A stretch of 64,000 nt of DNA from Gammaproteobacteria bacterium (GCA_021772985.1 JAJFKX010000014.1:78481-142480); one strand, 5' to 3'. Shown: positions 1-64,000, counted from the stretch's first letter. Numbers and translations are program-made. The notes: generated from the letters alone by a model not told the origin.

Positions 1-3000
1 TCTGACTGGGTTCCTGGTTATCCACCACAGCCAACACAAATTCAAAACTGCCGCCTTGCAACGGAACCCCGGAAATACCCAGGTTACAACCGTTCAACAC
101 CAAACCCGGTGGCAAATTTGATTCCAGCAACATGCATTCATACGGCAACTCACCACCTGCAACCGCAGTTGGTGTTTCATAAGGCACCCCAACCAGACCA
201 TTGGGGAAAATGATTTGCTGCTGCACCAGACCTTCCGGTAACACATCGAGAATGAACTGGCCGGTGCTGGCGCCTCCTGCGGTATCACCAACCGTTGCAT
301 TAAAGTTAAACTCACCTACCGCCTGGGGCACACCACTGATAAAACCCGTATCGGATAATGTCAAACCGGCCGGCAAGCCATTGCCGCCACTCCAACTATT
401 CGGTGCCTGGCCTCCGCTGAACATCAGTTGATAGCCATAGCTGACATTGATCACCGCCGGTGGCAATGACTGATCGGGTATTTGCAATCCAGACTGAACC
501 ACCAGAGTGTAATCCCGACCACCGCTGTTGCCCTGACTGTCCAGCGCATCCGCTTGTATATCAAATGTTCCGACAACAGTTGGTTGCCCCTGGATAATAC
601 CGTTGTTATGAGTTAACCCGGGAGGCAAGCCGACTAATTCAATAATATAAGGTGGAACGCCATTCAGCGGCACCACTGTGCTTAAATATTCAGCATCGGT
701 ATTGGCTGCAGGCAACACATCCGGAGCCAATACCAGATCAGTCAACACCTGCAGACTATAACTGCGTTCCACCATCTGAAGTGGTTCACTGCTGTCTTCA
801 GCGATTATCTGAATTTCCGATATCCCTGCTCTTACAGGAATACCACTTATCAGCACTGCTCTACCAGATGCAGGGCCACCAACAACAGCATTCAAACCGT
901 CTGGAATACCAGCTATCTCAATATCAACTGGATCAATTCCACCGATTGCCAGAATAGTGGCCATATAATCTGTGCCGGTACTGGCGTCTGGCAGGGTGTT
1001 GCCATCCGGAGTCAATGCTAATGGTGCCACCACCAGGGTTGTTCCAGTAACCTGATTATTGGCCAGCATCGGGTCAGCCGTATCCGCCGCAATGGTTAAG
1101 GTGTTGCTCACCATTTCCTCTACAGCTGCGTTGACCTCAAAGGTGAAACTTAATGACGCCAAATTATTCGCTGGCAGACTATCGGCCTGACAGATCACCA
1201 TCGCACTCATCGATTCAGCGCAGCTAAACAATTCCGAATCCACTGATTGCAATATCAAACCAGCTGAAAACTGATTTCTTAGAACCAGCTCAACCGCATC
1301 ATTCGGACCAAAATTAAGTATTCCCGCATCGATCACCAAAGTGGAGCCATTGACGACTTGATCGGGCACCAGCATGGTGACGTGCAAATCTGCCTGAGCC
1401 CCAATTATGGTGGTATCTGTTGCCTGATTATTCCCCGGGAACTGATCATCAATCCCAGCAGGAGTGGAGACTCTGGCAGTGTTCTGCAGGGTTCCTTCAA
1501 AATTTTCGCTGATGGTGGCTAACACTGAGAAAGTGACAAAACTGTTGGCCACAAAGTTAACCAGAACATCAATATCACCTGTGCCTGAGGCCACACTGCA
1601 ACTTGCACCAGACCCAGCCGTACATGTCCAGCTGACATCTGCCAGTGCTGGCGGAAGTATGTCAGTCACCCTGGCTGCATTAATGGTATTGTCACTGTTA
1701 TTGCTGGCAATAATCGTATAGGTCAGAGTTGAACCAGGTGTACTGGATGATTGCCCGTCGGTTTTGGTAATACTCAAGTCAAATGCTGTATTGACTGTCG
1801 TTGAAACTGTTGCAGAGGTATTATTCGACAGGTCGATATCTACCGCAGACTGTGCTGTAACGCTGGCCTGATTGAGAATATCACCTGCTGCTCCCTGAAC
1901 TACAGTACCGGTAATCGTGAATATCAGCTGTTCATCCTGGTTGATCAACACAACTTCGTTGATATTCCCTGTGCCTGCAGGCACGCATTCAGAAAAACCA
2001 TTGGCAGTACAGGTCCAATTCACATTCGTTAATAATGGCGAAAACGTATCGGTTACCAGTGCTTCCACAAGTATTACGTCACCATCCGGATCCTCAACCG
2101 GGTTACCCGCCTGGCCCGACAAATGTTCCACTATGACGGTATAAGTGATCACATCACCAGGATTTGCTTCTGCCAAATCAACCATTTTGCTAATCACTAA
2201 ATCAGCCATGATTGGCGTTATTTCCGTCATGTCGGTGGAGGAGTTATTAGCTAGTGCCGGATCAACCTCAGGTGGGTTGACGACTACATCGGCAGTGTTC
2301 TGCAAACTGCCGGTAAAAGCTGCATCAACCTCAGCGCTGACTGTAAAAGTCAAACTGCTCATTGGATTCAGGCTAACCGCAGCATTGATATCACCATTAC
2401 CATTAGCGGGGCAACTCGCACCCGGATCGGCAATACAAAACCAGTTGATATTAATCAGGCCACTGGGAAATAAATCAGTGACTGTTGCTGCCGGCACTGC
2501 AACATCCCCCAAATGCTCAACCATAATACTGTAATTTAATACGTCTCCAGGACTGGCGGTAATCAGGTTATCGGTTTTGGTAATAGCCAGATCAGTATTC
2601 GGAAGCACCACGATGGTGTCATCCGTAGCGACATTATTAACCAGGTTCGGGTCTACTGCCGGCATATCCACTGCCACCGTAGCTGTATTGGTTAAAGTGC
2701 CGGTAAAACCCGGATCAACCGTGGCGTTTACCGTATATTCCAGAAAATCACCGAATGTCAGGAATATTGAATCATTAATATCACCGGTGCCCGCGGGTGA
2801 ACATCCAGATTTTAAACCAGGTGTACAACTCCAGGTAACATTGGTCAGCCCCACCGGGAACATATCAGTGACCGTTCCGGAAACCGATGAGTCACCGATG
2901 TGATCCACTCTAATTATATAAGTAAGCAAATCACCAGGATTAGCTGTAGTTACATTATCTGTTTTGCTGATCGTAAGATCGAAATTCTGCACCGCCAGCA

Positions 3001-4438
3001 TAACGCCACTGGTGGCGGAATTGTTGGTCGGTGTTGTATCCAGCAAACCCGGACCCGCGCTGACCGTGGTGGTGGTAAAGAAATCATCAGTGGCCATGGG
3101 GTCAACTTGTGCATTGACGTTATATTGCACACTATCGCCATTGGCTATCGAGGCAGTGTCGATAATATCCCCGACATCACCTGATGAACACTGCGATGGC
3201 GACATTGCAAAACAGCTCCAACTGACGTTGATCAATTCCGCAGGGAAAGGCGTCGACACATCCACCATGCCATCACCGGCTGGACCGGCGTTACTTACTG
3301 TAATGGTGTAGGACAGGAAATCCCCCGGTAAGGCAGAAGGCATGCTGACCATGCTCGTTACCGATAAGTCCAGATCAAATACTTCGACCTCAACTGCACC
3401 GATATCACAATCAGCGGTTAAATCACCATCACCGTCGAAGTCTCTTGAAACACCACGCTGATCGTTGTTTTCACAAGGCACCGATGCAGCTTGACTGCCA
3501 TCAACAGCTGGACTGTTAAGCTGAGGAAGGTGGGTGAATGTAGATCCGCCATTATTCGCCAATGGCCCCAGCAATGGATCCACTCCATTCATATCGCCAG
3601 CGGCACTGAACCCACAACTACTATCTGAATCGATATTAAAACCGCCTGATACCAGCACCTCGCCGGTGCAGTTGGTACCAGTAGGGTTATCAATAATGGT
3701 GTTGCTGATCATACTGCCACCAGCCATAGAAGCGGTAATACCTGTTTGATTATCTGCAATGGTGACATTGTTGAGCGCAACCGAGCCTGTATTGATATCA
3801 ATGGCGGTATTCAAGCCAGAAAATGTACTGTTGCGAACTTCAAATGAGGCTTCCGAAGCAATAATCCCCAGCTCTGTTCCGGCACCTCGGAAAGTAGAGT
3901 TTTGTATGCTGATATTAGAAGAGGTACTCATGGAGACGCTGGTGCCATTATTGACGAAATCGACATTGTTTATACTGACATTCAGAGCGAACAGGCTAAC
4001 CGCGGTTCCAGCCCCTGCATTGGCCAAAGTCAGGTTATCAATGCCACCGACATTGTTGAACAACAGCATGGTGATTTCAGGCCCCGCCGGTGCCCGCATG
4101 ATGGTCGCGCCATTGCCATCCAGAATAAAATCTGCGATTGGCAGATAAATACTATCGAGGTCCGGGTCTGCATCCAGCATATAGACACTGCCTGCTGCCA
4201 GACTGATGACATTCAACCCCGGAATCGGCACTTCACAAGCGGCATCAGCCGGGTTGCCGTCGATAATGGATTGTGCAGCTTCATACAAACTGCATAATCC
4301 ATCACCCATATTAAAATTGACCTGTCCCGGGTCGACATTAATAACCTGTGCCTGACTGAAAACCGGGATCATCATGAATCCAGATAATATTAATGCTTTA
4401 CGAAATAACCGCATTAATGGCATTTTTGCTTGGAACAT
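1..4438 (-). CDS. Giant secreted surface/adhesin-like protein, N-terminal 1479 codons only (the gene runs off the left edge). Signal peptide, CSLREA-type region, at least 5 DUF11-type repeat domains, then several putative-Ig (He_PIG-like) units
   Basis: Absent from the ORF track because no stop codon lies in the window. My own minus-strand translation from ATG 4438 (in-frame TAG at 4457-4459 just upstream) stays open to position 2. The N-terminus MFQAKMPLMRLFRKALILSGFMMIPVFSQA/QV is Sec-signal-like. GDGLCSLYEAAQS matches the CSLREA motif. Five ~125-aa units repeat DL(S/T)I(S/T)KTD..PGD..Y(T/S)I...W(S/T)C....C..G(T/N)GDI. The distal part has LPPGL..(N/S)..G.ISG.P..G.F.F units. The 60-130 aa plus-strand ORFs listed here are antisense artefacts. 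Confidence 0.8.
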   Translation of the reverse strand, partial: MFQAKMPLMRLFRKALILSGFMMIPVFSQAQVINVDPGQVNFNMGDGLCSLYEAAQSIIDGNPADAACEVPIPGLNVISLAAGSVYMLDADPDLDSIYLPIADFILDGNGATIMRAPAGPEITMLLFNNVGGIDNLTLANAGAGTAVSLFALNVSINNVDFVNNGTSVSMSTSSNISIQNSTFRGAGTELGIIASEASFEVRNSTFSGLNTAIDINTGSVALNNVTIADNQTGITASMAGGSMISNTIIDNPTGTNCTGEVLVSGGFNIDSDSSCGFSAAGDMNGVDPLLGPLANNGGSTFTHLPQLNSPAVDGSQAASVPCENNDQRGVSRDFDGDGDLTADCDIGAVEVEVFDLDLSVTSMVSMPSALPGDFLSYTITVSNAGPAGDGMVDVSTPFPAELINVSWSCFAMSPSQCSSGDVGDIIDTASIANGDSVQYNVNAQVDPMATDDFFTTTTVSAGPGLLDTTPTNNSATSGVMLAVQNFDLTISKTDNVTTANPGDLLTYIIRVDHIGDSSVSGTVTDMFPVGLTNVTWSCTPGLKSGCSPAGTGDINDSIFLTFGDFLEYTVNATVDPGFTGTLTNTATVAVDMPAVDPNLVNNVATDDTIVVLPNTDLAITKTDNLITASPGDVLNYSIMVEHLGDVAVPAATVTDLFPSGLININWFCIADPGASCPANGNGDINAAVSLNPMSSLTFTVSAEVDAAFTGSLQNTADVVVNPPEVDPALANNSSTDMTEITPIMADLVISKMVDLAEANPGDVITYTVIVEHLSGQAGNPVEDPDGDVILVEALVTDTFSPLLTNVNWTCTANGFSECVPAGTGNINEVVLINQDEQLIFTITGTVVQGAAGDILNQASVTAQSAVDIDLSNNTSATVSTTVNTAFDLSITKTDGQSSSTPGSTLTYTIIASNNSDNTINAARVTDILPPALADVSWTCTAGSGASCSVASGTGDIDVLVNFVANSFVTFSVLATISENFEGTLQNTARVSTPAGIDDQFPGNNQATDTTIIGAQADLHVTMLVPDQVVNGSTLVIDAGILNFGPNDAVELVLRNQFSAGLILQSVDSELFSCAESMSAMVICQADSLPANNLASLSFTFEVNAAVEEMVSNTLTIAADTADPMLANNQVTGTTLVVAPLALTPDGNTLPDASTGTDYMATILAIGGIDPVDIEIAGIPDGLNAVVGGPASGRAVLISGIPVRAGISEIQIIAEDSSEPLQMVERSYSLQVLTDLVLAPDVLPAANTDAEYLSTVVPLNGVPPYIIELVGLPPGLTHNNGIIQGQPTVVGTFDIQADALDSQGNSGGRDYTLVVQSGLQIPDQSLPPAVINVSYGYQLMFSGGQAPNSWSGGNGLPAGLTLSDTGFISGVPQAVGEFNFNATVGDTAGGASTGQFILDVLPEGLVQQQIIFPNGLVGVPYETPTAVAGGELPYECMLLESNLPPGLVLNGCNLGISGVPLQGGSFEFVLAVVDNQEPSQ

Positions 4439-4527
4439 GTTGGTTGTTACCTGTAGCTACTCCGAACAATTAAAAAAACATTCTCATCAAATTAAAGCCG
4501 TGGCCCCGCACTGGTACCCGATCCGGG

Positions 4528-5322
4528 CTATCCTCCAGACGGTGGCCTTGGTGGCGGTGGTGCCATACCCATTTCACCCGCCGGTTGATCAGCTGTAGTA
4601 GGCGCCGGCGCAGTTGGATCGACCGTTTGATCTCCACCGGAAATAATTGCCTGGTCACCACCAGATCCGATCACTGCGTCTGCATTACTGGCAGTAGCGG
4701 CCTCGTCGGCAGCACCAAAGAACCTGGTAGGCGGCCGGATTGGTTCCCCTAAGCGAATACTGATGAAGTCACCTGCTTGCAACAAGGTTGCACCGGGAAA
4801 ACCCGGATCCTGACTGGTCGCGGATACCACTCCGGAATATACATAAACCGATGTCTCCCGGGTTGCTGCAACCACTTCGAAGACTGTGCCCTGAACCCCC
4901 ATTACACCTTCACGGGTTTCTACCTTATAACTATCCTGACGGCTGGAAAAGGCACTGGAAACCTGGCTACGCAGGCGACCACGGGTTAGTTGCAATAAAC
5001 TGCGAGGTGCTGCTCCCGGTGCGTATTGGGCAATCGCGACCTGGGCATTTTCATCCAGGGTAAAACTGCTGCCATCGGTAAATTGGACTTCCAACAAAGC
5101 ATTGTCGGAGGTTATTAATTCATCGTTACGCTGTATCTGATCACCTAATGCTATCGCACCAGTCTGGGCAGCCCGGACAACCGATACCTCACCTTGTAAA
5201 CGGATAACTTCGCCTACCACCTGATCATCCTGAGCAAAACCGGAGATGGGCAGCAAACAAAACAACAACGTATATAAAACGATAATCTGCCTGGGTATCA
5301 TCAATAATTGTTTAATCTTCAT
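4528..5322 (-). CDS. FecR-domain protein, secreted or periplasmic, with a Pro-rich C-terminal tail
   Basis: 264-aa ORF with a hydrophobic N-terminal signal (LLFCLLPISGFAQD). FecR-like beta-sandwich pattern (VIRLQGEVSVVRA...GDQIQRNDELITSDNALLEVQFTDGSSFTL). Stop codon lies 89 nt upstream of the adhesin start; same strand. Confidence 0.65.
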   Translation of the reverse strand: MKIKQLLMIPRQIIVLYTLLFCLLPISGFAQDDQVVGEVIRLQGEVSVVRAAQTGAIALGDQIQRNDELITSDNALLEVQFTDGSSFTLDENAQVAIAQYAPGAAPRSLLQLTRGRLRSQVSSAFSSRQDSYKVETREGVMGVQGTVFEVVAATRETSVYVYSGVVSATSQDPGFPGATLLQAGDFISIRLGEPIRPPTRFFGAADEAATASNADAVIGSGGDQAIISGGDQTVDPTAPAPTTADQPAGEMGMAPPPPRPPSGG

Positions 5323-5323
5323 T

Positions 5324-6811
5324 TTAAAACCGCCAGCTCACACCTACTGAAGCGACAAAACGCTGATAATCGAATGCTGCAATACTGGACTGGTGATCTA
5401 CATAGGTCAGCTGACCACGTAAATACCAGCCTTGAGCAACCTGATAAGTCGAACTGAGGTAATACTCCCAGCTTTCATCAGCGCGTTCGGTCAGAAAGGG
5501 AACATTAAGATTGTCAAAATTGATATCGGTATAACGCGCCCCGGCTCCTGCCGACCATTTTGGGGTAAAGTTATATTCGGTATACGTATAAGCCTGTATT
5601 TCCTCACGATCCCAATTACTGCCATCGGCATCATAATCGAGGTATTCAACAATACTGCGTAGCGTCCACTGACGGGTCAGGTTGCCGCCAAATAACGCGC
5701 CACCACCATAAACTTCTGCGCTGCGGTCATCTTCTGGAAATGCCACCAGATCAAAGTCACTTTTGGCATATCGACCATATACATGCGTATATAGACTATC
5801 TGATACACGCAGATACGCTCCCGGTGAAACTGTCACAGTGGTGCTGAATGAATCACCATCAAAACGATCATGGCTGACTTCAGCCGGCAAACGCCAGCCC
5901 CATCTATTGAACGACTGCCCGGTACCCAATAAGCCATTTAGTCGGGTAAAATTAAACTCACTGGCCTGGTGATGAACAGATTGTGTTCCACGCCCCTCAG
6001 CAAACAACATCCAGTTTCCACCCAGTTTTCTCTGATAGATCGCATCTGCGGTTACCACATGGCGAAAATCTTCTTCATCCTGAGTACCGGTTGGGGCCAG
6101 ACCATCCGGTAACAAAGCCACGTTGTCGTCGTATTCCAAACGGTAACCAAGGGCAAAACTCCAGGGGCTTTGCTGCGGTTCATCACGCACTTCACCAACC
6201 TGTCGAAAGCGATAACTCAAAAATGAATCCGGGCTGCGACGTATGGCTTGCTGGGCAATAGCATAGGCTTCCTGGTATCGTCGGTTTTGCTGCAGGTACT
6301 CGATATACTCGGCTGCTGCCTCTTGAGCCAGTTCAGCATCCTCAGATTGCAGTAACCCCAGATACAACTTATCCACTGCGCGCCGATCACCTTCTGCACT
6401 TGCGATACGGGCACTGAACAATTGATAGCGGTCATCGTTATTGCCGGGAATATGTGCCAAAGTTGCTTTAGCCGATGCAAAATCACGCTCAGCTATTAAA
6501 CTGCTCAACAGTGCAGCGTTTACTTCATTATCAGTCGGGTTATTTTCTGCTGCCTGTTTGAGTAACGGCAAAGCTTGATCCGGTTGTTGCAGCTGGTAAT
6601 ACGCCAAGCCCAGTAATCGGTCTCTGTCAGCCGCTGCAGGTGCGGCCATCAGCAACTGAATAACTGTGTTCCAATCTCGCTCGGCATGAGCCTGCATTGC
6701 GGCATTCAAGCTGGATTCCTGGCAGAACCCGACTTGAGCCAATGCAAGCCCTAATATAAATATATTTACTCTAGCAAGATTGACTCTTATATAACGGTCA
6801 ACTGAATACAT
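5324..6811 (-). CDS. Outer-membrane protein: N-terminal TPR-like repeats plus a C-terminal beta-barrel (Slam/DUF560-like or YaiO-like architecture; family not resolved)
   Basis: 495-aa ORF. The N-terminal ~200 aa are helical TPR-like (LGLAYYQLQQPDQALPLLKQAAENNP). The C-terminal ~290 aa show an alternating-hydrophobic, Y/G/D/N-rich strand pattern ending VGVSWRF (terminal aromatic, typical of BAM substrates). A 1-nt gap separates it from the FecR gene. Confidence 0.6.
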   Translation of the reverse strand: MYSVDRYIRVNLARVNIFILGLALAQVGFCQESSLNAAMQAHAERDWNTVIQLLMAAPAAADRDRLLGLAYYQLQQPDQALPLLKQAAENNPTDNEVNAALLSSLIAERDFASAKATLAHIPGNNDDRYQLFSARIASAEGDRRAVDKLYLGLLQSEDAELAQEAAAEYIEYLQQNRRYQEAYAIAQQAIRRSPDSFLSYRFRQVGEVRDEPQQSPWSFALGYRLEYDDNVALLPDGLAPTGTQDEEDFRHVVTADAIYQRKLGGNWMLFAEGRGTQSVHHQASEFNFTRLNGLLGTGQSFNRWGWRLPAEVSHDRFDGDSFSTTVTVSPGAYLRVSDSLYTHVYGRYAKSDFDLVAFPEDDRSAEVYGGGALFGGNLTRQWTLRSIVEYLDYDADGSNWDREEIQAYTYTEYNFTPKWSAGAGARYTDINFDNLNVPFLTERADESWEYYLSSTYQVAQGWYLRGQLTYVDHQSSIAAFDYQRFVASVGVSWRF

Positions 6812-6988
6812 AACTGATTATAGGCTTCGTACTGCCAAATCGTCAATTTAACCTGATTCGAAAAAGCCTTAATAAAATCTATAAAAAAACAAATAAATAC
6901 AATATCTTATAAGCAGCCCAAGTGTGTCGCTCAATCCGCCATACAGTTAATCTATTGGTGTTCTCGCGGCCCCGTTTCAAAATAAGCA

Positions 6989-7066
6989 TTGATCAGCATA
7001 TTGATCAAATTTGAATTACTCCGTTTTGCTATCTTTCAATCGATCGAATCTGATCTAGTCAGATCA
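6989..7066. promoter_or_regulatory. Two palindromes with TGATC cores; candidate enhancer (UAS) sites for a sigma-54 activator
   Basis: TTGATCA-GCATAT-TGATCAA at 6989-7008 and TGATCT-AGTC-AGATCA at 7051-7066. They lie 140-215 nt upstream of the sigma-54-like promoter at 7205-7221. Confidence 0.3.
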
Positions 7067-7204
7067 CTTAAGTTGCAGGGTCTGGATCAGCCATCTGTCC
7101 GGTCGCCAATAAAAAGTGTCCGCAATGTTTGCTCAGGTGTCCGACGCCGCAGACAAACAGCTATCGTATTTAAAATATATATATTTATCAATAGCTTAAA
7201 ATAA

Positions 7205-7221
7205 CGGCATGATTATTGCAT
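7205..7221 (+). promoter_or_regulatory. Sigma-54 (-24/-12) type promoter for the exporter operon
   Basis: cGGCATGattaTTGCAt: GG at 7206-7207 and GC at 7218-7219, exactly 10 nt apart. 12 of 14 defined consensus positions of YTGGCACGrNNNTTGCW match. It sits 38 nt upstream of ATG 7259. An NtrC-type activator is encoded just downstream of the operon. Confidence 0.5.
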
Positions 7222-7258
7222 GTATAGCTTTGAATATGATTGAAAGCTGGTTGCCAAT

Positions 7259-8545
7259 ATGGATGCGCTGAAGATACGTGATACCTCCGCTCAAGATGTG
7301 ACCTTGGCTGTCAGACCAAATCGACGGCGTTGGTTATGGCCGGCGGTTGGTGCATTGATCGCCCTGCTGTTTTTGGTGATTGTAATCCCTCGTTTCAACC
7401 AATGGCTGGCAGCAGAACAAAGCATCAATGCAGAACGTATCCGTACAGCTCTTGTTGAGCGCGGTTCCTTTGTGCGAGATGTGGGTGTGCAAGGGAGAAT
7501 TATCGCTGCGGTAAGCCCTACTTTGTATAGCCCGGTAACCGGGACGGTCAGCCTACATGTTAAGCCGGGGGATGAAGTGCAGCTGGGGGATATCTTGGCT
7601 GAGGTTCGCAGCCCTGAGGTGGACGCTGAATATGAACAGGAATTATCCACACTGCAAAGATTGGGGGTGGAATTAGATCGCCAACATATTGAGTCGCGCA
7701 AATCACAATTTGAGAATCAGCAAACCGTTGATCTGGCAAAAGTCCGCTTAACCGCTGCGCAACGTGAAATGCGGCGCGCCGAAAAATCGATCCAGGTCAA
7801 CGCCATCAGTGATATCGAATATCAACGTTACAAAGATGACCTGGCAACTACCGACGTGGAATACGCGCATGCCACCCAGGATGCATTGCTGGCTGAGGAA
7901 AGCCTGGATTTCGAAATGCAGACCCGGCAGTTGGAACTGGAACGCCAGCAATTATTGGTTGACAACCATAAACGGCGTGTTGATGAATTAACCATTCGTG
8001 CGCCGGTCGGCGGCATTATTGGTAATGTTCTGGTTGAACAAAAAGCAGCCGTGATACCCAACCAAGCCTTAATAACTGTTGTCGATCTAAGTGCTTTCGA
8101 GGTGGAATTGCGCATTCCCGAAACTTATGCAGATGAACTCGGTATTGGCATGAGTGTGGATATCCAATATGCCAATGCTGTTTACCCAGGTCAGCTCAGT
8201 GCACTTTCGCCCGAGGTAGCCAATAACGAAGTTGTCGGCCGAGCGAAATTCATCAGCGGTTCCCCTGCCGGCTTACGCCAGAACCAACGGGTTCAGGCAC
8301 GCATCGTCATCGACGAGTTAACTGATGTATTGAAACTGCCACGCGGCGCATTCGCCGACACCGGCAGTGGCCGCATTGCTTTTGTGCTGGATAGTGAAGG
8401 GTTGGCACAAAAACGCACCATTACCCTAGGCAGTCGTTCGGTCAGTGAAATTGTAGTGATTGACGGTTTACGCGAAGGTGAAGAGATAGTGATTTCCAAT
8501 ATTAGCGAATTTGCTGATGCTGACGTGATTCGCATAACAGAGTGA
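7259..8545 (+). CDS. HlyD/MacA-family periplasmic adaptor (membrane fusion protein)
   Basis: 428 aa: N-terminal TM anchor, lipoyl-like hairpin (VKPGDEVQLGDILAEV), long coiled-coil, beta-barrel C-terminus. First gene of the MFP-ABC-permease-permease operon. Confidence 0.85.
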   Translation: MDALKIRDTSAQDVTLAVRPNRRRWLWPAVGALIALLFLVIVIPRFNQWLAAEQSINAERIRTALVERGSFVRDVGVQGRIIAAVSPTLYSPVTGTVSLHVKPGDEVQLGDILAEVRSPEVDAEYEQELSTLQRLGVELDRQHIESRKSQFENQQTVDLAKVRLTAAQREMRRAEKSIQVNAISDIEYQRYKDDLATTDVEYAHATQDALLAEESLDFEMQTRQLELERQQLLVDNHKRRVDELTIRAPVGGIIGNVLVEQKAAVIPNQALITVVDLSAFEVELRIPETYADELGIGMSVDIQYANAVYPGQLSALSPEVANNEVVGRAKFISGSPAGLRQNQRVQARIVIDELTDVLKLPRGAFADTGSGRIAFVLDSEGLAQKRTITLGSRSVSEIVVIDGLREGEEIVISNISEFADADVIRITE

Positions 8546-8555
8546 GGCCCAGAAG

Positions 8556-9266
8556 ATGCTGAAAATGCAAAATATTTCCAAAGTTTATCGCACTGATTTA
8601 ATCGAAACATATGCCCTGCGGGAGTTTGATCTCGAAGTGAATGAGGGCGAATTCATTGCCGTCACCGGCCCCTCGGGTTCGGGTAAAACCACATTTTTAA
8701 ATATCGCCGGTTTGTTGGAGACATTTGATCACGGTGAGTATTCTCTTGATGGCGAGAATGTTAGTCAGCTGAATGACTATCAACGCTCACGCCTGCGAAA
8801 CGAAAAAGTAGGTTTTATATTCCAGAGTTTCAATCTTATTCCCGATCTCGATTTGTTCGACAATGTGGATGTCCCATTGCGTTATCGGCGGATGTCCGGC
8901 CGAGCACGTAAGCAAGCCATCGAAGGCATGCTGGAAATGGTCGGCCTGGCATCACGTAAAAATTATCTACCGTCACAACTTTCCGGGGGGCAACAGCAAC
9001 GGGTGGCAATTGCACGTGCACTGGCCGGGAAACCACGCTTTTTGCTGGCTGATGAACCTACCGGCAATCTTGATTCATTAATGGCGCGCCAGGTGATGGA
9101 TTTGTTGGAATCGATTAACGAACAAGGCACTACCATCGTGATGGTTACCCACGACCATGAATTAGCCCGCCGTGCAGATCGTAACATCCAAATCCTGGAT
9201 GGACAGGTCAGCGATTTGGCCAGTATTTATCAAGCGCGTACCGAACGCATTGCAGCCGGGGAGTAA
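8556..9266 (+). CDS. ABC transporter ATP-binding protein (MacB/LolD-type)
   Basis: Walker [10 protein letters not shown], signature [15 protein letters not shown], Walker [12 protein letters not shown]. Confidence 0.9.
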   Translation: MLKMQNISKVYRTDLIETYALREFDLEVNEGEFIAVTGPSGSGKTTFLNIAGLLETFDHGEYSLDGENVSQLNDYQRSRLRNEKVGFIFQSFNLIPDLDLFDNVDVPLRYRRMSGRARKQAIEGMLEMVGLASRKNYLPSQLSGGQQQRVAIARALAGKPRFLLADEPTGNLDSLMARQVMDLLESINEQGTTIVMVTHDHELARRADRNIQILDGQVSDLASIYQARTERIAAGE

Positions 9267-9271
9267 TCTGG

Positions 9272-10588
9272 ATGTTTACATACTACGTACGACTGGGCAT
9301 CAAAAGCATGCACCGCAACCCGATACTATCGGCACTGATGGTGGTCGCTTTGGCATTGGGAATTGGCGCCTGCATGACCACTTTAACCGTCTACTATCTA
9401 ATGTCCGGCAATCCGGTACCACATAAAAGCGATCAACTCTATGCAGTGCAGCTGGACGGCTGGGACCCCAACGCACAGCCTACTCAAGGTCCACAGGATG
9501 TGCAGCCGCAGTTAACTTACATGGATGCACAGAATCTGATGAGTGCACAAACACCTGCCCTGCAACAGGCGGCAATGTTTCGTTCCTCACTGGTTGTACA
9601 ACCTGAAGATGATGATGCTGTCCCTTTTCAAAATTCGGTACGCGCTACATATCACACATTTTTTGACATGTTCGATGTTCCTTTTATCTATGGCAACGCA
9701 TGGACCCAAGGTGAAGATCAACAGGGCGCCCGCATTGTTGTGCTTGGCAAAGCTTTAAATGAACAGTTATTTGGCGGCGAAAACAGTGTTGGACGTGATA
9801 TTCGCCTCAGTGATCAACTGTACCGCGTGATCGGCGTCATTGATGAATGGCAGCCGACACCAAGATTTTATGATGTTGTCACCTCCAGTTTTGCCGATGT
9901 TGCCAGCTTGTTTATCCCATTCAAAACCGCAGTAGACTTAGAGCTGAACCCGAATGGTAACGTCAACTGCTGGAAACCACTGGATGATTCTACCAATGCA
10001 GCGTTTTTGCGATCGGAGTGCGTTTGGGTGCAATTTTGGGCTGAGCTAAGCACGCCAACAGCTGCTGATGCTTATTTTGATTATTTGAATAACTACTCCC
10101 GCGAACAACAAGGTTTTGGTCGATTTCAGCGGCCCATCAATAATTTTATTTCTCCGGTAATGGAGTGGATGGATGTAAACCAAGTGGTAAGCACCGATAA
10201 CCGGGTGCTGGTGCGCTTGTCATTTTTATTCCTGGCGGTGTGCGTGTTAAATACCGTCGGTCTGTTGTTGGCTAAATTCATGGGCAAAGCCCCGGAAGTG
10301 GCGCTGCGCCGTTCAATGGGCGCCACCAGGCAGGCGATATTTACTCAAAACCTGTTCGAAGTAGCCACCATTGGCGTACTCGGCGGAGTCTTCGGCATCG
10401 CATTGGCCTGGCTGGGTTTAAGGCTGGTGGAAAATATTTACCGTGGTTATCAACACCTGGTCGCCATGGACTGGATGATTTTATTGATTTCAATGCTGAT
10501 CGCAGTTGTCGCCAGCATCATTGCCGGCCTGTATCCGGTATGGCGGACAACACGTATTCCACCAGCACAATATTTGAAAATCCAATAG
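9272..10588 (+). CDS. FtsX/MacB-type ABC permease with a large periplasmic domain
   Basis: 438 aa: N-terminal TM, ~250-aa periplasmic insert, C-terminal 3-TM FtsX-like module. Confidence 0.8.
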   Translation: MFTYYVRLGIKSMHRNPILSALMVVALALGIGACMTTLTVYYLMSGNPVPHKSDQLYAVQLDGWDPNAQPTQGPQDVQPQLTYMDAQNLMSAQTPALQQAAMFRSSLVVQPEDDDAVPFQNSVRATYHTFFDMFDVPFIYGNAWTQGEDQQGARIVVLGKALNEQLFGGENSVGRDIRLSDQLYRVIGVIDEWQPTPRFYDVVTSSFADVASLFIPFKTAVDLELNPNGNVNCWKPLDDSTNAAFLRSECVWVQFWAELSTPTAADAYFDYLNNYSREQQGFGRFQRPINNFISPVMEWMDVNQVVSTDNRVLVRLSFLFLAVCVLNTVGLLLAKFMGKAPEVALRRSMGATRQAIFTQNLFEVATIGVLGGVFGIALAWLGLRLVENIYRGYQHLVAMDWMILLISMLIAVVASIIAGLYPVWRTTRIPPAQYLKIQ

Positions 10589-10597
10589 GAGAGCGTT

Positions 10598-11812
10598 ATG
10601 GAATTTCGTCCCATATTAAGCGCGTTGATGCGCAACAAAGCCGGCGCTTTGCTGATTGCCCTGCAAATTGCAATTACTTTGGCGGTGGTTACCAACGCAC
10701 TGTATATCCTTAAACAGCGGCAAACACATATCAACAGGCCGACCGGCATCGAGGCTACCGCTGATGCATTTGTTATATATACCAGAGTATTTAGAAATGA
10801 CATCAATATCGAACAATTGGTTGATGATGACCTGTTAAAAATACGCGCTCTGGCGGATTTACAAGCAGTAACCCCGATTCAATCGGTGCCGGTCAGTGGC
10901 GGAGGCTGGGGAGAAGACTTCTATCTTAGCCAGGATCAATCATCCGACCAAAGTGTCGGCTTTGGGAATTTTATGGTTAATCAAGACGGGGTTGAGGCTT
11001 TGGGCCTGGACCTGATTGAAGGGCGTAATTTCAGCACCGAGGAAATCACCTTCAGAAGCCCGGTTGAAACCGTATACCCGAGAATTGTCTTAATCAGCAA
11101 ACCTCTGGCCAATGCTTTGTTTCCCGATGGCGATGCATTAGGGCAGCTGGTTTATGACGAGCTAAACAGCCCTCACCCTACCCGTATTATCGGCATTTAC
11201 GAAAATATGCCCAATGCCTGGCCAAATGCCACAATGTTCGAGAATTCAGCACTGATGCCACAAATATCAGCCAGTAATGATGTGCGTTACTGGATTCGCG
11301 CGAAACCAGGTCGGCGTGATCAGTTAATGACAGAGGTTGAACAGTTGCTGGGGCTGGATCGCAATCGAATAATTCTGGGTAACCGTACTTTTGAAGAGGT
11401 CAAGGCACGTACTTACCGTAACGATATTGCTATGGTTAAATTACTCAGCGGCGTGGTTGCATTGCTGACCATGGTAACCGCCATGGGCATCATCGGGCTG
11501 GCGTGGTTTAGCGTAACGCAGCGGCGCAAACAAATTGGCACTCGGCGGGCTCTGGGCGCACATAAAATGGATATTTTGCGCTATTTTATGATTGAAAACT
11601 GGCTGATCACCAGTGCCGGGCTGGCAATCGGCATCGTCTTGACTTTGGCTTTAAATTACTTTTTGGACACCAATTTCCAAACCGGTCGGTTGGTCTGGTA
11701 TTACATCCCTGTCGGCATGCTGTTCTTGTGGTTACTGGGCCAGTTGGCAGTACTTGCACCTGCACGTAAAGCTGCTAATACCGACCCGGCACTGGCTACC
11801 CGCAGTGTGTAA
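10598..11812 (+). CDS. Second FtsX/MacB-type ABC permease
   Basis: 404 aa with the same TM / periplasmic domain / 3-TM layout. Follows the first permease after 9 nt. Confidence 0.8.
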   Translation: MEFRPILSALMRNKAGALLIALQIAITLAVVTNALYILKQRQTHINRPTGIEATADAFVIYTRVFRNDINIEQLVDDDLLKIRALADLQAVTPIQSVPVSGGGWGEDFYLSQDQSSDQSVGFGNFMVNQDGVEALGLDLIEGRNFSTEEITFRSPVETVYPRIVLISKPLANALFPDGDALGQLVYDELNSPHPTRIIGIYENMPNAWPNATMFENSALMPQISASNDVRYWIRAKPGRRDQLMTEVEQLLGLDRNRIILGNRTFEEVKARTYRNDIAMVKLLSGVVALLTMVTAMGIIGLAWFSVTQRRKQIGTRRALGAHKMDILRYFMIENWLITSAGLAIGIVLTLALNYFLDTNFQTGRLVWYYIPVGMLFLWLLGQLAVLAPARKAANTDPALATRSV

Positions 11813-12131
11813 TCAAAACTGGTGATACTTGATTGCTACTCCATTACCTGAGGTTTATTAAACCAGTGCTCCTGCAATGTGATAATGCCAGGCCAAGTGA
11901 GTTTATCCGTACTCATGGCACGATGTGCCTGGCCGGGAACTGCATGTTCTTTGTAACAGGCGCAACACAGGCCACGGGTATTGATAAACTTACTCAAAAG
12001 GCGCTCAGGTGATGTTTTGCAACTGCAGTGCTATGCCCGAAAAGGGCATACTATTGACTTTGCGTTGCGCCATTTTGCAAAACATCACTGGAACCATGAG
12101 TCCGGCATTATCATATTGAAGGAGTACTAGA

Positions 12132-13472
12132 ATGCAGAAAGTACTAATAATCGACGATAACCCGGATGTCAGCAAAGCGCTTAGTCTGATGCTTGAATTG
12201 CAGCATATAGATGCGGTTTCTGCCATAGATCCCGAGGCTGGATTAGCCATCGCGCGTAATGGTGGGATTGACCTTGTCATTCAGGATATGAACTTCAGCG
12301 AAGACACCACCTCGGGGCAGGAAGGTGTTGTTCTGTTTCACAACCTGCGCACAATAGACGCTGATTTGCCGATAATTTTACTGACCGCCTGGGCAAATCT
12401 GGAAACCGCCGTCGAACTGGTCAAAGCCGGTGCCGCCGACTATGTCTCCAAACCCTGGAACGACGATAAACTGGTTACCACCATCAAAAACCTGCTTGAG
12501 CTTCGCGAATTGCAATATCGTCAACGCAATCAGCGGCGTGAACGCCAGCAGCGGTTTTCTAAACTGGCGGAGGCTCACAATTTATGCTCAGCGATCTTTG
12601 CCAGTGAGGCGATGTATCAGGTTTTAAGCCTGGCAGTGCGCTTTGCCAAAGCGGATTTGCCGGTTCTGATTACCGGTCCCAATGGTGTCGGCAAAGATGT
12701 CATAGCGCACATCATTCAAGCTAACTCAACAGTTGCTGAAGGGCCGTTTGTTACAGTCAATGTTGGTGCTTTACCAAATGATTTAATGGAGGCTGAATTG
12801 TTCGGTGTTGAAACTGGTGCCTATACCGGTGCAAACACCAGCCGCAAAGGTCGTTTCGAAGCGGCTCATGGCGGCACCTTGTTTTTGGATGAAATCGGCA
12901 ACCTGCCTCAACAGGGGCAAATGAAACTGTTGCGCGTTTTGCAAACCGGGGAATTCGAACGCCTCGGCAGTGCTGCAACTCAACATGTGCAAGTCCGCAT
13001 TATCAGCGCTACCAATACTGACCTGCATGCTGCGATCAGTGCCGGACGTTTTCGAGAAGACTTGTTCTATCGCCTGAATGCATTAGAACTACAGGTTCCG
13101 GCACTGGCAGAGCGGCGTGAAGATATTTTACCTTTAGCCCGGCATTTTTTAGGTCCTGATCAACCTATCGATTATGGTGCAGAACATGTTTTGCTGGATC
13201 ACGATTGGCCGGGCAATGTCCGTGAATTAAAGAATGTGATGCAACGGGCTGCTTTGCTGACACAGGGTAAACGTATTCAAGCGACCGACCTGGGCCTGCC
13301 GGTTCGTGATGCCCGCTGGTTGAATACTGAAAATGATGATGAAATAACCCGCAAGCAACTGGTCCGCGAGCTTGGCCGCTCTGACGGTAATGTATCGCAG
13401 GCGGCGCGTGCCCTGGGAATCAGTCGTCAAGCAGTCTATCGCCGTCTCGACAAATACAACATTGATCACTGA
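12132..13472 (+). CDS. Sigma-54-dependent response regulator (NtrC family)
   Basis: Receiver domain (KVLIIDDNPDV...DLVIQDMNF). AAA+ domain with Walker A GPNGVGKD and a GAYTGA loop (GAFTGA variant). C-terminal Fis-type HTH (NVSQAARALGISRQAVYRRL). SD GAAGGAG lies upstream of the ATG. Confidence 0.9.
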   Translation: MQKVLIIDDNPDVSKALSLMLELQHIDAVSAIDPEAGLAIARNGGIDLVIQDMNFSEDTTSGQEGVVLFHNLRTIDADLPIILLTAWANLETAVELVKAGAADYVSKPWNDDKLVTTIKNLLELRELQYRQRNQRRERQQRFSKLAEAHNLCSAIFASEAMYQVLSLAVRFAKADLPVLITGPNGVGKDVIAHIIQANSTVAEGPFVTVNVGALPNDLMEAELFGVETGAYTGANTSRKGRFEAAHGGTLFLDEIGNLPQQGQMKLLRVLQTGEFERLGSAATQHVQVRIISATNTDLHAAISAGRFREDLFYRLNALELQVPALAERREDILPLARHFLGPDQPIDYGAEHVLLDHDWPGNVRELKNVMQRAALLTQGKRIQATDLGLPVRDARWLNTENDDEITRKQLVRELGRSDGNVSQAARALGISRQAVYRRLDKYNIDH

Positions 13473-13732
13473 TATTGGTGCAGCTGCGCTTTAGCATTTG
13501 CAGCCACATTACTGGACGAGATGTTTAAGCTGTATCATTGGCTTTATGCTTAAACAAATGACACAGCCTAGTATCAGTTATGCGTCAGCTGATAAAGGTT
13601 GGCCATTATTACAACAAAACAGCACATACTATGCTAGACATTACCAACCATGCCGATACATTTATAGTCATTGTCATGTAGTGAAAATAACTCGCTCGCC
13701 AATGCGCAAAATTAAATCACAGGCCGCTTAAT

Positions 13733-15055
13733 TTGAAACGCTGGTTTTCACTCCAGGGTAAATTCGTTTTTGCACTGATCGCCATATTGGCGTTTGCCAA
13801 TACAATTGCAATCTGGGCTGCCTTATACCTGCGTGACTGGCTACTGGCAGTGCTGGCTGGGCTGGTAATAGCCATATTTGCGGCAATCGCGCTGGTCAAG
13901 GCATATTTTCGGCCCATTGAAGAAATACTTCAGGCTCTGCGCTCAGGAGTAATGAGCTTTAAAGATCAGGATTACAGCATCAAAATTGCCCAGACCCGCG
14001 ATGATGAATTAGGTCATCTGGTCAAAGTCTACAATAATCTGGCCACAACTTTGCGTAATGAGCGTTTCGCCTTATTCCAGCGTGAACTGTTGCTTGACAC
14101 GGTTATTCAAAACAGTTCAGTAGCCGTCGTGATAACCAATGCACGTGGCTCGGTTGTATTCAGCAATCGTGTTGTACGCCGCCTGTTCGGCAAACACACA
14201 GCACTGGAAGGACATATGCTGATTGACTTATGTGAGGCTCGCTCAGCTGCCCTGGCTGAGCAGACCCGCTCCGGACGCGATGGTCTGTTTACCGTGGAGG
14301 AAAATGATGAAAGTGAAGTCTATCATTTGACTTGCAGGCATTTTAAGCTCAATGCACAACCTCATTACCTGTATATGTATAAGCAGCTGACCCGAGAAAT
14401 TGCCCGCCAGGAAGTGGATACCTGGAAAAAGGTCATCCGGGTTATCAGCCATGAATTGAATAATTCGCTGGCGCCGATATCCTCATTAACACATTCGGCC
14501 AAGTTGATTGTTACCCGTGGTGACAAAACCGAAAAGCTGAAAGAAGTGTTTGACAGCATCGCCCATCGAACTGAACATTTGCATCATTTCATCGAACAGT
14601 ACGCACGCTTCGCGCGCTTGCCCAAACCACAACTGGAAAATGTTATTTGGCCCGAATTTATCAGTGACTTGCAAAGCCTGTCTCAATTCAAATTACTTGG
14701 TGATGAACTCACTGGCAAGGTTACTTTTGATCCTGGTCAAATGGAACAAGTGTTGATTAATTTATTAAAAAATGCGCATGAATCCGGGTCAAAACCTGAC
14801 CAGGTGAATCTACGTATTGCTGTAGATAAGGAATCTATTTTGATCGCAGTTGAAGACCGCGGCCCCGGCATGGATGAAACCCGTATGAGCCAGGCACTTT
14901 TGCCTTTTTATTCGACCAAACGCTCCGGCACCGGCCTGGGCCTGCCATTATGCCGTGAAATCATCGAAGCCCACGGCGGGCATTTCAGGCTGGTTAACAG
15001 GCACGAAGGTGGCTTGGCGGCCATCTGCCAGTTACCCGCCATTCACAAAGACTGA
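13733..15055 (+). CDS. Sensor histidine kinase (2 TM, HAMP/PAS-like, HisKA, HATPase)
   Basis: H-box ISHELNNSLAPI; N/G boxes LLKNAHES, DRGPGMD, GTGLGL. The start is a TTG and is uncertain. Confidence 0.8.
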   Translation: MKRWFSLQGKFVFALIAILAFANTIAIWAALYLRDWLLAVLAGLVIAIFAAIALVKAYFRPIEEILQALRSGVMSFKDQDYSIKIAQTRDDELGHLVKVYNNLATTLRNERFALFQRELLLDTVIQNSSVAVVITNARGSVVFSNRVVRRLFGKHTALEGHMLIDLCEARSAALAEQTRSGRDGLFTVEENDESEVYHLTCRHFKLNAQPHYLYMYKQLTREIARQEVDTWKKVIRVISHELNNSLAPISSLTHSAKLIVTRGDKTEKLKEVFDSIAHRTEHLHHFIEQYARFARLPKPQLENVIWPEFISDLQSLSQFKLLGDELTGKVTFDPGQMEQVLINLLKNAHESGSKPDQVNLRIAVDKESILIAVEDRGPGMDETRMSQALLPFYSTKRSGTGLGLPLCREIIEAHGGHFRLVNRHEGGLAAICQLPAIHKD

Positions 15056-15189
15056 TAACTCATCAGATCAATCTCACCTGCCCCTGCAACAGATCAATAA
15101 CTGCATTAACTGCTTCTCAAACCAGCTTCGAAATCACCTGCACGTCAGTTGACGCCATCCAGACCATCAGGTATTTTGACCATTCGCGT

Positions 15190-15480
15190 TACTGGTGCTC
15201 TGAAGCCATCCGGCAACAGGGTTAAACGGGAAGACGGTCCAAGTCCGTCGCTGCCCCCGCAACGGTAGACGAAGCATCGATCAACAGGCCACTGCGAATT
15301 TCGTGGGAAGGCGATCGAGATAGCATCAACAATGCTCTTCGTAAGCCCGGAGACCGGCCATTAACTTTTTCGACGTATGATCGCGGCGGGCGATGACGTG
15401 GATAGGCCCGCCTTTCCCCGTAATGTTACTCCGCTGGTGATCCTTACACTGTGTTCGGGTCGGAACGCAGCATGGAGTAA
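15190..15480 (+). promoter_or_regulatory. Cobalamin (B12) riboswitch with its expression platform
   Basis: Conserved core AACGGGAAGACGGTCCAAGTCCGTCGCTGCCCCCGCAACGGTAGAC, B12 box GCCACTG at 15288-15294, GGGAAGGC, and closing AAGCCCGGAGACCGGCC (compare E. coli btuB leader AAGCCCGAAGACCTGCC). Downstream is a GC hairpin GGCGGGC...GCCCGCC+TTT (15385-15415). TTACTCC (15426-15432) can pair with the SD region GGAGTAA (15474-15480). Confidence 0.85.
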
Positions 15481-15487
15481 TCATTAA

Positions 15488-17428
15488 GTGAAAATTTCAA
15501 ATGCCTTTTTATCAACCATTGGGTTGGTTTTTTCTACCGTGCTGCCGGCACAAAGCAGTGATAACAGCCAACCCCTGGATCCCATTGTAGTCACGGCATC
15601 TCGTGCGCCGATTGCCATCGATAGAGTGTTGCAATCGATTACCATTATTACCCGTGAGCAAATCGAACAACGTCAAGCAACCCATGTTGGTGATTTGTTG
15701 CGTGATGTACCTGGTTTTTCAGTTTCCCGTTCCGGTGGCACAGGCACCCAAACCCAGGTCCGTGTTCGTGGTGCTGAGTCCAATCAACTGCTGGTATTAA
15801 TTGATGGTGTGGAAGCCAACGATCCAGCCAGTGGTGACGACTTTCGATTCGAGTTTCTGACCACCTCGGAGATTGAACGCATCGAAATATTACGTGGCCC
15901 GCAAAGTGCATTGTGGGGCACAGATGCGTTGGCCGGGGTAATCAATATCATTACCCGAGGTGGCAACACTACGGGTGTGGGCAGCAGTGGCAGCCTGTTT
16001 CTGGAAGGCGGCTCTAACGCAACAATCAACGGTGGCGGCAACCTGAACTTTTCATCCAATGCCATACGTGGCAATCTGGGTTTTAGCCGGTTCGAAACCG
16101 ATGGCACCAATATCGCTCGCACCGGAAATGAACAGGATGGTTCAGAAAACACAACCTTCACAGGTAAAATTAATGCCGATTTTTCAGACAATGTCGGGGT
16201 TGAAGCATCACTGCGTTATACCGATGCAGAGACCGATATTGATGGCATCGACTTCGCCGTGAGCGGACTGCCGATTGACGCTGACCAACACAATGAAGCC
16301 ACCAGAATTTATTCCAAACTCAGCGGTTACCTTCACACTCTCGAAGGCCAATTGAAACAATCTGCCACCCTCACTTTTCAGGATACCGACAACGATAACT
16401 TTACCGATAATCTGCAGACTACCAGTACCGCCAGTGATAAATTCGGTGCCCGCTATCAGATCGATTACCAGTTCACGCCCAATCATCGTCTGAGCGGGGC
16501 TGTGGACCACGAAAATATAGATTTTTCACAAACGGGTACTGCCACAGCTTTCGGCGACCCCAATCAGAATCAATCGATTGATACCACCGGTTTTGTGCTC
16601 GAATACGTCGGACATGCAGCTTCTGGTTGGGATTGGAACCTGGGTTTTAGGCGGGATGTCTTCAGCGACTTTGATGATGCCACCAGTTACCAGGCTGCAC
16701 TGGGATACAGCATTAACCAAAGCGGACGTTTTCGAGCTGCGTTCGGCAATGGTCAAAAAGCACCAACCTTTACCGAACGTTTCGGCTTTTTCCCTGATAC
16801 TTTTGTTGGCAATCCAAACCTTCGGCCTGAACAGTCCGAGTCATTTGAACTGGGCTATGAGCATACCTTTCAACAAGGCTCAGTCAACATAACCTGGTTT
16901 GACCAGAATCTGACCGATGAAATTAATGGTTTTGTATTCGACCCTGCACTGGGAGTGTTTACTGCCGCCAATGAAAACGGCACCAGCAAACGTAATGGTA
17001 TTGAATTTGCCACCAACTGGAATTTAGGCTCAGGATTCAACCTGAGCGGCAGCTATACCTTTACCGATGCCACTGAACCTGATGGTGAACAACGCGTCCG
17101 TGAAGTTCGGCGCCCCCGACACTCAGGTCATTTCAATATTAACTTCACCAGCAGCAGCGCACGGACTAATATTAACCTGAATGTTAGTTATAACGGGGAT
17201 CGCACCGATCTGTTCTTTCCACCATTTCCTGAACCCTCACAAAGAATCGAGCTGGGCAGCTTCGTGCTGGTCGACCTGACAGCTAACAGGCAGATCACCG
17301 ATAACCTGGATCTGTTTGCCCGGGTCAACAATCTGCTGGATGAAAATTATGAAGAAGTGCTGGGTTTTGCCACCCCAGGAGCCACTGCCATGGCAGGTAT
17401 TCGCTATCATTTCGGACGAGGTAAATAG
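15488..17428 (+). CDS. btuB: TonB-dependent outer-membrane receptor, vitamin B12 type
   Basis: GTG start with GGAG SD. Signal peptide, TonB box DPIVVTASR, plug plus barrel of typical BtuB size (646 aa). Sits immediately behind the B12 riboswitch. Confidence 0.85.
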   Translation: MKISNAFLSTIGLVFSTVLPAQSSDNSQPLDPIVVTASRAPIAIDRVLQSITIITREQIEQRQATHVGDLLRDVPGFSVSRSGGTGTQTQVRVRGAESNQLLVLIDGVEANDPASGDDFRFEFLTTSEIERIEILRGPQSALWGTDALAGVINIITRGGNTTGVGSSGSLFLEGGSNATINGGGNLNFSSNAIRGNLGFSRFETDGTNIARTGNEQDGSENTTFTGKINADFSDNVGVEASLRYTDAETDIDGIDFAVSGLPIDADQHNEATRIYSKLSGYLHTLEGQLKQSATLTFQDTDNDNFTDNLQTTSTASDKFGARYQIDYQFTPNHRLSGAVDHENIDFSQTGTATAFGDPNQNQSIDTTGFVLEYVGHAASGWDWNLGFRRDVFSDFDDATSYQAALGYSINQSGRFRAAFGNGQKAPTFTERFGFFPDTFVGNPNLRPEQSESFELGYEHTFQQGSVNITWFDQNLTDEINGFVFDPALGVFTAANENGTSKRNGIEFATNWNLGSGFNLSGSYTFTDATEPDGEQRVREVRRPRHSGHFNINFTSSSARTNINLNVSYNGDRTDLFFPPFPEPSQRIELGSFVLVDLTANRQITDNLDLFARVNNLLDENYEEVLGFATPGATAMAGIRYHFGRGK

Positions 17429-17430
17429 CC

Positions 17431-17955
17431 ATGTGGAAAAAAATAAGCTCTAGACCGGATATTATTTTTGCACTGTTGATGATTGCCTTTGTCCGACTGG
17501 TTCCACACCCCTGGAACCTGACGCCAATTGGAGCGACCGGCTTGTTTGCCGGTGCCTATTTAAGCCGCAGCTGGGCGTGGCTGATACCGCTGATTCCATT
17601 GGCTATTGGTGATCTTGTCGTTGGTGGTTACAACCCGATTGTGATGCTGAGTGTATATTTCGGATTCGCCGGCACTGCATTGATAGGCGGCCTGTGGATG
17701 GCACAAAAGATTAATGTTTATCGTCTGGGTGGCGCGGTGATCAGCGGTTCAGTGTGGTTTTTCCTGATCTCCAACTTTGGTGCCTGGTTATCTGGTATGT
17801 ATGCCTACAGCTGGAGTGGGTTGGCAGAGTGTTACCTGATGGCATTGCCGTACTTCGGCAACACTTTAGCTGGTGATACCTGTTACAGCATACTGTTTTT
17901 CGGTGTGTTCCATTTGCTCTACTCCAATTACGGCAGCAAACAAGTGACTGCTTGA
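17431..17955 (+). CDS. Small polytopic membrane protein (5-6 TM); candidate solitary corrinoid transporter (BtuM / ECF-S-like). Function is inferred from context only
   Basis: 174 aa and almost entirely hydrophobic segments. Starts 2 nt after the btuB stop, and its end overlaps the next gene by 4 nt. Confidence 0.55.
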   Translation: MWKKISSRPDIIFALLMIAFVRLVPHPWNLTPIGATGLFAGAYLSRSWAWLIPLIPLAIGDLVVGGYNPIVMLSVYFGFAGTALIGGLWMAQKINVYRLGGAVISGSVWFFLISNFGAWLSGMYAYSWSGLAECYLMALPYFGNTLAGDTCYSILFFGVFHLLYSNYGSKQVTA

Positions 17956-18623
17956 TGCGCACTCTGCTGTCCTGGAGTTCCGGCAAGGATTCCGCCTGGG
18001 CACTACATTGCCTGCAAGCCACAGGTGCAGCAGAAGTGGTCGCACTGGTTACCAGCATCAGTGAAGATGTCGGCCGGGTTGCAATGCATGCAACCCGGCG
18101 CAAACTGCTGCAGCAACAGGCTCAAGCCATCGGGTTACCGCTGCTTGAGGTGTTGCTGCCAAGACCGTGCAGCAATGCTGAATATGAACTGCGCTTCAGT
18201 GCCGCACTTAGCACGCTGCGTCGCAAATTCAATGTTGACCAGATTGCTTTTGGTGATCTGTTTTTGCGTGATATTCGTGCTTACCGCGAACGGCAAATGG
18301 CTGGATTGAATTTCACTCCGCTGTTTCCGCTTTGGGGCAAAGATACTGCGAATCTGGCCAGAACCATGCTTGCAGGTGGCTTGCAAGCCCGTTTGAGCTG
18401 CATAGATCCACGCGTGATGCCGGTTGAATTGGCGGGCAGAGCCTTTGATCAACAACTCCTGGATGATCTGCCTGAGCAGGTCGACCCTTGCGGCGAGAAT
18501 GGCGAATTTCACAGCTTCTGCTGGTCCAGCCCTTCGTTCAGCAACGATATCAATATTACAATCGGTGAAACCATCGAGCGCGATGGCTTTGTATTTACTG
18601 ATTTGCTGGAAGGGCCAGAATGA
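17952..18623 (+). CDS. PP-loop ATP pyrophosphatase of the Dph6/MJ0570 (ATP_bind_4) family
   Basis: N-terminal SWSSGKDS PP-loop and C-terminal GENGEFHSF motif, both hallmarks of this family. 223 aa. Confidence 0.75.
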   Translation: MMRTLLSWSSGKDSAWALHCLQATGAAEVVALVTSISEDVGRVAMHATRRKLLQQQAQAIGLPLLEVLLPRPCSNAEYELRFSAALSTLRRKFNVDQIAFGDLFLRDIRAYRERQMAGLNFTPLFPLWGKDTANLARTMLAGGLQARLSCIDPRVMPVELAGRAFDQQLLDDLPEQVDPCGENGEFHSFCWSSPSFSNDINITIGETIERDGFVFTDLLEGPE

Positions 18624-19564
18624 CAAGAATAGCTACGCTGCTGCCCAGCGCCACTGACATAGTCTGTGCATTGGGTCTGGAAAAATCTCTGGTTGGCATT
18701 TCGCATAGCTGTGATCAACCGTCCCAAATAGTCGAACTACCCCGCTTGACCAGTACCACTGTCCCACAACATAAACCCAGCAGCGAAATTGATCAGTTCG
18801 TTCGCTCCTACATCCGTGACTTGCCGAATGCCGATGCAGAACCTGATGAAGATAAACTGGGCTTATATGAATTGAATATGGAGCGGCTCGAACAGGCAGC
18901 CCCGGATATTATTATTTCGCAAGGATTATGCGATGTTTGTGCAGTATCCACAGGTGATGTTCAAGCTGCGCTGTGCTCACTTTCATCAACACCAACACTG
19001 ATTGATCTGAACCCCAACACACTCGGTGATGTTCTCGCTGATATCCAACGGGTTGGGACGATGCTGAATCTGGATGAAGTTGCCTGGCAATGTGTCACCG
19101 CTTTGCAACAGCGTATCGACCATGTAGCTGATGCTTATCAGCATACTGTGGCGGATAAGCCTCGGGTCGCTTTTCTGGAATGGCTGATTCCACCGTTCAA
19201 CGGTGGGCACTGGAACCCCGAACTGGTGACTTTGGCCGGCGGCGAAGACCTGCTCGGCAACCCGGGTAAACCGTCGACCACTTTATCTGAAGAGCAGCTA
19301 TTTGACTGCAATCCAGATGTATTGGTGATTGCCTGCTGCGGGTTTTCAGTGCCAAGAATCCGCGAGGATATTGCTATTTGCCTGCAAAACAGTCACTGGA
19401 AAGAGTTGCGTGCTGTACGTGAGGGCAGGGTCTATCTGGCCGACGGACAAGATTATTTTGCCCGTCCCAGCCCAAGCCTGGTGGATGCGCTGGAGCGTTT
19501 GGCGGTAAGCTTGCATCCGGCAGTTGACGCAGGCTTACGAGTAGAAGCTTTCGAGCCACTTTAA
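18620..19564 (+). CDS. BtuF-like (class III periplasmic-binding-protein fold) corrinoid/metal-chelate binding protein without a recognisable signal peptide
   Basis: Starts directly with the mature-domain motif RIATLLPSATDIVCALGL..VGISHSC. ATGA overlap with the upstream gene. Confidence 0.7.
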   Translation: MTRIATLLPSATDIVCALGLEKSLVGISHSCDQPSQIVELPRLTSTTVPQHKPSSEIDQFVRSYIRDLPNADAEPDEDKLGLYELNMERLEQAAPDIIISQGLCDVCAVSTGDVQAALCSLSSTPTLIDLNPNTLGDVLADIQRVGTMLNLDEVAWQCVTALQQRIDHVADAYQHTVADKPRVAFLEWLIPPFNGGHWNPELVTLAGGEDLLGNPGKPSTTLSEEQLFDCNPDVLVIACCGFSVPRIREDIAICLQNSHWKELRAVREGRVYLADGQDYFARPSPSLVDALERLAVSLHPAVDAGLRVEAFEPL

Positions 19565-19596
19565 ACCAGACCGACTTTCAATCATTTATCGGAACT

Positions 19597-20019
19597 TTAC
19601 AACTCTTCGTGACTGTATTCTTGCAAGAAAGTCACCAACGCATCAATTTCATGCTCATCCAGAATATCACTGAATGCAGGCATCAAACCCGCAGAACACG
19701 GTCCATTTGGGCAGTTTTCAGATATCTTCGCATCGGGATTGGCAATTGAGTCTCTGATCTCATTTGCCGAAGCCATCTCAGCTATCAGGCTGAGATCGGG
19801 ACCGAAAGTCGCGCTCGACAGCTTGCCCAGGGCATGACAACCGCTGCAACCGCGTGTTTCGAATAGTAATGCGCCTAACTCAGAACCCTGTTTAGCAGCC
19901 GAGCCTGCAACCCGCTCACGTAATTCCGGTACAAGTGTATATTCGAACATGCTGTAGAAAATCACCAGCCCGATTAGGACAGCGATTAACCAAATGAGTG
20001 ATTTGCGTGCTCTGGTCAT
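19597..20019 (-). CDS. Membrane-anchored c-type cytochrome
   Basis: N-terminal TM helix; one CSGCH haem-binding motif. Confidence 0.75.
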   Translation of the reverse strand: MTRARKSLIWLIAVLIGLVIFYSMFEYTLVPELRERVAGSAAKQGSELGALLFETRGCSGCHALGKLSSATFGPDLSLIAEMASANEIRDSIANPDAKISENCPNGPCSAGLMPAFSDILDEHEIDALVTFLQEYSHEEL

Positions 20020-20150
20020 TGTGCCCGCAGTCTATCATCACAACGAACGAGCTGAATGTGGTAATAGTCATGCCTGGCTGTACCTGCTCAGGAGTATGTA
20101 CTTGTCTATACCAGGCTTAGCCAAACCCCATGGTCTATTGGATAATTTGT

Positions 20151-20609
20151 TTACAGTTCAATTTTGTAACCAACAACCCGATCAACTTCAGCAAAGCCCA
20201 AGCGCTCATAAAACTGTTGCGCCCTGTGGTTGGTTATTTCAGTATCGGTAGCGAATTCTTTATGACCGTTATCCATACACCACTGTATCAGTAGTTGCAT
20301 AACCTGCTGCCCAACTCCTTTGTTGCGATAGCCGGACATAAGATATAACCCTTCCAGATAAGGAACCGGGCTGCTGAGGCAACCATCAACGATATTGCGC
20401 AATGATAATTCAACCATGCCGATGGGGTTATCCAGTTGATCAACTATAAATCTGCAATACCACACATCACTGGAATGCACCTGCGACATTTCCCGATCAT
20501 GAAAACCATCATCCAGCGCCTCATAAAGATCACAACGCATCGCTTTCCAAATCTGAAACTCTTCAGCCTGAATTACTCTTAAGGAAGCTTCGATTAACTG
20601 TCTGACCAT
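20151..20609 (-). CDS. GNAT acetyltransferase resembling AAC(6')-I aminoglycoside 6'-N-acetyltransferases
   Basis: IGMVELSLRNIVDGCLSSPVPYLEGLYLMSGYRNKGVGQQV...TDTEITNHRAQQFYERLGFAEV aligns by eye with the AAC(6')-Iy-type core (IRHDYVNGCDSSPVVFLEGIFVLPSFRQRGVAKQL...SDTSPENTISQKVHQALGFEE). Confidence 0.75.
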   Translation of the reverse strand: MVRQLIEASLRVIQAEEFQIWKAMRCDLYEALDDGFHDREMSQVHSSDVWYCRFIVDQLDNPIGMVELSLRNIVDGCLSSPVPYLEGLYLMSGYRNKGVGQQVMQLLIQWCMDNGHKEFATDTEITNHRAQQFYERLGFAEVDRVVGYKIEL

Positions 20610-20947
20610 ACAGCCAGCTCATTGCCATGTGGATCATGAAAGTGAAAACGCCGCCCGCCGGGAAAGCTGAAGATATCTTTGCATACCGATCCTTTGTAAC
20701 TGATAACAGCATCACGAACCCGTTCCAGATCATCTGTATAAAACACCACCAGTGCTGCTCCATTTTCAGTATCTGAACGCAATTTGGATTTATAGAAGCC
20801 ACCATCCATTTTATTATCAGTAAATGATCGATATTCAGAGCCGTAGTCTGTAAAGCTCCAACCAAATACACCGGAATAAAACGCCTGCAGTGCATCAAAA
20901 TCATCACCCGGAAACTCTACATAATCAATTTTATGATTCTGCTGCAT
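20594..20947 (-). CDS. VOC/glyoxalase-family protein
   Basis: 117 aa; YVEFPGDDFDALQAFYSGVFGW...FHFHDPHGNELAVW pattern. The 3' end overlaps the GNAT start by 16 nt. Confidence 0.7.
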   Translation of the reverse strand: MQQNHKIDYVEFPGDDFDALQAFYSGVFGWSFTDYGSEYRSFTDNKMDGGFYKSKLRSDTENGAALVVFYTDDLERVRDAVISYKGSVCKDIFSFPGGRRFHFHDPHGNELAVWSDS

Positions 20948-21107
20948 AATTGTTACTCCTTGAAATAACCGTCATTTCAATTGATTCCTATAGCAAATCT
21001 GAATTGAAACAGAAAGCCAGATAGATAACCAAGGCCATCACTCCAGCTATAACCATTTTCAAAAGTGTACAGCACTGACATGCTTTACCTCGTATTAAGG
21101 CACACAG

Positions 21108-21566
21108 TTACATGCTGGAAAAATCGACAGCCGAGCCTGTTTCCAGCAAAGTTTTTAAACCACAAATCACCAACGGCCAACCACCTGAAACCAGCTCATA
21201 CATTTTGGAACCAGGCACAAACTGATCATGAATCACGGTCAGTCTGGTGCCGGTTGCGATTGATTCCAGTGTAAAGGTTACCCGCGTTGGCGGCTCAGCT
21301 TGGGTGTCGGGATTACGCGGAAACCGCCAACTGTAAGACAGTTCATGTGGATAGTTGCACACCAGTACCTCACCTTCACAACCCACTTGGTCATTTTCAA
21401 CCAGAAATTCTACCCGCGAACCCACCTTGAAATCGCTTCGGATGCGGGTTGAATGCCAATACTGCCGGGTAAACTCTGCCGTAGTCAGCCCTTCCCATAC
21501 TTTCTCCACAGCTGCGGCAATAACCGCTACATAGACATAATCAGGGACGTTTTCTTGGTTATTCAT
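21108..21566 (-). CDS. SRPBCC/AHSA1-like protein
   Basis: 152 aa; VEKVWEGLTTAEFTRQYW pattern. Overlaps the upstream ArsR gene by 8 nt, which is the classic ArsR-SRPBCC pair. Confidence 0.7.
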   Translation of the reverse strand: MNNQENVPDYVYVAVIAAAVEKVWEGLTTAEFTRQYWHSTRIRSDFKVGSRVEFLVENDQVGCEGEVLVCNYPHELSYSWRFPRNPDTQAEPPTRVTFTLESIATGTRLTVIHDQFVPGSKMYELVSGGWPLVICGLKTLLETGSAVDFSSM

Positions 21567-21903
21567 TATTGTTTTCCTCCAAAGCCTGTTTCAGACTGAT
21601 TATTGCTGCAGCCTTGTTCTGTGAGAACTTATCCAGCCACCGTCGGCTGATTTCTTCCAACGGTACCGGGTTGAGATAGTGCAGCTTTTCTCGACCCTGC
21701 CAAAGTGTGACGATCAGTTCGGCCTGTTCAAGCACAGCGATATGCCGGGTTGCCGATTGCCTACGCATGTCCAGACCTTCAACCAGTTCGGACAAAGTTA
21801 CCCCCTGCTTGATGTGCAAGCGGTCCAGCATTTTTCGCCGGGAAGAAGCCGCTAGAGCTTTGAAAACTTGTTCCATTTCTATTATGCAGTAAATAAGCTG
21901 CAT
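21559..21903 (-). CDS. ArsR/SmtB-family transcriptional regulator (probable true start at ATG 21876)
   Basis: VFKALAASSRRKMLDRL...LSELVEGLDMRRQSATRHIAVLEQAELI winged-HTH. Confidence 0.8.
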   Translation of the reverse strand: MQLIYCIIEMEQVFKALAASSRRKMLDRLHIKQGVTLSELVEGLDMRRQSATRHIAVLEQAELIVTLWQGREKLHYLNPVPLEEISRRWLDKFSQNKAAAIISLKQALEENNNE

Positions 21904-21929
21904 ATTATTATGCAGTATTTATACTGCAT
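21884..21929. promoter_or_regulatory. Paired palindromic operator candidates sharing ATGCAG half-sites (ArsR autoregulation)
   Basis: ATGCAG-TAAATAAG-CTGCAT at 21884-21903 and ATGCAGTA-TTTA-TACTGCAT at 21910-21929, immediately upstream of ATG 21876. Confidence 0.4.
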
Positions 21930-21997
21930 GTCAAGACAGCGTCTTTGACTGAGACATAAAACAACTTTCGCAACCGTGCCTGGGACTGCAAAAAGGA

Positions 21998-24253
21998 ATG
22001 AAAGCTTCAATAAAACTGAATATTGTGGCCGTTAGTGTCCGAATGCATCCATTCAGACGAAACCCTGATCAAACAGCATTAGATTCAATCCGAACTCAAC
22101 TATTGAAACAGTACGACATGTTAAATAAGGCGAAATACATTGTTCAATTTGTGCTATTCCCGCTATTGATCATCGGCTGCATACAAAAACCGACACAAAA
22201 CCAGCATTTTGATCAAAGCTTAATTAAAGACTTTTCTAATCAACAGTTAACTGATATGTCTAATAGCATCACCATTTATCGTGATCAATTTGGTGTACCA
22301 CATATCTATGGCCCGACAGATGCAAGTGTCGTTTTCGGCGCCACCTTTGCCAGAGCCGAAGACGAATTTCATTATATGGAGCAGGCATACATAAAACTGC
22401 TGGGCAAAGCAGCATCTGTTATGGGTGAAGAATGGCTGGACTGGGATGTGTTTTTGAGAAAACTCGAAATCGAAAAACATTCAAGAATGGAGTATTCCAA
22501 GGCGCCATTGAAGATTAAGCAGTTATGCGACGCCTTCGCAGATGGGATGAATTACTTTTTGTTGAAAAACCCGCAAGTCAAACCACTCTTGATCGAAAAC
22601 TTCGAGCCTTGGCATGCACTGGCTGGTTATCGGCTATTCCATGTCTCAGGTATCGGTGGAGCCAGTTTGCGCCAGCTCGGCGAGCCAGGTGTGCTTGATA
22701 AGTTTACCGGCTATCTATCATCTACAATGTGGGCAGTTGCACCCGAAAAAACTGAGTCTGGTCATGCAATGCTATTCATCAATCCTCATATTCCATTGGA
22801 TGCGCCTTATGAGTTTCATCTACATAGCGATGAGGGTCTCACGGTATCGGGGCAGGTGGCCTACGGTATCGGCATACTCCCCATATCCGGGCACAACGGC
22901 CAGATGGGTTGGGCAATAACAGCCAACGAGCCCGATATCAATGATGTGTATATAGAAAAATTTGACCCTTCTGATCCACAAATATATCAGTACGGAAAGT
23001 CCGAACAAACAGTCTCAAAGTGGCAAGAACGCATCTCTATCAATACAAAAGCTGGTCTCAGTTATCAAGATTACACCTTTGAAAAAACAATTCATGGTCC
23101 GTTGTTTACTAACCAGGATGGACAACGTCTCGCTTTGAAAATTGCCAAATTATCAAAAGGTGGTGTTCTTGAACAGTTTTACCATATGAGTAAAGCAACA
23201 AACCTGTCAGCATTTAAACAAGCCATTGCGCCGATGGATATCACTTATAACAATATTGTCTACGCAGGCAGGGATGGCCATATATTCTATGTTTATGGCG
23301 GCGCCATTCCCAAAAGAGATGCTCGATTCGATTGGACGCAACCGGTCGACGGCAGCGACCGGGCCACTGACTGGATGGGCTTTTTCTCTTTGGATGAACT
23401 GCCGCAACTGGAGGATCCGAAAACATTTTACCTACAGAACTCGAACAGCTCACCCTTTTTCACCACCCATGACGAAAACCCTGTTGAATCACAGTTTCCC
23501 AAATATATGTTCCGTGGCGAACAGGATACTCCTATTGCACAGCGCTCTCGTCAGATTCTAAGTAATAGACAAAACATCTCATTTGATCAGTTTTCGGAAC
23601 TGGCCTTTGACACCTATCTACCAAAAGCTAAGCGGCATATCCATGCGCTCAATACAGAATGGCGAAAGCTTAAGCTTGACGATCCACAAAAAGCTGACTT
23701 TTTTGAGCCCGCCTTAGAACAACTTAACCAATGGGATAAAAGATCAGCTGTCGATTCAATAGCAAGCACATTGTATGTGGGCCTGTATTTTGTTGATAGT
23801 GACGATGTTGATTATCCTTACCTCAGCTCGCTAGAACTTGTCATGAATCACCTACAAGCCAAATATGGCGATTGGAAAATTCCTTTTGGAGAGGTTCACC
23901 GTCTGCAACGGCCTGATCACCGGCAGGCAACTACTTATATGGATGATAAACCCAGCCTGGCGGCACCAGGCTTGCCATTTTTTCTTGGAGCCATCTTTAC
24001 ATTCAACACTCAAAACTCTAATACCGAAAAGCGAAACTACGGCAACCATGGGCATTCTTTTGTCAGTGTCATTGAGTTTGGCGAAAGAGTTCAGGCCCGC
24101 TCAGTAATGGCTTATGGGCAAAGCCGCACTCCTGGTTCGCCACACTATTTTGACCAGGCTCCGCTTTACGCCCGAGGCCAATTTAAGGACGCATGGTATG
24201 AACTGAAGGAAATACAGAAGCATGCCGTAAAAGTCTATAAACCAGGTAATTAG
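21998..24253 (+). CDS. Penicillin-acylase-family Ntn hydrolase, probably a lipoprotein (more likely start ATG 22118)
   Basis: IYRDQFGVPHIYGPTDASVVFGATFARAEDEFHYME, and nucleophile region LSSTMWAV (compare SNMWVIG). From 22118 the N-terminus MLNKAKYIVQFVLFPLLIIGC carries a lipobox. Confidence 0.85.
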   Translation: MKASIKLNIVAVSVRMHPFRRNPDQTALDSIRTQLLKQYDMLNKAKYIVQFVLFPLLIIGCIQKPTQNQHFDQSLIKDFSNQQLTDMSNSITIYRDQFGVPHIYGPTDASVVFGATFARAEDEFHYMEQAYIKLLGKAASVMGEEWLDWDVFLRKLEIEKHSRMEYSKAPLKIKQLCDAFADGMNYFLLKNPQVKPLLIENFEPWHALAGYRLFHVSGIGGASLRQLGEPGVLDKFTGYLSSTMWAVAPEKTESGHAMLFINPHIPLDAPYEFHLHSDEGLTVSGQVAYGIGILPISGHNGQMGWAITANEPDINDVYIEKFDPSDPQIYQYGKSEQTVSKWQERISINTKAGLSYQDYTFEKTIHGPLFTNQDGQRLALKIAKLSKGGVLEQFYHMSKATNLSAFKQAIAPMDITYNNIVYAGRDGHIFYVYGGAIPKRDARFDWTQPVDGSDRATDWMGFFSLDELPQLEDPKTFYLQNSNSSPFFTTHDENPVESQFPKYMFRGEQDTPIAQRSRQILSNRQNISFDQFSELAFDTYLPKAKRHIHALNTEWRKLKLDDPQKADFFEPALEQLNQWDKRSAVDSIASTLYVGLYFVDSDDVDYPYLSSLELVMNHLQAKYGDWKIPFGEVHRLQRPDHRQATTYMDDKPSLAAPGLPFFLGAIFTFNTQNSNTEKRNYGNHGHSFVSVIEFGERVQARSVMAYGQSRTPGSPHYFDQAPLYARGQFKDAWYELKEIQKHAVKVYKPGN

Positions 24254-24499
24254 ATCATTTAGTATGGCAGACAGCGCAATCTTGGCTGCCTCAACTTTTT
24301 ATCACACACATATAGCTGGCTATCGGTTCATCCGTTAGCCGGCCTCATCCGCTTTCAAATAAAATAGCATTATTTTTCCCTGCACCAGCTACACTGGCAT
24401 TCAGTCCTGCCAAAAATCGTAGCTACACACAATTCATTAAACTCCGGGTTAAGTTAAAATGCGGCCTGAAATATCATGTAACTGGTTGCGAGGCTATAA

Positions 24500-25630
24500 A
24501 TGACTGTCAATGCATATAACCTTGCCATCTTGTTAGGTACGTTGCATGGGCTGGTACTAAGCTTTCTATTGTTTGCAACTTCCAAAAACCACAGGGCAGC
24601 CAATATACTTCTGGCGCTGGTACTGCTTTTCTACACCCTGCCCGTTTTAAGAGTTGCCCTGAATGACATTGGTTTTTTTAGTCTTTATGATCTGCCGTTC
24701 TTATCCATTGAGCTAATTTATGGCTTGGGACCATCGCTTTATCTTTATGCCAAAACAATTTCAGACCCTGAATATAAATTGAGTCGAACTGACTTCCTGC
24801 ACTTCCTGCCGGTATTATTTGAAGTAATCTATTATTTCAGCTCTTCATACAGTCAGGTTGGTCACCCCACATTCAGCCCACCAAGAAATATTCATCACCT
24901 GTTATGGATGATTCAGCAAGCAGGCTCAGTTGTTTCTGTCTTTGTGTATTTAGGTTTAACCAATAAGCTGCTATGGAACTATTCCAGATGGCTCAAGAAT
25001 AATTACTCAGCCACCCGCCACAGAACCCTGAAATGGCTGCAAACACCCATCATTTTATATTCCACTTTTTTTATATTATGGTTCAGCTTAAGAATTTTTG
25101 ACGTCATCTATTTTGCTGACAGCTTGAGCATTTTTCCCTATTATCCCTTTTTGCTATTTCTTTCATTTAGCACTTACTGGATTGGCACCAAAGGTTATCT
25201 CCAAAATCAAATTGATACCACCGGATACAGCAAGTCACTCTCGAAAAATGACCATCGGGTTGCTGACACTGACGATCAGATGCTCATTGCGATCTATAAA
25301 GATTTGATAAAAGTTATGCCCCGGGAAAAACTATACCTGGATAATGATCTTAACCTGACTCAGCTATCCCGGCATTTTGCAGTCAACCCAAGGCTGTTAT
25401 CCAAAGCCATTAACACCCAGGCGAAAATGAATTTCTATGACTTTATTAATCAATATCGAGTGGAAGAGTTTAAGCACAAAATTGTACGCCCCGAAACCCG
25501 TGGCAAGCTAATCGATATAGCTTTTGAATGCGGTTTCAGCTCCAAGGCAACATTTAATCATATTTTTAAGAGCAGCACAGGACACACACCCTCGCAGTAT
25601 AGAAAGCAATTTGGTCTATTGGCTAAATGA
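24500..25630 (+). CDS. AraC-family regulator with an N-terminal multi-TM membrane domain
   Basis: About 230 aa of hydrophobic helices, followed by a C-terminal AraC HTH (IAFECGFSSKATFNHIFKSSTGHTPSQYR). Confidence 0.8.
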   Translation: MTVNAYNLAILLGTLHGLVLSFLLFATSKNHRAANILLALVLLFYTLPVLRVALNDIGFFSLYDLPFLSIELIYGLGPSLYLYAKTISDPEYKLSRTDFLHFLPVLFEVIYYFSSSYSQVGHPTFSPPRNIHHLLWMIQQAGSVVSVFVYLGLTNKLLWNYSRWLKNNYSATRHRTLKWLQTPIILYSTFFILWFSLRIFDVIYFADSLSIFPYYPFLLFLSFSTYWIGTKGYLQNQIDTTGYSKSLSKNDHRVADTDDQMLIAIYKDLIKVMPREKLYLDNDLNLTQLSRHFAVNPRLLSKAINTQAKMNFYDFINQYRVEEFKHKIVRPETRGKLIDIAFECGFSSKATFNHIFKSSTGHTPSQYRKQFGLLAK

Positions 25631-25664
25631 TATTTTCCAGTCAATCAAATAACTTGATCTATAG

Positions 25665-26864
25665 TTATTTGATACTGGCCCGACAAATTCGACGCTTACC
25701 TACCTGCATCACCCCCTCGAATCCAACTGGAAGATTCAATGCCCGATCACTGACCTTCTGACCATCAAGCTTAACCGCACCCTGCTTCAGCATCCGAAAT
25801 GCTTCCGAATTACTACTGGTTAATCCAGCGCCGGTCAGTGCTGCTGCAATACCAATACCTTGGCCGTTGGTATCCAGTGTAACTTCGTCTAAATCATCAG
25901 GCAGTTCACCTTGAGCAAAGCGTGCGATAAATGCTTCGCGGGCTTTTGTTCCTGTGCCGGCACCATGAAACCGATCCACCATTTCTTCGCCCAGCAAAAA
26001 CTTAATATCCCTTGGATTAGCGCCGTCTGTGACCTGTTGTTTAAGTTGCTCTAATTCAACATTGCTACGGGCGCTAAGCAATTCAAAATAACGCCACATC
26101 AACTCGTCTGAAATCGACATCAGTTTGCCGAATATACTATCGGCACTTTCATCTATGCCAATGTAATTACCCAACGACTTGGACATTTTCTGCACACCAT
26201 CAAGCCCTTCCAGCAAGGGCAAGGTCATGATCACCTGTGCTTTCTGGCCGAATTGCGGTTGCAAATGCCGCCCCATCAGAAGGTTGAACTTCTGATCTGT
26301 GCCACCGAGTTCAACATCGGCTTTCAATGCCACTGAATCATAGCCTTGTGCAATGGGGTAAAGGAATTCGTGGATAGCAATTGGCTGGTTATTCTTAAAC
26401 CGCTGTTCAAAATCATTGCGTTCCAACATTCGGGCAACTGTATAGCGTGATGCCAGACTGGCAAACTCTACCGCGTTAAGCTGGTTCATCCATTCGGTGT
26501 TAAACCTAATTTCAGTACGTTCCGGATCCAACACCTTAAATACCTGCGCTTTGTAGGTTTCTGCGTTGGCCTGTACCTGTTCAGCAGTTAATGCCTTGCG
26601 GGTAGCATTTTTGCCGGATGGATCACCGATCATGCCGGTGAAATCTCCAATCAGGAATATTACCGTATGACCCAAATCCTGAAACTGACGCATTTTATTG
26701 AGCAACACCGTATGCCCCAGATGCAAATCTGGTGCGGTTGGATCGAAGCCGGTTTTGACACGCAGTTGTTTACCTGATGCAATCCGCTCACGCAGATCCT
26801 CGAGTTGGATAATTTCTTCGCAGCCACGCTGCAATAGCTCAATTTGGTCGTTTACGTTGGTCAT
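25665..26864 (-). CDS. tyrS: Tyrosyl-tRNA synthetase
   Basis: HIGH motif (DLHLGHTV), KMSKS motif (KMSKSLGN), C-terminal S4-like domain. 399 aa. Confidence 0.95.
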
Positions 26865-27071
26865 TAAACTTCTTATCTACAAGCTGATATTGATGTATTG
26901 ACAGAAGCATAACCTGCCCCTGGCTAAACTATGCAACTAAACCCTGGAAACCTCATTTACGCATGTTTCTGACCGCAGAATATCGCAAACGAACTGGTTT
27001 TGCGTTGCATTATGATTACAATACACACCCATGACCAGCATACAGCCCCAAATTATTCGCATTAACAAAGC

Positions 27072-28505
27072 ATGAGGCGACGTTCACACAATGGCATGCT
27101 GGCGGCTAGCATACGCCAGCTATCGATGCAGTCAGCCAGGCTGTTGCGTTCCCGACCCCGGCTCACACTGCTGGGTATTGGCTTGCTGCTTATTGGACTT
27201 GGCTTGGGGGTTTTTCTGGATGACTCCAAAACAGCCAGCAAATCTCCGCAAGCCGTATTAGAACACGGGCAAAATTTAACCCTGCCTATAGATAACAACG
27301 CATCTGCGCCGGTTAACCTGCCAATACTGCCATCAGATAGCCCGGTTGTTGAAGCGATCAGGGTTGAACAAGCCGCCGAACCATTGACTGATCAACGCAA
27401 TTGGCAAGCGGTTACGATTAGCAGTGGAGACAATCTGGGGGCTATATTCAAACAACGGGCATTATCGGCTTCCCTGGTGCACAAAATCATCAACCTCAAC
27501 GATGACACCAAGCGCCTGACCCGATTGAATGTTGGTGAAATAATCGAGATCGACTATGACGATAACGGTCAGTTCAGTGCCTTGCGGCGGTCTAATACCG
27601 AGCAGGATTGGTTGATCATCGAACAAACCGGCGAGCAACTATCCTCACATTTGGTTGCTCGTGCCATTACCTCCCGGGAACGGGAAGCCAAAGGTGTTAT
27701 CACCGGCAACCTGTTTACTTCCGGCAAACAGGCAGGCCTGCGTGATGCGCTGATTATGCAGCTGGCCAGGATATTCGGCTGGGATATCGATTTCGCGCTG
27801 GATATCAGACGTGGTGACCGCTTTGTAGTTATTTATGAAGAAATCTGGCGTGATGGTGAATATCTTCGTGATGGCGAAATTGTTGCCACCAGTTTTGTAA
27901 ACCGGGGAGATACCTTTCAGGCGTTGCGCTTTGATGCCGGTAACGGCACCGATTACTATGCCGCTGATGGACGCCCGATGCGCAAAGCGTTTTTGCGCAC
28001 ACCGCTGGATTTTGCGCTGGTCACGTCCAACTTTAATCCACGCCGGATGCACCCGGTGCTCAAACGGGTACGCCCTCACAACGGGGTTGATTATCGAGCG
28101 CCTACCGGTACACCGGTTTATGCCACCGGCGATGGTACCGTCATTGACTCGGCTTACAGCAACCCTAACGGCAATTATGTATTTATCCGACACACCAATG
28201 ATATTGTGACCAAATACCTGCACTTCAGCCGACGGGCGGTCAACAAAGGCCAGCGTGTTAAACAAGGTCAAACGATTGGTTACAGCGGCTCAACCGGACT
28301 GGCCTCGGCACCGCACCTGCATTATGAATTTGTGGTAGGTGGGGTACACCGGAATCCACGCACTGTGGATTTGCCCGAAGCCATTTCATTAAGCGCTGAG
28401 CAAGCTCAAAAACTACTGGCACAACATCAAAACACCCTGGCTGTACTGGCAGAACTGGACGCCGGCCAGCAGGCCATGGCATCCAGTATTGCCGCCGGCC
28501 AATAA
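27072..28505 (+). CDS. M23-family murein endopeptidase with an OapA/LysM-like region
   Basis: HNGVDYRAPTGTPVYATGDGTV and GSTGLASAPHLHYEF zinc-site motifs. N-terminal TM anchor. Confidence 0.9.
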   Translation: MRRRSHNGMLAASIRQLSMQSARLLRSRPRLTLLGIGLLLIGLGLGVFLDDSKTASKSPQAVLEHGQNLTLPIDNNASAPVNLPILPSDSPVVEAIRVEQAAEPLTDQRNWQAVTISSGDNLGAIFKQRALSASLVHKIINLNDDTKRLTRLNVGEIIEIDYDDNGQFSALRRSNTEQDWLIIEQTGEQLSSHLVARAITSREREAKGVITGNLFTSGKQAGLRDALIMQLARIFGWDIDFALDIRRGDRFVVIYEEIWRDGEYLRDGEIVATSFVNRGDTFQALRFDAGNGTDYYAADGRPMRKAFLRTPLDFALVTSNFNPRRMHPVLKRVRPHNGVDYRAPTGTPVYATGDGTVIDSAYSNPNGNYVFIRHTNDIVTKYLHFSRRAVNKGQRVKQGQTIGYSGSTGLASAPHLHYEFVVGGVHRNPRTVDLPEAISLSAEQAQKLLAQHQNTLAVLAELDAGQQAMASSIAAGQ

Positions 28506-28523
28506 CATCAAACAGCACTGCTG

Positions 28524-29657
28524 ATGAACCAGCAAGCGAGCCACTTTGTCGGTCTTATATCCGGCACCAGCGCGGATGGTGTTGATGCAGCTGCGGTCAG
28601 ATTTATTGATGGCCAATGCCATATCGATGCGTTTCATACCTATCCATACCCGACTGAACTGATAAACCAGCTGCAACCATTGTTGGATGCTCAGCAGTGC
28701 CCGGATTTGTTAACCCTGGGCAGTCTTGATGCAAAAATTGCTGATGCATTTGAGCTGGCTGCTCGAACAATTATTGAACAGGCGGGCTGGTCTTCCGATA
28801 ACGTTGTCGCCATCGGCAGTCACGGGCAAACCATTTGTCACGGCGCAGATGCCAACCCGCCGTTTTCTCTACAACTGGGCGACCCTAATCGCATTGCCTA
28901 TCAAACCGACATACCGGTAGTTGCAGATTTTCGCCGTATGGATTTGGCTGCTGGGGGTCAGGCTGCACCGTTTGCACCATTAATCCATGCCGCGCTATTT
29001 CATCAATCAGGTTATGCCAAAAACACTGCCCAGGCTGTGGTTAATATCGGTGGTATTGCCAATATTACCTGGCTTCCAAAAACCGCCGACAGTCCAATAC
29101 TTGGTTTTGATTGTGGCCCCGGTAACTGCCTGATGGACGCCTGGTGCCGGCTGCAGCGGCAGCAAGCGTACGATCCAGGTGGTCATTGGGCCGCAAGTGG
29201 GCAAGCACAATCCAGTTTGCTGGCGACTTTATTGCAAGATGAATACTTACAGCGCCTGCCACCCAAAAGCACCGGTCGTGAGTACTTCACTCTGCAGTGG
29301 TTACTCCAATATTGTTCCCAGCTGAACGAGCTGAAACCGGCTGATGTACAAGCCACCCTGTTGCAGTTAACCGCTACCAGTATTTGCGTCGCCATTGCCA
29401 GTTGCGGGCAACCTGAGCGAATCATTATTTGCGGCGGTGGGGTACATAATCATGTCTTAATGCAGGCGCTGGCTGAACAACTCCCCGACAGCACCGTAAT
29501 CAGCAGCACTCAGCTAGGTGTATCCGCAGATGCGATGGAAGCATTGCTGTTTGCCTGGCTGGCCAAACAGCGTATCACTGAACAATTGATTGATACCCGT
29601 AGCATCACGGGGGCAAGTGAACCAGTATTGCTTGGCAGCATTTTTCGTTCACGATAA
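28524..29657 (+). CDS. anmK: Anhydro-N-acetylmuramic acid kinase
   Basis: N-terminal GLISGTSADGVDAA motif; 377 aa. Conserved position next to the M23 peptidase and tyrS, as in pseudomonads. Confidence 0.9.
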   Translation: MNQQASHFVGLISGTSADGVDAAAVRFIDGQCHIDAFHTYPYPTELINQLQPLLDAQQCPDLLTLGSLDAKIADAFELAARTIIEQAGWSSDNVVAIGSHGQTICHGADANPPFSLQLGDPNRIAYQTDIPVVADFRRMDLAAGGQAAPFAPLIHAALFHQSGYAKNTAQAVVNIGGIANITWLPKTADSPILGFDCGPGNCLMDAWCRLQRQQAYDPGGHWAASGQAQSSLLATLLQDEYLQRLPPKSTGREYFTLQWLLQYCSQLNELKPADVQATLLQLTATSICVAIASCGQPERIIICGGGVHNHVLMQALAEQLPDSTVISSTQLGVSADAMEALLFAWLAKQRITEQLIDTRSITGASEPVLLGSIFRSR

Positions 29658-29938
29658 GCTGGCGCAACAAACAGTATAATTCTTAACCACGGCATGATCT
29701 GACCAGCTCTTAAAAATAAAGCCGAGCTTCAGTGTTAGACAGCATCTTTCAATCCTGCTCGACAGTATCCCAAAACATCACTAATCTTGATATCCCATCC
29801 AGCACCTGGTTACTGCTTGGATTTAGATCATCACGACATCGTGACGCTAGACTATATAAAGCGATCCAATCTGAGTTGAATTATTCCAAAACAGTACGTT
29901 ATTGACCTAACTTGCGAAATACGCCTAAGTGATCAAAA

Positions 29939-31117
29939 TCAGGTCCGCAATGCAGTTGCAATTGGCATACGGGCAGCGCGTAACGCTGGTGTTAACCCGC
30001 CAAACAAGCCAATCAATAACGCGAGCAATACGCCTTGCAACAGTAGGTCCCGGGTAATGGCAAAGTCAAATACCACCTGGGTAAAACTGGTGAAATTCAA
30101 GGTTGATACAGTAAAGCCGTTAAACAACACATAGGCTATGCCGGCACCCAGCAAACCACCCAGCAATGCCAACAACATCGCCTCCACCAGCACAGACACC
30201 ACAATCGCAAACCTGGAAAAACCCAGCGCCCGCAATGTGGCAATTTCGCGGGTGCGGTCAGATACTGCTGAATACATGGTATTCAACGCACCAAAAATTG
30301 CACCCAGCGCCATCAATATGGCAATGACATAACCAATCCCGGACACAAATCCTGACAGCGCTCCAGATTGTTCAGCAAAAAACTCTGCTTCACGCTCCAC
30401 TGTAACCGACAATCGCGGGTCGGCGGTCAACACATCCTTAAACTCCGCCAACGCATCAATATAGCTCAAGCGAGCGTACACCGAGGCATAATTATTGCCA
30501 CGCCGGAAAGCCCCCTGCACCACCGCAGCGTCGGCCCATAATTCCGATTCAATAGAACCTCCCTGGCCGCTAAAACTGCCAACCACATCCCAGCGTTCTT
30601 GTCCCAGTGCCAGAGTGGTACCTACTACCAGGTCATCGAATTGATCCAGCGCACCGCGCCCAACAATCAATTCCTTACGGCCCGGCTCAAACATTCGCCC
30701 ATCGAGCAACTGGAAACCATCACGCAACGCCACACCATTTGGGCTGATGCCGCGCATTGGCACATTCGCCGTGGTGCCGGTGGTTTTTTTGCGCAGGTCA
30801 ACCATGGTGTACAACTCAGCTGACGCCAGTGGTTGTCCGTTAACCTGCAACAGACCCGGCGCCTGTTGAATAATGTCGGCCTGCTCACCGCTCAAACCGG
30901 AATTCAGTTCCGAACTGGCGCCGGAACGCAACACCACCACATTGTCCTCTGAGCCCACCACACTCAAGGTGCGCTCAAATCCCCTGGCAATCGACAATAC
31001 CGCTACCAATACCGCCACTACTCCGGCAACACCTACAACCAGCACAATAGAAGAACCCAGGCGCTGGGAAATACTGCGCAGGTTCTGCATGGTGATTTCA
31101 AAAACCTGTCCCATCAC
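29939..31117 (-). CDS. FtsX/MacB-type ABC permease
   Basis: 392 aa with TM / periplasmic domain / 3-TM layout. Last gene of the seven-gene minus-strand operon. Confidence 0.8.
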   Translation of the reverse strand: MMGQVFEITMQNLRSISQRLGSSIVLVVGVAGVVAVLVAVLSIARGFERTLSVVGSEDNVVVLRSGASSELNSGLSGEQADIIQQAPGLLQVNGQPLASAELYTMVDLRKKTTGTTANVPMRGISPNGVALRDGFQLLDGRMFEPGRKELIVGRGALDQFDDLVVGTTLALGQERWDVVGSFSGQGGSIESELWADAAVVQGAFRRGNNYASVYARLSYIDALAEFKDVLTADPRLSVTVEREAEFFAEQSGALSGFVSGIGYVIAILMALGAIFGALNTMYSAVSDRTREIATLRALGFSRFAIVVSVLVEAMLLALLGGLLGAGIAYVLFNGFTVSTLNFTSFTQVVFDFAITRDLLLQGVLLALLIGLFGGLTPALRAARMPIATALRT

Positions 31118-32274
31118 TACCTCCGCGCCAGCGCTTCAACCACATTTAAACGCATCGCTCGTACTCCTGGAATCAAACCGGTCACCAAGCCCAGCAACAA
31201 GGCCAGGATCAGACCGATCAACACTGTCTGCGGGGTCATCGCCAATCCAGGTAAAAATTGAGCCATTGCAGTACGTGCACCACCGATGATCAGATAACCC
31301 ATCAACAAACCCAGCAAGCCACCCAGCAATGCCAGGCACAAACTCTCACCCAGCACCAACCTGACTACACGCTGGTCGGTGAAACCGATGGTCTTCATCA
31401 CTGCCAGTTCATTGGTACGCTCCCGCACCGACTGCGCCATTGCATTGCCGGAGACCAGCAACAGGGTAAAAAACACGCACGCCAAAATGGCCATAACCAT
31501 CAACCCGATATTTCCGAACTGAGCTGCAAAACCGGCTATCCAGCCTTTCTCACTGGAGGTTTTGGTTTCCGTTGAGGAATTGGCAAAGCGCTCATCGATC
31601 AACCGGGTAATACCTTCAGAGTTGGCCGGGTCGGCAATCTTGGTAACAATCCAGCCGATAGAATCCTGACCAAATGCGCGTGCTTCGTTGAAGTAGTCGT
31701 AGTGCATATATGCCTGCAACTCATCGGAACCGTCACCAACACCCTGATAAGTAGCAACAATTTCAAAATCCCAGAAATACTCGCCATTCTGTTGCGGGTA
31801 TATGGTCGAACCCAATGGTAGCCGCTGGCCGATTTCCCAGCCGTTATTGCGCATCATCAACTCTCCTACCAGTAACCCGGTTCGGGTTTGCAACAGTTGT
31901 TGCCACTGCTGCTGATCAATCTGAAATTCCGGGTATACCTGGCGCAGCGTTTCCAGCTCAGTAGGAAACAAGCCGAACTGGGCTTTGGGATCCTGATAGT
32001 AGGCTCCAAACCAGCTGTAATGTGCGATGTGCTGGACACCATCAATTGCAGATATTCGATTGACATAACTCATCGGCAATGGCTGGATGAACGATACCTT
32101 GTGCATGGTAATCAAGCGATCCGCGCCAGCCAGATCCAAACCCAACCGATAGGCATGATTCAAGGCGTTTAATAATGCAAACAGGATAAATGCAACGATC
32201 ACCGACAACAGGGTCAGCAAAGTGCGGGTTTTCTTACGGCCCAAATTTTTTCGAATGAGGTGCAGACTGTTCAT
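31117..32274 (-). CDS. FtsX/MacB-type ABC permease
   Basis: 385 aa, same layout. 1-nt overlaps with both neighbours. Confidence 0.8.
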   Translation of the reverse strand: MNSLHLIRKNLGRKKTRTLLTLLSVIVAFILFALLNALNHAYRLGLDLAGADRLITMHKVSFIQPLPMSYVNRISAIDGVQHIAHYSWFGAYYQDPKAQFGLFPTELETLRQVYPEFQIDQQQWQQLLQTRTGLLVGELMMRNNGWEIGQRLPLGSTIYPQQNGEYFWDFEIVATYQGVGDGSDELQAYMHYDYFNEARAFGQDSIGWIVTKIADPANSEGITRLIDERFANSSTETKTSSEKGWIAGFAAQFGNIGLMVMAILACVFFTLLLVSGNAMAQSVRERTNELAVMKTIGFTDQRVVRLVLGESLCLALLGGLLGLLMGYLIIGGARTAMAQFLPGLAMTPQTVLIGLILALLLGLVTGLIPGVRAMRLNVVEALARR

Positions 32275-32957
32275 CAGGCTGCCTCGGCCAATCGGCCTTT
32301 GTCCAGTTGGACAATACGTTTGGCATAGGCTGCGGCCGCAGGATCATGGGTAACCATGATGATGGTCTTGCCATGCGTTTCATTAAGTACTTTCAATAAC
32401 TGCAGGATTTCATCAGCGGTTTCCCGATCAAGATCACCGGTTGGCTCATCTGCCAGCAACAGGCTCGGGTCGCTGACAATCGCACGGGCAATCGCCACCC
32501 GCTGTTCCTGCCCACCGGACAACTCCCGTGGATAGTGTTTGGCGCGGTCTTCCAAGCCGACAATTTTGAGCGCATTCAACACCCTTTCACGGCGTTCCTG
32601 ACGTGACATTTTCTTCAACAGCAGCGGCAATTCCACGTTGCTTTGGGCAGTCAGCACTGGCAGCAGGTTATAGAATTGAAAAATAAAGCCCACCTGTTCA
32701 GCACGCCAATGAGCCAGTTGACGACTGGACAGATCATCGATACGCATATTATCAACCCGGATTTCACCGGCACTGGGTTGGTCCAACCCTCCGATCAGGT
32801 TTAATAAAGTGGTTTTCCCCGAACCTGATGGCCCCATCATAGCCACAAAATCCCCACTGGGAACTGTTAATTCCAGACCGTGAAGCACTTCGACCTTTTC
32901 TTTACCCTTGTGAAAATTCTTAACCACCTGGGTAACCTGAACGGCACCTTTGCTCAT
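32274..32957 (-). CDS. ABC transporter ATP-binding protein (MacB/LolD-type)
   Basis: [35 protein letters not shown]. Confidence 0.9.
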
Positions 32958-34210
32958 GACTTCTCTCCAATGATTGTTACGCGCTGACCTGCGGTCAACT
33001 CAACGCCCGATAGATCCGCTACGATACTCTCGTTGGCGCTCAGACCGGCAGTAATTACTGCCTGGTCGCGACGCAGCTCTCCTTGCTGCACAGCTCTGCG
33101 CTCCAGAATACCATCGTCAACTACGAATACAAAATGACCTCCTGACTCCCGAAATAAGGCTTTAACCGGGATCAGCATAGCGGTTTTGGTCTGTACCGCA
33201 TCGGTCACCAACAGGCTTTGCTGTTGATCAAGAAAACGCACTTTCACCCCCATATCCGGCAATACCCGATTGTCCTTTTCCAAAAGCGCCACGCGCACAC
33301 GCACGGTGGCTTTTTGACGGTCTGCAGTCGGTACGATCGCAATCACCTGCGCCGGAATATCCCAGTCTGGGTAGGCATCAAGCACTGCAGTTGCCGGCTG
33401 GGCTGCACTGATCCGCTGGATATAGGCTTCGTTAACATCCACTTCTATTTCCAGTGAATCCATATCCACGATGGTGCAGATACCGGTACGGGTAAACCCG
33501 CCACCAGCAGAAATTGGCGATACCATTTCCCCGGGTTGCGCCGCCTTGGCCACCACCACACCATCAAATGGCGCCCGAATGATCAACTCGTCAAGCATTC
33601 GCATACGCAGGTCGACGTTCCGCTGGCTCACATTGATATCATCACGCTGCGCCTGCAGCCTGGCCAGCAGGCTATCCACTGCCGTCTGTGCAGCATCCGC
33701 GTCAGCTTCACTGGTTAAATTTCGGGTTCGCAATTCGACCTGACGACGCAGGCTGCGCCGGGCATCCTGGAGGCTTACTTCGGTTTCCCCCAAGGAACTT
33801 TGTGCGGATCGCAACTGTGCTAGGGCCAGCTCCAATTGAGCCTGATCAATGGCATCATCCAGTCGCGCCAGCACCTGCCCCAGCTGTACCGCCATGCCTT
33901 CCTCTACCAGCACTTCGGTGATTTTCCCGGTCACCTTGGAAGACACTGTCGCCAGCCGTTTGGCAACCACATAACCGGAGGCATCCAAAACACTTGCACG
34001 ACTTGCCATCGAACTGATTTCGGTGATCTGTGGGTGTGCCACCTGAACCCGTACAGTTTGCGGCCATAGCAACCACCAGTACAGCGCAGCGGCCAGCAGC
34101 ACTGGCAGCATAATCATCAATCCACGAACCCAACTTAGCCTGCGCGTATCTGCGTAGCGGCTGCCTGGCTCAATCCGCAATTGATCAATCAGTTCACTCT
34201 TATCACTCAT
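32954..34210 (-). CDS. HlyD/MacA-family periplasmic adaptor
   Basis: 418 aa: TM anchor, lipoyl-like motif, coiled-coil, beta-barrel. 4-nt overlap with the ABC ATPase gene. Confidence 0.85.
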   Translation of the reverse strand: MSDKSELIDQLRIEPGSRYADTRRLSWVRGLMIMLPVLLAAALYWWLLWPQTVRVQVAHPQITEISSMASRASVLDASGYVVAKRLATVSSKVTGKITEVLVEEGMAVQLGQVLARLDDAIDQAQLELALAQLRSAQSSLGETEVSLQDARRSLRRQVELRTRNLTSEADADAAQTAVDSLLARLQAQRDDINVSQRNVDLRMRMLDELIIRAPFDGVVVAKAAQPGEMVSPISAGGGFTRTGICTIVDMDSLEIEVDVNEAYIQRISAAQPATAVLDAYPDWDIPAQVIAIVPTADRQKATVRVRVALLEKDNRVLPDMGVKVRFLDQQQSLLVTDAVQTKTAMLIPVKALFRESGGHFVFVVDDGILERRAVQQGELRRDQAVITAGLSANESIVADLSGVELTAGQRVTIIGEKS

Positions 34211-34297
34211 GCTGAATGCAACCCTGCTGCAAATCCTTATGACATCCGAGCCGATAATGATAACTGATCATACCCAACCATCCGTAAACCTGTTGCT

Positions 34298-35071
34298 TCA
34301 GCCTGTTCTGACAAATGACTCAGAACTCAAATTGGCTCTTAATTCGCGGCAAAACATCTCGCATTGGTCGTATGGAAAGAAATGCCCGCCGGTCAGCATT
34401 CTGGCTTCCGCATGCGCATCAGTCAGCTTGGTCCAAGCCTGTAACTCCACTGCATTAACCAGCGAGTCCTGTTGTCCGCCATAGGCATATAGCGGACAAG
34501 TCAGGCGCACTTCTGGCGCAAATACATAAGTTTTGTCCAAGCCAAAATCCTGACGTATCACCGGCAAATAAAGCGCCAGCATTCCAGGATCCTGAAGAAT
34601 CGCTGGAGGCGTTCCAGCGTATTTCTCCAGCAGTTGTGTTAGTTGCGCATCGGTCAACTGATCAACACTTTGACAGCCGGCAAAAAACGGCCGTGAAGCT
34701 AGTGGTGGCGCACGCCTGCCTGATACGATCAACGCATCCGGCCTGTTGGCCATGGCAGTTAATTGTGTCGCCACCTCAAATGCCAGCAATGCACCAATGC
34801 TGTGACCGTAAATAACAAAACGATCCCGGGCATAACTATTGATGGCTGCGCTGCTGGCAGCAATCAAGTCAACCAGACTGATGGACAATGGCTCTTTGAA
34901 ACGGCTGCCGCGGCCCGGCAATTCGATCGCCACCAGCTCAATCTGTGGCTGCAGTAATTCCCGGAAGCGGCGAAACACACTGGCACTGCCACCGGCATGA
35001 TGAAAACAAAACAACTGGATCGGCGCACTGCTAAAATCTTTTGTGCCTATCAACCAGGCAGACTTGTTCAT
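34298..35071 (-). CDS. Type II thioesterase (PKS/NRPS editing)
   Basis: FCFHHAGGSASVFRRF and GHSIGALLAFEV (GxSxG) motifs; 257 aa. Confidence 0.85.
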   Translation of the reverse strand: MNKSAWLIGTKDFSSAPIQLFCFHHAGGSASVFRRFRELLQPQIELVAIELPGRGSRFKEPLSISLVDLIAASSAAINSYARDRFVIYGHSIGALLAFEVATQLTAMANRPDALIVSGRRAPPLASRPFFAGCQSVDQLTDAQLTQLLEKYAGTPPAILQDPGMLALYLPVIRQDFGLDKTYVFAPEVRLTCPLYAYGGQQDSLVNAVELQAWTKLTDAHAEARMLTGGHFFPYDQCEMFCRELRANLSSESFVRTG

Positions 35072-35090
35072 TACTCAAGCAGTATCAGCA

Positions 35091-35657
35091 CTACTGCCCG
35101 GCCTGGATGCCGACCTGAAGTTCGGTGACATGCTGCTGGGCATCGAAACCTTCGCGGTTAACTGCGATTTCCCGATTTTGCCTGTTCCACTCCAGCCCCC
35201 GGTTGGCGAGTTCTGCCTGCAGCACCGACCATTGTTCAGATGCCTCCAGTGGTGAGCCCTTGAACACCATCGCCAGGCATTTGAATGGCAGTGTCTGCTT
35301 ATAGCTGTCTTCACCGGGGTCGACAGGCAGCTGCTCGATTGGTATCGCAATATCCAGATACATGGGTGTTCCGAACACCAGATGATACTCAATCGGTCCG
35401 GTTGCAGTTAAATCCAGAGCCGTTAACCGCTTCGGTAATTTGCGTCCGTACAGCCACTCCAATCGGGTAACTTCTTCCACATTTTCGATCATGTGCCGGG
35501 TGTACAGGTACTGATTTGCCGGTACGGTCTTTTCCACTATCTGTAAATCTTTCGTTGCACTGTCCGCTGGCTCGACTGCCTGCGCAAACAGCACAGCTGG
35601 ATTTAACAGCCAGCACAACAATAGCCCACCGACAAGCCGTATAAATTGAATACTCAT
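35091..35657 (-). CDS. Small secreted protein, possibly of the GyrI-like ligand-binding fold (tentative)
   Basis: 188 aa with signal peptide LLLCWLLNPAVLFAQA. ATGA overlap with the acylase gene stop. The fold call rests only on a loose pattern (FKGSPLEASEQWSVLQAELANRGLE...REI). Confidence 0.45.
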   Translation of the reverse strand: MSIQFIRLVGGLLLCWLLNPAVLFAQAVEPADSATKDLQIVEKTVPANQYLYTRHMIENVEEVTRLEWLYGRKLPKRLTALDLTATGPIEYHLVFGTPMYLDIAIPIEQLPVDPGEDSYKQTLPFKCLAMVFKGSPLEASEQWSVLQAELANRGLEWNRQNREIAVNREGFDAQQHVTELQVGIQAGQ

Positions 35658-38038
35658 TTCGGCAGCAACCGTAATCTGTATTTTGTTTCAGCTGCCAGTA
35701 AACCGGTCGCTGCCCCTTCCAACCATGCCTGCTGAGCACTGTCATAATAAGCCGTCATTGGATTGCCCGACTGCCCGCCTGGCGTGTTCAAAATAGCTTG
35801 TTGCTCAAGCCCCGGCCGGACCACAAACCGCTGTACCGGACCATGATCGGGTTGCTGTGATAGTGGCATATACCGGTCACCATTCAATGCTGCTGCCGGC
35901 ATATCGAACAGCCCACCGAATCCCGGCACAAACTCACTCATTAAATGCCGCATGTTCAGTCGGTTGCTGTCACCCCAACTGGCATCGCTCAACGCATCGC
36001 CGGGGCTGAGCTGATCAGTCGCTTCTATCAAGCTGGTTAACAGCAATTGATGCCAGTCATCAAACTCCGATGGCAGCAAATGTGCCGGCTGCTCACTGAC
36101 CAGTTTCCATAATGGCCCTTCCAACTGATCGGTTAACTGCTCCAGTTCAAACTCAGGGTATTTTTGCCGCACAATTTCCACATACGGGGCAAACGCCCGG
36201 TCCAGTAGCTGATCTCGAAAACCACGGATATAGGGATAGGCTTGTGAGTTGTGTGATGCCAACCCACCCCAGTCGGAAACCCGCTGACCTAACTCAGTGA
36301 GTTTGGGGTTATCACTGACACCGGCAACTGTTTGTTGCAGCAATTCTGCCCAACGCTGTAGAAACAATGCGCGATGATCCATCTGAATAGCCAGCATCTG
36401 TGCTTCATCAGCCTGCTCCAAATCAAACAACCGATCGCGGATCTGCTGCGCGCGTGCCCCCAGCACATAATATCCATGGCCAATTTTTTCCAAATCCTCA
36501 CCACCGACAACACGCGCATTGGCGGTCCACAAGCGGCCATTTTCCGGATTATAAATCTGTGGGTACTCCCAACTGAACAGCCACCCTGACCAACCTGCTC
36601 CAGGCTCACTGGAACGCTGTAGGAAGTAACCATTGTCATCAAGCCGACGTGGGATTGCACCGGCAATGGTCCAACCGATATTACCGTCGCGATCACCGAT
36701 GATAATATTTTGCGCCGGAATACCGCTGTCGGCAGCCACATCCATTGCCAACCCGGTGGAGCGGATGGTTTCCAGCTCCAACATACCCAGGTTAACCGCC
36801 CGTGGATACTGGGCCACCCACTGGATGGCGTACAGATCACCGGTTTCCAGCACCTCGTGCACAGGCCCCCAGGGGCTGACCTTGAACTCCAATTCGTAGG
36901 GTTCTTCTCCGTTGATCGCAATGCTTTCGGTCACGGTTTCCAATGGCTGGCGGCCATTGATGCCCTGGTAACTGGTCTGATCTTCATCAACAGCTTCCAG
37001 TAATACAGTGTCGGTCCAGTCACCGGCACTGTTGGTCAAACCCCAGGCAATATGACCGTTACTACCGGCCACCAGAAACGGCAGTCCCGGTAGCGTAATC
37101 CCAGCCAGTCGATTGGGTTGCCCAGTGTCCTGATCAGTCCCGGTCAGCAGTTCCATGCGGTAAAACATGCTGGGCATATAAAAACCCAAGTGCATGTCAT
37201 TGGCAACAATGGCTGCGCCGTTGCTGGTCAGCGTACCGCTCATCGCCCATGAATTGCTGCCGGAAATACTGGCGCGCTCGTGGCTGTCGATATAGCCGGT
37301 AGCCTGCCTGTCCCGCAGCGAAAATACATCTGCGCCCGGTATCGGTGGTTCGTCCACGGCCGGGCCATTGATCGGCGCATCCCATTGCCGGGTGCCGCCG
37401 GCATCTAGGAACGCCGCAACCGGCTCGGGCAAACTGTCATACAATGCGTGCCGGGCATATTCGTGATCGCCATTGCTGTCCTGCAACAGTACGAACATAT
37501 ATAAGATCACCAGCAGTGAATCAGCGGCTTCCCAGGGCCTGGGTTCCACGCCGGTGATGGTGTATTCCAAGGGTGCTTTATCCAGCGTAGCCAGACCCGC
37601 GTTTGCGCCATCCACATAAGCAGACAATATCTGCCTGTGCGTATCTGGCAGTGCCAATAACGCCTGCTCTGCAGTACGACGCAATTGATGTCGGCGAATA
37701 TTTTCGTCCAGCGGCAACACGTTACTGCCAAATAGCTCAGCCAGTTCACCAGCGCCGATCCGGCGGCCAAGATCCATCTGATAGAAGCGTTCCTGGGCAT
37801 GCAGAAAACCCGTTGCAAAGGCTGCATCCAGCCGGTTGGATGAAGTAACCCGGGGTACACCCGCTGCATCACGCTCAATCTGAACCGGCGCCTGCAAACC
37901 GCTGAATTGCAATTCACCTTCCAGGGTCGGTTTGCTGGATTGCAGAACGTAAAACGCCCAGCCAACAACGACAATTGCCAGCACGATGACAATCATTGCC
38001 AGCCATTTCAAAATCCGTAAAAAACGACGCATGGCCAC
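35654..38038 (-). CDS. PvdQ/QuiP-like penicillin-acylase-family Ntn hydrolase, membrane-anchored or periplasmic
   Basis: N-terminal TM (LAMIVIVLAIVVVGWAFYVL), nucleophile motif SGSNSWAMSG, 794 aa. Confidence 0.85.
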   Translation of the reverse strand: MAMRRFLRILKWLAMIVIVLAIVVVGWAFYVLQSSKPTLEGELQFSGLQAPVQIERDAAGVPRVTSSNRLDAAFATGFLHAQERFYQMDLGRRIGAGELAELFGSNVLPLDENIRRHQLRRTAEQALLALPDTHRQILSAYVDGANAGLATLDKAPLEYTITGVEPRPWEAADSLLVILYMFVLLQDSNGDHEYARHALYDSLPEPVAAFLDAGGTRQWDAPINGPAVDEPPIPGADVFSLRDRQATGYIDSHERASISGSNSWAMSGTLTSNGAAIVANDMHLGFYMPSMFYRMELLTGTDQDTGQPNRLAGITLPGLPFLVAGSNGHIAWGLTNSAGDWTDTVLLEAVDEDQTSYQGINGRQPLETVTESIAINGEEPYELEFKVSPWGPVHEVLETGDLYAIQWVAQYPRAVNLGMLELETIRSTGLAMDVAADSGIPAQNIIIGDRDGNIGWTIAGAIPRRLDDNGYFLQRSSEPGAGWSGWLFSWEYPQIYNPENGRLWTANARVVGGEDLEKIGHGYYVLGARAQQIRDRLFDLEQADEAQMLAIQMDHRALFLQRWAELLQQTVAGVSDNPKLTELGQRVSDWGGLASHNSQAYPYIRGFRDQLLDRAFAPYVEIVRQKYPEFELEQLTDQLEGPLWKLVSEQPAHLLPSEFDDWHQLLLTSLIEATDQLSPGDALSDASWGDSNRLNMRHLMSEFVPGFGGLFDMPAAALNGDRYMPLSQQPDHGPVQRFVVRPGLEQQAILNTPGGQSGNPMTAYYDSAQQAWLEGAATGLLAAETKYRLRLLPK

Positions 38039-38198
38039 TCCTTTGGTTGCACGCTATCTGATCGAGCTTACACCAGCTGCAAAGCCCCGCACAAGCAACG
38101 TCATGCATTGCTGCAAACATCTGATCTGATTGTTTTTTAATATTCGCCGGAGAACCAAAACCAATGTCTGTGAAATGGTTGTATTTTAAATAACCCTA

Positions 38199-38630
38199 TT
38201 GTACCATGGGTCGCAATGGGTCATATGGAACAAGATTCTCGTGGAAATAGTCATTGATATCGACGACACAGTGCCTCCGTTTGCACAATTAATTGCACAA
38301 ATAAAAAATGCGGTACTCAATGATGCTTTACATCCAGGGGATGCCCTGCCTTCGATTCGGCAACTGGCAGGTGACCTTGAACTTAACCATAAAACAGTCG
38401 CAAAAGCCTATCGGTTTTTAGAACGTGACTCGGTGATTCAAACCAAAGGCTATCGCGGCACGTTTATTCACCCACAAGCCAGGGCAAACAGCGCGGTTGA
38501 TCTGAACGCGTGGGTAATGACCAAATTAAATAAAACAATAGCGACATTCAGAGATGCAGGCGTGACGGATTCAGAAATCCGGATTGCGTTCGGCAATGTC
38601 ATGAATAATCGCAGCAACACAGGAGCCTGA
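38199..38630 (+). CDS. GntR-family (YtrA-like, short) transcriptional regulator; the likely real start is GTG 38241
   Basis: FAQLIAQIKNAVLNDALHPGDALPSIRQLAGDLELNHKTVAKAYRFLE winged-HTH. The TTG at 38199 gives an implausible N-terminal extension. Confidence 0.8.
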   Translation: MYHGSQWVIWNKILVEIVIDIDDTVPPFAQLIAQIKNAVLNDALHPGDALPSIRQLAGDLELNHKTVAKAYRFLERDSVIQTKGYRGTFIHPQARANSAVDLNAWVMTKLNKTIATFRDAGVTDSEIRIAFGNVMNNRSNTGA

Positions 38631-38632
38631 AC

Positions 38633-39499
38633 ATGGAGACATGGGCAAACAACCTTTTTTACATTATCTTCCTGGGCCAGATTTTTCTGACTTCCTATTA
38701 TTTCCCGGAAAAAATACTCGCCAGAATGCGCTATGTGCTGGCAACCTACCCACCATCAACGCACCCACGGCTCTATCCAAAGCCAGCTGAGTACTACAAA
38801 ACAGGACAAGCAACATTCAGACTTGCCAACCGAATCATTCTGGTGCTTGGCCTGGTGATCCTGTTTGCGATTGTATTCGTGGTCGATCACAGTAGCTTCG
38901 CAGATGATGGATATATCTCGGAAGCCTGGCCGGTGGTTTACGGCATGATCCAGTTTCTGCCGTTGGTGTACCTGGAATTTTCAGAGTTCAACCAGTTCAA
39001 ATTGATGCGCCAAACAAATTCAGCTACCAGCCGAAAGGCGGAATTGCGCCCTCGACGCCTGTTTGATTTTATCTCACCAAGTCTGTTTGGCCTGGCTGTG
39101 ATCCTGTACCTGACTGCTGTGGGTTTGGACCTTTATTTACACCAGTTTGTGATGAACTGGGGCCAGAATTTATGGTTGACGGGTGGTATGTTGTTCTTTG
39201 CAGTCATCGGTGGCATCAAAGTGTATGGCCGGAAATCAAACCCACACCAATCCAATCTGGATCGAGCCAGGGAAACAACTGCTGCATTGCTCTCACTGAC
39301 TTACCTCAGTATTACGATCAGCATTTTCTATATGTTCCTGTCAGTCGACAACGTATACAACCTGGATTATCTTGATGCTATTTTAATGAGCGTATATTTT
39401 CAGGCGATTGTATTGTTATCCATCGGTCAATTGCTTCGAAACCTGAAACTCAAAGATATCAATTTTGATGTTTACAAAGACGACGCAGTTGCTGCTTAG
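38633..39499 (+). CDS. Polytopic membrane protein of unknown function, paired with the GntR regulator
   Basis: 288 aa with about 7 hydrophobic segments. Starts 2 nt after the GntR stop. Confidence 0.6.
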   Translation: METWANNLFYIIFLGQIFLTSYYFPEKILARMRYVLATYPPSTHPRLYPKPAEYYKTGQATFRLANRIILVLGLVILFAIVFVVDHSSFADDGYISEAWPVVYGMIQFLPLVYLEFSEFNQFKLMRQTNSATSRKAELRPRRLFDFISPSLFGLAVILYLTAVGLDLYLHQFVMNWGQNLWLTGGMLFFAVIGGIKVYGRKSNPHQSNLDRARETTAALLSLTYLSITISIFYMFLSVDNVYNLDYLDAILMSVYFQAIVLLSIGQLLRNLKLKDINFDVYKDDAVAA

Positions 39500-39570
39500 G
39501 AAAACGCTGAATTAATCTGATTGGGCAGTCATTCTTGATGTACAACCCGGCGCAGGAATATAGGCTGGCT

Positions 39571-41298
39571 TTAAGCCAGCCTGAGGCGCTCACGAATTTC
39601 AGATAAGATTTCTTTGTAATTAATTTCATACACATGCCCGTCATATGAAGACGCCAGAAACTTCCGAACCCCTGAATCAAAACACAAGCAGGAAATACCC
39701 GATGTTGTTGGCCTGAGCACCATTTTCCACTCTCCTGAGTTGGTATTGTAGAGAGCTATTCTTCCATCATAGGCTCCGGTCGCCAGAATCGGCGTATTGA
39801 GTGCGGAAGCGACGCATTTTATAGAATGGGTATGCGGAGTCTGGATGACGCTTGCGTTAAAGCCTGCCCCCCACACTCTTAATGTCCGATCTCGACTGAC
39901 GCTGGCAAATCTGCCGTCATGAAGCGTGGCGGCGCCGTTGGCAATCAGCCCATGGGCTTTGGGTATCTGCCTCAGCAAAGTGAAATCCTGCAAGCGATGA
40001 AAAGCGCCCGCACCGGTTGCACAAACGGAAAACAATACCTTGTCATTGACCGCCAATCCTTTTATGGCATTGTCGTGAATTTGCACCTCTTTCACAAAAA
40101 GCAGCCGGTCTGACTCATAACGAAACAATAACCCTTCCCCGGTGTAAGTGCCGATAATAATCTGTGTTTTTCCATCACGGCAGAATTTTACGCCGCAATT
40201 TAACGGGGACCGGTGTCGATAGAGCACTTCACCTGTCAACGCGTTGAATAGCTCGCCACTTTGACCACCTGTAATCAATAAATCCGTGGTTTCCAACAAA
40301 AAATTGCACAGGCTTCCCATCTGCGCTAGCTCTTTACCTTCCACCAGCACCGAACCGGAATCTCCCACCATATAACGCCGCCCCCGGAATGTGGATACCG
40401 CGTTCAACCCATGGGTGGGTTCCCAATTTGAAAAGTTCCACGCTCTGGTTTGCCGGTTATACTCGCACCAGGTAGAGCCAAAGGTTCCAAAAACAATACG
40501 CTGTTCATTAACTATGGCAATGGATCGCAACCAGACTTCGTTCGGGCATTTCACCACCTCTACTTCTTTCAGTTCCCGGGTGTTAAGCCAATGCCATACT
40601 TTTATGTTGCAGTCGTAACTACTGCTGATTATTATTCCTGCTTTACTGCTGCAAACCATGGATTTGATGCCTGCCTGGTGCGCAGCCACGGCATGGATGA
40701 CTTTTCCGTGTTTGATGACAATAACTTTACCATCATCATTGCCGGCAAATACCGTGTCTCCAAGCATGCAGATTGTGTCGGTTTCCACTCCGTCAAAGGT
40801 AAATGTTCGAAGCAGCCTGCCGGTATCAATATCCCACACCCGAACCGTTCCATCGTCACCCGACGAATGCAGCTGTCTAAGTTCCATATTGAATTCCACA
40901 CACGTCACATCCGAGGTATGCCCCTCAAAAGTATGCAGCAGTGATCCATCAATTGAAAAAAGCCGCACCTGATGGTCTCGACAAGCAGTCGCAACATATC
41001 TTGATTGCTGATCCATCACCGCCATTTCCACATCGTCCAGATGGTGACAGTAGATGGTGACCAAACGCATCTCCGGGACTTTCCACAACCTGGCCAAATG
41101 ATCGCTGCCACAACTCAGCAGATATTGACCACAGCTGCTGAATCGTACCTTGTTGACCAAATGCTCATGGTAGCCGCGATACAGACTTTTGCGTGTCTGC
41201 ATATCCCACAGAATCACCTGATTGTCATACCCCGCAGTAGCAACCCATTGATTCTCCCAGGTATCGATCCCACTGATGGGTGAGGCATGCTTAATCAT
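39571..41298 (-). CDS. Stand-alone WD40 beta-propeller protein (~575 aa, probably a double propeller)
   Basis: Repeated WD signatures (NQVILWD, HLARLWK, GTVRVWD, CNIKVWH, RTLRVWG) and GH-type dipeptides (EGHTSDV). ATG 41298 is preferred over the track's TTG 41376. No signal peptide and no other domain seen. Confidence 0.8.
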   Translation of the reverse strand: MIKHASPISGIDTWENQWVATAGYDNQVILWDMQTRKSLYRGYHEHLVNKVRFSSCGQYLLSCGSDHLARLWKVPEMRLVTIYCHHLDDVEMAVMDQQSRYVATACRDHQVRLFSIDGSLLHTFEGHTSDVTCVEFNMELRQLHSSGDDGTVRVWDIDTGRLLRTFTFDGVETDTICMLGDTVFAGNDDGKVIVIKHGKVIHAVAAHQAGIKSMVCSSKAGIIISSSYDCNIKVWHWLNTRELKEVEVVKCPNEVWLRSIAIVNEQRIVFGTFGSTWCEYNRQTRAWNFSNWEPTHGLNAVSTFRGRRYMVGDSGSVLVEGKELAQMGSLCNFLLETTDLLITGGQSGELFNALTGEVLYRHRSPLNCGVKFCRDGKTQIIIGTYTGEGLLFRYESDRLLFVKEVQIHDNAIKGLAVNDKVLFSVCATGAGAFHRLQDFTLLRQIPKAHGLIANGAATLHDGRFASVSRDRTLRVWGAGFNASVIQTPHTHSIKCVASALNTPILATGAYDGRIALYNTNSGEWKMVLRPTTSGISCLCFDSGVRKFLASSYDGHVYEINYKEILSEIRERLRLA

Positions 41299-41631
41299 GG
41301 CGTAGTATGAGGTAAGGCAATTCGATATAGTGCGGAAATGATACTTCGCAAAAACTCTGGGAAAGCTTGGTCCCAAGTTGAATATTTTGCTGCAAATCCT
41401 TATTCACAATAAATCTTATCAGTCCCTGATGTTATTGGGCAGAACATAAACAGCAATGCAATCCTTGATCCTGTCTATTAGCAAACTACTCTTCAAGCGT
41501 GGCTCGCATATTCCAAACCATACCACTGCCAAATTATGTTCCTTTCCTAAGAGGTTATCACGCGTTCAATAGATGTTAAAGCCGGTAATAATATTTAACC
41601 AGGAACGCAGTACGCTCCTGTTATCCAGATA

Positions 41632-41646
41632 ATACCGTCACGGTAT
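41632..41646. promoter_or_regulatory. Perfect 7-1-7 palindrome; candidate operator in the divergent intergenic region
   Basis: ATACCGT-C-ACGGTAT at 41632-41646, between the WD40 gene start (41298) and the small-peptide promoter. Confidence 0.25.
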
Positions 41647-41888
41647 CTCTTACCGCATTCAGCAATTAATCTGACTGAGAATATACCCATTAATTTAACC
41701 ACCTTAAAATACATCAGCAAAGCTGACTTAAATTTCATTTTTTCATTCAAAGCAATGGCTATATTTTGATCAAGCATGGAGCAACAATTTTCTTTTTATC
41801 AACAATGATTATTTATATACATTCTTAAAATAAATGTTAACTATTTTACTTATTAAGCATCATCAGAAATATATGACTACTGCATTGC

Positions 41889-41917
41889 TTGACATGCTAC
41901 CGGCTAGTTTATAAGAT
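41889..41917 (+). promoter_or_regulatory. Sigma-70-like promoter upstream of the tandem small ORFs
   Basis: Consensus -35 TTGACA at 41889-41894. TATAAG / TAAGAT follow at 15-17 nt spacing. About 100 nt upstream of ATG 42015, in a very AT-rich region. Confidence 0.35.
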
Positions 41918-42014
41918 CAGGTGGGGTTCAAGTGTCAATTTTTCTCAGCCCGGTTAAGGTTGATTTAAAAGCTATTTCATTTGAACAAATTTGACTACAA
42001 CGCAGGAGCGAAAC

Positions 42015-42203
42015 ATGAGACAGGAATACATACTCACACCAGAACAAATGGAAATGACCAGAGAGGAACTGGCAAAAGACGTGAAAATGCGAATTGCCCT
42101 TCAACTATTGCAAGAATTAGACACTGATATTGATGTCGAATGGATTAGGCAAGATAACAATCCGGACAGTGGTGTAAGGCGTATCGTTCAAGTTGAAGGC
42201 TAG
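42015..42203 (+). CDS. 62-aa acidic small protein/peptide, paralogue 1
   Basis: MRQEYILTPEQMEMTREELAKDVKMRIALQLLQELDTDIDVEWIRQDNNPDSGVRRIVQVEG. AGGAG SD lies 6 nt before ATG 42015; the track's TTG 41991 start is unlikely. Confidence 0.6.
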   Translation: MRQEYILTPEQMEMTREELAKDVKMRIALQLLQELDTDIDVEWIRQDNNPDSGVRRIVQVEG

Positions 42204-42253
42204 CTTATAAGCTTTTCACCTGAACAAGTTTGACAACAGCGCAGGAGCGAAAT

Positions 42254-42442
42254 ATGAAACAGAAATGCGGTCTTACACCAGAACAAATGGAAATGACCAG
42301 AGAGGAACTGGTAAAGGACGTTAAATTGCAGATGGCTCTTCAAATTTTGAAAGAACTGGACAGTGATATTGAAGTTGAGTGGGTCAAACAGTCCGACCAT
42401 CTGGTTAGTGGCGATAGACGCATCATCCAAATTGTTGGCTAG
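42254..42442 (+). CDS. 62-aa acidic small protein/peptide, paralogue 2
   Basis: MKQKCGLTPEQMEMTREELVKDVKLQMALQILKELDSDIEVEWVKQSDHLVSGDRRIIQIVG, with the same SD spacing. About two-thirds identical to paralogue 1. Confidence 0.6.
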   Translation: MKQKCGLTPEQMEMTREELVKDVKLQMALQILKELDSDIEVEWVKQSDHLVSGDRRIIQIVG

Positions 42443-42760
42443 CATTATTTTTCTCTAATTTATTGGTTAGAAAGGTTCTGTCAGAGTAACTTTATTGCTT
42501 GTTGCTGTATCAGTGGTTTTATTCCGATTTCTGAAAATTGGCATTGGCCGGTGCATAAGGGCTTAATATTAAACTGGTTATTAAATGTTAATGAGCATTT
42601 TTACCGGACTGTATTAAAGGGTTCTTATTCGTTATCCAGCACACCTGGAAGCAAACTCAACGTGAGCCTGCTCGCTCCATCTGGGTTTATTGGTTCTGTT
42701 GAACCGATCCCAATAATTTCGCCTGCGCGATTAGTTAAACCAAACCTTGAATAGAATTTT

Positions 42761-44611
42761 GTGAAAATCCAAAACCGCCTGCTCAGGATCGAATACCATG
42801 CTCAACATCAGGTGCTGATTGCATCTGATGTAAAAGGCAGAGTGCATAAATTTGATCAACAACTTAACCTGGTTCAATCATCGCCGGTTACTTCTTACGC
42901 GCATCCGGTAAATTCCATCTGCCTGACTGAAAAATATATATTTACCAAAGACCGCTTTGGGAATATCGGCAAATGGGGAATGGAGTCGCTGGAACCTCTG
43001 GACTTTTTTGACGGCAGGCATATTTGTGACAAGAGCAAATTATTCCCGGAGGAAAAACCTTCCTTAAGCCCCAACCGTGGCATCAGGGTATTTAACGGTA
43101 AGTTATTTACCAGCAACGCTTATAACCAGTTTGTTGTGCTGGATGAAGAAACCTTCGAAGTACTTGATATCCGTGACTCCCCCTCAAAAACATTCATTGA
43201 TTGTATCTGCACCGAACACCCGGATGTTCATGCAATGACGGACGTTAACGGCAAAATATTTATCGGCAATATTGAAACCAATGAGTGGCCGGTGGAACAA
43301 GTGGTGGATACCATGGTGGTGCATGGCATTGCCTACGACAAACGACACGATCGGTTCTGGACCACCCAGGACGGCGGCATTGGCGATGACCGGTTTGTAC
43401 GAACCGGCGTAACCGTTATTGAAAAAGATGGCAGCGGGTTTAAAGAGTTCAAAGTTTCAACTGAAGACAATGAATTTATTGCCTTTAGCCCTGATCACCG
43501 CACACTGTTTGTCGGCGGGTTTAATGGCACTATCAGCGTATTCGACAATACCGATAAACAATTCCGCCTCAAGAAAGTGCTTGGCCCGATGGGGTTTCAG
43601 ATCATTCACGGTGCAGTGGTGGATGAGGACCAGCTCTATGTGCTTTTACAAACCGGCGATGTGATCAGACTCAACGGTGATGGTGAGGAAGTGTGCCGGG
43701 CAGAACACAGCAATCTTTGTGTGTGGACGATGGAACCCCACCCCAAAGATGACAGCCTGCTTTACCTTGGTACCGATCAGGGCGTCAGTCTGATCAAATA
43801 CGGCAATGGTGAGTACGGTTCGATACAAATTGACCAAATCGCAAAACATGTTCACGGGTTTGGTGTAACCAAAGACGTGAAACCACTCCCGGATGGCTCC
43901 TACGTTTGTATTTCACGAAATGGCAATGTCATCAAGGCTGACGAACAAGGCTCCATTCAATGGTTCCGGCAGGTACTGGGAATACCACGCGGCATAGCCT
44001 TAAACAGAGATTATGATCGCTGCCTGGTTTCCACCGACGCAGGCACAGTTTGGGAACTGGATCTTGATGATGGCTGCGTGATCGATCAAATTGAAGTTGG
44101 TGCTCCCTCTTACGGCTGTATCTATACAGACGACGGGCAACGGGTCGTATCTGTAGACAAGCACTCACAAATTCGATTTTATCCGGCTGATTCCCAGCAA
44201 ATGCTGGGTGCAATAAAAGATTTTTCATACCGGATAAAACGAATGATCCGAGCGAGTAACGGTGGTATTTTTGTTACCGGCCCGGATGGCGTTTTTGAAC
44301 TGGATGTTGAAAATATGGCCATCAAGAAACAGTTTGGTGAACACCTGGTCAGCACTAAGGAAAATATGGTGCTAATTAACGGCTATGTTTATGCAGGTGG
44401 TTACGGCTACCAGATCGGTTCATACCGATACGAAACCGGACAAACTGTAGACCTGAAAGAAACCGAGCCCGACTTTACCAAGGCATTCGCCGCACGCCAG
44501 CAAAAAGATCAGCTGCCGATATTACTGGTAGGTGGACGTGGTGGCTTTATCAATGCTTACAAAATTATTGCCGGAATACCCAGCAAGGTTCGCGAGTTCT
44601 ATATAAGTTAA
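42761..44611 (+). CDS. 616-aa beta-propeller-like protein (WD40-like/YVTN-like repeats, divergent)
   Basis: Long ORF with a recurring ~40-45 aa beta-strand periodicity (..DGS..V..D.G.I...D..). GTG start without a clear SD. No signal peptide. Confidence 0.65.
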   Translation: MKIQNRLLRIEYHAQHQVLIASDVKGRVHKFDQQLNLVQSSPVTSYAHPVNSICLTEKYIFTKDRFGNIGKWGMESLEPLDFFDGRHICDKSKLFPEEKPSLSPNRGIRVFNGKLFTSNAYNQFVVLDEETFEVLDIRDSPSKTFIDCICTEHPDVHAMTDVNGKIFIGNIETNEWPVEQVVDTMVVHGIAYDKRHDRFWTTQDGGIGDDRFVRTGVTVIEKDGSGFKEFKVSTEDNEFIAFSPDHRTLFVGGFNGTISVFDNTDKQFRLKKVLGPMGFQIIHGAVVDEDQLYVLLQTGDVIRLNGDGEEVCRAEHSNLCVWTMEPHPKDDSLLYLGTDQGVSLIKYGNGEYGSIQIDQIAKHVHGFGVTKDVKPLPDGSYVCISRNGNVIKADEQGSIQWFRQVLGIPRGIALNRDYDRCLVSTDAGTVWELDLDDGCVIDQIEVGAPSYGCIYTDDGQRVVSVDKHSQIRFYPADSQQMLGAIKDFSYRIKRMIRASNGGIFVTGPDGVFELDVENMAIKKQFGEHLVSTKENMVLINGYVYAGGYGYQIGSYRYETGQTVDLKETEPDFTKAFAARQQKDQLPILLVGGRGGFINAYKIIAGIPSKVREFYIS

Positions 44612-44632
44612 GTTGCAAGGGAGTTTGCGTCG

Positions 44633-45259
44633 ATGAAGGTAACGCCGGAAGAGTATATCGCTGTGCTGCAGAATGCTTTTAATAAGCACTACCACGAAGG
44701 CAGTGATGTATGGAGCGACGATCCGGAAATGCGCGTGGTTCCATCGCTTATTCAAGGCCAACTCAAGTTACCAGCAACAACAATCGCACTGGATATAGGC
44801 TGCGGTATTGGCTGGGATACCGATTATTTCTCCAGGATTTACCAACAAGCGACAGGCATAGACCTGTATCAGCATGAAAACTGGGTAACACTTCAGAAAA
44901 AAAGATTAAATGTCGCTTTTTACCAAACCGGTTACTTTGAATTTGACCCTGGGCAATCTTTTGACCTGATTCTGGACAACGGTTGTTTTCATCATCAGCA
45001 TCCAGAACATTACCAAGCCTACCTGGACAAGGTAACAACCATGCTGGCCGCTGGAGGCTGGTATGCCATCTCAACCTTCAAAAACGATACAAAAACAAAA
45101 TACTGGGATCCAAATGGGAGGCTGCACCGTTATTTTACGGATGTTGAATTCAGTGAAACACTCGAACAGGCCAACCTAAAGGTTCATCATGAAATCGATA
45201 TCTATCGAGCAGTACATCAGGATTACTATCGTTTAAGCCTATGTCAGCCATTTGCATGA
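44633..45259 (+). CDS. Class I SAM-dependent methyltransferase
   Basis: Motif I ALDIGCGIGWD; post-motif FDLILDNGCFHH. AGGGAG SD. Starts 21 nt after the propeller gene. Confidence 0.8.
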   Translation: MKVTPEEYIAVLQNAFNKHYHEGSDVWSDDPEMRVVPSLIQGQLKLPATTIALDIGCGIGWDTDYFSRIYQQATGIDLYQHENWVTLQKKRLNVAFYQTGYFEFDPGQSFDLILDNGCFHHQHPEHYQAYLDKVTTMLAAGGWYAISTFKNDTKTKYWDPNGRLHRYFTDVEFSETLEQANLKVHHEIDIYRAVHQDYYRLSLCQPFA

Positions 45260-46083
45260 ACAGCCCGGAGAAAACGGAATCAGCTTTGCTCAAGCTGTTG
45301 CAGACTCTCAATCAGCAAATGGTGCCTGTTCCTGCAGGGGTTTTCAGCATGGGCTCCAGTCAGGCAGAGGTAGATCGGTGTGTCGAATTTTGGACAAGCA
45401 GACTGGTCGATAAAAAATTTACCGCTGCACAGTTCCGGCAATGGATTTTAAAGGAGTACCCATGCCACCCTGTGCAGTTGAATTCATTCTCATTAAGCCG
45501 GTTCCCAATCACCAACCAGCAATACCGTGATTACATTACCGCAACCGGTGCGGCTGCCCCGGAATCCATACAACGCAATAAACCACAAAATCACCCGGTA
45601 TGGGGTGTTTCTCTGGATGCGGTTCAGGGTTTTTTAGATTGGTTGAGTATAGCCTCAGGAAAGGTATTCCGCCTGCCCACCGAAGCCGAATGGGAATATG
45701 CCGCCAAAGGTCCGCAATCACTCGAGTACCCTTTTGGAGAAGAATTTGACTCTGCGAAATGTAATACCGTTGAAGCCGGAATCGGAGACACCACCCCGGT
45801 AACCGACTATGCCCGGTTCGCTTCAGGCTTCGACATTTGTGACCTTGCCGGTAATGTCGAGGAATGGACCAGCGATTGTTATTCCCCCTACCAAGGTGGG
45901 ACTCTGGTCAAAGATGATCTGGTAGATACGCTGGGAACAAACTACCCGATTACCCGCGGTGGCTCCTTCAAACGAGGCGGTGACCTGGCCCGCTCAGCCA
46001 GAAGGCACGGCCCCTACCCGGCCCCGGAATATAAATTTATTGGCTTTAGGGTGGCCATTTCGGCCATGGACACCCATAAATGA
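45256..46083 (+). CDS. FGE-sulfatase (SUMF1/EgtB/PvdO) fold protein lacking the catalytic Cys pair and lacking a DinB domain
   Basis: RLPTEAEWEYAAKG, AGNVEEWTSD, TRGGSF, IGFRVA motifs. ATG 45256 forms an ATGA overlap with the methyltransferase stop; the track's start at 45241 is also possible. Confidence 0.8.
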   Translation: MNSPEKTESALLKLLQTLNQQMVPVPAGVFSMGSSQAEVDRCVEFWTSRLVDKKFTAAQFRQWILKEYPCHPVQLNSFSLSRFPITNQQYRDYITATGAAAPESIQRNKPQNHPVWGVSLDAVQGFLDWLSIASGKVFRLPTEAEWEYAAKGPQSLEYPFGEEFDSAKCNTVEAGIGDTTPVTDYARFASGFDICDLAGNVEEWTSDCYSPYQGGTLVKDDLVDTLGTNYPITRGGSFKRGGDLARSARRHGPYPAPEYKFIGFRVAISAMDTHK

Positions 46084-46417
46084 CTCCAAATTAAGCGGCT
46101 TTAGTGAAAAATCATGACCACCCATAACCATTTTGTAGGAGCGATCAAGACCACGACCTGAGTTGGCTTTGAGGTTGGGTCGCGCCCAGGTGTGCTCCTA
46201 CACACCTGGATATGGACACCTAGTGCCACTCCAGACACCCTTAGCTCTACTACGTGACGATATGCATTTTGACTTGAAAGCTGCTGCAGTCTCGGCTTAC
46301 CTTCGCAGCAGCCGATGATCTTTTTAGAACCATGAAATAACCTATAATGGTTATCAGCTACCGCCAACAGGGTGCTAAGTAAACGATTGGCTAGCATTAA
46401 ACAGTTAGGGATCACCC

Positions 46418-46681
46418 ATGACCGAACCATCGAATTATCAGATCAACTATAGCCGGGCTTATCCTCTCAGCAGTTTCGCTGCATATCCAGAATGGCCTCA
46501 GCAGAAAACTGATGGTGCAGCCACTGATGTTGCATTTTTGCATTCGGATTATGTTGTCCGGCAAGGTACGGGACTGGATGACGAAATAATCTTTGCTGAT
46601 GCTTCTGAGAGCTGGCTGGTGTTTTGCCGTGATCAGCTGGGTTTTGATAAGCAAAAGGCAGAGGTGCTGGAAGACAGTTAA
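46418..46681 (+). CDS. 87-aa hypothetical protein upstream of the TIR gene
   Basis: ATG with AGGGA 8 nt upstream. I recognise no motif. Coding status is supported only by ORF length and position. Confidence 0.45.
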   Translation: MTEPSNYQINYSRAYPLSSFAAYPEWPQQKTDGAATDVAFLHSDYVVRQGTGLDDEIIFADASESWLVFCRDQLGFDKQKAEVLEDS

Positions 46682-46756
46682 TTTGAATAAGTAAGCTCTT
46701 TGATAATTTGGGGGTAAAAGTGGGCATTATTTTCATCAGCCACTCCAGTCAGAACA

Positions 46757-49381
46757 ATGACTGAAACATCTGAACGCTTAAAAGTCTTTGTCTCGTATTC
46801 ACGCGATGACCTTGAGTTCGCAGATCAGTTGGTCTTAGCGCTTGAAGATAAAGGTTTTGAGCCCATCATCGACCGGCACGATATCGATGCCGCCGAGAAG
46901 TGGAAAGACCGGCTCGCGGCGTTATTGTTTTCCTGTGATACGGTGGTTTTTGTGCTCAGCGAAGTCTCTGCTGCATCACCGGTTTGTCGCTGGGAAGTGG
47001 AAGAAGCCGAACGTCTGGGCAAGCGGATGATTCCAGTATTGCCGGCCGCAGTGGATGGAGTCAAACCGCCGCAACAGCTTGCTGAACTCAACTATATTCA
47101 TTTCTACACCAATCCCAATGTTCCGGGCTCCGGTTTTTATCATGGGGTTCAACGGCTCGAAAAAGCACTGAAAACCGACCTTGTGTGGTTGCGCCAGCAA
47201 ACCCGGCTAAGCGAGCAGGCGGCGCGCTGGACACAAACAAACTCGGACGATCTATTAATACGTGGAACCGAATTAGAAGCAGCAATCCAGTGGCGGGTAA
47301 GGCAACCAAAGGAAACCGTCATACAACCGCATGTCCTGGCCTATATTCAGGTCAGTGAAACAGAGGAACAACGCCGCAAAGCTGAAGCTGCTGCTGACCT
47401 TGAAGCGCGTGAGCAGGCGCTGACCAAAGCTGAAGCTGCTGAAAAACGGCGGCGGCGCGCATCTATCAGAGGCATGGTGATCGCTGCTATGCTTACGCTG
47501 ATCGCAATTAGCGGGATCATATACGCAACAAAACGTTCTCTTGACGCCAACGATCTGAATGCACAGCTGTTTGCAGCAGAGGCAAACCGACTCAGCAGCA
47601 CAGGGAGGTATATTAACGCTGCGTTGATGGCATTACTCGGCGATCTCACAGCTGAAACAGGACTGATTGAGCCTTTGCTTCGCCCAAATAGGAACTCTGC
47701 AACGCGAACAGCATTGGAACATGCTGTGACACATAACCTACAGATAGGGTCTGTGGATACAAATAGCATCACTAGCACCATCGTCTTGCATCCCGATGGC
47801 ACACGTTTCCTGACAGTGTCTCATGACTGGACCGCCAAACTCTGGCAAATCGGTGAAGATACGCCGCTGCAGATATTCAACGGGCATGATGGCCCGGTCT
47901 ACTCCGTCGTCTTCCACTCCGATGGCGAACGTTTCTTGACAGGGTCTTCGGACAAGACCGCCAAACTCTGGCAGATCTGTGGAGGCACGCCGCTACAGAC
48001 CTTCTACGGGCATGATGTCTCGGTCTACTCCGTCGCCTTCCATCCCGATGGCGAACGTATCCTGACAGGTTCTTGGGACAAGACCGCCAAACTCTGGCGG
48101 ATCGGTGAAGACACGCCGCTAGAGACCTTCAATGGGCATGATGGCCCGGTCAACTCCGTCGCCTTCCATTCCGATGGTGAACGTCTCCTGTCAGGGTCTC
48201 ATGACAAGACCGCCAAACTCTGGCGGATCGGTGAAGATATGCCGCTGCAGACCTTCAACGTGCATGATGACTACGTCTTCTCCGTCGCCTTCCATCCCGA
48301 TGGCGAAGGTTTCCTGACAGGTTCTCGGGACAAGACCGCCAAACTCTGGCAGATCGGTGGAGGCACGCCGCTACAGACCTTCAACGGGCATGATGGCGAC
48401 GTCAACTCCGTCGCCTTCCATCCTGACGGCGAGCATATACTGACAGGTTCTGCTGACAATACCGCCAAACTCTGGCGGATCGGTGAAGACACGCCTCTAC
48501 AGACCTTCTACGGACATGATGTCTCGGTCTACTCCGTCGCCTTCCATCCCGATGGCGAGCGTTTCCTGACAGGGTCTCATGACAAGACCGCCAAACTCTG
48601 GCGGATCGGTGAAGACATGCCGCTGCAGACCTTCAACGGGCATGATTTCTCGGTCTTATCCGTCGCCTTCCATCCCGATGGCGAACGTTTCCTGACAGGG
48701 TCTCATGACAAGACCGCCAAACTCTGGCGGATCGGTGAAGACACGCCGCTGCAGACCTTCAACGTGCATGATGGCTCGGTCTTCTCCGTCGCCTTCCATC
48801 CCGATGGCGAACATTTCCTGATAAGTCCTGGGATCAATACCGCCAAACTCTGGCGGATCGGTGAAGACACGCCGCTGCAGACCTTTTACGGGCATGATAG
48901 CCGGGTCCAATCCGTCGCCTTCCATCCCGATGGTGAACGTTTCCTGACAGGTTCTTGGGACGATACCGCCAAACTCTGGCAGATCGGTGAAGACACGCCA
49001 CTGCAGACCTTCAACGGGCATGATAGCTTGGTCCACTCCGTCGCCTTCCACCCCGATGGAGAACGTATCCTGACAGGTTCTTGGGACAAGACCGCCAAAC
49101 TCTGGCGGATCGGTGAAGACATGCCGCTGCAGACCTTCGATGGGCATGATGAGGGGATCGACTCCGTCGCCTTCCATCCCGATGGCAAACATATCCTGAC
49201 CGGTTCTGACAATACCGCCAAACTCTGGCCCATTCACGCCTTCCTGTTTCTCTCCCCAGAAGAACAAGTCATCGAAGCCTGCAAAAAATTACGCGAGATC
49301 GGCAAATCCGCCTTCACCGAGGCCGACCGCCAACGCTACCCAATATTACGTAACCAGTCTCTCACGCCTTGTATGAAGTAA
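46757..49381 (+). CDS. TIR domain / helical linker / single TM helix / 12-blade WD40 repeat protein
   Basis: TIR_2-like KVFVSYSRDD...SPVCRWEVEEAERLG (aa 8-~135). LLIRGTELEAAIQW linker. EEQRRKAEAAADLEAREQALTKAEAAEKRRRRASIR, then hydrophobic MVIAAMLTLIAISGIIYA (aa 239-257). Then GHDxxVxSVAFHPDGERFLTGSxDKTAKLWxIGEDTPLQTF twelve times. Confidence 0.9.
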   Translation: MTETSERLKVFVSYSRDDLEFADQLVLALEDKGFEPIIDRHDIDAAEKWKDRLAALLFSCDTVVFVLSEVSAASPVCRWEVEEAERLGKRMIPVLPAAVDGVKPPQQLAELNYIHFYTNPNVPGSGFYHGVQRLEKALKTDLVWLRQQTRLSEQAARWTQTNSDDLLIRGTELEAAIQWRVRQPKETVIQPHVLAYIQVSETEEQRRKAEAAADLEAREQALTKAEAAEKRRRRASIRGMVIAAMLTLIAISGIIYATKRSLDANDLNAQLFAAEANRLSSTGRYINAALMALLGDLTAETGLIEPLLRPNRNSATRTALEHAVTHNLQIGSVDTNSITSTIVLHPDGTRFLTVSHDWTAKLWQIGEDTPLQIFNGHDGPVYSVVFHSDGERFLTGSSDKTAKLWQICGGTPLQTFYGHDVSVYSVAFHPDGERILTGSWDKTAKLWRIGEDTPLETFNGHDGPVNSVAFHSDGERLLSGSHDKTAKLWRIGEDMPLQTFNVHDDYVFSVAFHPDGEGFLTGSRDKTAKLWQIGGGTPLQTFNGHDGDVNSVAFHPDGEHILTGSADNTAKLWRIGEDTPLQTFYGHDVSVYSVAFHPDGERFLTGSHDKTAKLWRIGEDMPLQTFNGHDFSVLSVAFHPDGERFLTGSHDKTAKLWRIGEDTPLQTFNVHDGSVFSVAFHPDGEHFLISPGINTAKLWRIGEDTPLQTFYGHDSRVQSVAFHPDGERFLTGSWDDTAKLWQIGEDTPLQTFNGHDSLVHSVAFHPDGERILTGSWDKTAKLWRIGEDMPLQTFDGHDEGIDSVAFHPDGKHILTGSDNTAKLWPIHAFLFLSPEEQVIEACKKLREIGKSAFTEADRQRYPILRNQSLTPCMK
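47756..49240 (+). repeat. Twelve in-frame, head-to-tail 126-bp (42-codon) WD40 coding repeats with very high nucleotide identity
   Basis: Unit starts fall at 47756, 47882, 48008, 48134, 48260, 48386, 48512, 48638, 48764, 48890, 49016 and 49142; I checked the GGG/GTG-CAT-GAT register at several. Units 48512 and 48638 differ at about 7 of 126 nt by hand alignment. Confidence 0.95.
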
Positions 49382-49598
49382 ATTGATTCGCTTGCAAGCC
49401 TGATATAGGTCAGCTTGCATAACCAATTACTTTAAAAAGCAACAAACAAATATTAACGCATCCACCTTGTTCTCACTCTATAATAATTTTGGTGCATAAA
49501 TACTGTGATTGTTTTTTTCGTGATATATGGAATATGTATTTTGCACTTGGAAATAAAGCCTTATTACATGGAGTAACTATTTACAAGGAGTAACTAAT

Positions 49599-50387
49599 AT
49601 GAGGACTAAATTTATTTTGCTGTTGATTCTTCTGTCATTAAGCTGCGCGAATCAGACAATGGCAGCTGGTACCATCACAGTTGTTTTACTGAATGACACT
49701 TTGTTCATCGATGGTGATGCTCAAGACAATACCGTGATTGTGGAAGTCGATTCGCTGCTTAACCAGATCACGGTTTCTTCGCCGGACACAATCAGCGGCA
49801 TAGCTACAGTATTCGGAACTACAGAAGTCGATACAGTGGACATACTGATGGGCAGTGGGAACGACCATGTTGTGGTTGCCGCACCATCTGTTTTAACACC
49901 ACCATTCGAAGACTTAATCATCGATGGTGGGAAAAACTCGGATGAAATTGTAATCGGTGCATTGGTGGTCGAATCAATTGATATCTTTCCCGAAAACGGC
50001 AATGACCACATCGAACTAATCAATTGTGCTGCGACATCTCTGCGTGTTCGCCAATCAAACGGCGATGATAACCTGGGTGTTTTGAGTTGCGATTTTGATG
50101 ATGTCAATATTGATCTTGGCACCGATAAAGACTGTCTGTATATTGATGATTCAAGTTTTGACGGGCCGTTTGATGCCAATACCAACGAGCAAAAAGACAT
50201 CACCGTTGCCATAGATAATCAATTCACTGGCGCCACGACAAGCTTCAAAGGTGGCGGCGACAACGATAAAATCTATCTAAGAGGTAATACCTTTACCACC
50301 CAGTTAACGGTCAACTCGGAAGTTGAAGATCAGGGAACAATACCAGCACCGACCTGGAGCCAGGATTGCATAGATTTTTTCGAATAA
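49599..50387 (+). CDS. Secreted or lipoprotein-like acidic protein with degenerate G-(N/D)-D-x-(I/V) repeats (beta-roll/beta-helix-like)
   Basis: Signal MRTKFILLLILLSLSCANQTMAAG. Recurring GSGNDHVVV, ENGNDHIEL, SNGDDNLGV, GGGDNDKIYL. SD AAGGAG. Confidence 0.6.
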   Translation: MRTKFILLLILLSLSCANQTMAAGTITVVLLNDTLFIDGDAQDNTVIVEVDSLLNQITVSSPDTISGIATVFGTTEVDTVDILMGSGNDHVVVAAPSVLTPPFEDLIIDGGKNSDEIVIGALVVESIDIFPENGNDHIELINCAATSLRVRQSNGDDNLGVLSCDFDDVNIDLGTDKDCLYIDDSSFDGPFDANTNEQKDITVAIDNQFTGATTSFKGGGDNDKIYLRGNTFTTQLTVNSEVEDQGTIPAPTWSQDCIDFFE

Positions 50388-50421
50388 ATTTCGGCAAGCC
50401 TACACGCTGAAATTTCATCAA

Positions 50422-50456
50422 ATTCGGCGCCATGAAAAATCTTCGTGGCGCCGATT
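50422..50456 (+). terminator. GC-rich hairpin; candidate terminator after the 262-aa gene
   Basis: AATTCGGCGCCA-(13 nt)-TGGCGCCGATT, a 9-11 bp stem 35 nt after the stop. The U-tail is weak (TTATGT). Confidence 0.4.
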
Positions 50457-50683
50457 ATGTAGCGAATATCAACAACCATAATTCCACACCATATCCATCA
50501 CCCACTACCAGACTACTCTCACACTCGATTTGCTAACCAAAGTACAATGCCCTGCATCTAAAACTTTTAGGCCATATGCTGCCCGGCGGTCTCGCCCCGA
50601 CTTGGATAAAATCCACACCCGAATCGACAGCACTGAAACAGGCTGATATTGGGAGAATTTTCAGTGATTGCGGATGATTAAAT

Positions 50684-51322
50684 ATGATGACCAGAATAAT
50701 CAGCACCCTTAGCGTACTAACGGTAATGACCTGCCTGTTGATACTAAATGTATCGGCGTTTGCTGCAGAACCACATGAAAATACCGAACAAGCACAGTTC
50801 ATGCTGCCAATACCTGATGGCTGGCGAACCGAAACCATTCCCTTTCCACTGGAATTTGCACCGGAACTGCAATATACCGGCATCGAAGAGCTGCGATTTT
50901 CACCGGGAATGTTTGATCCATCCAGCGAGCAGTTTTGGACCTATGCGTTCATTTGGTGGGTGCCGGATAGTACCCTGATTAATGCTGATCGACTTTCAGC
51001 AGATTTGGAAAATTATTTTTCCGGGCTTAGCAAAAGTGTCTCAGCCGGCAACGGTGTCGATATCAGCGGTGCCATTTTTCAGGCGAATTTTGTAGCACGG
51101 CCAGCTACCACTGACCAAGGTGTAAGATTCTCTGGCCAAGTCAATACGCTGGACGTATTTGTAACCAATCAGCCGGTGTCACTGAATGTTGCAGTCAGTG
51201 ATATCGCATGTCCAGAGCAGGGCCAAAAAGCCCTGTTCTTTGAATTTTCCCCACAACCACAGACCCACCAGGTTTGGACCTCGTTAGCAGACATACGTAC
51301 AGGCTTTCGATGTAGCAACTAA
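50684..51322 (+). CDS. Secreted hypothetical protein
   Basis: 212 aa with signal peptide LTVMTCLLILNVSAFAAE. No motif recognised. Confidence 0.55.
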   Translation: MMTRIISTLSVLTVMTCLLILNVSAFAAEPHENTEQAQFMLPIPDGWRTETIPFPLEFAPELQYTGIEELRFSPGMFDPSSEQFWTYAFIWWVPDSTLINADRLSADLENYFSGLSKSVSAGNGVDISGAIFQANFVARPATTDQGVRFSGQVNTLDVFVTNQPVSLNVAVSDIACPEQGQKALFFEFSPQPQTHQVWTSLADIRTGFRCSN

Positions 51323-51423
51323 CAACCCAACCGTGCCCAATATAAAGATTCATAAAGCGTGACATTAAGCTTCCGCCAGATTGCTTAAGCAACCCTTGTT
51401 CCGTTAATAAGACACGACAACAC

Positions 51424-52599
51424 ATGAAAATCATTGCTATTTCACTACTCGCCGTGCTGCTGGTTAACTGTCACAACAACGGTAGTGATACTGACCAGCC
51501 ATCAATCACCAGTGATGTTCAGCGCTCAATGGACAAACACGCTGCCGAGATTTTGGAAAATCCTGTCATTAACGCTGTATCAATAGGCATATACAGGGGT
51601 GGAAAAACCTATACCGGCCATTATGGAGAACTGGATCAGGGCAAAGGCAACACACCAACTGATGACACCATTTATGAAATAGCCTCGGTAACCAAAACCT
51701 TTACCGGCACTTTGGCGGCGCAGGCTGTCATGGACGGAAAAATCAGCCTGGATGATGATATTAGAGATCACTTGAATCAGGATTACCCCAAGCTTGAATT
51801 TGAAGGAAAACCGATTCGGTTCAGGCATTTGCTTACCCATACCAGCGGACTGCCTGCCAACAACCGGGCAGTGCAGCAGGTAGCAAACAACAATAAGGAC
51901 GGGCTGCTTTGGAAAAGGCTGTATGAAGCCGAACGTAACTACTCCAAACAAGCGTTCTTTGATCATCTGGGTGATATTCGTATCAAGGTTGAGCCTGGGA
52001 CAAAGTTTTTATACTCCAATTTTGCCACCAATCTGACCGCGCATATTTTGGAGAATGTCTACGCCAGCAGCTACGCTGAATTGCTCCAGCAGTACATATT
52101 TGATCAGGCCGGCATGTTGGATACCAAACTGCAGTTAAACGATGTAGAACAAAACCGCCTGGCCAATGGCTATAACGGCAAAGGTGAGTTGATGCCGCAC
52201 CTGGCAATAGCCGACGTGTTATGGGGGGCCGAGGGTGGTCTGAAATCTACGCTACCGGATATGCTCAGGTACATACAGTTTCAGCTAAACCAGAACAACC
52301 CCATCATTGCTGAATCGCACCGACGACTCCATCAGCTCGATCAGGGTTACTGGATCGGATATTTTTGGTGGGCCATTGATGTTGATGACAGCTTGATAAG
52401 TTACCGGCATGACGGCGGCGCAATCGGCACCCGCAACGTGCTGATCGTATACCCGGATATTGATCTGGGTATTCATGTCATAACCAACAACGCTTCCCGA
52501 AGCATTTTCCCGGCACTTACAAAACTGGGCGAGGCACTGCTGGAAGATCTGAAACCAGGCAACAATGAACATGACAGTAAACCCACTGTTACTGATTGA
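51424..52599 (+). CDS. Serine hydrolase of the class C beta-lactamase / PBP-like esterase family
   Basis: SxxK (ASVTKTF), YxN (LYSNFA) and a later HDGG motif. N-terminal signal or lipoprotein-like LLAVLLVNC. Confidence 0.8.
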   Translation: MKIIAISLLAVLLVNCHNNGSDTDQPSITSDVQRSMDKHAAEILENPVINAVSIGIYRGGKTYTGHYGELDQGKGNTPTDDTIYEIASVTKTFTGTLAAQAVMDGKISLDDDIRDHLNQDYPKLEFEGKPIRFRHLLTHTSGLPANNRAVQQVANNNKDGLLWKRLYEAERNYSKQAFFDHLGDIRIKVEPGTKFLYSNFATNLTAHILENVYASSYAELLQQYIFDQAGMLDTKLQLNDVEQNRLANGYNGKGELMPHLAIADVLWGAEGGLKSTLPDMLRYIQFQLNQNNPIIAESHRRLHQLDQGYWIGYFWWAIDVDDSLISYRHDGGAIGTRNVLIVYPDIDLGIHVITNNASRSIFPALTKLGEALLEDLKPGNNEHDSKPTVTD

Positions 52600-52740
52600 A
52601 TTATCCCCGAACAGAGCAGCTGAAACTGTTTGAAAGTGCAAGCTCATTAACAAGCATCGCCTGGATCTTTTCTCATCAGGCCATCAGCTTTTTTACCCGT
52701 TTAGGCTCTCCCGGGTTTATTTAGCCAAACCCTGAAGTAT

Positions 52741-52778
52741 ATGTTAATATTATTTAGCTTAATTGCTAAATGTTAATA
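52741..52778. promoter_or_regulatory. Operator candidate: a palindrome flanked by a direct repeat, upstream of the ABM-like/ArsR pair
   Basis: ATTTAGC-TTAATT-GCTAAAT at 52752-52771, flanked by ATGTTAATA at 52741-52749 and 52770-52778. About 20 nt before the SD/ATG at 52796. Confidence 0.35.
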
Positions 52779-52795
52779 ATTCGGGAGATAGACGA

Positions 52796-53152
52796 ATGGA
52801 CTGGAACGAGTACACAAATATCTGTACCTATCGTGTAAAAGCAGGTGCAAGAGACCAATTTGTTGAATTACTTCGCAACCATTGGCCAACCCTGCACAAA
52901 AGCGGCTTAGCATCAGATACCCCGGCAATCTTCTTTGAAGCCGAGGTTGGAGATGAAAACCGCCACAACGAAACCGGAACAACCTTTGTAGAAATTTTCA
53001 GCTGGTCACGCCCTGATGGACCACAGCTGGCACATCAGATGCCTGCGGTGATGGCAGTCTGGGAGCCTATGGGTGGCCTGGTGGAAGAACGGGACGGACG
53101 GCCAGGCATGGAATTTCCACGTTTCCTTCCGCTTAATCTTCATGACCTATGA
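52796..53152 (+). CDS. Small cytoplasmic protein, possibly of the ABM/dimeric alpha-beta-barrel fold (tentative)
   Basis: 118 aa from ATG 52796 (GGGAGA SD); the track's TTG 52763 is unlikely. The fold guess is based only on size and the pattern YRVKAGARDQFVELLRNHW. Confidence 0.45.
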   Translation: MDWNEYTNICTYRVKAGARDQFVELLRNHWPTLHKSGLASDTPAIFFEAEVGDENRHNETGTTFVEIFSWSRPDGPQLAHQMPAVMAVWEPMGGLVEERDGRPGMEFPRFLPLNLHDL

Positions 53153-53447
53153 TCCAGCAAGTGACCTTGAAAATACCGAGCAAATATTTTCTGCGCTTGC
53201 GCACCAGTCCAGGCGTCATATCTTGCTGACTTTACATTTCCGTGGCGGCCAAATGAGCGCCGGGGATATTGCCAACCGATTTGCCTGCAGTTGGCCAACC
53301 ACAACCCGCCACCTGAACATTTTGCGCGTCTCAGGGCTGATTTCTGTCGACAAAGTCGGGCGAGAACGTGTCTACAAACTGGAACGGGAAAAACTAACCA
53401 AAACAATAGGCGAATGGCTCGACTGGTTTGAGCGTAAGCCGGAATAA
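53142..53447 (+). CDS. ArsR/SmtB-family transcriptional regulator
   Basis: IFSALAHQSRRHILLTL...MSAGDIANRFACSWPTTTRHLNILRVSGLI. ATG 53142 overlaps the upstream gene by 11 nt (ATGACCTATGA). Confidence 0.8.
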   Translation: MTYDPASDLENTEQIFSALAHQSRRHILLTLHFRGGQMSAGDIANRFACSWPTTTRHLNILRVSGLISVDKVGRERVYKLEREKLTKTIGEWLDWFERKPE

Positions 53448-53551
53448 AGCAAATCAGACCCCCACCTGTTCCTCTGGGTCGTGGGTGTATCAATGCATGC
53501 CTTCAAACTGAAGAAAACCCAAAACTTACTTTAAATAAAACGCAATGATGT

Positions 53552-53582
53552 AAGGAACTTCTGATTTAATCAGAGGTTCCTT
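53552..53582 (-). terminator. Strong 14-bp hairpin 2 nt after the KS gene stop; candidate terminator
   Basis: AAGGAACTTCTGAT-TTA-ATCAGAGGTTCCTT (one G-U pair). On the minus strand it is followed within about 10 nt by GTTTTATTT. Confidence 0.45.
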
Positions 53583-53584
53583 AG

Positions 53585-55387
53585 CTAATAACCCAGTTCA
53601 TTAAGCAAACCATCCAATCGCTCTGCCAATTCTGTGGTTGACTGATCAGCGTCGCTGTTAACAGTCGACAAGGAATCTTCAGCGGTAACGCCTGCCGCAA
53701 ACGGGTACCCGGGCAAACCAATCCGATGATAGACAGCTTTCGGATGGATGACCTTCCAATCGAATCCCGCTCCATCCTTTAGCCACGCCCCGACAACAGT
53801 ATCCGTCTTTGCATCCAGACTTTCTAAACGTTGCATAGATTCAAGCTGCATGTTTTCCGCCTCAATAAGTTTTTCCAGGGCCTGTGCCAGCTCAACCCGT
53901 GACTTGCCTGCCACCGCGACCCGCAATGGCCCATCAGTGCGGCTAAGATTAGTCGAATAACAAATATCACCGACATCTTCTGATGTACTCAGCAAAAAAT
54001 CCCGGTAAATATGAATCAGTTTATCCAGCGAATCCGAACTCCAGGCCGATAAGGTCAATACATGCTCTGCATGATCAACCGACTTGCTGGTCATCATTGA
54101 AACGTCCGGTGCTTCACTCAAAACCACATGCGCATTTGCCCCGCCAAAGCCGAATGCGCTCACCCCGGCAATCCGTTCATTCGACGCCGGCCAGTCGGTT
54201 AACTGCTGCACCAGTTCCAGCTTAACCCCATCGCGGGCAAAAAATGGATTGGGCTGCCGTACACCAACAGTGGCTGGTATCTGAGCATGCTTTAAAGCCA
54301 ACGCCACCTTGATTAACCCCGCCATTCCCGACGCTGCTTCCAGATGCCCGAGATTACCCTTAACACTGCCAATCAGGCAGGGGTTTTCCGCTTCCCGGTG
54401 ATTGCCGACGGCATTCTGCAACGCTTTCAATTCCAGCGTATCAGCCAACACCTGGGCCGCCGCCATGCTTTCGATATAGGTACTGGAATTTGGTGCCAGT
54501 CCGGCGTTGGCATAAGCACGCCTGATAACCTCAGCCTGCAATTTCGGATTGGGCGCAGTCAAACCGTTGGACAAACCGTTATGGTTGATCACGCTGCCCC
54601 ATAACACTGCATAAATTCGGTAACCCTGCTCCAGAGCATCTTCCAGGCGACACAACAACACCGCACCAGCACCCTCACCACGCAAATAACCGTCAGCTCC
54701 GGCATCAAATGGCCGAGAGACATCACCGGTCGATACCATTCCGGCCGCCTGCAGTGCACTGCTGACCTCCGGCAACAACATCACCGCTGAGGCTGCACAC
54801 AAGGCAAAATCGCATTCACTAAAGACCAGGCTCTGACGCGCACAATGCAATGCCACCAATGCCGATGAACATGCGGTATCCAACGCAATGCTTGGCCCGG
54901 TGGCATTCAGCCAATGCGAAACCCGATTGGCGGTCAGCCCGCTGGCTGTGCCGACCGTGCTATACAGATCAGCCGCGCCTGAAGCCCAGCTTAAAATCGA
55001 ATAATCATGCGAAGACACCCCGGTAAACACACCGGTAATGGCGGTTGCCAGTTCCTGTTTGGACAGACAGGCGTCTTCGATAGCCATCGCCGCTGTCTGC
55101 AACACCAGCCGCTGTTGCGGGTCCATCGCCCGTGCTTCACGTGGGGTAATCGAAAAATAATCACAATCAAAAGCGAATACATCATCCAGGAACCCACCCC
55201 GCCAATCCGGCTGCCCGGAAGGCTGAGGCCCGAATACGCGATCGTGCAAATCCAAACGCCCGGCCGGTGCGATACCGATGGCACTGCGACCTGAGCTGAG
55301 CAGATCCCAATAGGCTGCTGGAGAATCCGCCCCTGGAAAACGGCAGCCGATACCAATCATCGCAATGGGCTGCGTCGGGTTTGTCAT
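53585..55387 (-). CDS. Free-standing ketosynthase with the active-site Cys but a degenerate HGTGT motif (KS0-like), plus a ~170-aa C-terminal extension
   Basis: IAMIGIGCRFPGA, DTACSSALVALHCA (Cys at aa 190 of the track ORF), GNLGHLEAASG all present. YIESMAAAQVLADTLE (nt 54452-54472 encode ESMAAAQ) replaces Y(V/I)EAHGTGTxxGDPxE. ATG 55387 is preferred over the 55438 start. Confidence 0.85.
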   Translation of the reverse strand: MTNPTQPIAMIGIGCRFPGADSPAAYWDLLSSGRSAIGIAPAGRLDLHDRVFGPQPSGQPDWRGGFLDDVFAFDCDYFSITPREARAMDPQQRLVLQTAAMAIEDACLSKQELATAITGVFTGVSSHDYSILSWASGAADLYSTVGTASGLTANRVSHWLNATGPSIALDTACSSALVALHCARQSLVFSECDFALCAASAVMLLPEVSSALQAAGMVSTGDVSRPFDAGADGYLRGEGAGAVLLCRLEDALEQGYRIYAVLWGSVINHNGLSNGLTAPNPKLQAEVIRRAYANAGLAPNSSTYIESMAAAQVLADTLELKALQNAVGNHREAENPCLIGSVKGNLGHLEAASGMAGLIKVALALKHAQIPATVGVRQPNPFFARDGVKLELVQQLTDWPASNERIAGVSAFGFGGANAHVVLSEAPDVSMMTSKSVDHAEHVLTLSAWSSDSLDKLIHIYRDFLLSTSEDVGDICYSTNLSRTDGPLRVAVAGKSRVELAQALEKLIEAENMQLESMQRLESLDAKTDTVVGAWLKDGAGFDWKVIHPKAVYHRIGLPGYPFAAGVTAEDSLSTVNSDADQSTTELAERLDGLLNELGY

Positions 55388-55527
55388 TGGCTGTTGTTTC
55401 CCACTGCGTGATTCCTGTATGCGCCTGCCAGACAGCAACCACTGATTCTGAATGGAAAGTGTTTTTGTAGACTGTTCATGTTGTCACTTATCACTTGCAA
55501 CGGCCTGGTAAGAACATACGGACCCAC

Positions 55528-56757
55528 TCATATCGGTTGTGAAAAACGCATCGGCAAGTGCGCAAAACCACGCAGGTGCACACCACGCTCCCGAACACTT
55601 TGATCAGTCAACAGCACCGGGCAGCTCGAACCGGGTTTGACCAAACGCTGTAACACAGTACGCGCCGCCAACCGTGCGATATAGGCACCCAGGCAATAAT
55701 GCGGACCCGCACCGAACGGCAGATTGCCGGTCATGTTGCGCTCAAAATCAATTTGATCCGGGTTCACAAACACGGCTGGATCACGCAAACCGGCACCTAA
55801 AAACAAATGCATCCGCTCTCCCGCTTTGATGGTTTGCTCAGCCAGCACAGTATCCTGTTTCGCAACCCGAACAATTAACTGTACCGGAGTATCGTAACGC
55901 GCCAGCTCATCCACTGCTTTATCCAGCAAAGCATGCTCATTACTCAAACAATCCCAGGCCGCTGGAGCCATGGAGATCGCCAGCAGGCTATTGCCGATCA
56001 AATTCTTGGTGGTATCACGGCCGACACTCAACAACATGGTGACAAACGCCAGCAACTGTTCAGCCGGCCACACCAGCTCTGCCTGATCATTTGCCAGCAA
56101 CCGCGCCAAAAAGCCTTCGCTGACCAAATGCCGGTCAGATTGCGTAATCACCTGTTCCAGCAACAACTCCAGCTTAGCCAGCACCTGCCCAAGCTCGGCA
56201 TAACGTTGTGCCGATATGGGTTGTTGAAATACCGAAAAAATTTTGCTGGCCCAATGCGATACCTGTTGATCATCAACATTTTTGATACCCAGAAAGCGCA
56301 ACATCAGCCGGGTGGTCATAGGCACCGCAATATCGGTCATCACGTCCAGCTCTGTCTGGCCCCGAAAATCTGCCAGTAACTGCTCCAGCAAATTATCCGC
56401 TTCGGCTTGCCACTGTTCTACCTGTTGTCTGGAAAACGCCCGCGCTACACCGCTGCGCATCCGGGTATGCACAGGAGGGTCGACAAAAAATAACCAGCAA
56501 CGGACATTTTTCGATAGCCTGGCACGATCATCATGACCTTGTTCCGACCCGGAATGGAGAATGGTATTCGGCACATTATCGACGCTAAAGTCTTTGCTGC
56601 TTAGTACCGTGCGAATATCGGTATAACGGGTCAATATCCAATCGTTGCCACGTAAACCCAGGTGCGGCATCAGCGGCGAATCAGATCGCATCTGCTGATA
56701 ATAGGGATACGGATTATCGAGAAAATCGGCGCTGAAAAAATTAATCCCGCTGGGCAT
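55528..56757 (-). CDS. Cytochrome P450
   Basis: Haem-Cys loop FGAGPHYCLG; 409 aa. Confidence 0.9.
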   Translation of the reverse strand: MPSGINFFSADFLDNPYPYYQQMRSDSPLMPHLGLRGNDWILTRYTDIRTVLSSKDFSVDNVPNTILHSGSEQGHDDRARLSKNVRCWLFFVDPPVHTRMRSGVARAFSRQQVEQWQAEADNLLEQLLADFRGQTELDVMTDIAVPMTTRLMLRFLGIKNVDDQQVSHWASKIFSVFQQPISAQRYAELGQVLAKLELLLEQVITQSDRHLVSEGFLARLLANDQAELVWPAEQLLAFVTMLLSVGRDTTKNLIGNSLLAISMAPAAWDCLSNEHALLDKAVDELARYDTPVQLIVRVAKQDTVLAEQTIKAGERMHLFLGAGLRDPAVFVNPDQIDFERNMTGNLPFGAGPHYCLGAYIARLAARTVLQRLVKPGSSCPVLLTDQSVRERGVHLRGFAHLPMRFSQPI

Positions 56758-56801
56758 CGCAACTACTCGTTAATTATCGCTGCAACCAGGCTGACTATTT
56801 C

Positions 56802-58823
56802 TCAATCGCCATTGCTCACAACCAATCCTGACACATACCGGGAGGCTTCCTCAATACTCGGATATTCCCAGAACAAAGTGTCATCCAGCGACAATCGCAA
56901 AACCTGCCCCAATAACACCGTTATTTCCAATGCATCCGCAGAAGATATACCCAATTGTGCAAACGACGCGGTGATCGAAAGTCCGGACTCAGCTTGGCCG
57001 GTTTTACCTGCAATGCGTGCCCGCAACCAGGCACTGACCTGGGCTTCGGATGGCTGTTTCGGTAAACCGGCATCCGTCTCCGGCGCTTCCGAACCCTGCC
57101 CGCTATTGAGTTCCGAACGATACAATACTTCCACATCCGGCCTGGCAAATAACTCACTGCATTGCCAGTGCTGAACCTTGCCGCTGGTGGTGCGTGGTAT
57201 GGTGCCCGTCTGGCATAACACTACCAGGCTGACCGGTACTTCAATGTGTTTTGCCAGAATTGCCCGGATGTTATCTGCTACCGCCTGAGCATCCACTTCC
57301 CGGCGACGCTCACGACGCACTTCTGCAACCACTGCCAGGCACTCACCTCCTTCCAGCTGCAACGGAAATGCAGTAATGCTGCCAGCCAGCAGATCGGCAT
57401 CACAACCGGTCAGCCAGCCTTCTATATCTTCGGCAAACAGGTTCTCGCCACTGACGATAATCATATCCTTCAAGCGACCACGTAAAACCAGTTGACCCTT
57501 AATCCACACACCAATATCACCGGTGCGCAAGAACGGCCCCTCCCCTGAATTCAGATAAGCCTGAAATACCTGCTCGGTGACTTCCGGGTCACAATAATAA
57601 CCAGCAGCCACACATGCACCGGCAATCCATATCTCACCCTGGCTTCCGTCAGCACAGCGGGTACCGGCTTCCGGATCGACCACGATCACCTGTTGGCCTC
57701 CCAACGCACCACCACAGGGTAATGTCTCTTGTGATTGCGGCGGCGCATCCTGTTGTACAACTGACAATTGCCGATAAGCAGATTGCTGCGAAACAACCCC
57801 ACGGTCTACTCCGGTAACAATCAGGGTGCCTTCAGCCAGTCCGTAGCAGGGATAAAAAGCACTGGGGTCAAAACCGGCAGGGGCAAACTTTTTGGCAAAC
57901 CGCCGCATGGTTCCCGGTCTGACCGGTTCGGCACCGACATAGGCAATCCGCCAGTTGGATAAATCCAGGTCACCCAGCTCATCACCACTGCGTTGCACGC
58001 ACATTTCATAGGCAAAGTTCGGGCCGCCGCTGGTGGTCGCTTTAAATGTTGAGATGGTCTCCAGCCAGATGCGCGGATTGCGCAAAAACTGTTCAGGCGA
58101 CATCAAAATACAAGGTCGCTGCATGTAAAAAGGGTTCAACATATTTCCGATCAAACCCATGTCATGAAACAACGGCAACCAGCCCACCACCACTGCATCA
58201 TGGGTATGCCGGAAACCCTGTTCGATAAGCAATTGATTTTCGATAATATTGCGGTGAGTAACCACCACCCCTTTGGGGTTGCCGGTGGAACCGGAGGTAA
58301 ACTGCAACAAAGCCGGCGACTCGGGTGTAACCGCAGCTGCCTGCCAGGCCTGCGGTTCTGCAGGAATATCTTCCAGCACTACCCAGGTGACATTCGGTAA
58401 ACATGCCTCCAGGTCAATTCGGCGTTTCAGTTTTGCTAAAAAACCTCTTTCGGTGATCACTGTCCGGCTAGCGCATTTATCCAGAATCCGCTGCAAACCC
58501 TGCACCTGGGTGAGGTTGCGTGGTGCTGATACCGGCACCGCCGGCAGATTGGCATACTGACAGGCAAAAAATGCCTTCACAAAGCCACTGCCGGTCGGCA
58601 GCAACAATACTATCGGTGCTGATGTTAACTGCCGATGTTGCAGATAAGCGGCAATCCGGCGGGCTTCGCTGTCCACTTGCGCGTAACTGAGCTGATCTTC
58701 ACCGGATTCCGCATAGGGGAACCGATAAGCCGTTTGCTCAGCTGCCGCATCAGCACGCCGGCCGGCCAGTTCAACCAGCGTACCCGGAGTCCATACTTCC
58801 TTGTTGTGTTGTTGTACTTCCAT
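56802..58823 (-). CDS. Fatty acyl-AMP ligase (FAAL) fused to a carrier protein
   Basis: Adenylation cores FTSGSTGNPKGVVVTHRNI and GDIGVWIKGQLVLRGRLKDMIIVSGENL. C-terminal carrier FAQLGISSADALE. Confidence 0.9.
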   Translation of the reverse strand: MEVQQHNKEVWTPGTLVELAGRRADAAAEQTAYRFPYAESGEDQLSYAQVDSEARRIAAYLQHRQLTSAPIVLLLPTGSGFVKAFFACQYANLPAVPVSAPRNLTQVQGLQRILDKCASRTVITERGFLAKLKRRIDLEACLPNVTWVVLEDIPAEPQAWQAAAVTPESPALLQFTSGSTGNPKGVVVTHRNIIENQLLIEQGFRHTHDAVVVGWLPLFHDMGLIGNMLNPFYMQRPCILMSPEQFLRNPRIWLETISTFKATTSGGPNFAYEMCVQRSGDELGDLDLSNWRIAYVGAEPVRPGTMRRFAKKFAPAGFDPSAFYPCYGLAEGTLIVTGVDRGVVSQQSAYRQLSVVQQDAPPQSQETLPCGGALGGQQVIVVDPEAGTRCADGSQGEIWIAGACVAAGYYCDPEVTEQVFQAYLNSGEGPFLRTGDIGVWIKGQLVLRGRLKDMIIVSGENLFAEDIEGWLTGCDADLLAGSITAFPLQLEGGECLAVVAEVRRERRREVDAQAVADNIRAILAKHIEVPVSLVVLCQTGTIPRTTSGKVQHWQCSELFARPDVEVLYRSELNSGQGSEAPETDAGLPKQPSEAQVSAWLRARIAGKTGQAESGLSITASFAQLGISSADALEITVLLGQVLRLSLDDTLFWEYPSIEEASRYVSGLVVSNGD

Positions 58824-58869
58824 AGTAATTAACCTTTCTTTGTTGTCTCCATGACACCTACATCATTGT

Positions 58870-61800
58870 TTACGACCCGGCTGAGCGAATCCTTCGCTCT
58901 GGTGATAAAGTCGAAATTGCGCCCTTGATCACTGCTGCAACCTCCGCCACATGTGGCGCCATATGCATACTGATATGGTCGCCGTTGACTTGCTCCAGGG
59001 TAAACTGTGCAATCCGTTGCTGCCAGGCAATCTCCGGCGACGGCGGGTCAATACCGGCTCGTCGCTGGGCAGCTTTAATATAGACTACCGGAAAAGCATA
59101 GGGTTGGGCTGTATACGCTTGCATTGATTGCATATGTTGTTTGAGCACGCTTAAGTGTGCGTACAGATTGGTTGCTCCCCCACCAGCTTCATTTTGCATT
59201 TCCAGCATAGCCTGTACTGCGCTCGGGTCGGATTGCCCCAGCAGCATCTTCAACCAGCTGAATTCGGGCATCTGGTCTGCCAGGTAATGCAATAACTGTA
59301 GATCTGAGGAGAACCTGCCTGCGATTTCACCAGCGTCAGGCGTATCCAGCATTATCAATAAAGCAGGTGGCTTTCCTGCTGCTGCCAGTTGCTGGGCCAT
59401 TGCATAAGCGATCATACCGCCAAATGATGAGCCGCCAAGCAATTTCGGGGTAGTTCCCCGCGCTGACTTGATCTGCGCCAGATAATCAGACGCCAACGAT
59501 TCCACGCTTGCTGCTGTGCTGTCCAATGTCTGGATACCGGCAGCGCGTACAGCATAAGTATTGACTGTATCAGACAATAATCCAGCCAGCTCACGATAAA
59601 GATATACCTGACCGCCAATCGGATGCATCAAATAAAGCGGTTCACTGTTTGCCGTTTCACTATGCGCAAGAGCCACCAGCAACTGATCAGCGTCCGGCTG
59701 CCGGTCCCAGCTTTGACGATCTTCCAGATACGCCGCCAGCTCGCGGATGGTCGGTCGCTCCAGCAACGCGCTGGCAGCCACTCGCAAATTGATTTCGCTT
59801 TCAATCGCGGCGACTACCTGCAAGGCCTGCAGCGAGGTACCACCAAGCTCGAAATAATTGTCACACACGCCTACCTGTTGCAGCCTTAACGCCTGCGCCC
59901 ACAATAGACTCAAACTGGTTTCCAGTTCACCTTGAGGCTCCACCAGCACATTGTCCAGTGCCGGTCGTGGATAGCTGGCACCTGTCGATGCTGGTGCAGT
60001 GACTTTGCTTATCTCTATATCCGATTGAATTCGAGCATCCAGATCCACGGTGGAAACCAGCACTCGTTGGGTGGCACTGCTAACCAGCAAATCAAACAGC
60101 TCCAGACCTTCCAGGTTAGCCAGGCCACGTTCCCGCAAGCCCGCCAGGGCGGCACCAGCCACGCCATCAACTGCCGATTCTGCCGCCATGCCGACATCCC
60201 GCCAGGTGTCCCAGTTGATGCTGAAACAATCCACCCCGGGGAATAAATTGCAGTGCTCAGCCAGCGCATCCTGAAAGGCATTGGCTGCAGCATAGGCATA
60301 TTGACCAACTTCGCCGGTTACTGCGGAAATTGAAGAGAACAACACAACCCGGCCAATGCCATGGCTGGCCGCTGCCTGCATTATGTTCAAACTGCCTTCC
60401 AGTTTTGGTTTGAGAACACCGGCAATGGTCGTGGTTGAATGCAATTCCGCCAACTGGCCATCCACACTCCCGGCAGCGTGGATAATGGCTTGCGGCACGC
60501 CGAGTTTCTGCTTGATCGCACCCAGGCTTTGCTGCACAGCATCAACATCGGCCACATCCACAGCGTGATATAGCAGACCGGGTTGCAGTTCATTTAAATA
60601 CTGATAACGGTTTAACTGCTTATCACTGACCACTGTATCCAAACCATCTCCGGTTTGATCGTTAAGCGGGGTACGCCCGATCAGTGCAACTTTGCAGCCT
60701 CGGTTGGTGATCAGGTGTTCAGCCAGCAGCGCACCGATACCACCCAGCCCCCCGGTAATGACATATACAGCACCTGTTTCCAGCACCTCCGGCAACGATG
60801 GTGCCGGGTAACGGCAGAACGCCCTGGCCCAGCGCTGATCGTTTCGTCGTGCCATGCACAGTTCACCACCGGCATCCAGGCATTCCTGCAACAGTTGTTG
60901 TCCCTGCTGCGGGTTTTGCAGGAACGTTTTATCCACATCCAGCAAACGGCACTCAAGTTCAGTATGTTCACGCTGCAGCACCTGTAATGCACCACTGAAC
61001 ACCGCCTGCGCTGGCGCAGCATCAATTGGGTCGGTTACCGGCTGGTTGTTTTCAGTGACTACGCACAGTTTTACCGCGCTTGAATCGAATGCTGCAGCGA
61101 CCCTGGCAACCCTGCATAACGCCAGCGCAACAGACTCGCTTTCGGTGCTGCCCTGCAACTGCATAGCCCAACCATACAGAATATTACACGATCCACTAAA
61201 ACCTTCTGCCAGGCCTGCGCAAATCAGCTGCAACTGTTCTGGATCAGCCCCTTCCAGCACCAGCGTCAATGGTTTTAATTCCGGATCCATGGCTGTGCTG
61301 GTTTTAAAGATCACTACCCTGCAAGCTGCCGCCAGTAAATATTTCACCGCAGCCAGTTCCACAGCGGTTTCCTGCTCACTGACAAACACCACCCAATGGC
61401 TGGCGAGCAGTTGCTTTTCCGTCAACCTGGCCAAGCCCGACCGTTGCATCCAGGCAGGTTGATACAGCCACTGCGCGGCCGCGTTACGCCGTGTTAATGC
61501 CTGTTGCCGGTCGGCACCTGCCTGTGGACGCTGTATCCAGTAACGTTGCCGGCTGAACGCATACACCGGCAAATGTAATTTTTTCCGGTTGTGTTGCGGA
61601 TTGATACCATTCCAATCAAGCACACAACCACGCTGCCAGGCAAATCCCAATAACGCCAACAGTCGTCTGTCAGCAGCAACTTCAGGTTTAAATTCCGGAC
61701 TGGCAGTCACCAATACCGGCGCCAGCTCAGGATTATTGGCCATCACCAATCTGGTCAAACTGGCATTCAAATCCAATTCGATCACCACATCACTGGCGGT

Positions 61801-64000
61801 CAACTCCAAGGTCTGCAAGCATTGTATAAACTTGACTGGCTGACGCGCCTGTCGGGCCCAGTAACTGCCATCGGCAATACCTGCATCAGCCCATTGGCCA
61901 TCCAGGTTGGATAACATCGGAATCATTGGTGATTGCAGTTTAAAATCTGCCAGTAATTGTTTAATGCCAGCACTGGCCTGATCCATATGGGATGAGTGAA
62001 ATGCCCGATCGGTAGGCAACAACCTGCTGTCGATACCCTGTGAGGCAAGCGCTGCACGGGTTGCCTCAAGCTCCTCGCAACTGCCGGAAATCACCGTAAT
62101 CCGGGTACCATTGTTGGCGGCTATCTGCGCCTCCGGGCCAAGTTCAGCAGTCACTTCCTGTGCTGTGGCAAACACCGCCAGCATTGCGCCTTCAGGGGCT
62201 GCCTGCATTAATTCACCACGCGCCACCACCAGACGCACTGCCTGTTCCAGACTGAACACACCGGCAATACAGGCAGCGGTAATTTCACCCAAACTGTGCC
62301 CCAGTAAAGCAGCCGGCCGAATACCTATCGACATCAATAACTGTGTCAGACTGTACTGCGCAGCAAACAGCGCCGGTTGCAATACCATGGTTGATCGAAG
62401 CTGTCTGCCTGGCCCACCGGATTCGTTCAGCATCAATTGCCGCAGATCCAGACCGGACTGACCGGCAACCAGTTCTGCACAATGATCGAATGCCTGTCGA
62501 TAAACCGGCCAGCGTTGATACAACCCGGCACTATGGCTGGCCAGCTCCAGCCCCTGTCCAGGGAACAAAAACACCACCCGACCGGTGCTATTGTGAGTCG
62601 CAGGAACTATCGGCTGGCTGTGCGCGAGCTGCAGTTGCTGCTGCAGTTCAGCCACCGAACCTGCAACCACAACGCTCCGATAGCGCATCGCCGGGCGACC
62701 ACTTTGCAGGGTATAGACCAGATCGGCAAAATCAATATCCGGATCTGCTGACAGGTGATCCGCCAAAGCCTGTTGGCGTTGCCTGAGTGCTGTTTCGGTA
62801 TCTCCGGATAACACCACCAGCTGTGCTGATCTTTCGGTTTCCGAGACTGCCGATGCCTGTGCTGCTGGCAGATAATCCTGCAGCACTACATGCGCATTGG
62901 TGCCGCCTATTCCAAACGAGCTGACACCGGCAAAGCGCTTACCTGGTACTGCCGGCCAGTCGCTCAGTCCGGTCTGAATCCGGAAACGGGCCGGATCCAG
63001 TTTGATTTGTTCGTTCAGCCCGGAAAAGTTGATAGTGGGTGGCAACTGGCCATGTTGCAGACTGAGCACCACTTTGGCCAGGCCGGTAATGCCGGCAGCG
63101 GTGTCCAGATGCCCCAGATTGGATTTCACCGAGCCCAGTCCACAGACCGCGTCGGGTTCCGGCCCGACTGCAAATACCTGCTGCAAGGCAGCCACCTCAA
63201 CAGGGTCTCCCAACCGGGTACCGGTGCCGTGGGCTTCTACATAGCTCAACTGTTGCGGTGCAACCCCGGCCTGCTTCAGGGCAGCAGAAATCACATTCGC
63301 CTGGCCGGTCACGCTGGGTGCGGTAAAACCCAATTTGTCATGTCCATCATTGTTGACTGCCGAGCCCCGAATCAAAGCATGTATAGGATCACCATCACGT
63401 TCGGCCGCTGACAACGGCTTAAGCAATACACAACAACCGCCACTGCCGAATACCGTGCCTGCTGCGTCCCGATCAAAAGGCCGGCAGTGACCATCCGGCG
63501 ACATGATGCCTCCCTCCCTGAATATGTAGCCGGTATTTTGTGGTACCGCGATTTTCACCGCCCCCGCCAGAGCCATCTCGCATTCGCCCTGGCGCAGACT
63601 GGTGCAAGCCTGATGTACCGCCACCAACCCGGTGGAACAAGCAGTACCCACACTCAGGGAAGGGCCGCGCAAGTTCAGCAGATAGGAAATCCGGGTGGCT
63701 GCATAGTCCTTGTCATTGGCATACAACAATTCCAGCGGCGATATGGAATTCAGTATTTCGTTGCGGTTCGGCCACAGGTTATAAATCAGGTAAGAACTGA
63801 TACCAACGCCGGCAAACAAACCAACATCAACCAGCATATTTTGGTAGTCATAACCGGCCTCTTCCAATGTCTGGTAGGCCAATTCCAGCAACACCCGTTG
63901 TTGTGGGTCGATCAACTCAACCTCGCGGGCGGAAAGACCGAAAAAGTCAGCGTCGAAATCCTCAATGCCGTTAATCAGGCTGGCTTTGCTGACGTAACTT
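58870..64000 (-). CDS. Type I polyketide synthase, KS-AT-KR-carrier-TE, with its N-terminus beyond the right edge
   Basis: The reading frame continues upstream of the track's TTG (EDFDADFFGLSAREVELIDPQQR). KS motifs: GTACSTGLVA, EAHGTGTRLGDPVE, SNLGHLDTAAG. AT motif: GHSLGE. KR motifs: YVITGGLGGIG, YAYAAANAF. Carrier: FELGGTSLQALQ. TE motifs: LYLMHPIGGQ, GSSFGGMIA. Confidence 0.9.
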   Translation of the reverse strand, partial: SYVSKASLINGIEDFDADFFGLSAREVELIDPQQRVLLELAYQTLEEAGYDYQNMLVDVGLFAGVGISSYLIYNLWPNRNEILNSISPLELLYANDKDYAATRISYLLNLRGPSLSVGTACSTGLVAVHQACTSLRQGECEMALAGAVKIAVPQNTGYIFREGGIMSPDGHCRPFDRDAAGTVFGSGGCCVLLKPLSAAERDGDPIHALIRGSAVNNDGHDKLGFTAPSVTGQANVISAALKQAGVAPQQLSYVEAHGTGTRLGDPVEVAALQQVFAVGPEPDAVCGLGSVKSNLGHLDTAAGITGLAKVVLSLQHGQLPPTINFSGLNEQIKLDPARFRIQTGLSDWPAVPGKRFAGVSSFGIGGTNAHVVLQDYLPAAQASAVSETERSAQLVVLSGDTETALRQRQQALADHLSADPDIDFADLVYTLQSGRPAMRYRSVVVAGSVAELQQQLQLAHSQPIVPATHNSTGRVVFLFPGQGLELASHSAGLYQRWPVYRQAFDHCAELVAGQSGLDLRQLMLNESGGPGRQLRSTMVLQPALFAAQYSLTQLLMSIGIRPAALLGHSLGEITAACIAGVFSLEQAVRLVVARGELMQAAPEGAMLAVFATAQEVTAELGPEAQIAANNGTRITVISGSCEELEATRAALASQGIDSRLLPTDRAFHSSHMDQASAGIKQLLADFKLQSPMIPMLSNLDGQWADAGIADGSYWARQARQPVKFIQCLQTLELTASDVVIELDLNASLTRLVMANNPELAPVLVTASPEFKPEVAADRRLLALLGFAWQRGCVLDWNGINPQHNRKKLHLPVYAFSRQRYWIQRPQAGADRQQALTRRNAAAQWLYQPAWMQRSGLARLTEKQLLASHWVVFVSEQETAVELAAVKYLLAAACRVVIFKTSTAMDPELKPLTLVLEGADPEQLQLICAGLAEGFSGSCNILYGWAMQLQGSTESESVALALCRVARVAAAFDSSAVKLCVVTENNQPVTDPIDAAPAQAVFSGALQVLQREHTELECRLLDVDKTFLQNPQQGQQLLQECLDAGGELCMARRNDQRWARAFCRYPAPSLPEVLETGAVYVITGGLGGIGALLAEHLITNRGCKVALIGRTPLNDQTGDGLDTVVSDKQLNRYQYLNELQPGLLYHAVDVADVDAVQQSLGAIKQKLGVPQAIIHAAGSVDGQLAELHSTTTIAGVLKPKLEGSLNIMQAAASHGIGRVVLFSSISAVTGEVGQYAYAAANAFQDALAEHCNLFPGVDCFSINWDTWRDVGMAAESAVDGVAGAALAGLRERGLANLEGLELFDLLVSSATQRVLVSTVDLDARIQSDIEISKVTAPASTGASYPRPALDNVLVEPQGELETSLSLLWAQALRLQQVGVCDNYFELGGTSLQALQVVAAIESEINLRVAASALLERPTIRELAAYLEDRQSWDRQPDADQLLVALAHSETANSEPLYLMHPIGGQVYLYRELAGLLSDTVNTYAVRAAGIQTLDSTAASVESLASDYLAQIKSARGTTPKLLGGSSFGGMIAYAMAQQLAAAGKPPALLIMLDTPDAGEIAGRFSSDLQLLHYLADQMPEFSWLKMLLGQSDPSAVQAMLEMQNEAGGGATNLYAHLSVLKQHMQSMQAYTAQPYAFPVVYIKAAQRRAGIDPPSPEIAWQQRIAQFTLEQVNGDHISMHMAPHVAEVAAVIKGAISTLSPERRIRSAGS

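Follow-up and report, generated by a model that had tools for sequence, protein, structure and literature searches.

The gene at positions 46757..49381 (+) of a 64,000-nucleotide stretch of gammaproteobacterial DNA (the window; GCA_021772985.1 JAJFKX010000014.1:78481-142480) encodes a predicted periplasm-sensing TIR receptor-effector, in which an N-terminal TIR domain, a helical linker, a single hydrophobic helix, and an amplified array of WD40 repeats follow one another in one polypeptide. The explanation favored here, that of a single-polypeptide, single-pass, N-in/C-out inner-membrane receptor-effector that is clustered by ligand and cleaves NAD+, is given a probability of roughly 0.55 as a whole, its topology and function both being predictions. 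The features are as follows (positions counted from the first letter of the window).

46757..49381 (+), complete TIR-TM-WD40 gene, 874 aa plus stop codon (ORF list)
46781..47131 (+), TIR domain, predicted cytoplasmic, aa 9-125 (Pfam TIR_2, AlphaFold, Foldseek)
46994..46996 (+), Glu80 codon, candidate catalytic Glu inside S74-x-x-C77-x-W79-E80
47135..47371 (+), conserved helical post-TIR domain, aa 127-205 (conservation, model)
47372..47473 (+), Ala/Glu/Arg-rich helix ending RRRRASIRG, aa 206-239 (translation, DSSP)
47474..47530 (+), single predicted transmembrane helix, aa 240-258 (hydropathy, charge)
47531..47776 (+), juxtamembrane helical region, predicted periplasmic, aa 259-340 (model)
47777..49231 (+), 12 WD40 repeats, aa 341-825 (PF00400, tandem-repeat search, unit alignment)
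49232..49378 (+), C-terminal helical tail with a conserved Cys pair, aa 826-874
49280-49282 (+), Cys842 codon, conserved tail cysteine
49370-49372 (+), Cys872 codon, conserved tail cysteine

An earlier, sequence-only reading had claimed the 874-aa ORF, which is found at these coordinates and whose N-terminus aligns with those of its relatives. That reading had placed the start of the gene at 46418, which is wrong: this position opens an unrelated 87-aa ORF (46418..46681), which stop codons terminate ahead of the TIR gene at 46757. As a candidate part of the system the small ORF was rejected, having neither a family match nor a counterpart in related loci. No Rfam family was matched within 45900-49800, and no convincing sigma-70 promoter or terminator was found on the strand of the gene.

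The TIR domain and its candidate catalytic glutamate

Pfam TIR_2 (PF13676) matches aa 10-119 with an E value of 4.7e-22 (79.2 bits against a cut-off of 28), and the AlphaFold model of the domain has a pLDDT of 91. Foldseek matches of this model include the TIR domains of SPARTA, MyD88, SARM1, RPS4, and TIR-STING (E 1e-5 to 1e-3). At the sequence level, WD40 matches crowded out the rest when the whole family alignment was run against the PDB, and a TIR-only alignment was used instead, the profile of which has TLR15, TLR2, and MyD88 as its best matches. Profile HMMs, structure prediction, and Foldseek all agree with the TIR and WD40 assignments made earlier.

Glu80, located as previously stated at nt 46994-46996, is invariant in alignments of 51, 82, and 22 family sequences and aligns with the alpha-C Glu of TLR2 and TLR15, that of TLR2 being part of the motif 'SEWCKYEL'; MyD88 has Gln there. 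Catalytic TIRs carry a conserved Glu on the alpha-C helix (E642 in SARM1, 'SxWCLxEL' in plants), and E80 conforms to this pattern. We take the position aligned with Glu80 to be the catalytic one in SARM1 (E642) and plant TIRs, the equivalence with SARM1 being drawn by motif. Because Glu80 is invariant across the family, the TIRs are suggested to be enzymatic rather than scaffolds, and an NADase activity is predicted.

The helical linker, the membrane helix, and topology

Following the TIR domain is a conserved helical domain. Its residues L138 and W144 do not change in any of the 82 sequences of the larger alignment; W179 and P184 are constant among the 51 sequences of the smaller one and reach at least 90% conservation in the larger. 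AlphaFold predicts its helices (H127-139, H142-161, and H170-181) with pLDDT above 90; no Pfam family matched the domain, and no non-TIR structure was present among the 50 Foldseek matches listed for its model. According to DSSP on both models, one helix runs through aa 191-281, taking in aa 206-239, such that the helical domain and the coiled coil continue unbroken into the hydrophobic helix. Beyond it, the juxtamembrane helices extend to aa 281 and then cover aa 285-294 and 314-330, with weak conservation among WD40-bearing relatives. The whole of aa 127-340 (~210 aa, the membrane helix included) is helical in the AlphaFold model. The lack of an NTPase switch, as claimed in the sequence-only reading, holds: the Walker A motif [AG]xxxxGK[ST] is absent from the protein, and in aa 1-338 Pfam recognizes TIR families and no NTPase domain.

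The hydrophobic segment, MVIAAMLTLIAISGIIYAT (aa 240-258), has a Kyte-Doolittle mean of 2.19 and a summed Hessa scale value of -0.87, and is flanked by six K+R in the 15 residues on its N-side vs two in the 15 on its C-side. The sole other hydrophobic stretch above threshold, aa 53-71, is a buried β-strand of the TIR domain. A corresponding helix is found in 176 of 201 relatives (88%) at a median offset of 240 aa; its presence and position are what is conserved, not its sequence. N-side K+R outnumber those of the C-side in 156 of the 176 helix-bearing relatives, with family means of 4.76 and 2.41 (Wilcoxon p 8e-28), a strong positive-inside bias. One helix of ~20 residues with positive charge on the cytoplasmic side is, as a sequence prediction, the pattern of a type II (N-in/C-out) protein.

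The host, which its neighboring genes show to be Gram-negative, carries genes for a TonB-dependent receptor and an RND adaptor, and therefore has a periplasm. Hydropathy, charge bias, and the domains found in relatives together predict a TIR domain that faces the cytoplasm and a WD40 part that faces the periplasm. With respect to domain content, an Agrobacterium relative (WP_174012738.1) is composed of a TIR domain, a transmembrane helix (aa 235-253), a WD40-like propeller, and Peptidase_M23 (E 4.5e-21); as it ends in a peptidoglycan M23/LytM domain, it supports a periplasmic C-terminus. It is a single protein, and by eye its M23 domain lacks the usual catalytic histidines.

A different topology would follow if the hydrophobic segment were a tether or an oligomerization helix, or the protein soluble, making it a cytoplasmic TIR-WD40 sensor without an NTPase. 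This is distinctly unlikely, given that a segment of 19 residues with a mean of 2.19 and an RRRR flank must, if it spans, separate its flanks, that the helix is retained in position with its charge bias in most relatives, and that a cytoplasmic location would not readily account for an M23/LytM fusion beyond the propeller. Speaking for it are a dip in AlphaFold confidence at aa 232-241, the weakly hydrophobic segments of caspase-bearing relatives, and the fact that most characterized highly repetitive bacterial WD40 proteins, such as WRAP (2ymu), are cytoplasmic STAND proteins (PMC9218822). Moreover, a few family members have no helix and carry cytoplasmic-type modules, for example PAS-HisKA-HATPase, so the TIR-linker module is not membrane-bound by necessity.

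The C-terminal tail also bears on topology. Cys842 and Cys872 are the only invariant columns in an alignment of 18 tails, exactly two Cys occur within the last 90 aa of 54 of 71 long relatives, and the Cys density of the tail is 1.9% vs 0.22% in the body after the membrane helix. Two-Cys tails are also present on cyanobacterial WD40 proteins that are regarded as cytoplasmic, and the pair is consequently weak evidence of topology. A profile search with the Cys-pair tail for signal-peptide or non-TIR carriers yielded 98 candidates, of which none reached significance.

A recently amplified WD40 array

The WD40 array is a recently amplified unit. PF00400 matches 11 stretches (E 1e-138), 'AKLW' recurs 12 times at 42-aa spacing, and Tandem Repeats Finder reports 47781-49229 with a period of 126, 11.5 copies, and 86% matches. 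The 126-nt units are 80-93% identical in DNA, and the 10 full units have a median protein identity of 76% (range 62-90%). With units of ~42 aa and this median, the array belongs to the WRAP-like, highly repetitive WD40 class, which is defined by a median blade identity above 60% (PMC9218822). Variation is concentrated at unit positions 21, 22, 24, and 40, where dN/dS is ~3.6 vs 0.41 elsewhere, a contrast that is descriptive because the four columns were picked after inspection of the data, and that is complicated by gene conversion between repeats.

The best PDB match of the WD40 part is 2ymu_A (43% identity). Superposed on a 7-bladed designer propeller, the AlphaFold model gives a TM of 0.93, a fit that would leave five repeats over; 12 repeats are fewer than two complete 7-bladed rings would need. 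Of the 12 blades claimed earlier, the repeats themselves stand (one degenerate and eleven others), but going by the model they probably do not close into a single 12-bladed ring.

The irregularities of the array raise the question of whether the gene is decaying or mis-assembled, with 12 repeats left by a recent deletion or an assembly collapse and a non-functional protein as the outcome. Unit 8 has an aberrant end ('LISPGIN') and unit 11 is one residue short; family members of ~1,000 aa are common, with 14 detectable repeats in P0188 (986 aa) and 16 WD40 matches in a Tolypothrix relative; and relatives are often split, disrupted repetitive propellers being common (PMC9218822). Nevertheless, the gene reads through 2,622 nt without interruption, TIR, helix, and tail are all intact, assembly collapse is made less likely by the 7-20% difference between units, and families of this kind often show intermediate blade numbers (PMC9218822), all of which render decay or mis-assembly highly improbable.

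A modular family with variable ectodomains

Aa 1-260, comprising TIR, linker, and membrane helix, match at least 1,136 representative clusters (defined at 50% identity) at E<=1e-30. Members of this unnamed family share an N-terminal TIR domain with S-x-x-C-x-W-E, a Trp-bearing helical domain, and a transmembrane helix ~240 aa in, ahead of a variable ectodomain, and the protein described here shows all of these traits. Judged from sequence, a constant TIR-linker-TM module is combined with interchangeable C-terminal domains, and the family, far from being a one-off, is large and modular; the domains after the helix include WD40, Sel1, SH3_3, FGE-sulfatase, trypsin-like, and caspase. Among relatives, split genes are frequent and repeat number varies. 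They begin at the TIR domain and have no NTPase partner in six neighborhoods, and are thus not fragments of STAND genes, a possibility that the sequence-only reading had named as fatal to its proposal.

In the sources sampled, members are named just 'TIR domain-containing protein' or 'WD40 repeat protein', and no description of a bacterial TIR-TM-WD40 protein was found in the literature searched. A search for the exact 874-aa sequence matched no protein on record. A profile search for non-TIR effectors on the same linker, apparently covering proteins up to ~1.75 times the length of the query, gave only TIR-linker fragments of at most 160 aa; tblastn of linker plus membrane helix against plasmids returned only the same two TIR proteins; and no relative was found in phage genomes.

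Neighboring genes encode a methyltransferase, an FGE-sulfatase protein, secreted hypothetical proteins, and a beta-lactamase-family protein. The upstream propeller, methyltransferase, and FGE-sulfatase genes were rejected as parts of the system, since their products have no signal peptides and they are not kept beside relatives; their only defense-family signal is a weak mad2 methyltransferase match. A scan of the genome collection with the single N-terminal sequence gave four loci, too few for a statistical survey, and six contig neighborhoods were therefore compared. These differ from one another and contain no conserved partner gene and no recognizable defense genes. Given that the six relatives lack a common partner, this looks like a single-gene system. 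PADLOC and NCBIfam gave TIR matches that are all sub-threshold.

Such surroundings bring up a role outside defense, in which the same architecture would serve as a receptor for envelope signaling or cell-cell recognition: the WD40 part, in the periplasm, would have as its ligand an envelope protein of self or kin, or else a partner associated with peptidoglycan, and the TIR domain would serve as a scaffold or synthesize a messenger derived from NAD in envelope stress, development, or kin discrimination. The relatives sit among housekeeping and transport genes rather than in defense islands, no PADLOC system is matched, Sel1, SH3_3, and degenerate LytM ectodomains are typical of cell wall-associated proteins, and one relative joins the TIR-linker module to a PAS-histidine-kinase module. 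However, the invariant Glu suggests an enzyme and not a scaffold, and the hypervariable positions, unstable repeat number, and split genes better fit an arms race than a fixed self ligand, although the same three features would also fit kin recognition. On balance, a non-defense role is considered rather unlikely.

Proposed mechanism and its implications

In the favored explanation, the WD40 surface would bind a variable foreign protein entering the periplasm; phage tail and ejection proteins, bacteriocins, and secreted effectors would be examples. Binding would cluster or re-register the receptors via the continuous helix, whereupon the cytoplasmic TIRs may form an ordered oligomer that creates TIR active sites. 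Glu80-dependent cleavage of NAD+ would then deplete NAD+ or produce a signal, and the cell would be arrested or killed before the cycle of the invader ends. Activation of TIRs through filament assembly has been described (PMC9402430), and known cases of phage sensing at the level of the envelope, by Kiwa, Zorya, and SNIPE, have been reviewed (PMC13434031).

The same topology could be activated by regulated proteolysis instead of clustering: an invader or stress proteases would damage or cut the ectodomain, a further cut would then be made within the membrane, and the freed TIR-helical module would self-assemble and consume NAD+. This principle has been proposed for TirC, a membrane-tethered amoebal TIR protein (PMC13142454). 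Once released, the module could be driven to self-associate by its long helix and conserved helical domain, and in some relatives trypsin-like or caspase domains follow the helix. Such a route is nonetheless improbable, as none of the loci examined has a linked gene for a site-1 or site-2 protease and the hypervariable, binding-type WD40 positions argue for recognition of a specific ligand.

A broader, tentative proposal, held at clearly less than even odds, is that the family constitutes widespread transmembrane pattern-recognition receptors. A hypervariable periplasmic ectodomain, being WD40 here and Sel1, FGE-sulfatase-like, or another domain in relatives, would recognize proteins of an invader in the periplasm, either ahead of genome entry or while it takes place, and would directly switch on a cytoplasmic TIR NADase via one helix, with neither NTPase nor partner, as a functional counterpart of Toll-like receptors with inverted topology. 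In the bacterial TIR systems known to us, infection is sensed in the cytoplasm via phage proteins, cyclic nucleotides, or guide-target duplexes, and to our knowledge repeat-based sensors of the TIR/WD40 type use a STAND NTPase as the switch. If the proposal is true, bacteria survey the periplasm with specific, diversifying receptors, and induced proximity across a membrane suffices to activate a TIR, as in the signaling of animal TLRs. A large and modular family of single genes is also tractable, and ectodomain swaps could reveal the ligand of each member.

Comparison with known systems

The pairing of a TIR effector with amplified WD40 repeats is shared with STAND/NLR-like TIR or caspase plus WD40 proteins, such as those of the Nostoc WRAP operon (PDB 2ymu) and fungal HET-E/NWD, which are also alike in variation at few positions and in unstable repeat number (PMC9218822). 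In contrast, STAND/NLR-like proteins (NACHT, NB-ARC, Avs, and bNACHT) are built around a central P-loop NTPase that the query lacks, and their sensors are cytoplasmic, whereas here a transmembrane helix lies between effector and repeats and the sensor is predicted to be periplasmic. With SARM1, TIR-STING, SPARTA TIR-APAZ, and Cat1, which are TIR NADase effectors switched on by oligomerization, the query has in common the TIR fold and the conserved alpha-C Glu; their triggers (NMN/NAD+, cyclic nucleotides, and guide-target duplexes) act in the cytoplasm, while its input is predicted to come across the membrane. The likeness to Thoeris ThsB is weak and confined to the TIR level (PADLOC ThsB, E 4e-6; NCBIfam ThcB4, 46.5 bits, far under the cut-off of 220); ThsB, unlike the query, has neither transmembrane helix nor WD40, and no gene for ThsA (SIR2/Macro-SLOG) or another Thoeris effector adjoins the query.

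In layout, with a cytoplasmic N-terminal output, one membrane helix, and a propeller or repeat sensor predicted outside the cytoplasm, and in inferred direction of signaling, the query resembles the Ser/Thr kinase PknD, which has an extracellular NHL propeller, PkwA-type kinase-WD40 proteins, ECF57-WD40 proteins, which have a transmembrane helix, and metacaspase-TM-X proteins; the outputs of these differ, that of the query being TIR. The WD40 domain of PkwA is among the PDB sequence matches, WD40 extensions of ECF57 sigma factors have been described (PMC8999054), and metacaspase-'iTMHo'-domain architectures have been catalogued (PMC3501461). Kiwa KwaA, Zorya ZorAB, and SNIPE reside at the inner membrane and, like the query, are proposed to pass the detection of phage entry to a cytoplasmic effector (PMC13434031). 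They are unrelated to it in sequence or domains, are multi-protein or nuclease-based, and, unlike it, have no TIR or hypervariable repeat ectodomain.

Animal Toll-like receptors share the proposed logic of ligand-induced TIR proximity. Their order, an N-terminal LRR, a type I transmembrane helix, and a C-terminal TIR, is reversed in the query, which has an N-terminal TIR, a type II helix, and WD40, and whose TIR probably serves as an enzyme rather than as an adaptor platform. The likeness is convergence of layout with no shared ancestral architecture, making the query an analogue of Toll-like receptors, not a member.

Gene structure, domain order and predicted fold

The TIR-WD40 protein is encoded by a single ORF whose start was placed too far upstream in the sequence-only reading: position 46418 opens a separate, shorter ORF, which is closed by stop codons ahead of the beginning of the TIR gene. 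With the start thus corrected, the observation itself was confirmed.

46418-46681, + strand: 87-aa ORF, in the gap upstream of the TIR gene
46757-49381, + strand: TIR-WD40 gene, 874-aa ORF (ORF list)

The 87-aa ORF has no match in Pfam, NCBIfam or PADLOC, and no tblastn counterpart at the loci of the relatives. The 874-aa protein matches Pfam TIR_2 at aa 10-119 (E 4.7e-22; 79 bits against a cut-off of 28) and PF00400 in 11 stretches of its WD40 part (E 1e-138), as the domain identities proposed earlier would have it. The sole hydrophobic segment outside the TIR domain, aa 240-258 (MVIAAMLTLIAISGIIYAT), has a Kyte-Doolittle mean of 2.19, with six Lys and Arg residues in the preceding 15 positions versus two in the following 15; the positions previously assigned to this helix and to Glu80 (46994-46996) are right. 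A search of the 874-aa protein for a Walker A motif gave none, in keeping with the claim that it has no NTPase switch.

In the full-length AlphaFold model (mean pLDDT 85), the TIR fold is followed by helices at 127-181, a continuous helix at 191-281 that runs through the hydrophobic segment, more helices to ~328, beta strands at 341-825 and a helical tail. The best PDB match of this model in Foldseek is 2ymu_A, a Nostoc 'highly repetitive propeller' (43% identity), and the 7-bladed designer propeller 7big_A superposes on it with a TM of 0.93; at least one closed 7-bladed ring is therefore present in the model, and five of the 12 repeats would be left over. A model of aa 1-338 (pLDDT 91) retrieved, among the matches listed, only TIR structures, namely SPARTA TIR-APAZ, MyD88, SARM1, RPS4 and TIR-STING (E 1e-5 to 1e-3).

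Candidate catalytic glutamate

Glu80 lies in the motif S74-x-x-C77-x-W79-E80, of which Ser74, Cys77 and Glu80 are invariant in the family alignments (n=51, n=82 and n=22). The sequence 'S-x-W-C-x-x-E-L' is the alpha-C motif of plant and TLR TIRs; the Glu of this motif is catalytic in plant TIRs and the counterpart of SARM1 E642. In a TIR-only family profile, TLR2 'SEWCKYEL' supplies the Cys and Glu opposite C77 and E80; MyD88 has Gln in the Glu80 column. Glu80 is thus the candidate catalytic Glu and, since it is invariant and aligned with the alpha-C Glu, the protein possesses what a catalytic TIR requires in sequence.

A modular family with a constant TIR-linker-helix module

The TIR-WD40 protein belongs to a large and modular family. 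A search with aa 1-338 returned 298 proteins (top identity 58%). HMMER, run exhaustively on 1.84 billion representatives with aa 1-260 as the query, gave 13,985 hits at E<=1e-3, of which 5,981 reach E<=1e-10 and 1,136 reach E<=1e-30; many top matches are 950-1,050 aa long with the TIR at the start. Among 201 representatives that are TIR-first and long enough to take in the helix, 176 (88%) have a hydrophobic helix (Kyte-Doolittle mean >=1.6), lying a median of 240 residues beyond the start of the TIR (5th-95th percentile 229-256). This conserved helix is charge-biased: Lys and Arg average 4.76 in the 15 residues ahead of it versus 2.41 in the 15 behind, and the richer side is the N side in 156 proteins but the C side in only 2 (Wilcoxon p 8e-28). 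The stretch from the TIR to the helix is a conserved helical domain for which Pfam has no family. All 82 sequences of one alignment share L138 and W144; W179 and P184 are shared by all 51 sequences of a smaller alignment and reach at least 90% conservation among the 82.

Beyond the helix, relatives carry WD40 propellers, Sel1 repeats, FGE-sulfatase, SH3_3, trypsin-like or caspase domains, and a few members that lack the helix have PAS-HisKA-HATPase. One such representative, P0139 (621 aa), joins the TIR-linker module to a histidine kinase (PAS, HisKA and HATPase_c) and lacks a helix where the family usually has one, so that two-component-like proteins of the cytoplasm are another setting of the module. 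Members come from Alphaproteobacteria (Hyphomonadaceae, Candidatus Viadribacter, Ponticaulis, Agrobacterium), Betaproteobacteria, Thermoanaerobaculia, Cyanobacteria and Bacteroidota, and those sampled bear only the database names 'TIR domain-containing protein' or 'WD40 repeat protein'. The neighbourhoods of six relatives share no common gene, leaving no conserved partner gene among them, and contain no STAND NTPase. The relatives also start at the TIR, and neither they nor the protein itself are thus pieces of larger STAND genes.

A repeat array with hypervariable positions

The motif 'AKLW' occurs 12 times at 42-residue spacing in the WD40 part, upholding the earlier count of 12 repeats. The array is made up of one degenerate repeat, ten full units, one unit of 41 residues and a closing strand; Tandem Repeats Finder reports it at 47781-49229 with a period of 126, 11.5 copies and 86% matches. 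The full units share 80-93% DNA identity and a median protein identity of 76%, and their variation clusters at the hypervariable positions 21, 22 and 24 (GHD-x-x-V-x) and 40 (GS-x-DK). Nei-Gojobori counting across the ten full units gives a dN/dS of 3.6 at these four codons versus 0.41 at the remaining 38 (dS ~0.2), a descriptive figure with no test attached, the four columns having been picked after inspection and gene conversion being likely. In WD40 structures these positions are where strand a begins and the residue ahead of the conserved Asp, and both lie on the top, ligand-binding face of the propeller. The same pattern of variation is found in fungal HET-E/NWD repeats and cyanobacterial WRAP propellers.

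Relatives with detectable repeats have from 10 or 11 up to 14 (P0188, a 986-aa representative), counts that fit the continuum of 7 to 14 blades described for highly repetitive propeller arrays (PMC9218822). The Tolypothrix sp. PCC 7712 relative, a cyanobacterial TIR-TM protein (L014 5992-9204), has 16 highly repetitive WD40 matches and a tail, 'GCAWLHDYL...LSVCQ', with two Cys; its gene, on a mobilizable plasmid of 31 kb, lies directly behind a small gene with an adenylate/guanylate cyclase domain. In two of the six neighbourhoods, the WD40 part is broken up, with a second ORF that overlaps or adjoins the first (L005 9719-10909; L008 6094-6729 and 1865-2590), as is common among repetitive propellers (PMC9218822); this points to repeat arrays that are often hit by frameshifts, decay or assembly problems. 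That the gene in the window is itself decaying or collapsed is very improbable. A second TIR-WD40 fragment was seen close by at the locus of one relative. The window also encodes a second WD40 protein (39571-41376, - strand; 600 aa, TTG start), non-repetitive and free of hydrophobic segments, whose gene does not resemble the TIR gene's repeat array at the DNA level.

Predicted membrane topology

One relative that bears on topology is the 977-aa WP_174012738.1, in which the shared TIR and linker lead into a helix (aa 235-253) and, beyond it, a WD40-like propeller followed by Peptidase_M23 (E 4.5e-21).

L013 5977-8907: Agrobacterium tumefaciens TIR-TM-WD40-M23 relative, on plasmid pAtCG920

This plasmid is conjugative, and IS66 and IS701 transposases stand either side of the gene. 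M23/LytM domains act on peptidoglycan or regulate enzymes that do, and the domain in this single protein therefore argues for a periplasmic location of the part after the helix. Because its catalytic histidines are missing, as judged by eye, it is probably a degenerate LytM domain; such domains are likewise periplasmic. Sel1 and SH3_3, both found after the helix in relatives, are typical of exported, wall-associated proteins. The host genes include a TonB-dependent receptor, an RND adaptor and a ShyC-like match below cut-off, and the host is thus Gram-negative, with a periplasm.

In addition, Cys842 and Cys872 are the only invariant columns in an 18-sequence alignment of the tail, exactly two Cys occur within the last 90 residues of 54 of the 71 long relatives, and Cys density is 1.9% in these residues versus 0.22% elsewhere after the helix. 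The pair suggests a disulfide, but is given little weight here since cyanobacterial WD40 proteins usually taken as cytoplasmic bear a comparable two-Cys tail. An arrangement in which the WD40 part is cytoplasmic and the hydrophobic segment a mere membrane tether is unlikely, and we put the probability of the predicted topology, with the TIR in the cytoplasm and the WD40 part in the periplasm, at roughly 0.75-0.8.

Genomic context

42761-46083, + strand: co-directional trio upstream of the TIR gene
53585-63915, - strand: polyketide/lipopeptide-type cluster

The trio consists of a 616-aa weak beta-propeller (PQQ_2/BamB-like, below cut-off), a 208-aa SAM methyltransferase with a weak PADLOC mad2 match (54 bits) and a 280-aa FGE-sulfatase-domain protein in which neither a DinB domain nor a TM helix was found. 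No signal peptide was found in the three, a gap of 673 nt separates them from the TIR gene, and no link between the two was found. FGE-sulfatase domains are also an ectodomain type within the TIR-TM family. At 46186-46209, ~100 nt past the FGE-sulfatase gene, CCAGGTGTG / CACACCTGG form a perfect inverted repeat of 9 bp around a 6-nt loop, with no T-run behind it and no terminator call. Downstream of the TIR gene are two secreted hypothetical proteins, a beta-lactamase-family lipoprotein and the polyketide/lipopeptide cluster, which contains a ketosynthase with a CurL-like C-terminus, a cytochrome P450, a fatty acyl-AMP ligase and a 1,681-aa ORF.

The TIR gene has 54% GC and a GC3 of 0.60, versus 0.44-0.54 in its neighbours, and its closest relatives are alphaproteobacterial, whereas the ShyC-like match, being below cut-off, points only weakly to a gammaproteobacterial host; together these give a mild hint of horizontal acquisition. 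No defence genes are recognised around it in the window beyond the weak PADLOC mad2 match. Phage sensing at the envelope is already known from Kiwa, Zorya and SNIPE (PMC13434031); a role as a non-defence envelope or kin-recognition receptor is a rather unlikely alternative.

Proposed mechanism

The interpretation given in the sequence-only reading is supported to the extent that computation allows. The WD40 surface would bind a variable protein in the periplasm, and binding would cluster receptors or shift the continuous helix, so that the TIR domains would be drawn into an ordered assembly that forms TIR active sites, and NAD+ would be cleaved. Active sites formed through ordered assembly are known from TIR-STING, SARM1, SPARTA and Cat1 (PMC9402430, PMC13434031); activation of the TIR through proteolytic release, rather than by clustering, is quite unlikely. 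NAD+ depletion would be the simplest output of the proposed receptor, because no partner gene accompanies it, although it may instead produce a signal for an unlinked effector.

Comparison with known systems

In the literature searched, no paper describes or tests a TIR-TM-WD40 protein or this family, which is no proof of absence. Comparative genomics of conflict systems has brought out effector-TM-extracellular-domain themes (PMC7159879, PMC8195603), and bacterial precedents for the layout include kinase-TM-propeller receptors, ECF57 sigma factors with WD40 extensions (PMC8999054) and metacaspase-TM-domain proteins (PMC3501461). The likeness to Toll-like receptors is one of layout only, the domain order being inverted and the ectodomain WD40. 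The protein is not Thoeris, given its sub-threshold score and the lack of ThsA. In operation it can be likened to an NLR-type TIR-WD40 sensor, but when tested for an NTPase it showed none, and is thus no STAND protein. A TIR effector combined with a diversifying WD40 sensor is already known; what is new here is their coupling via a membrane helix rather than an NTPase.
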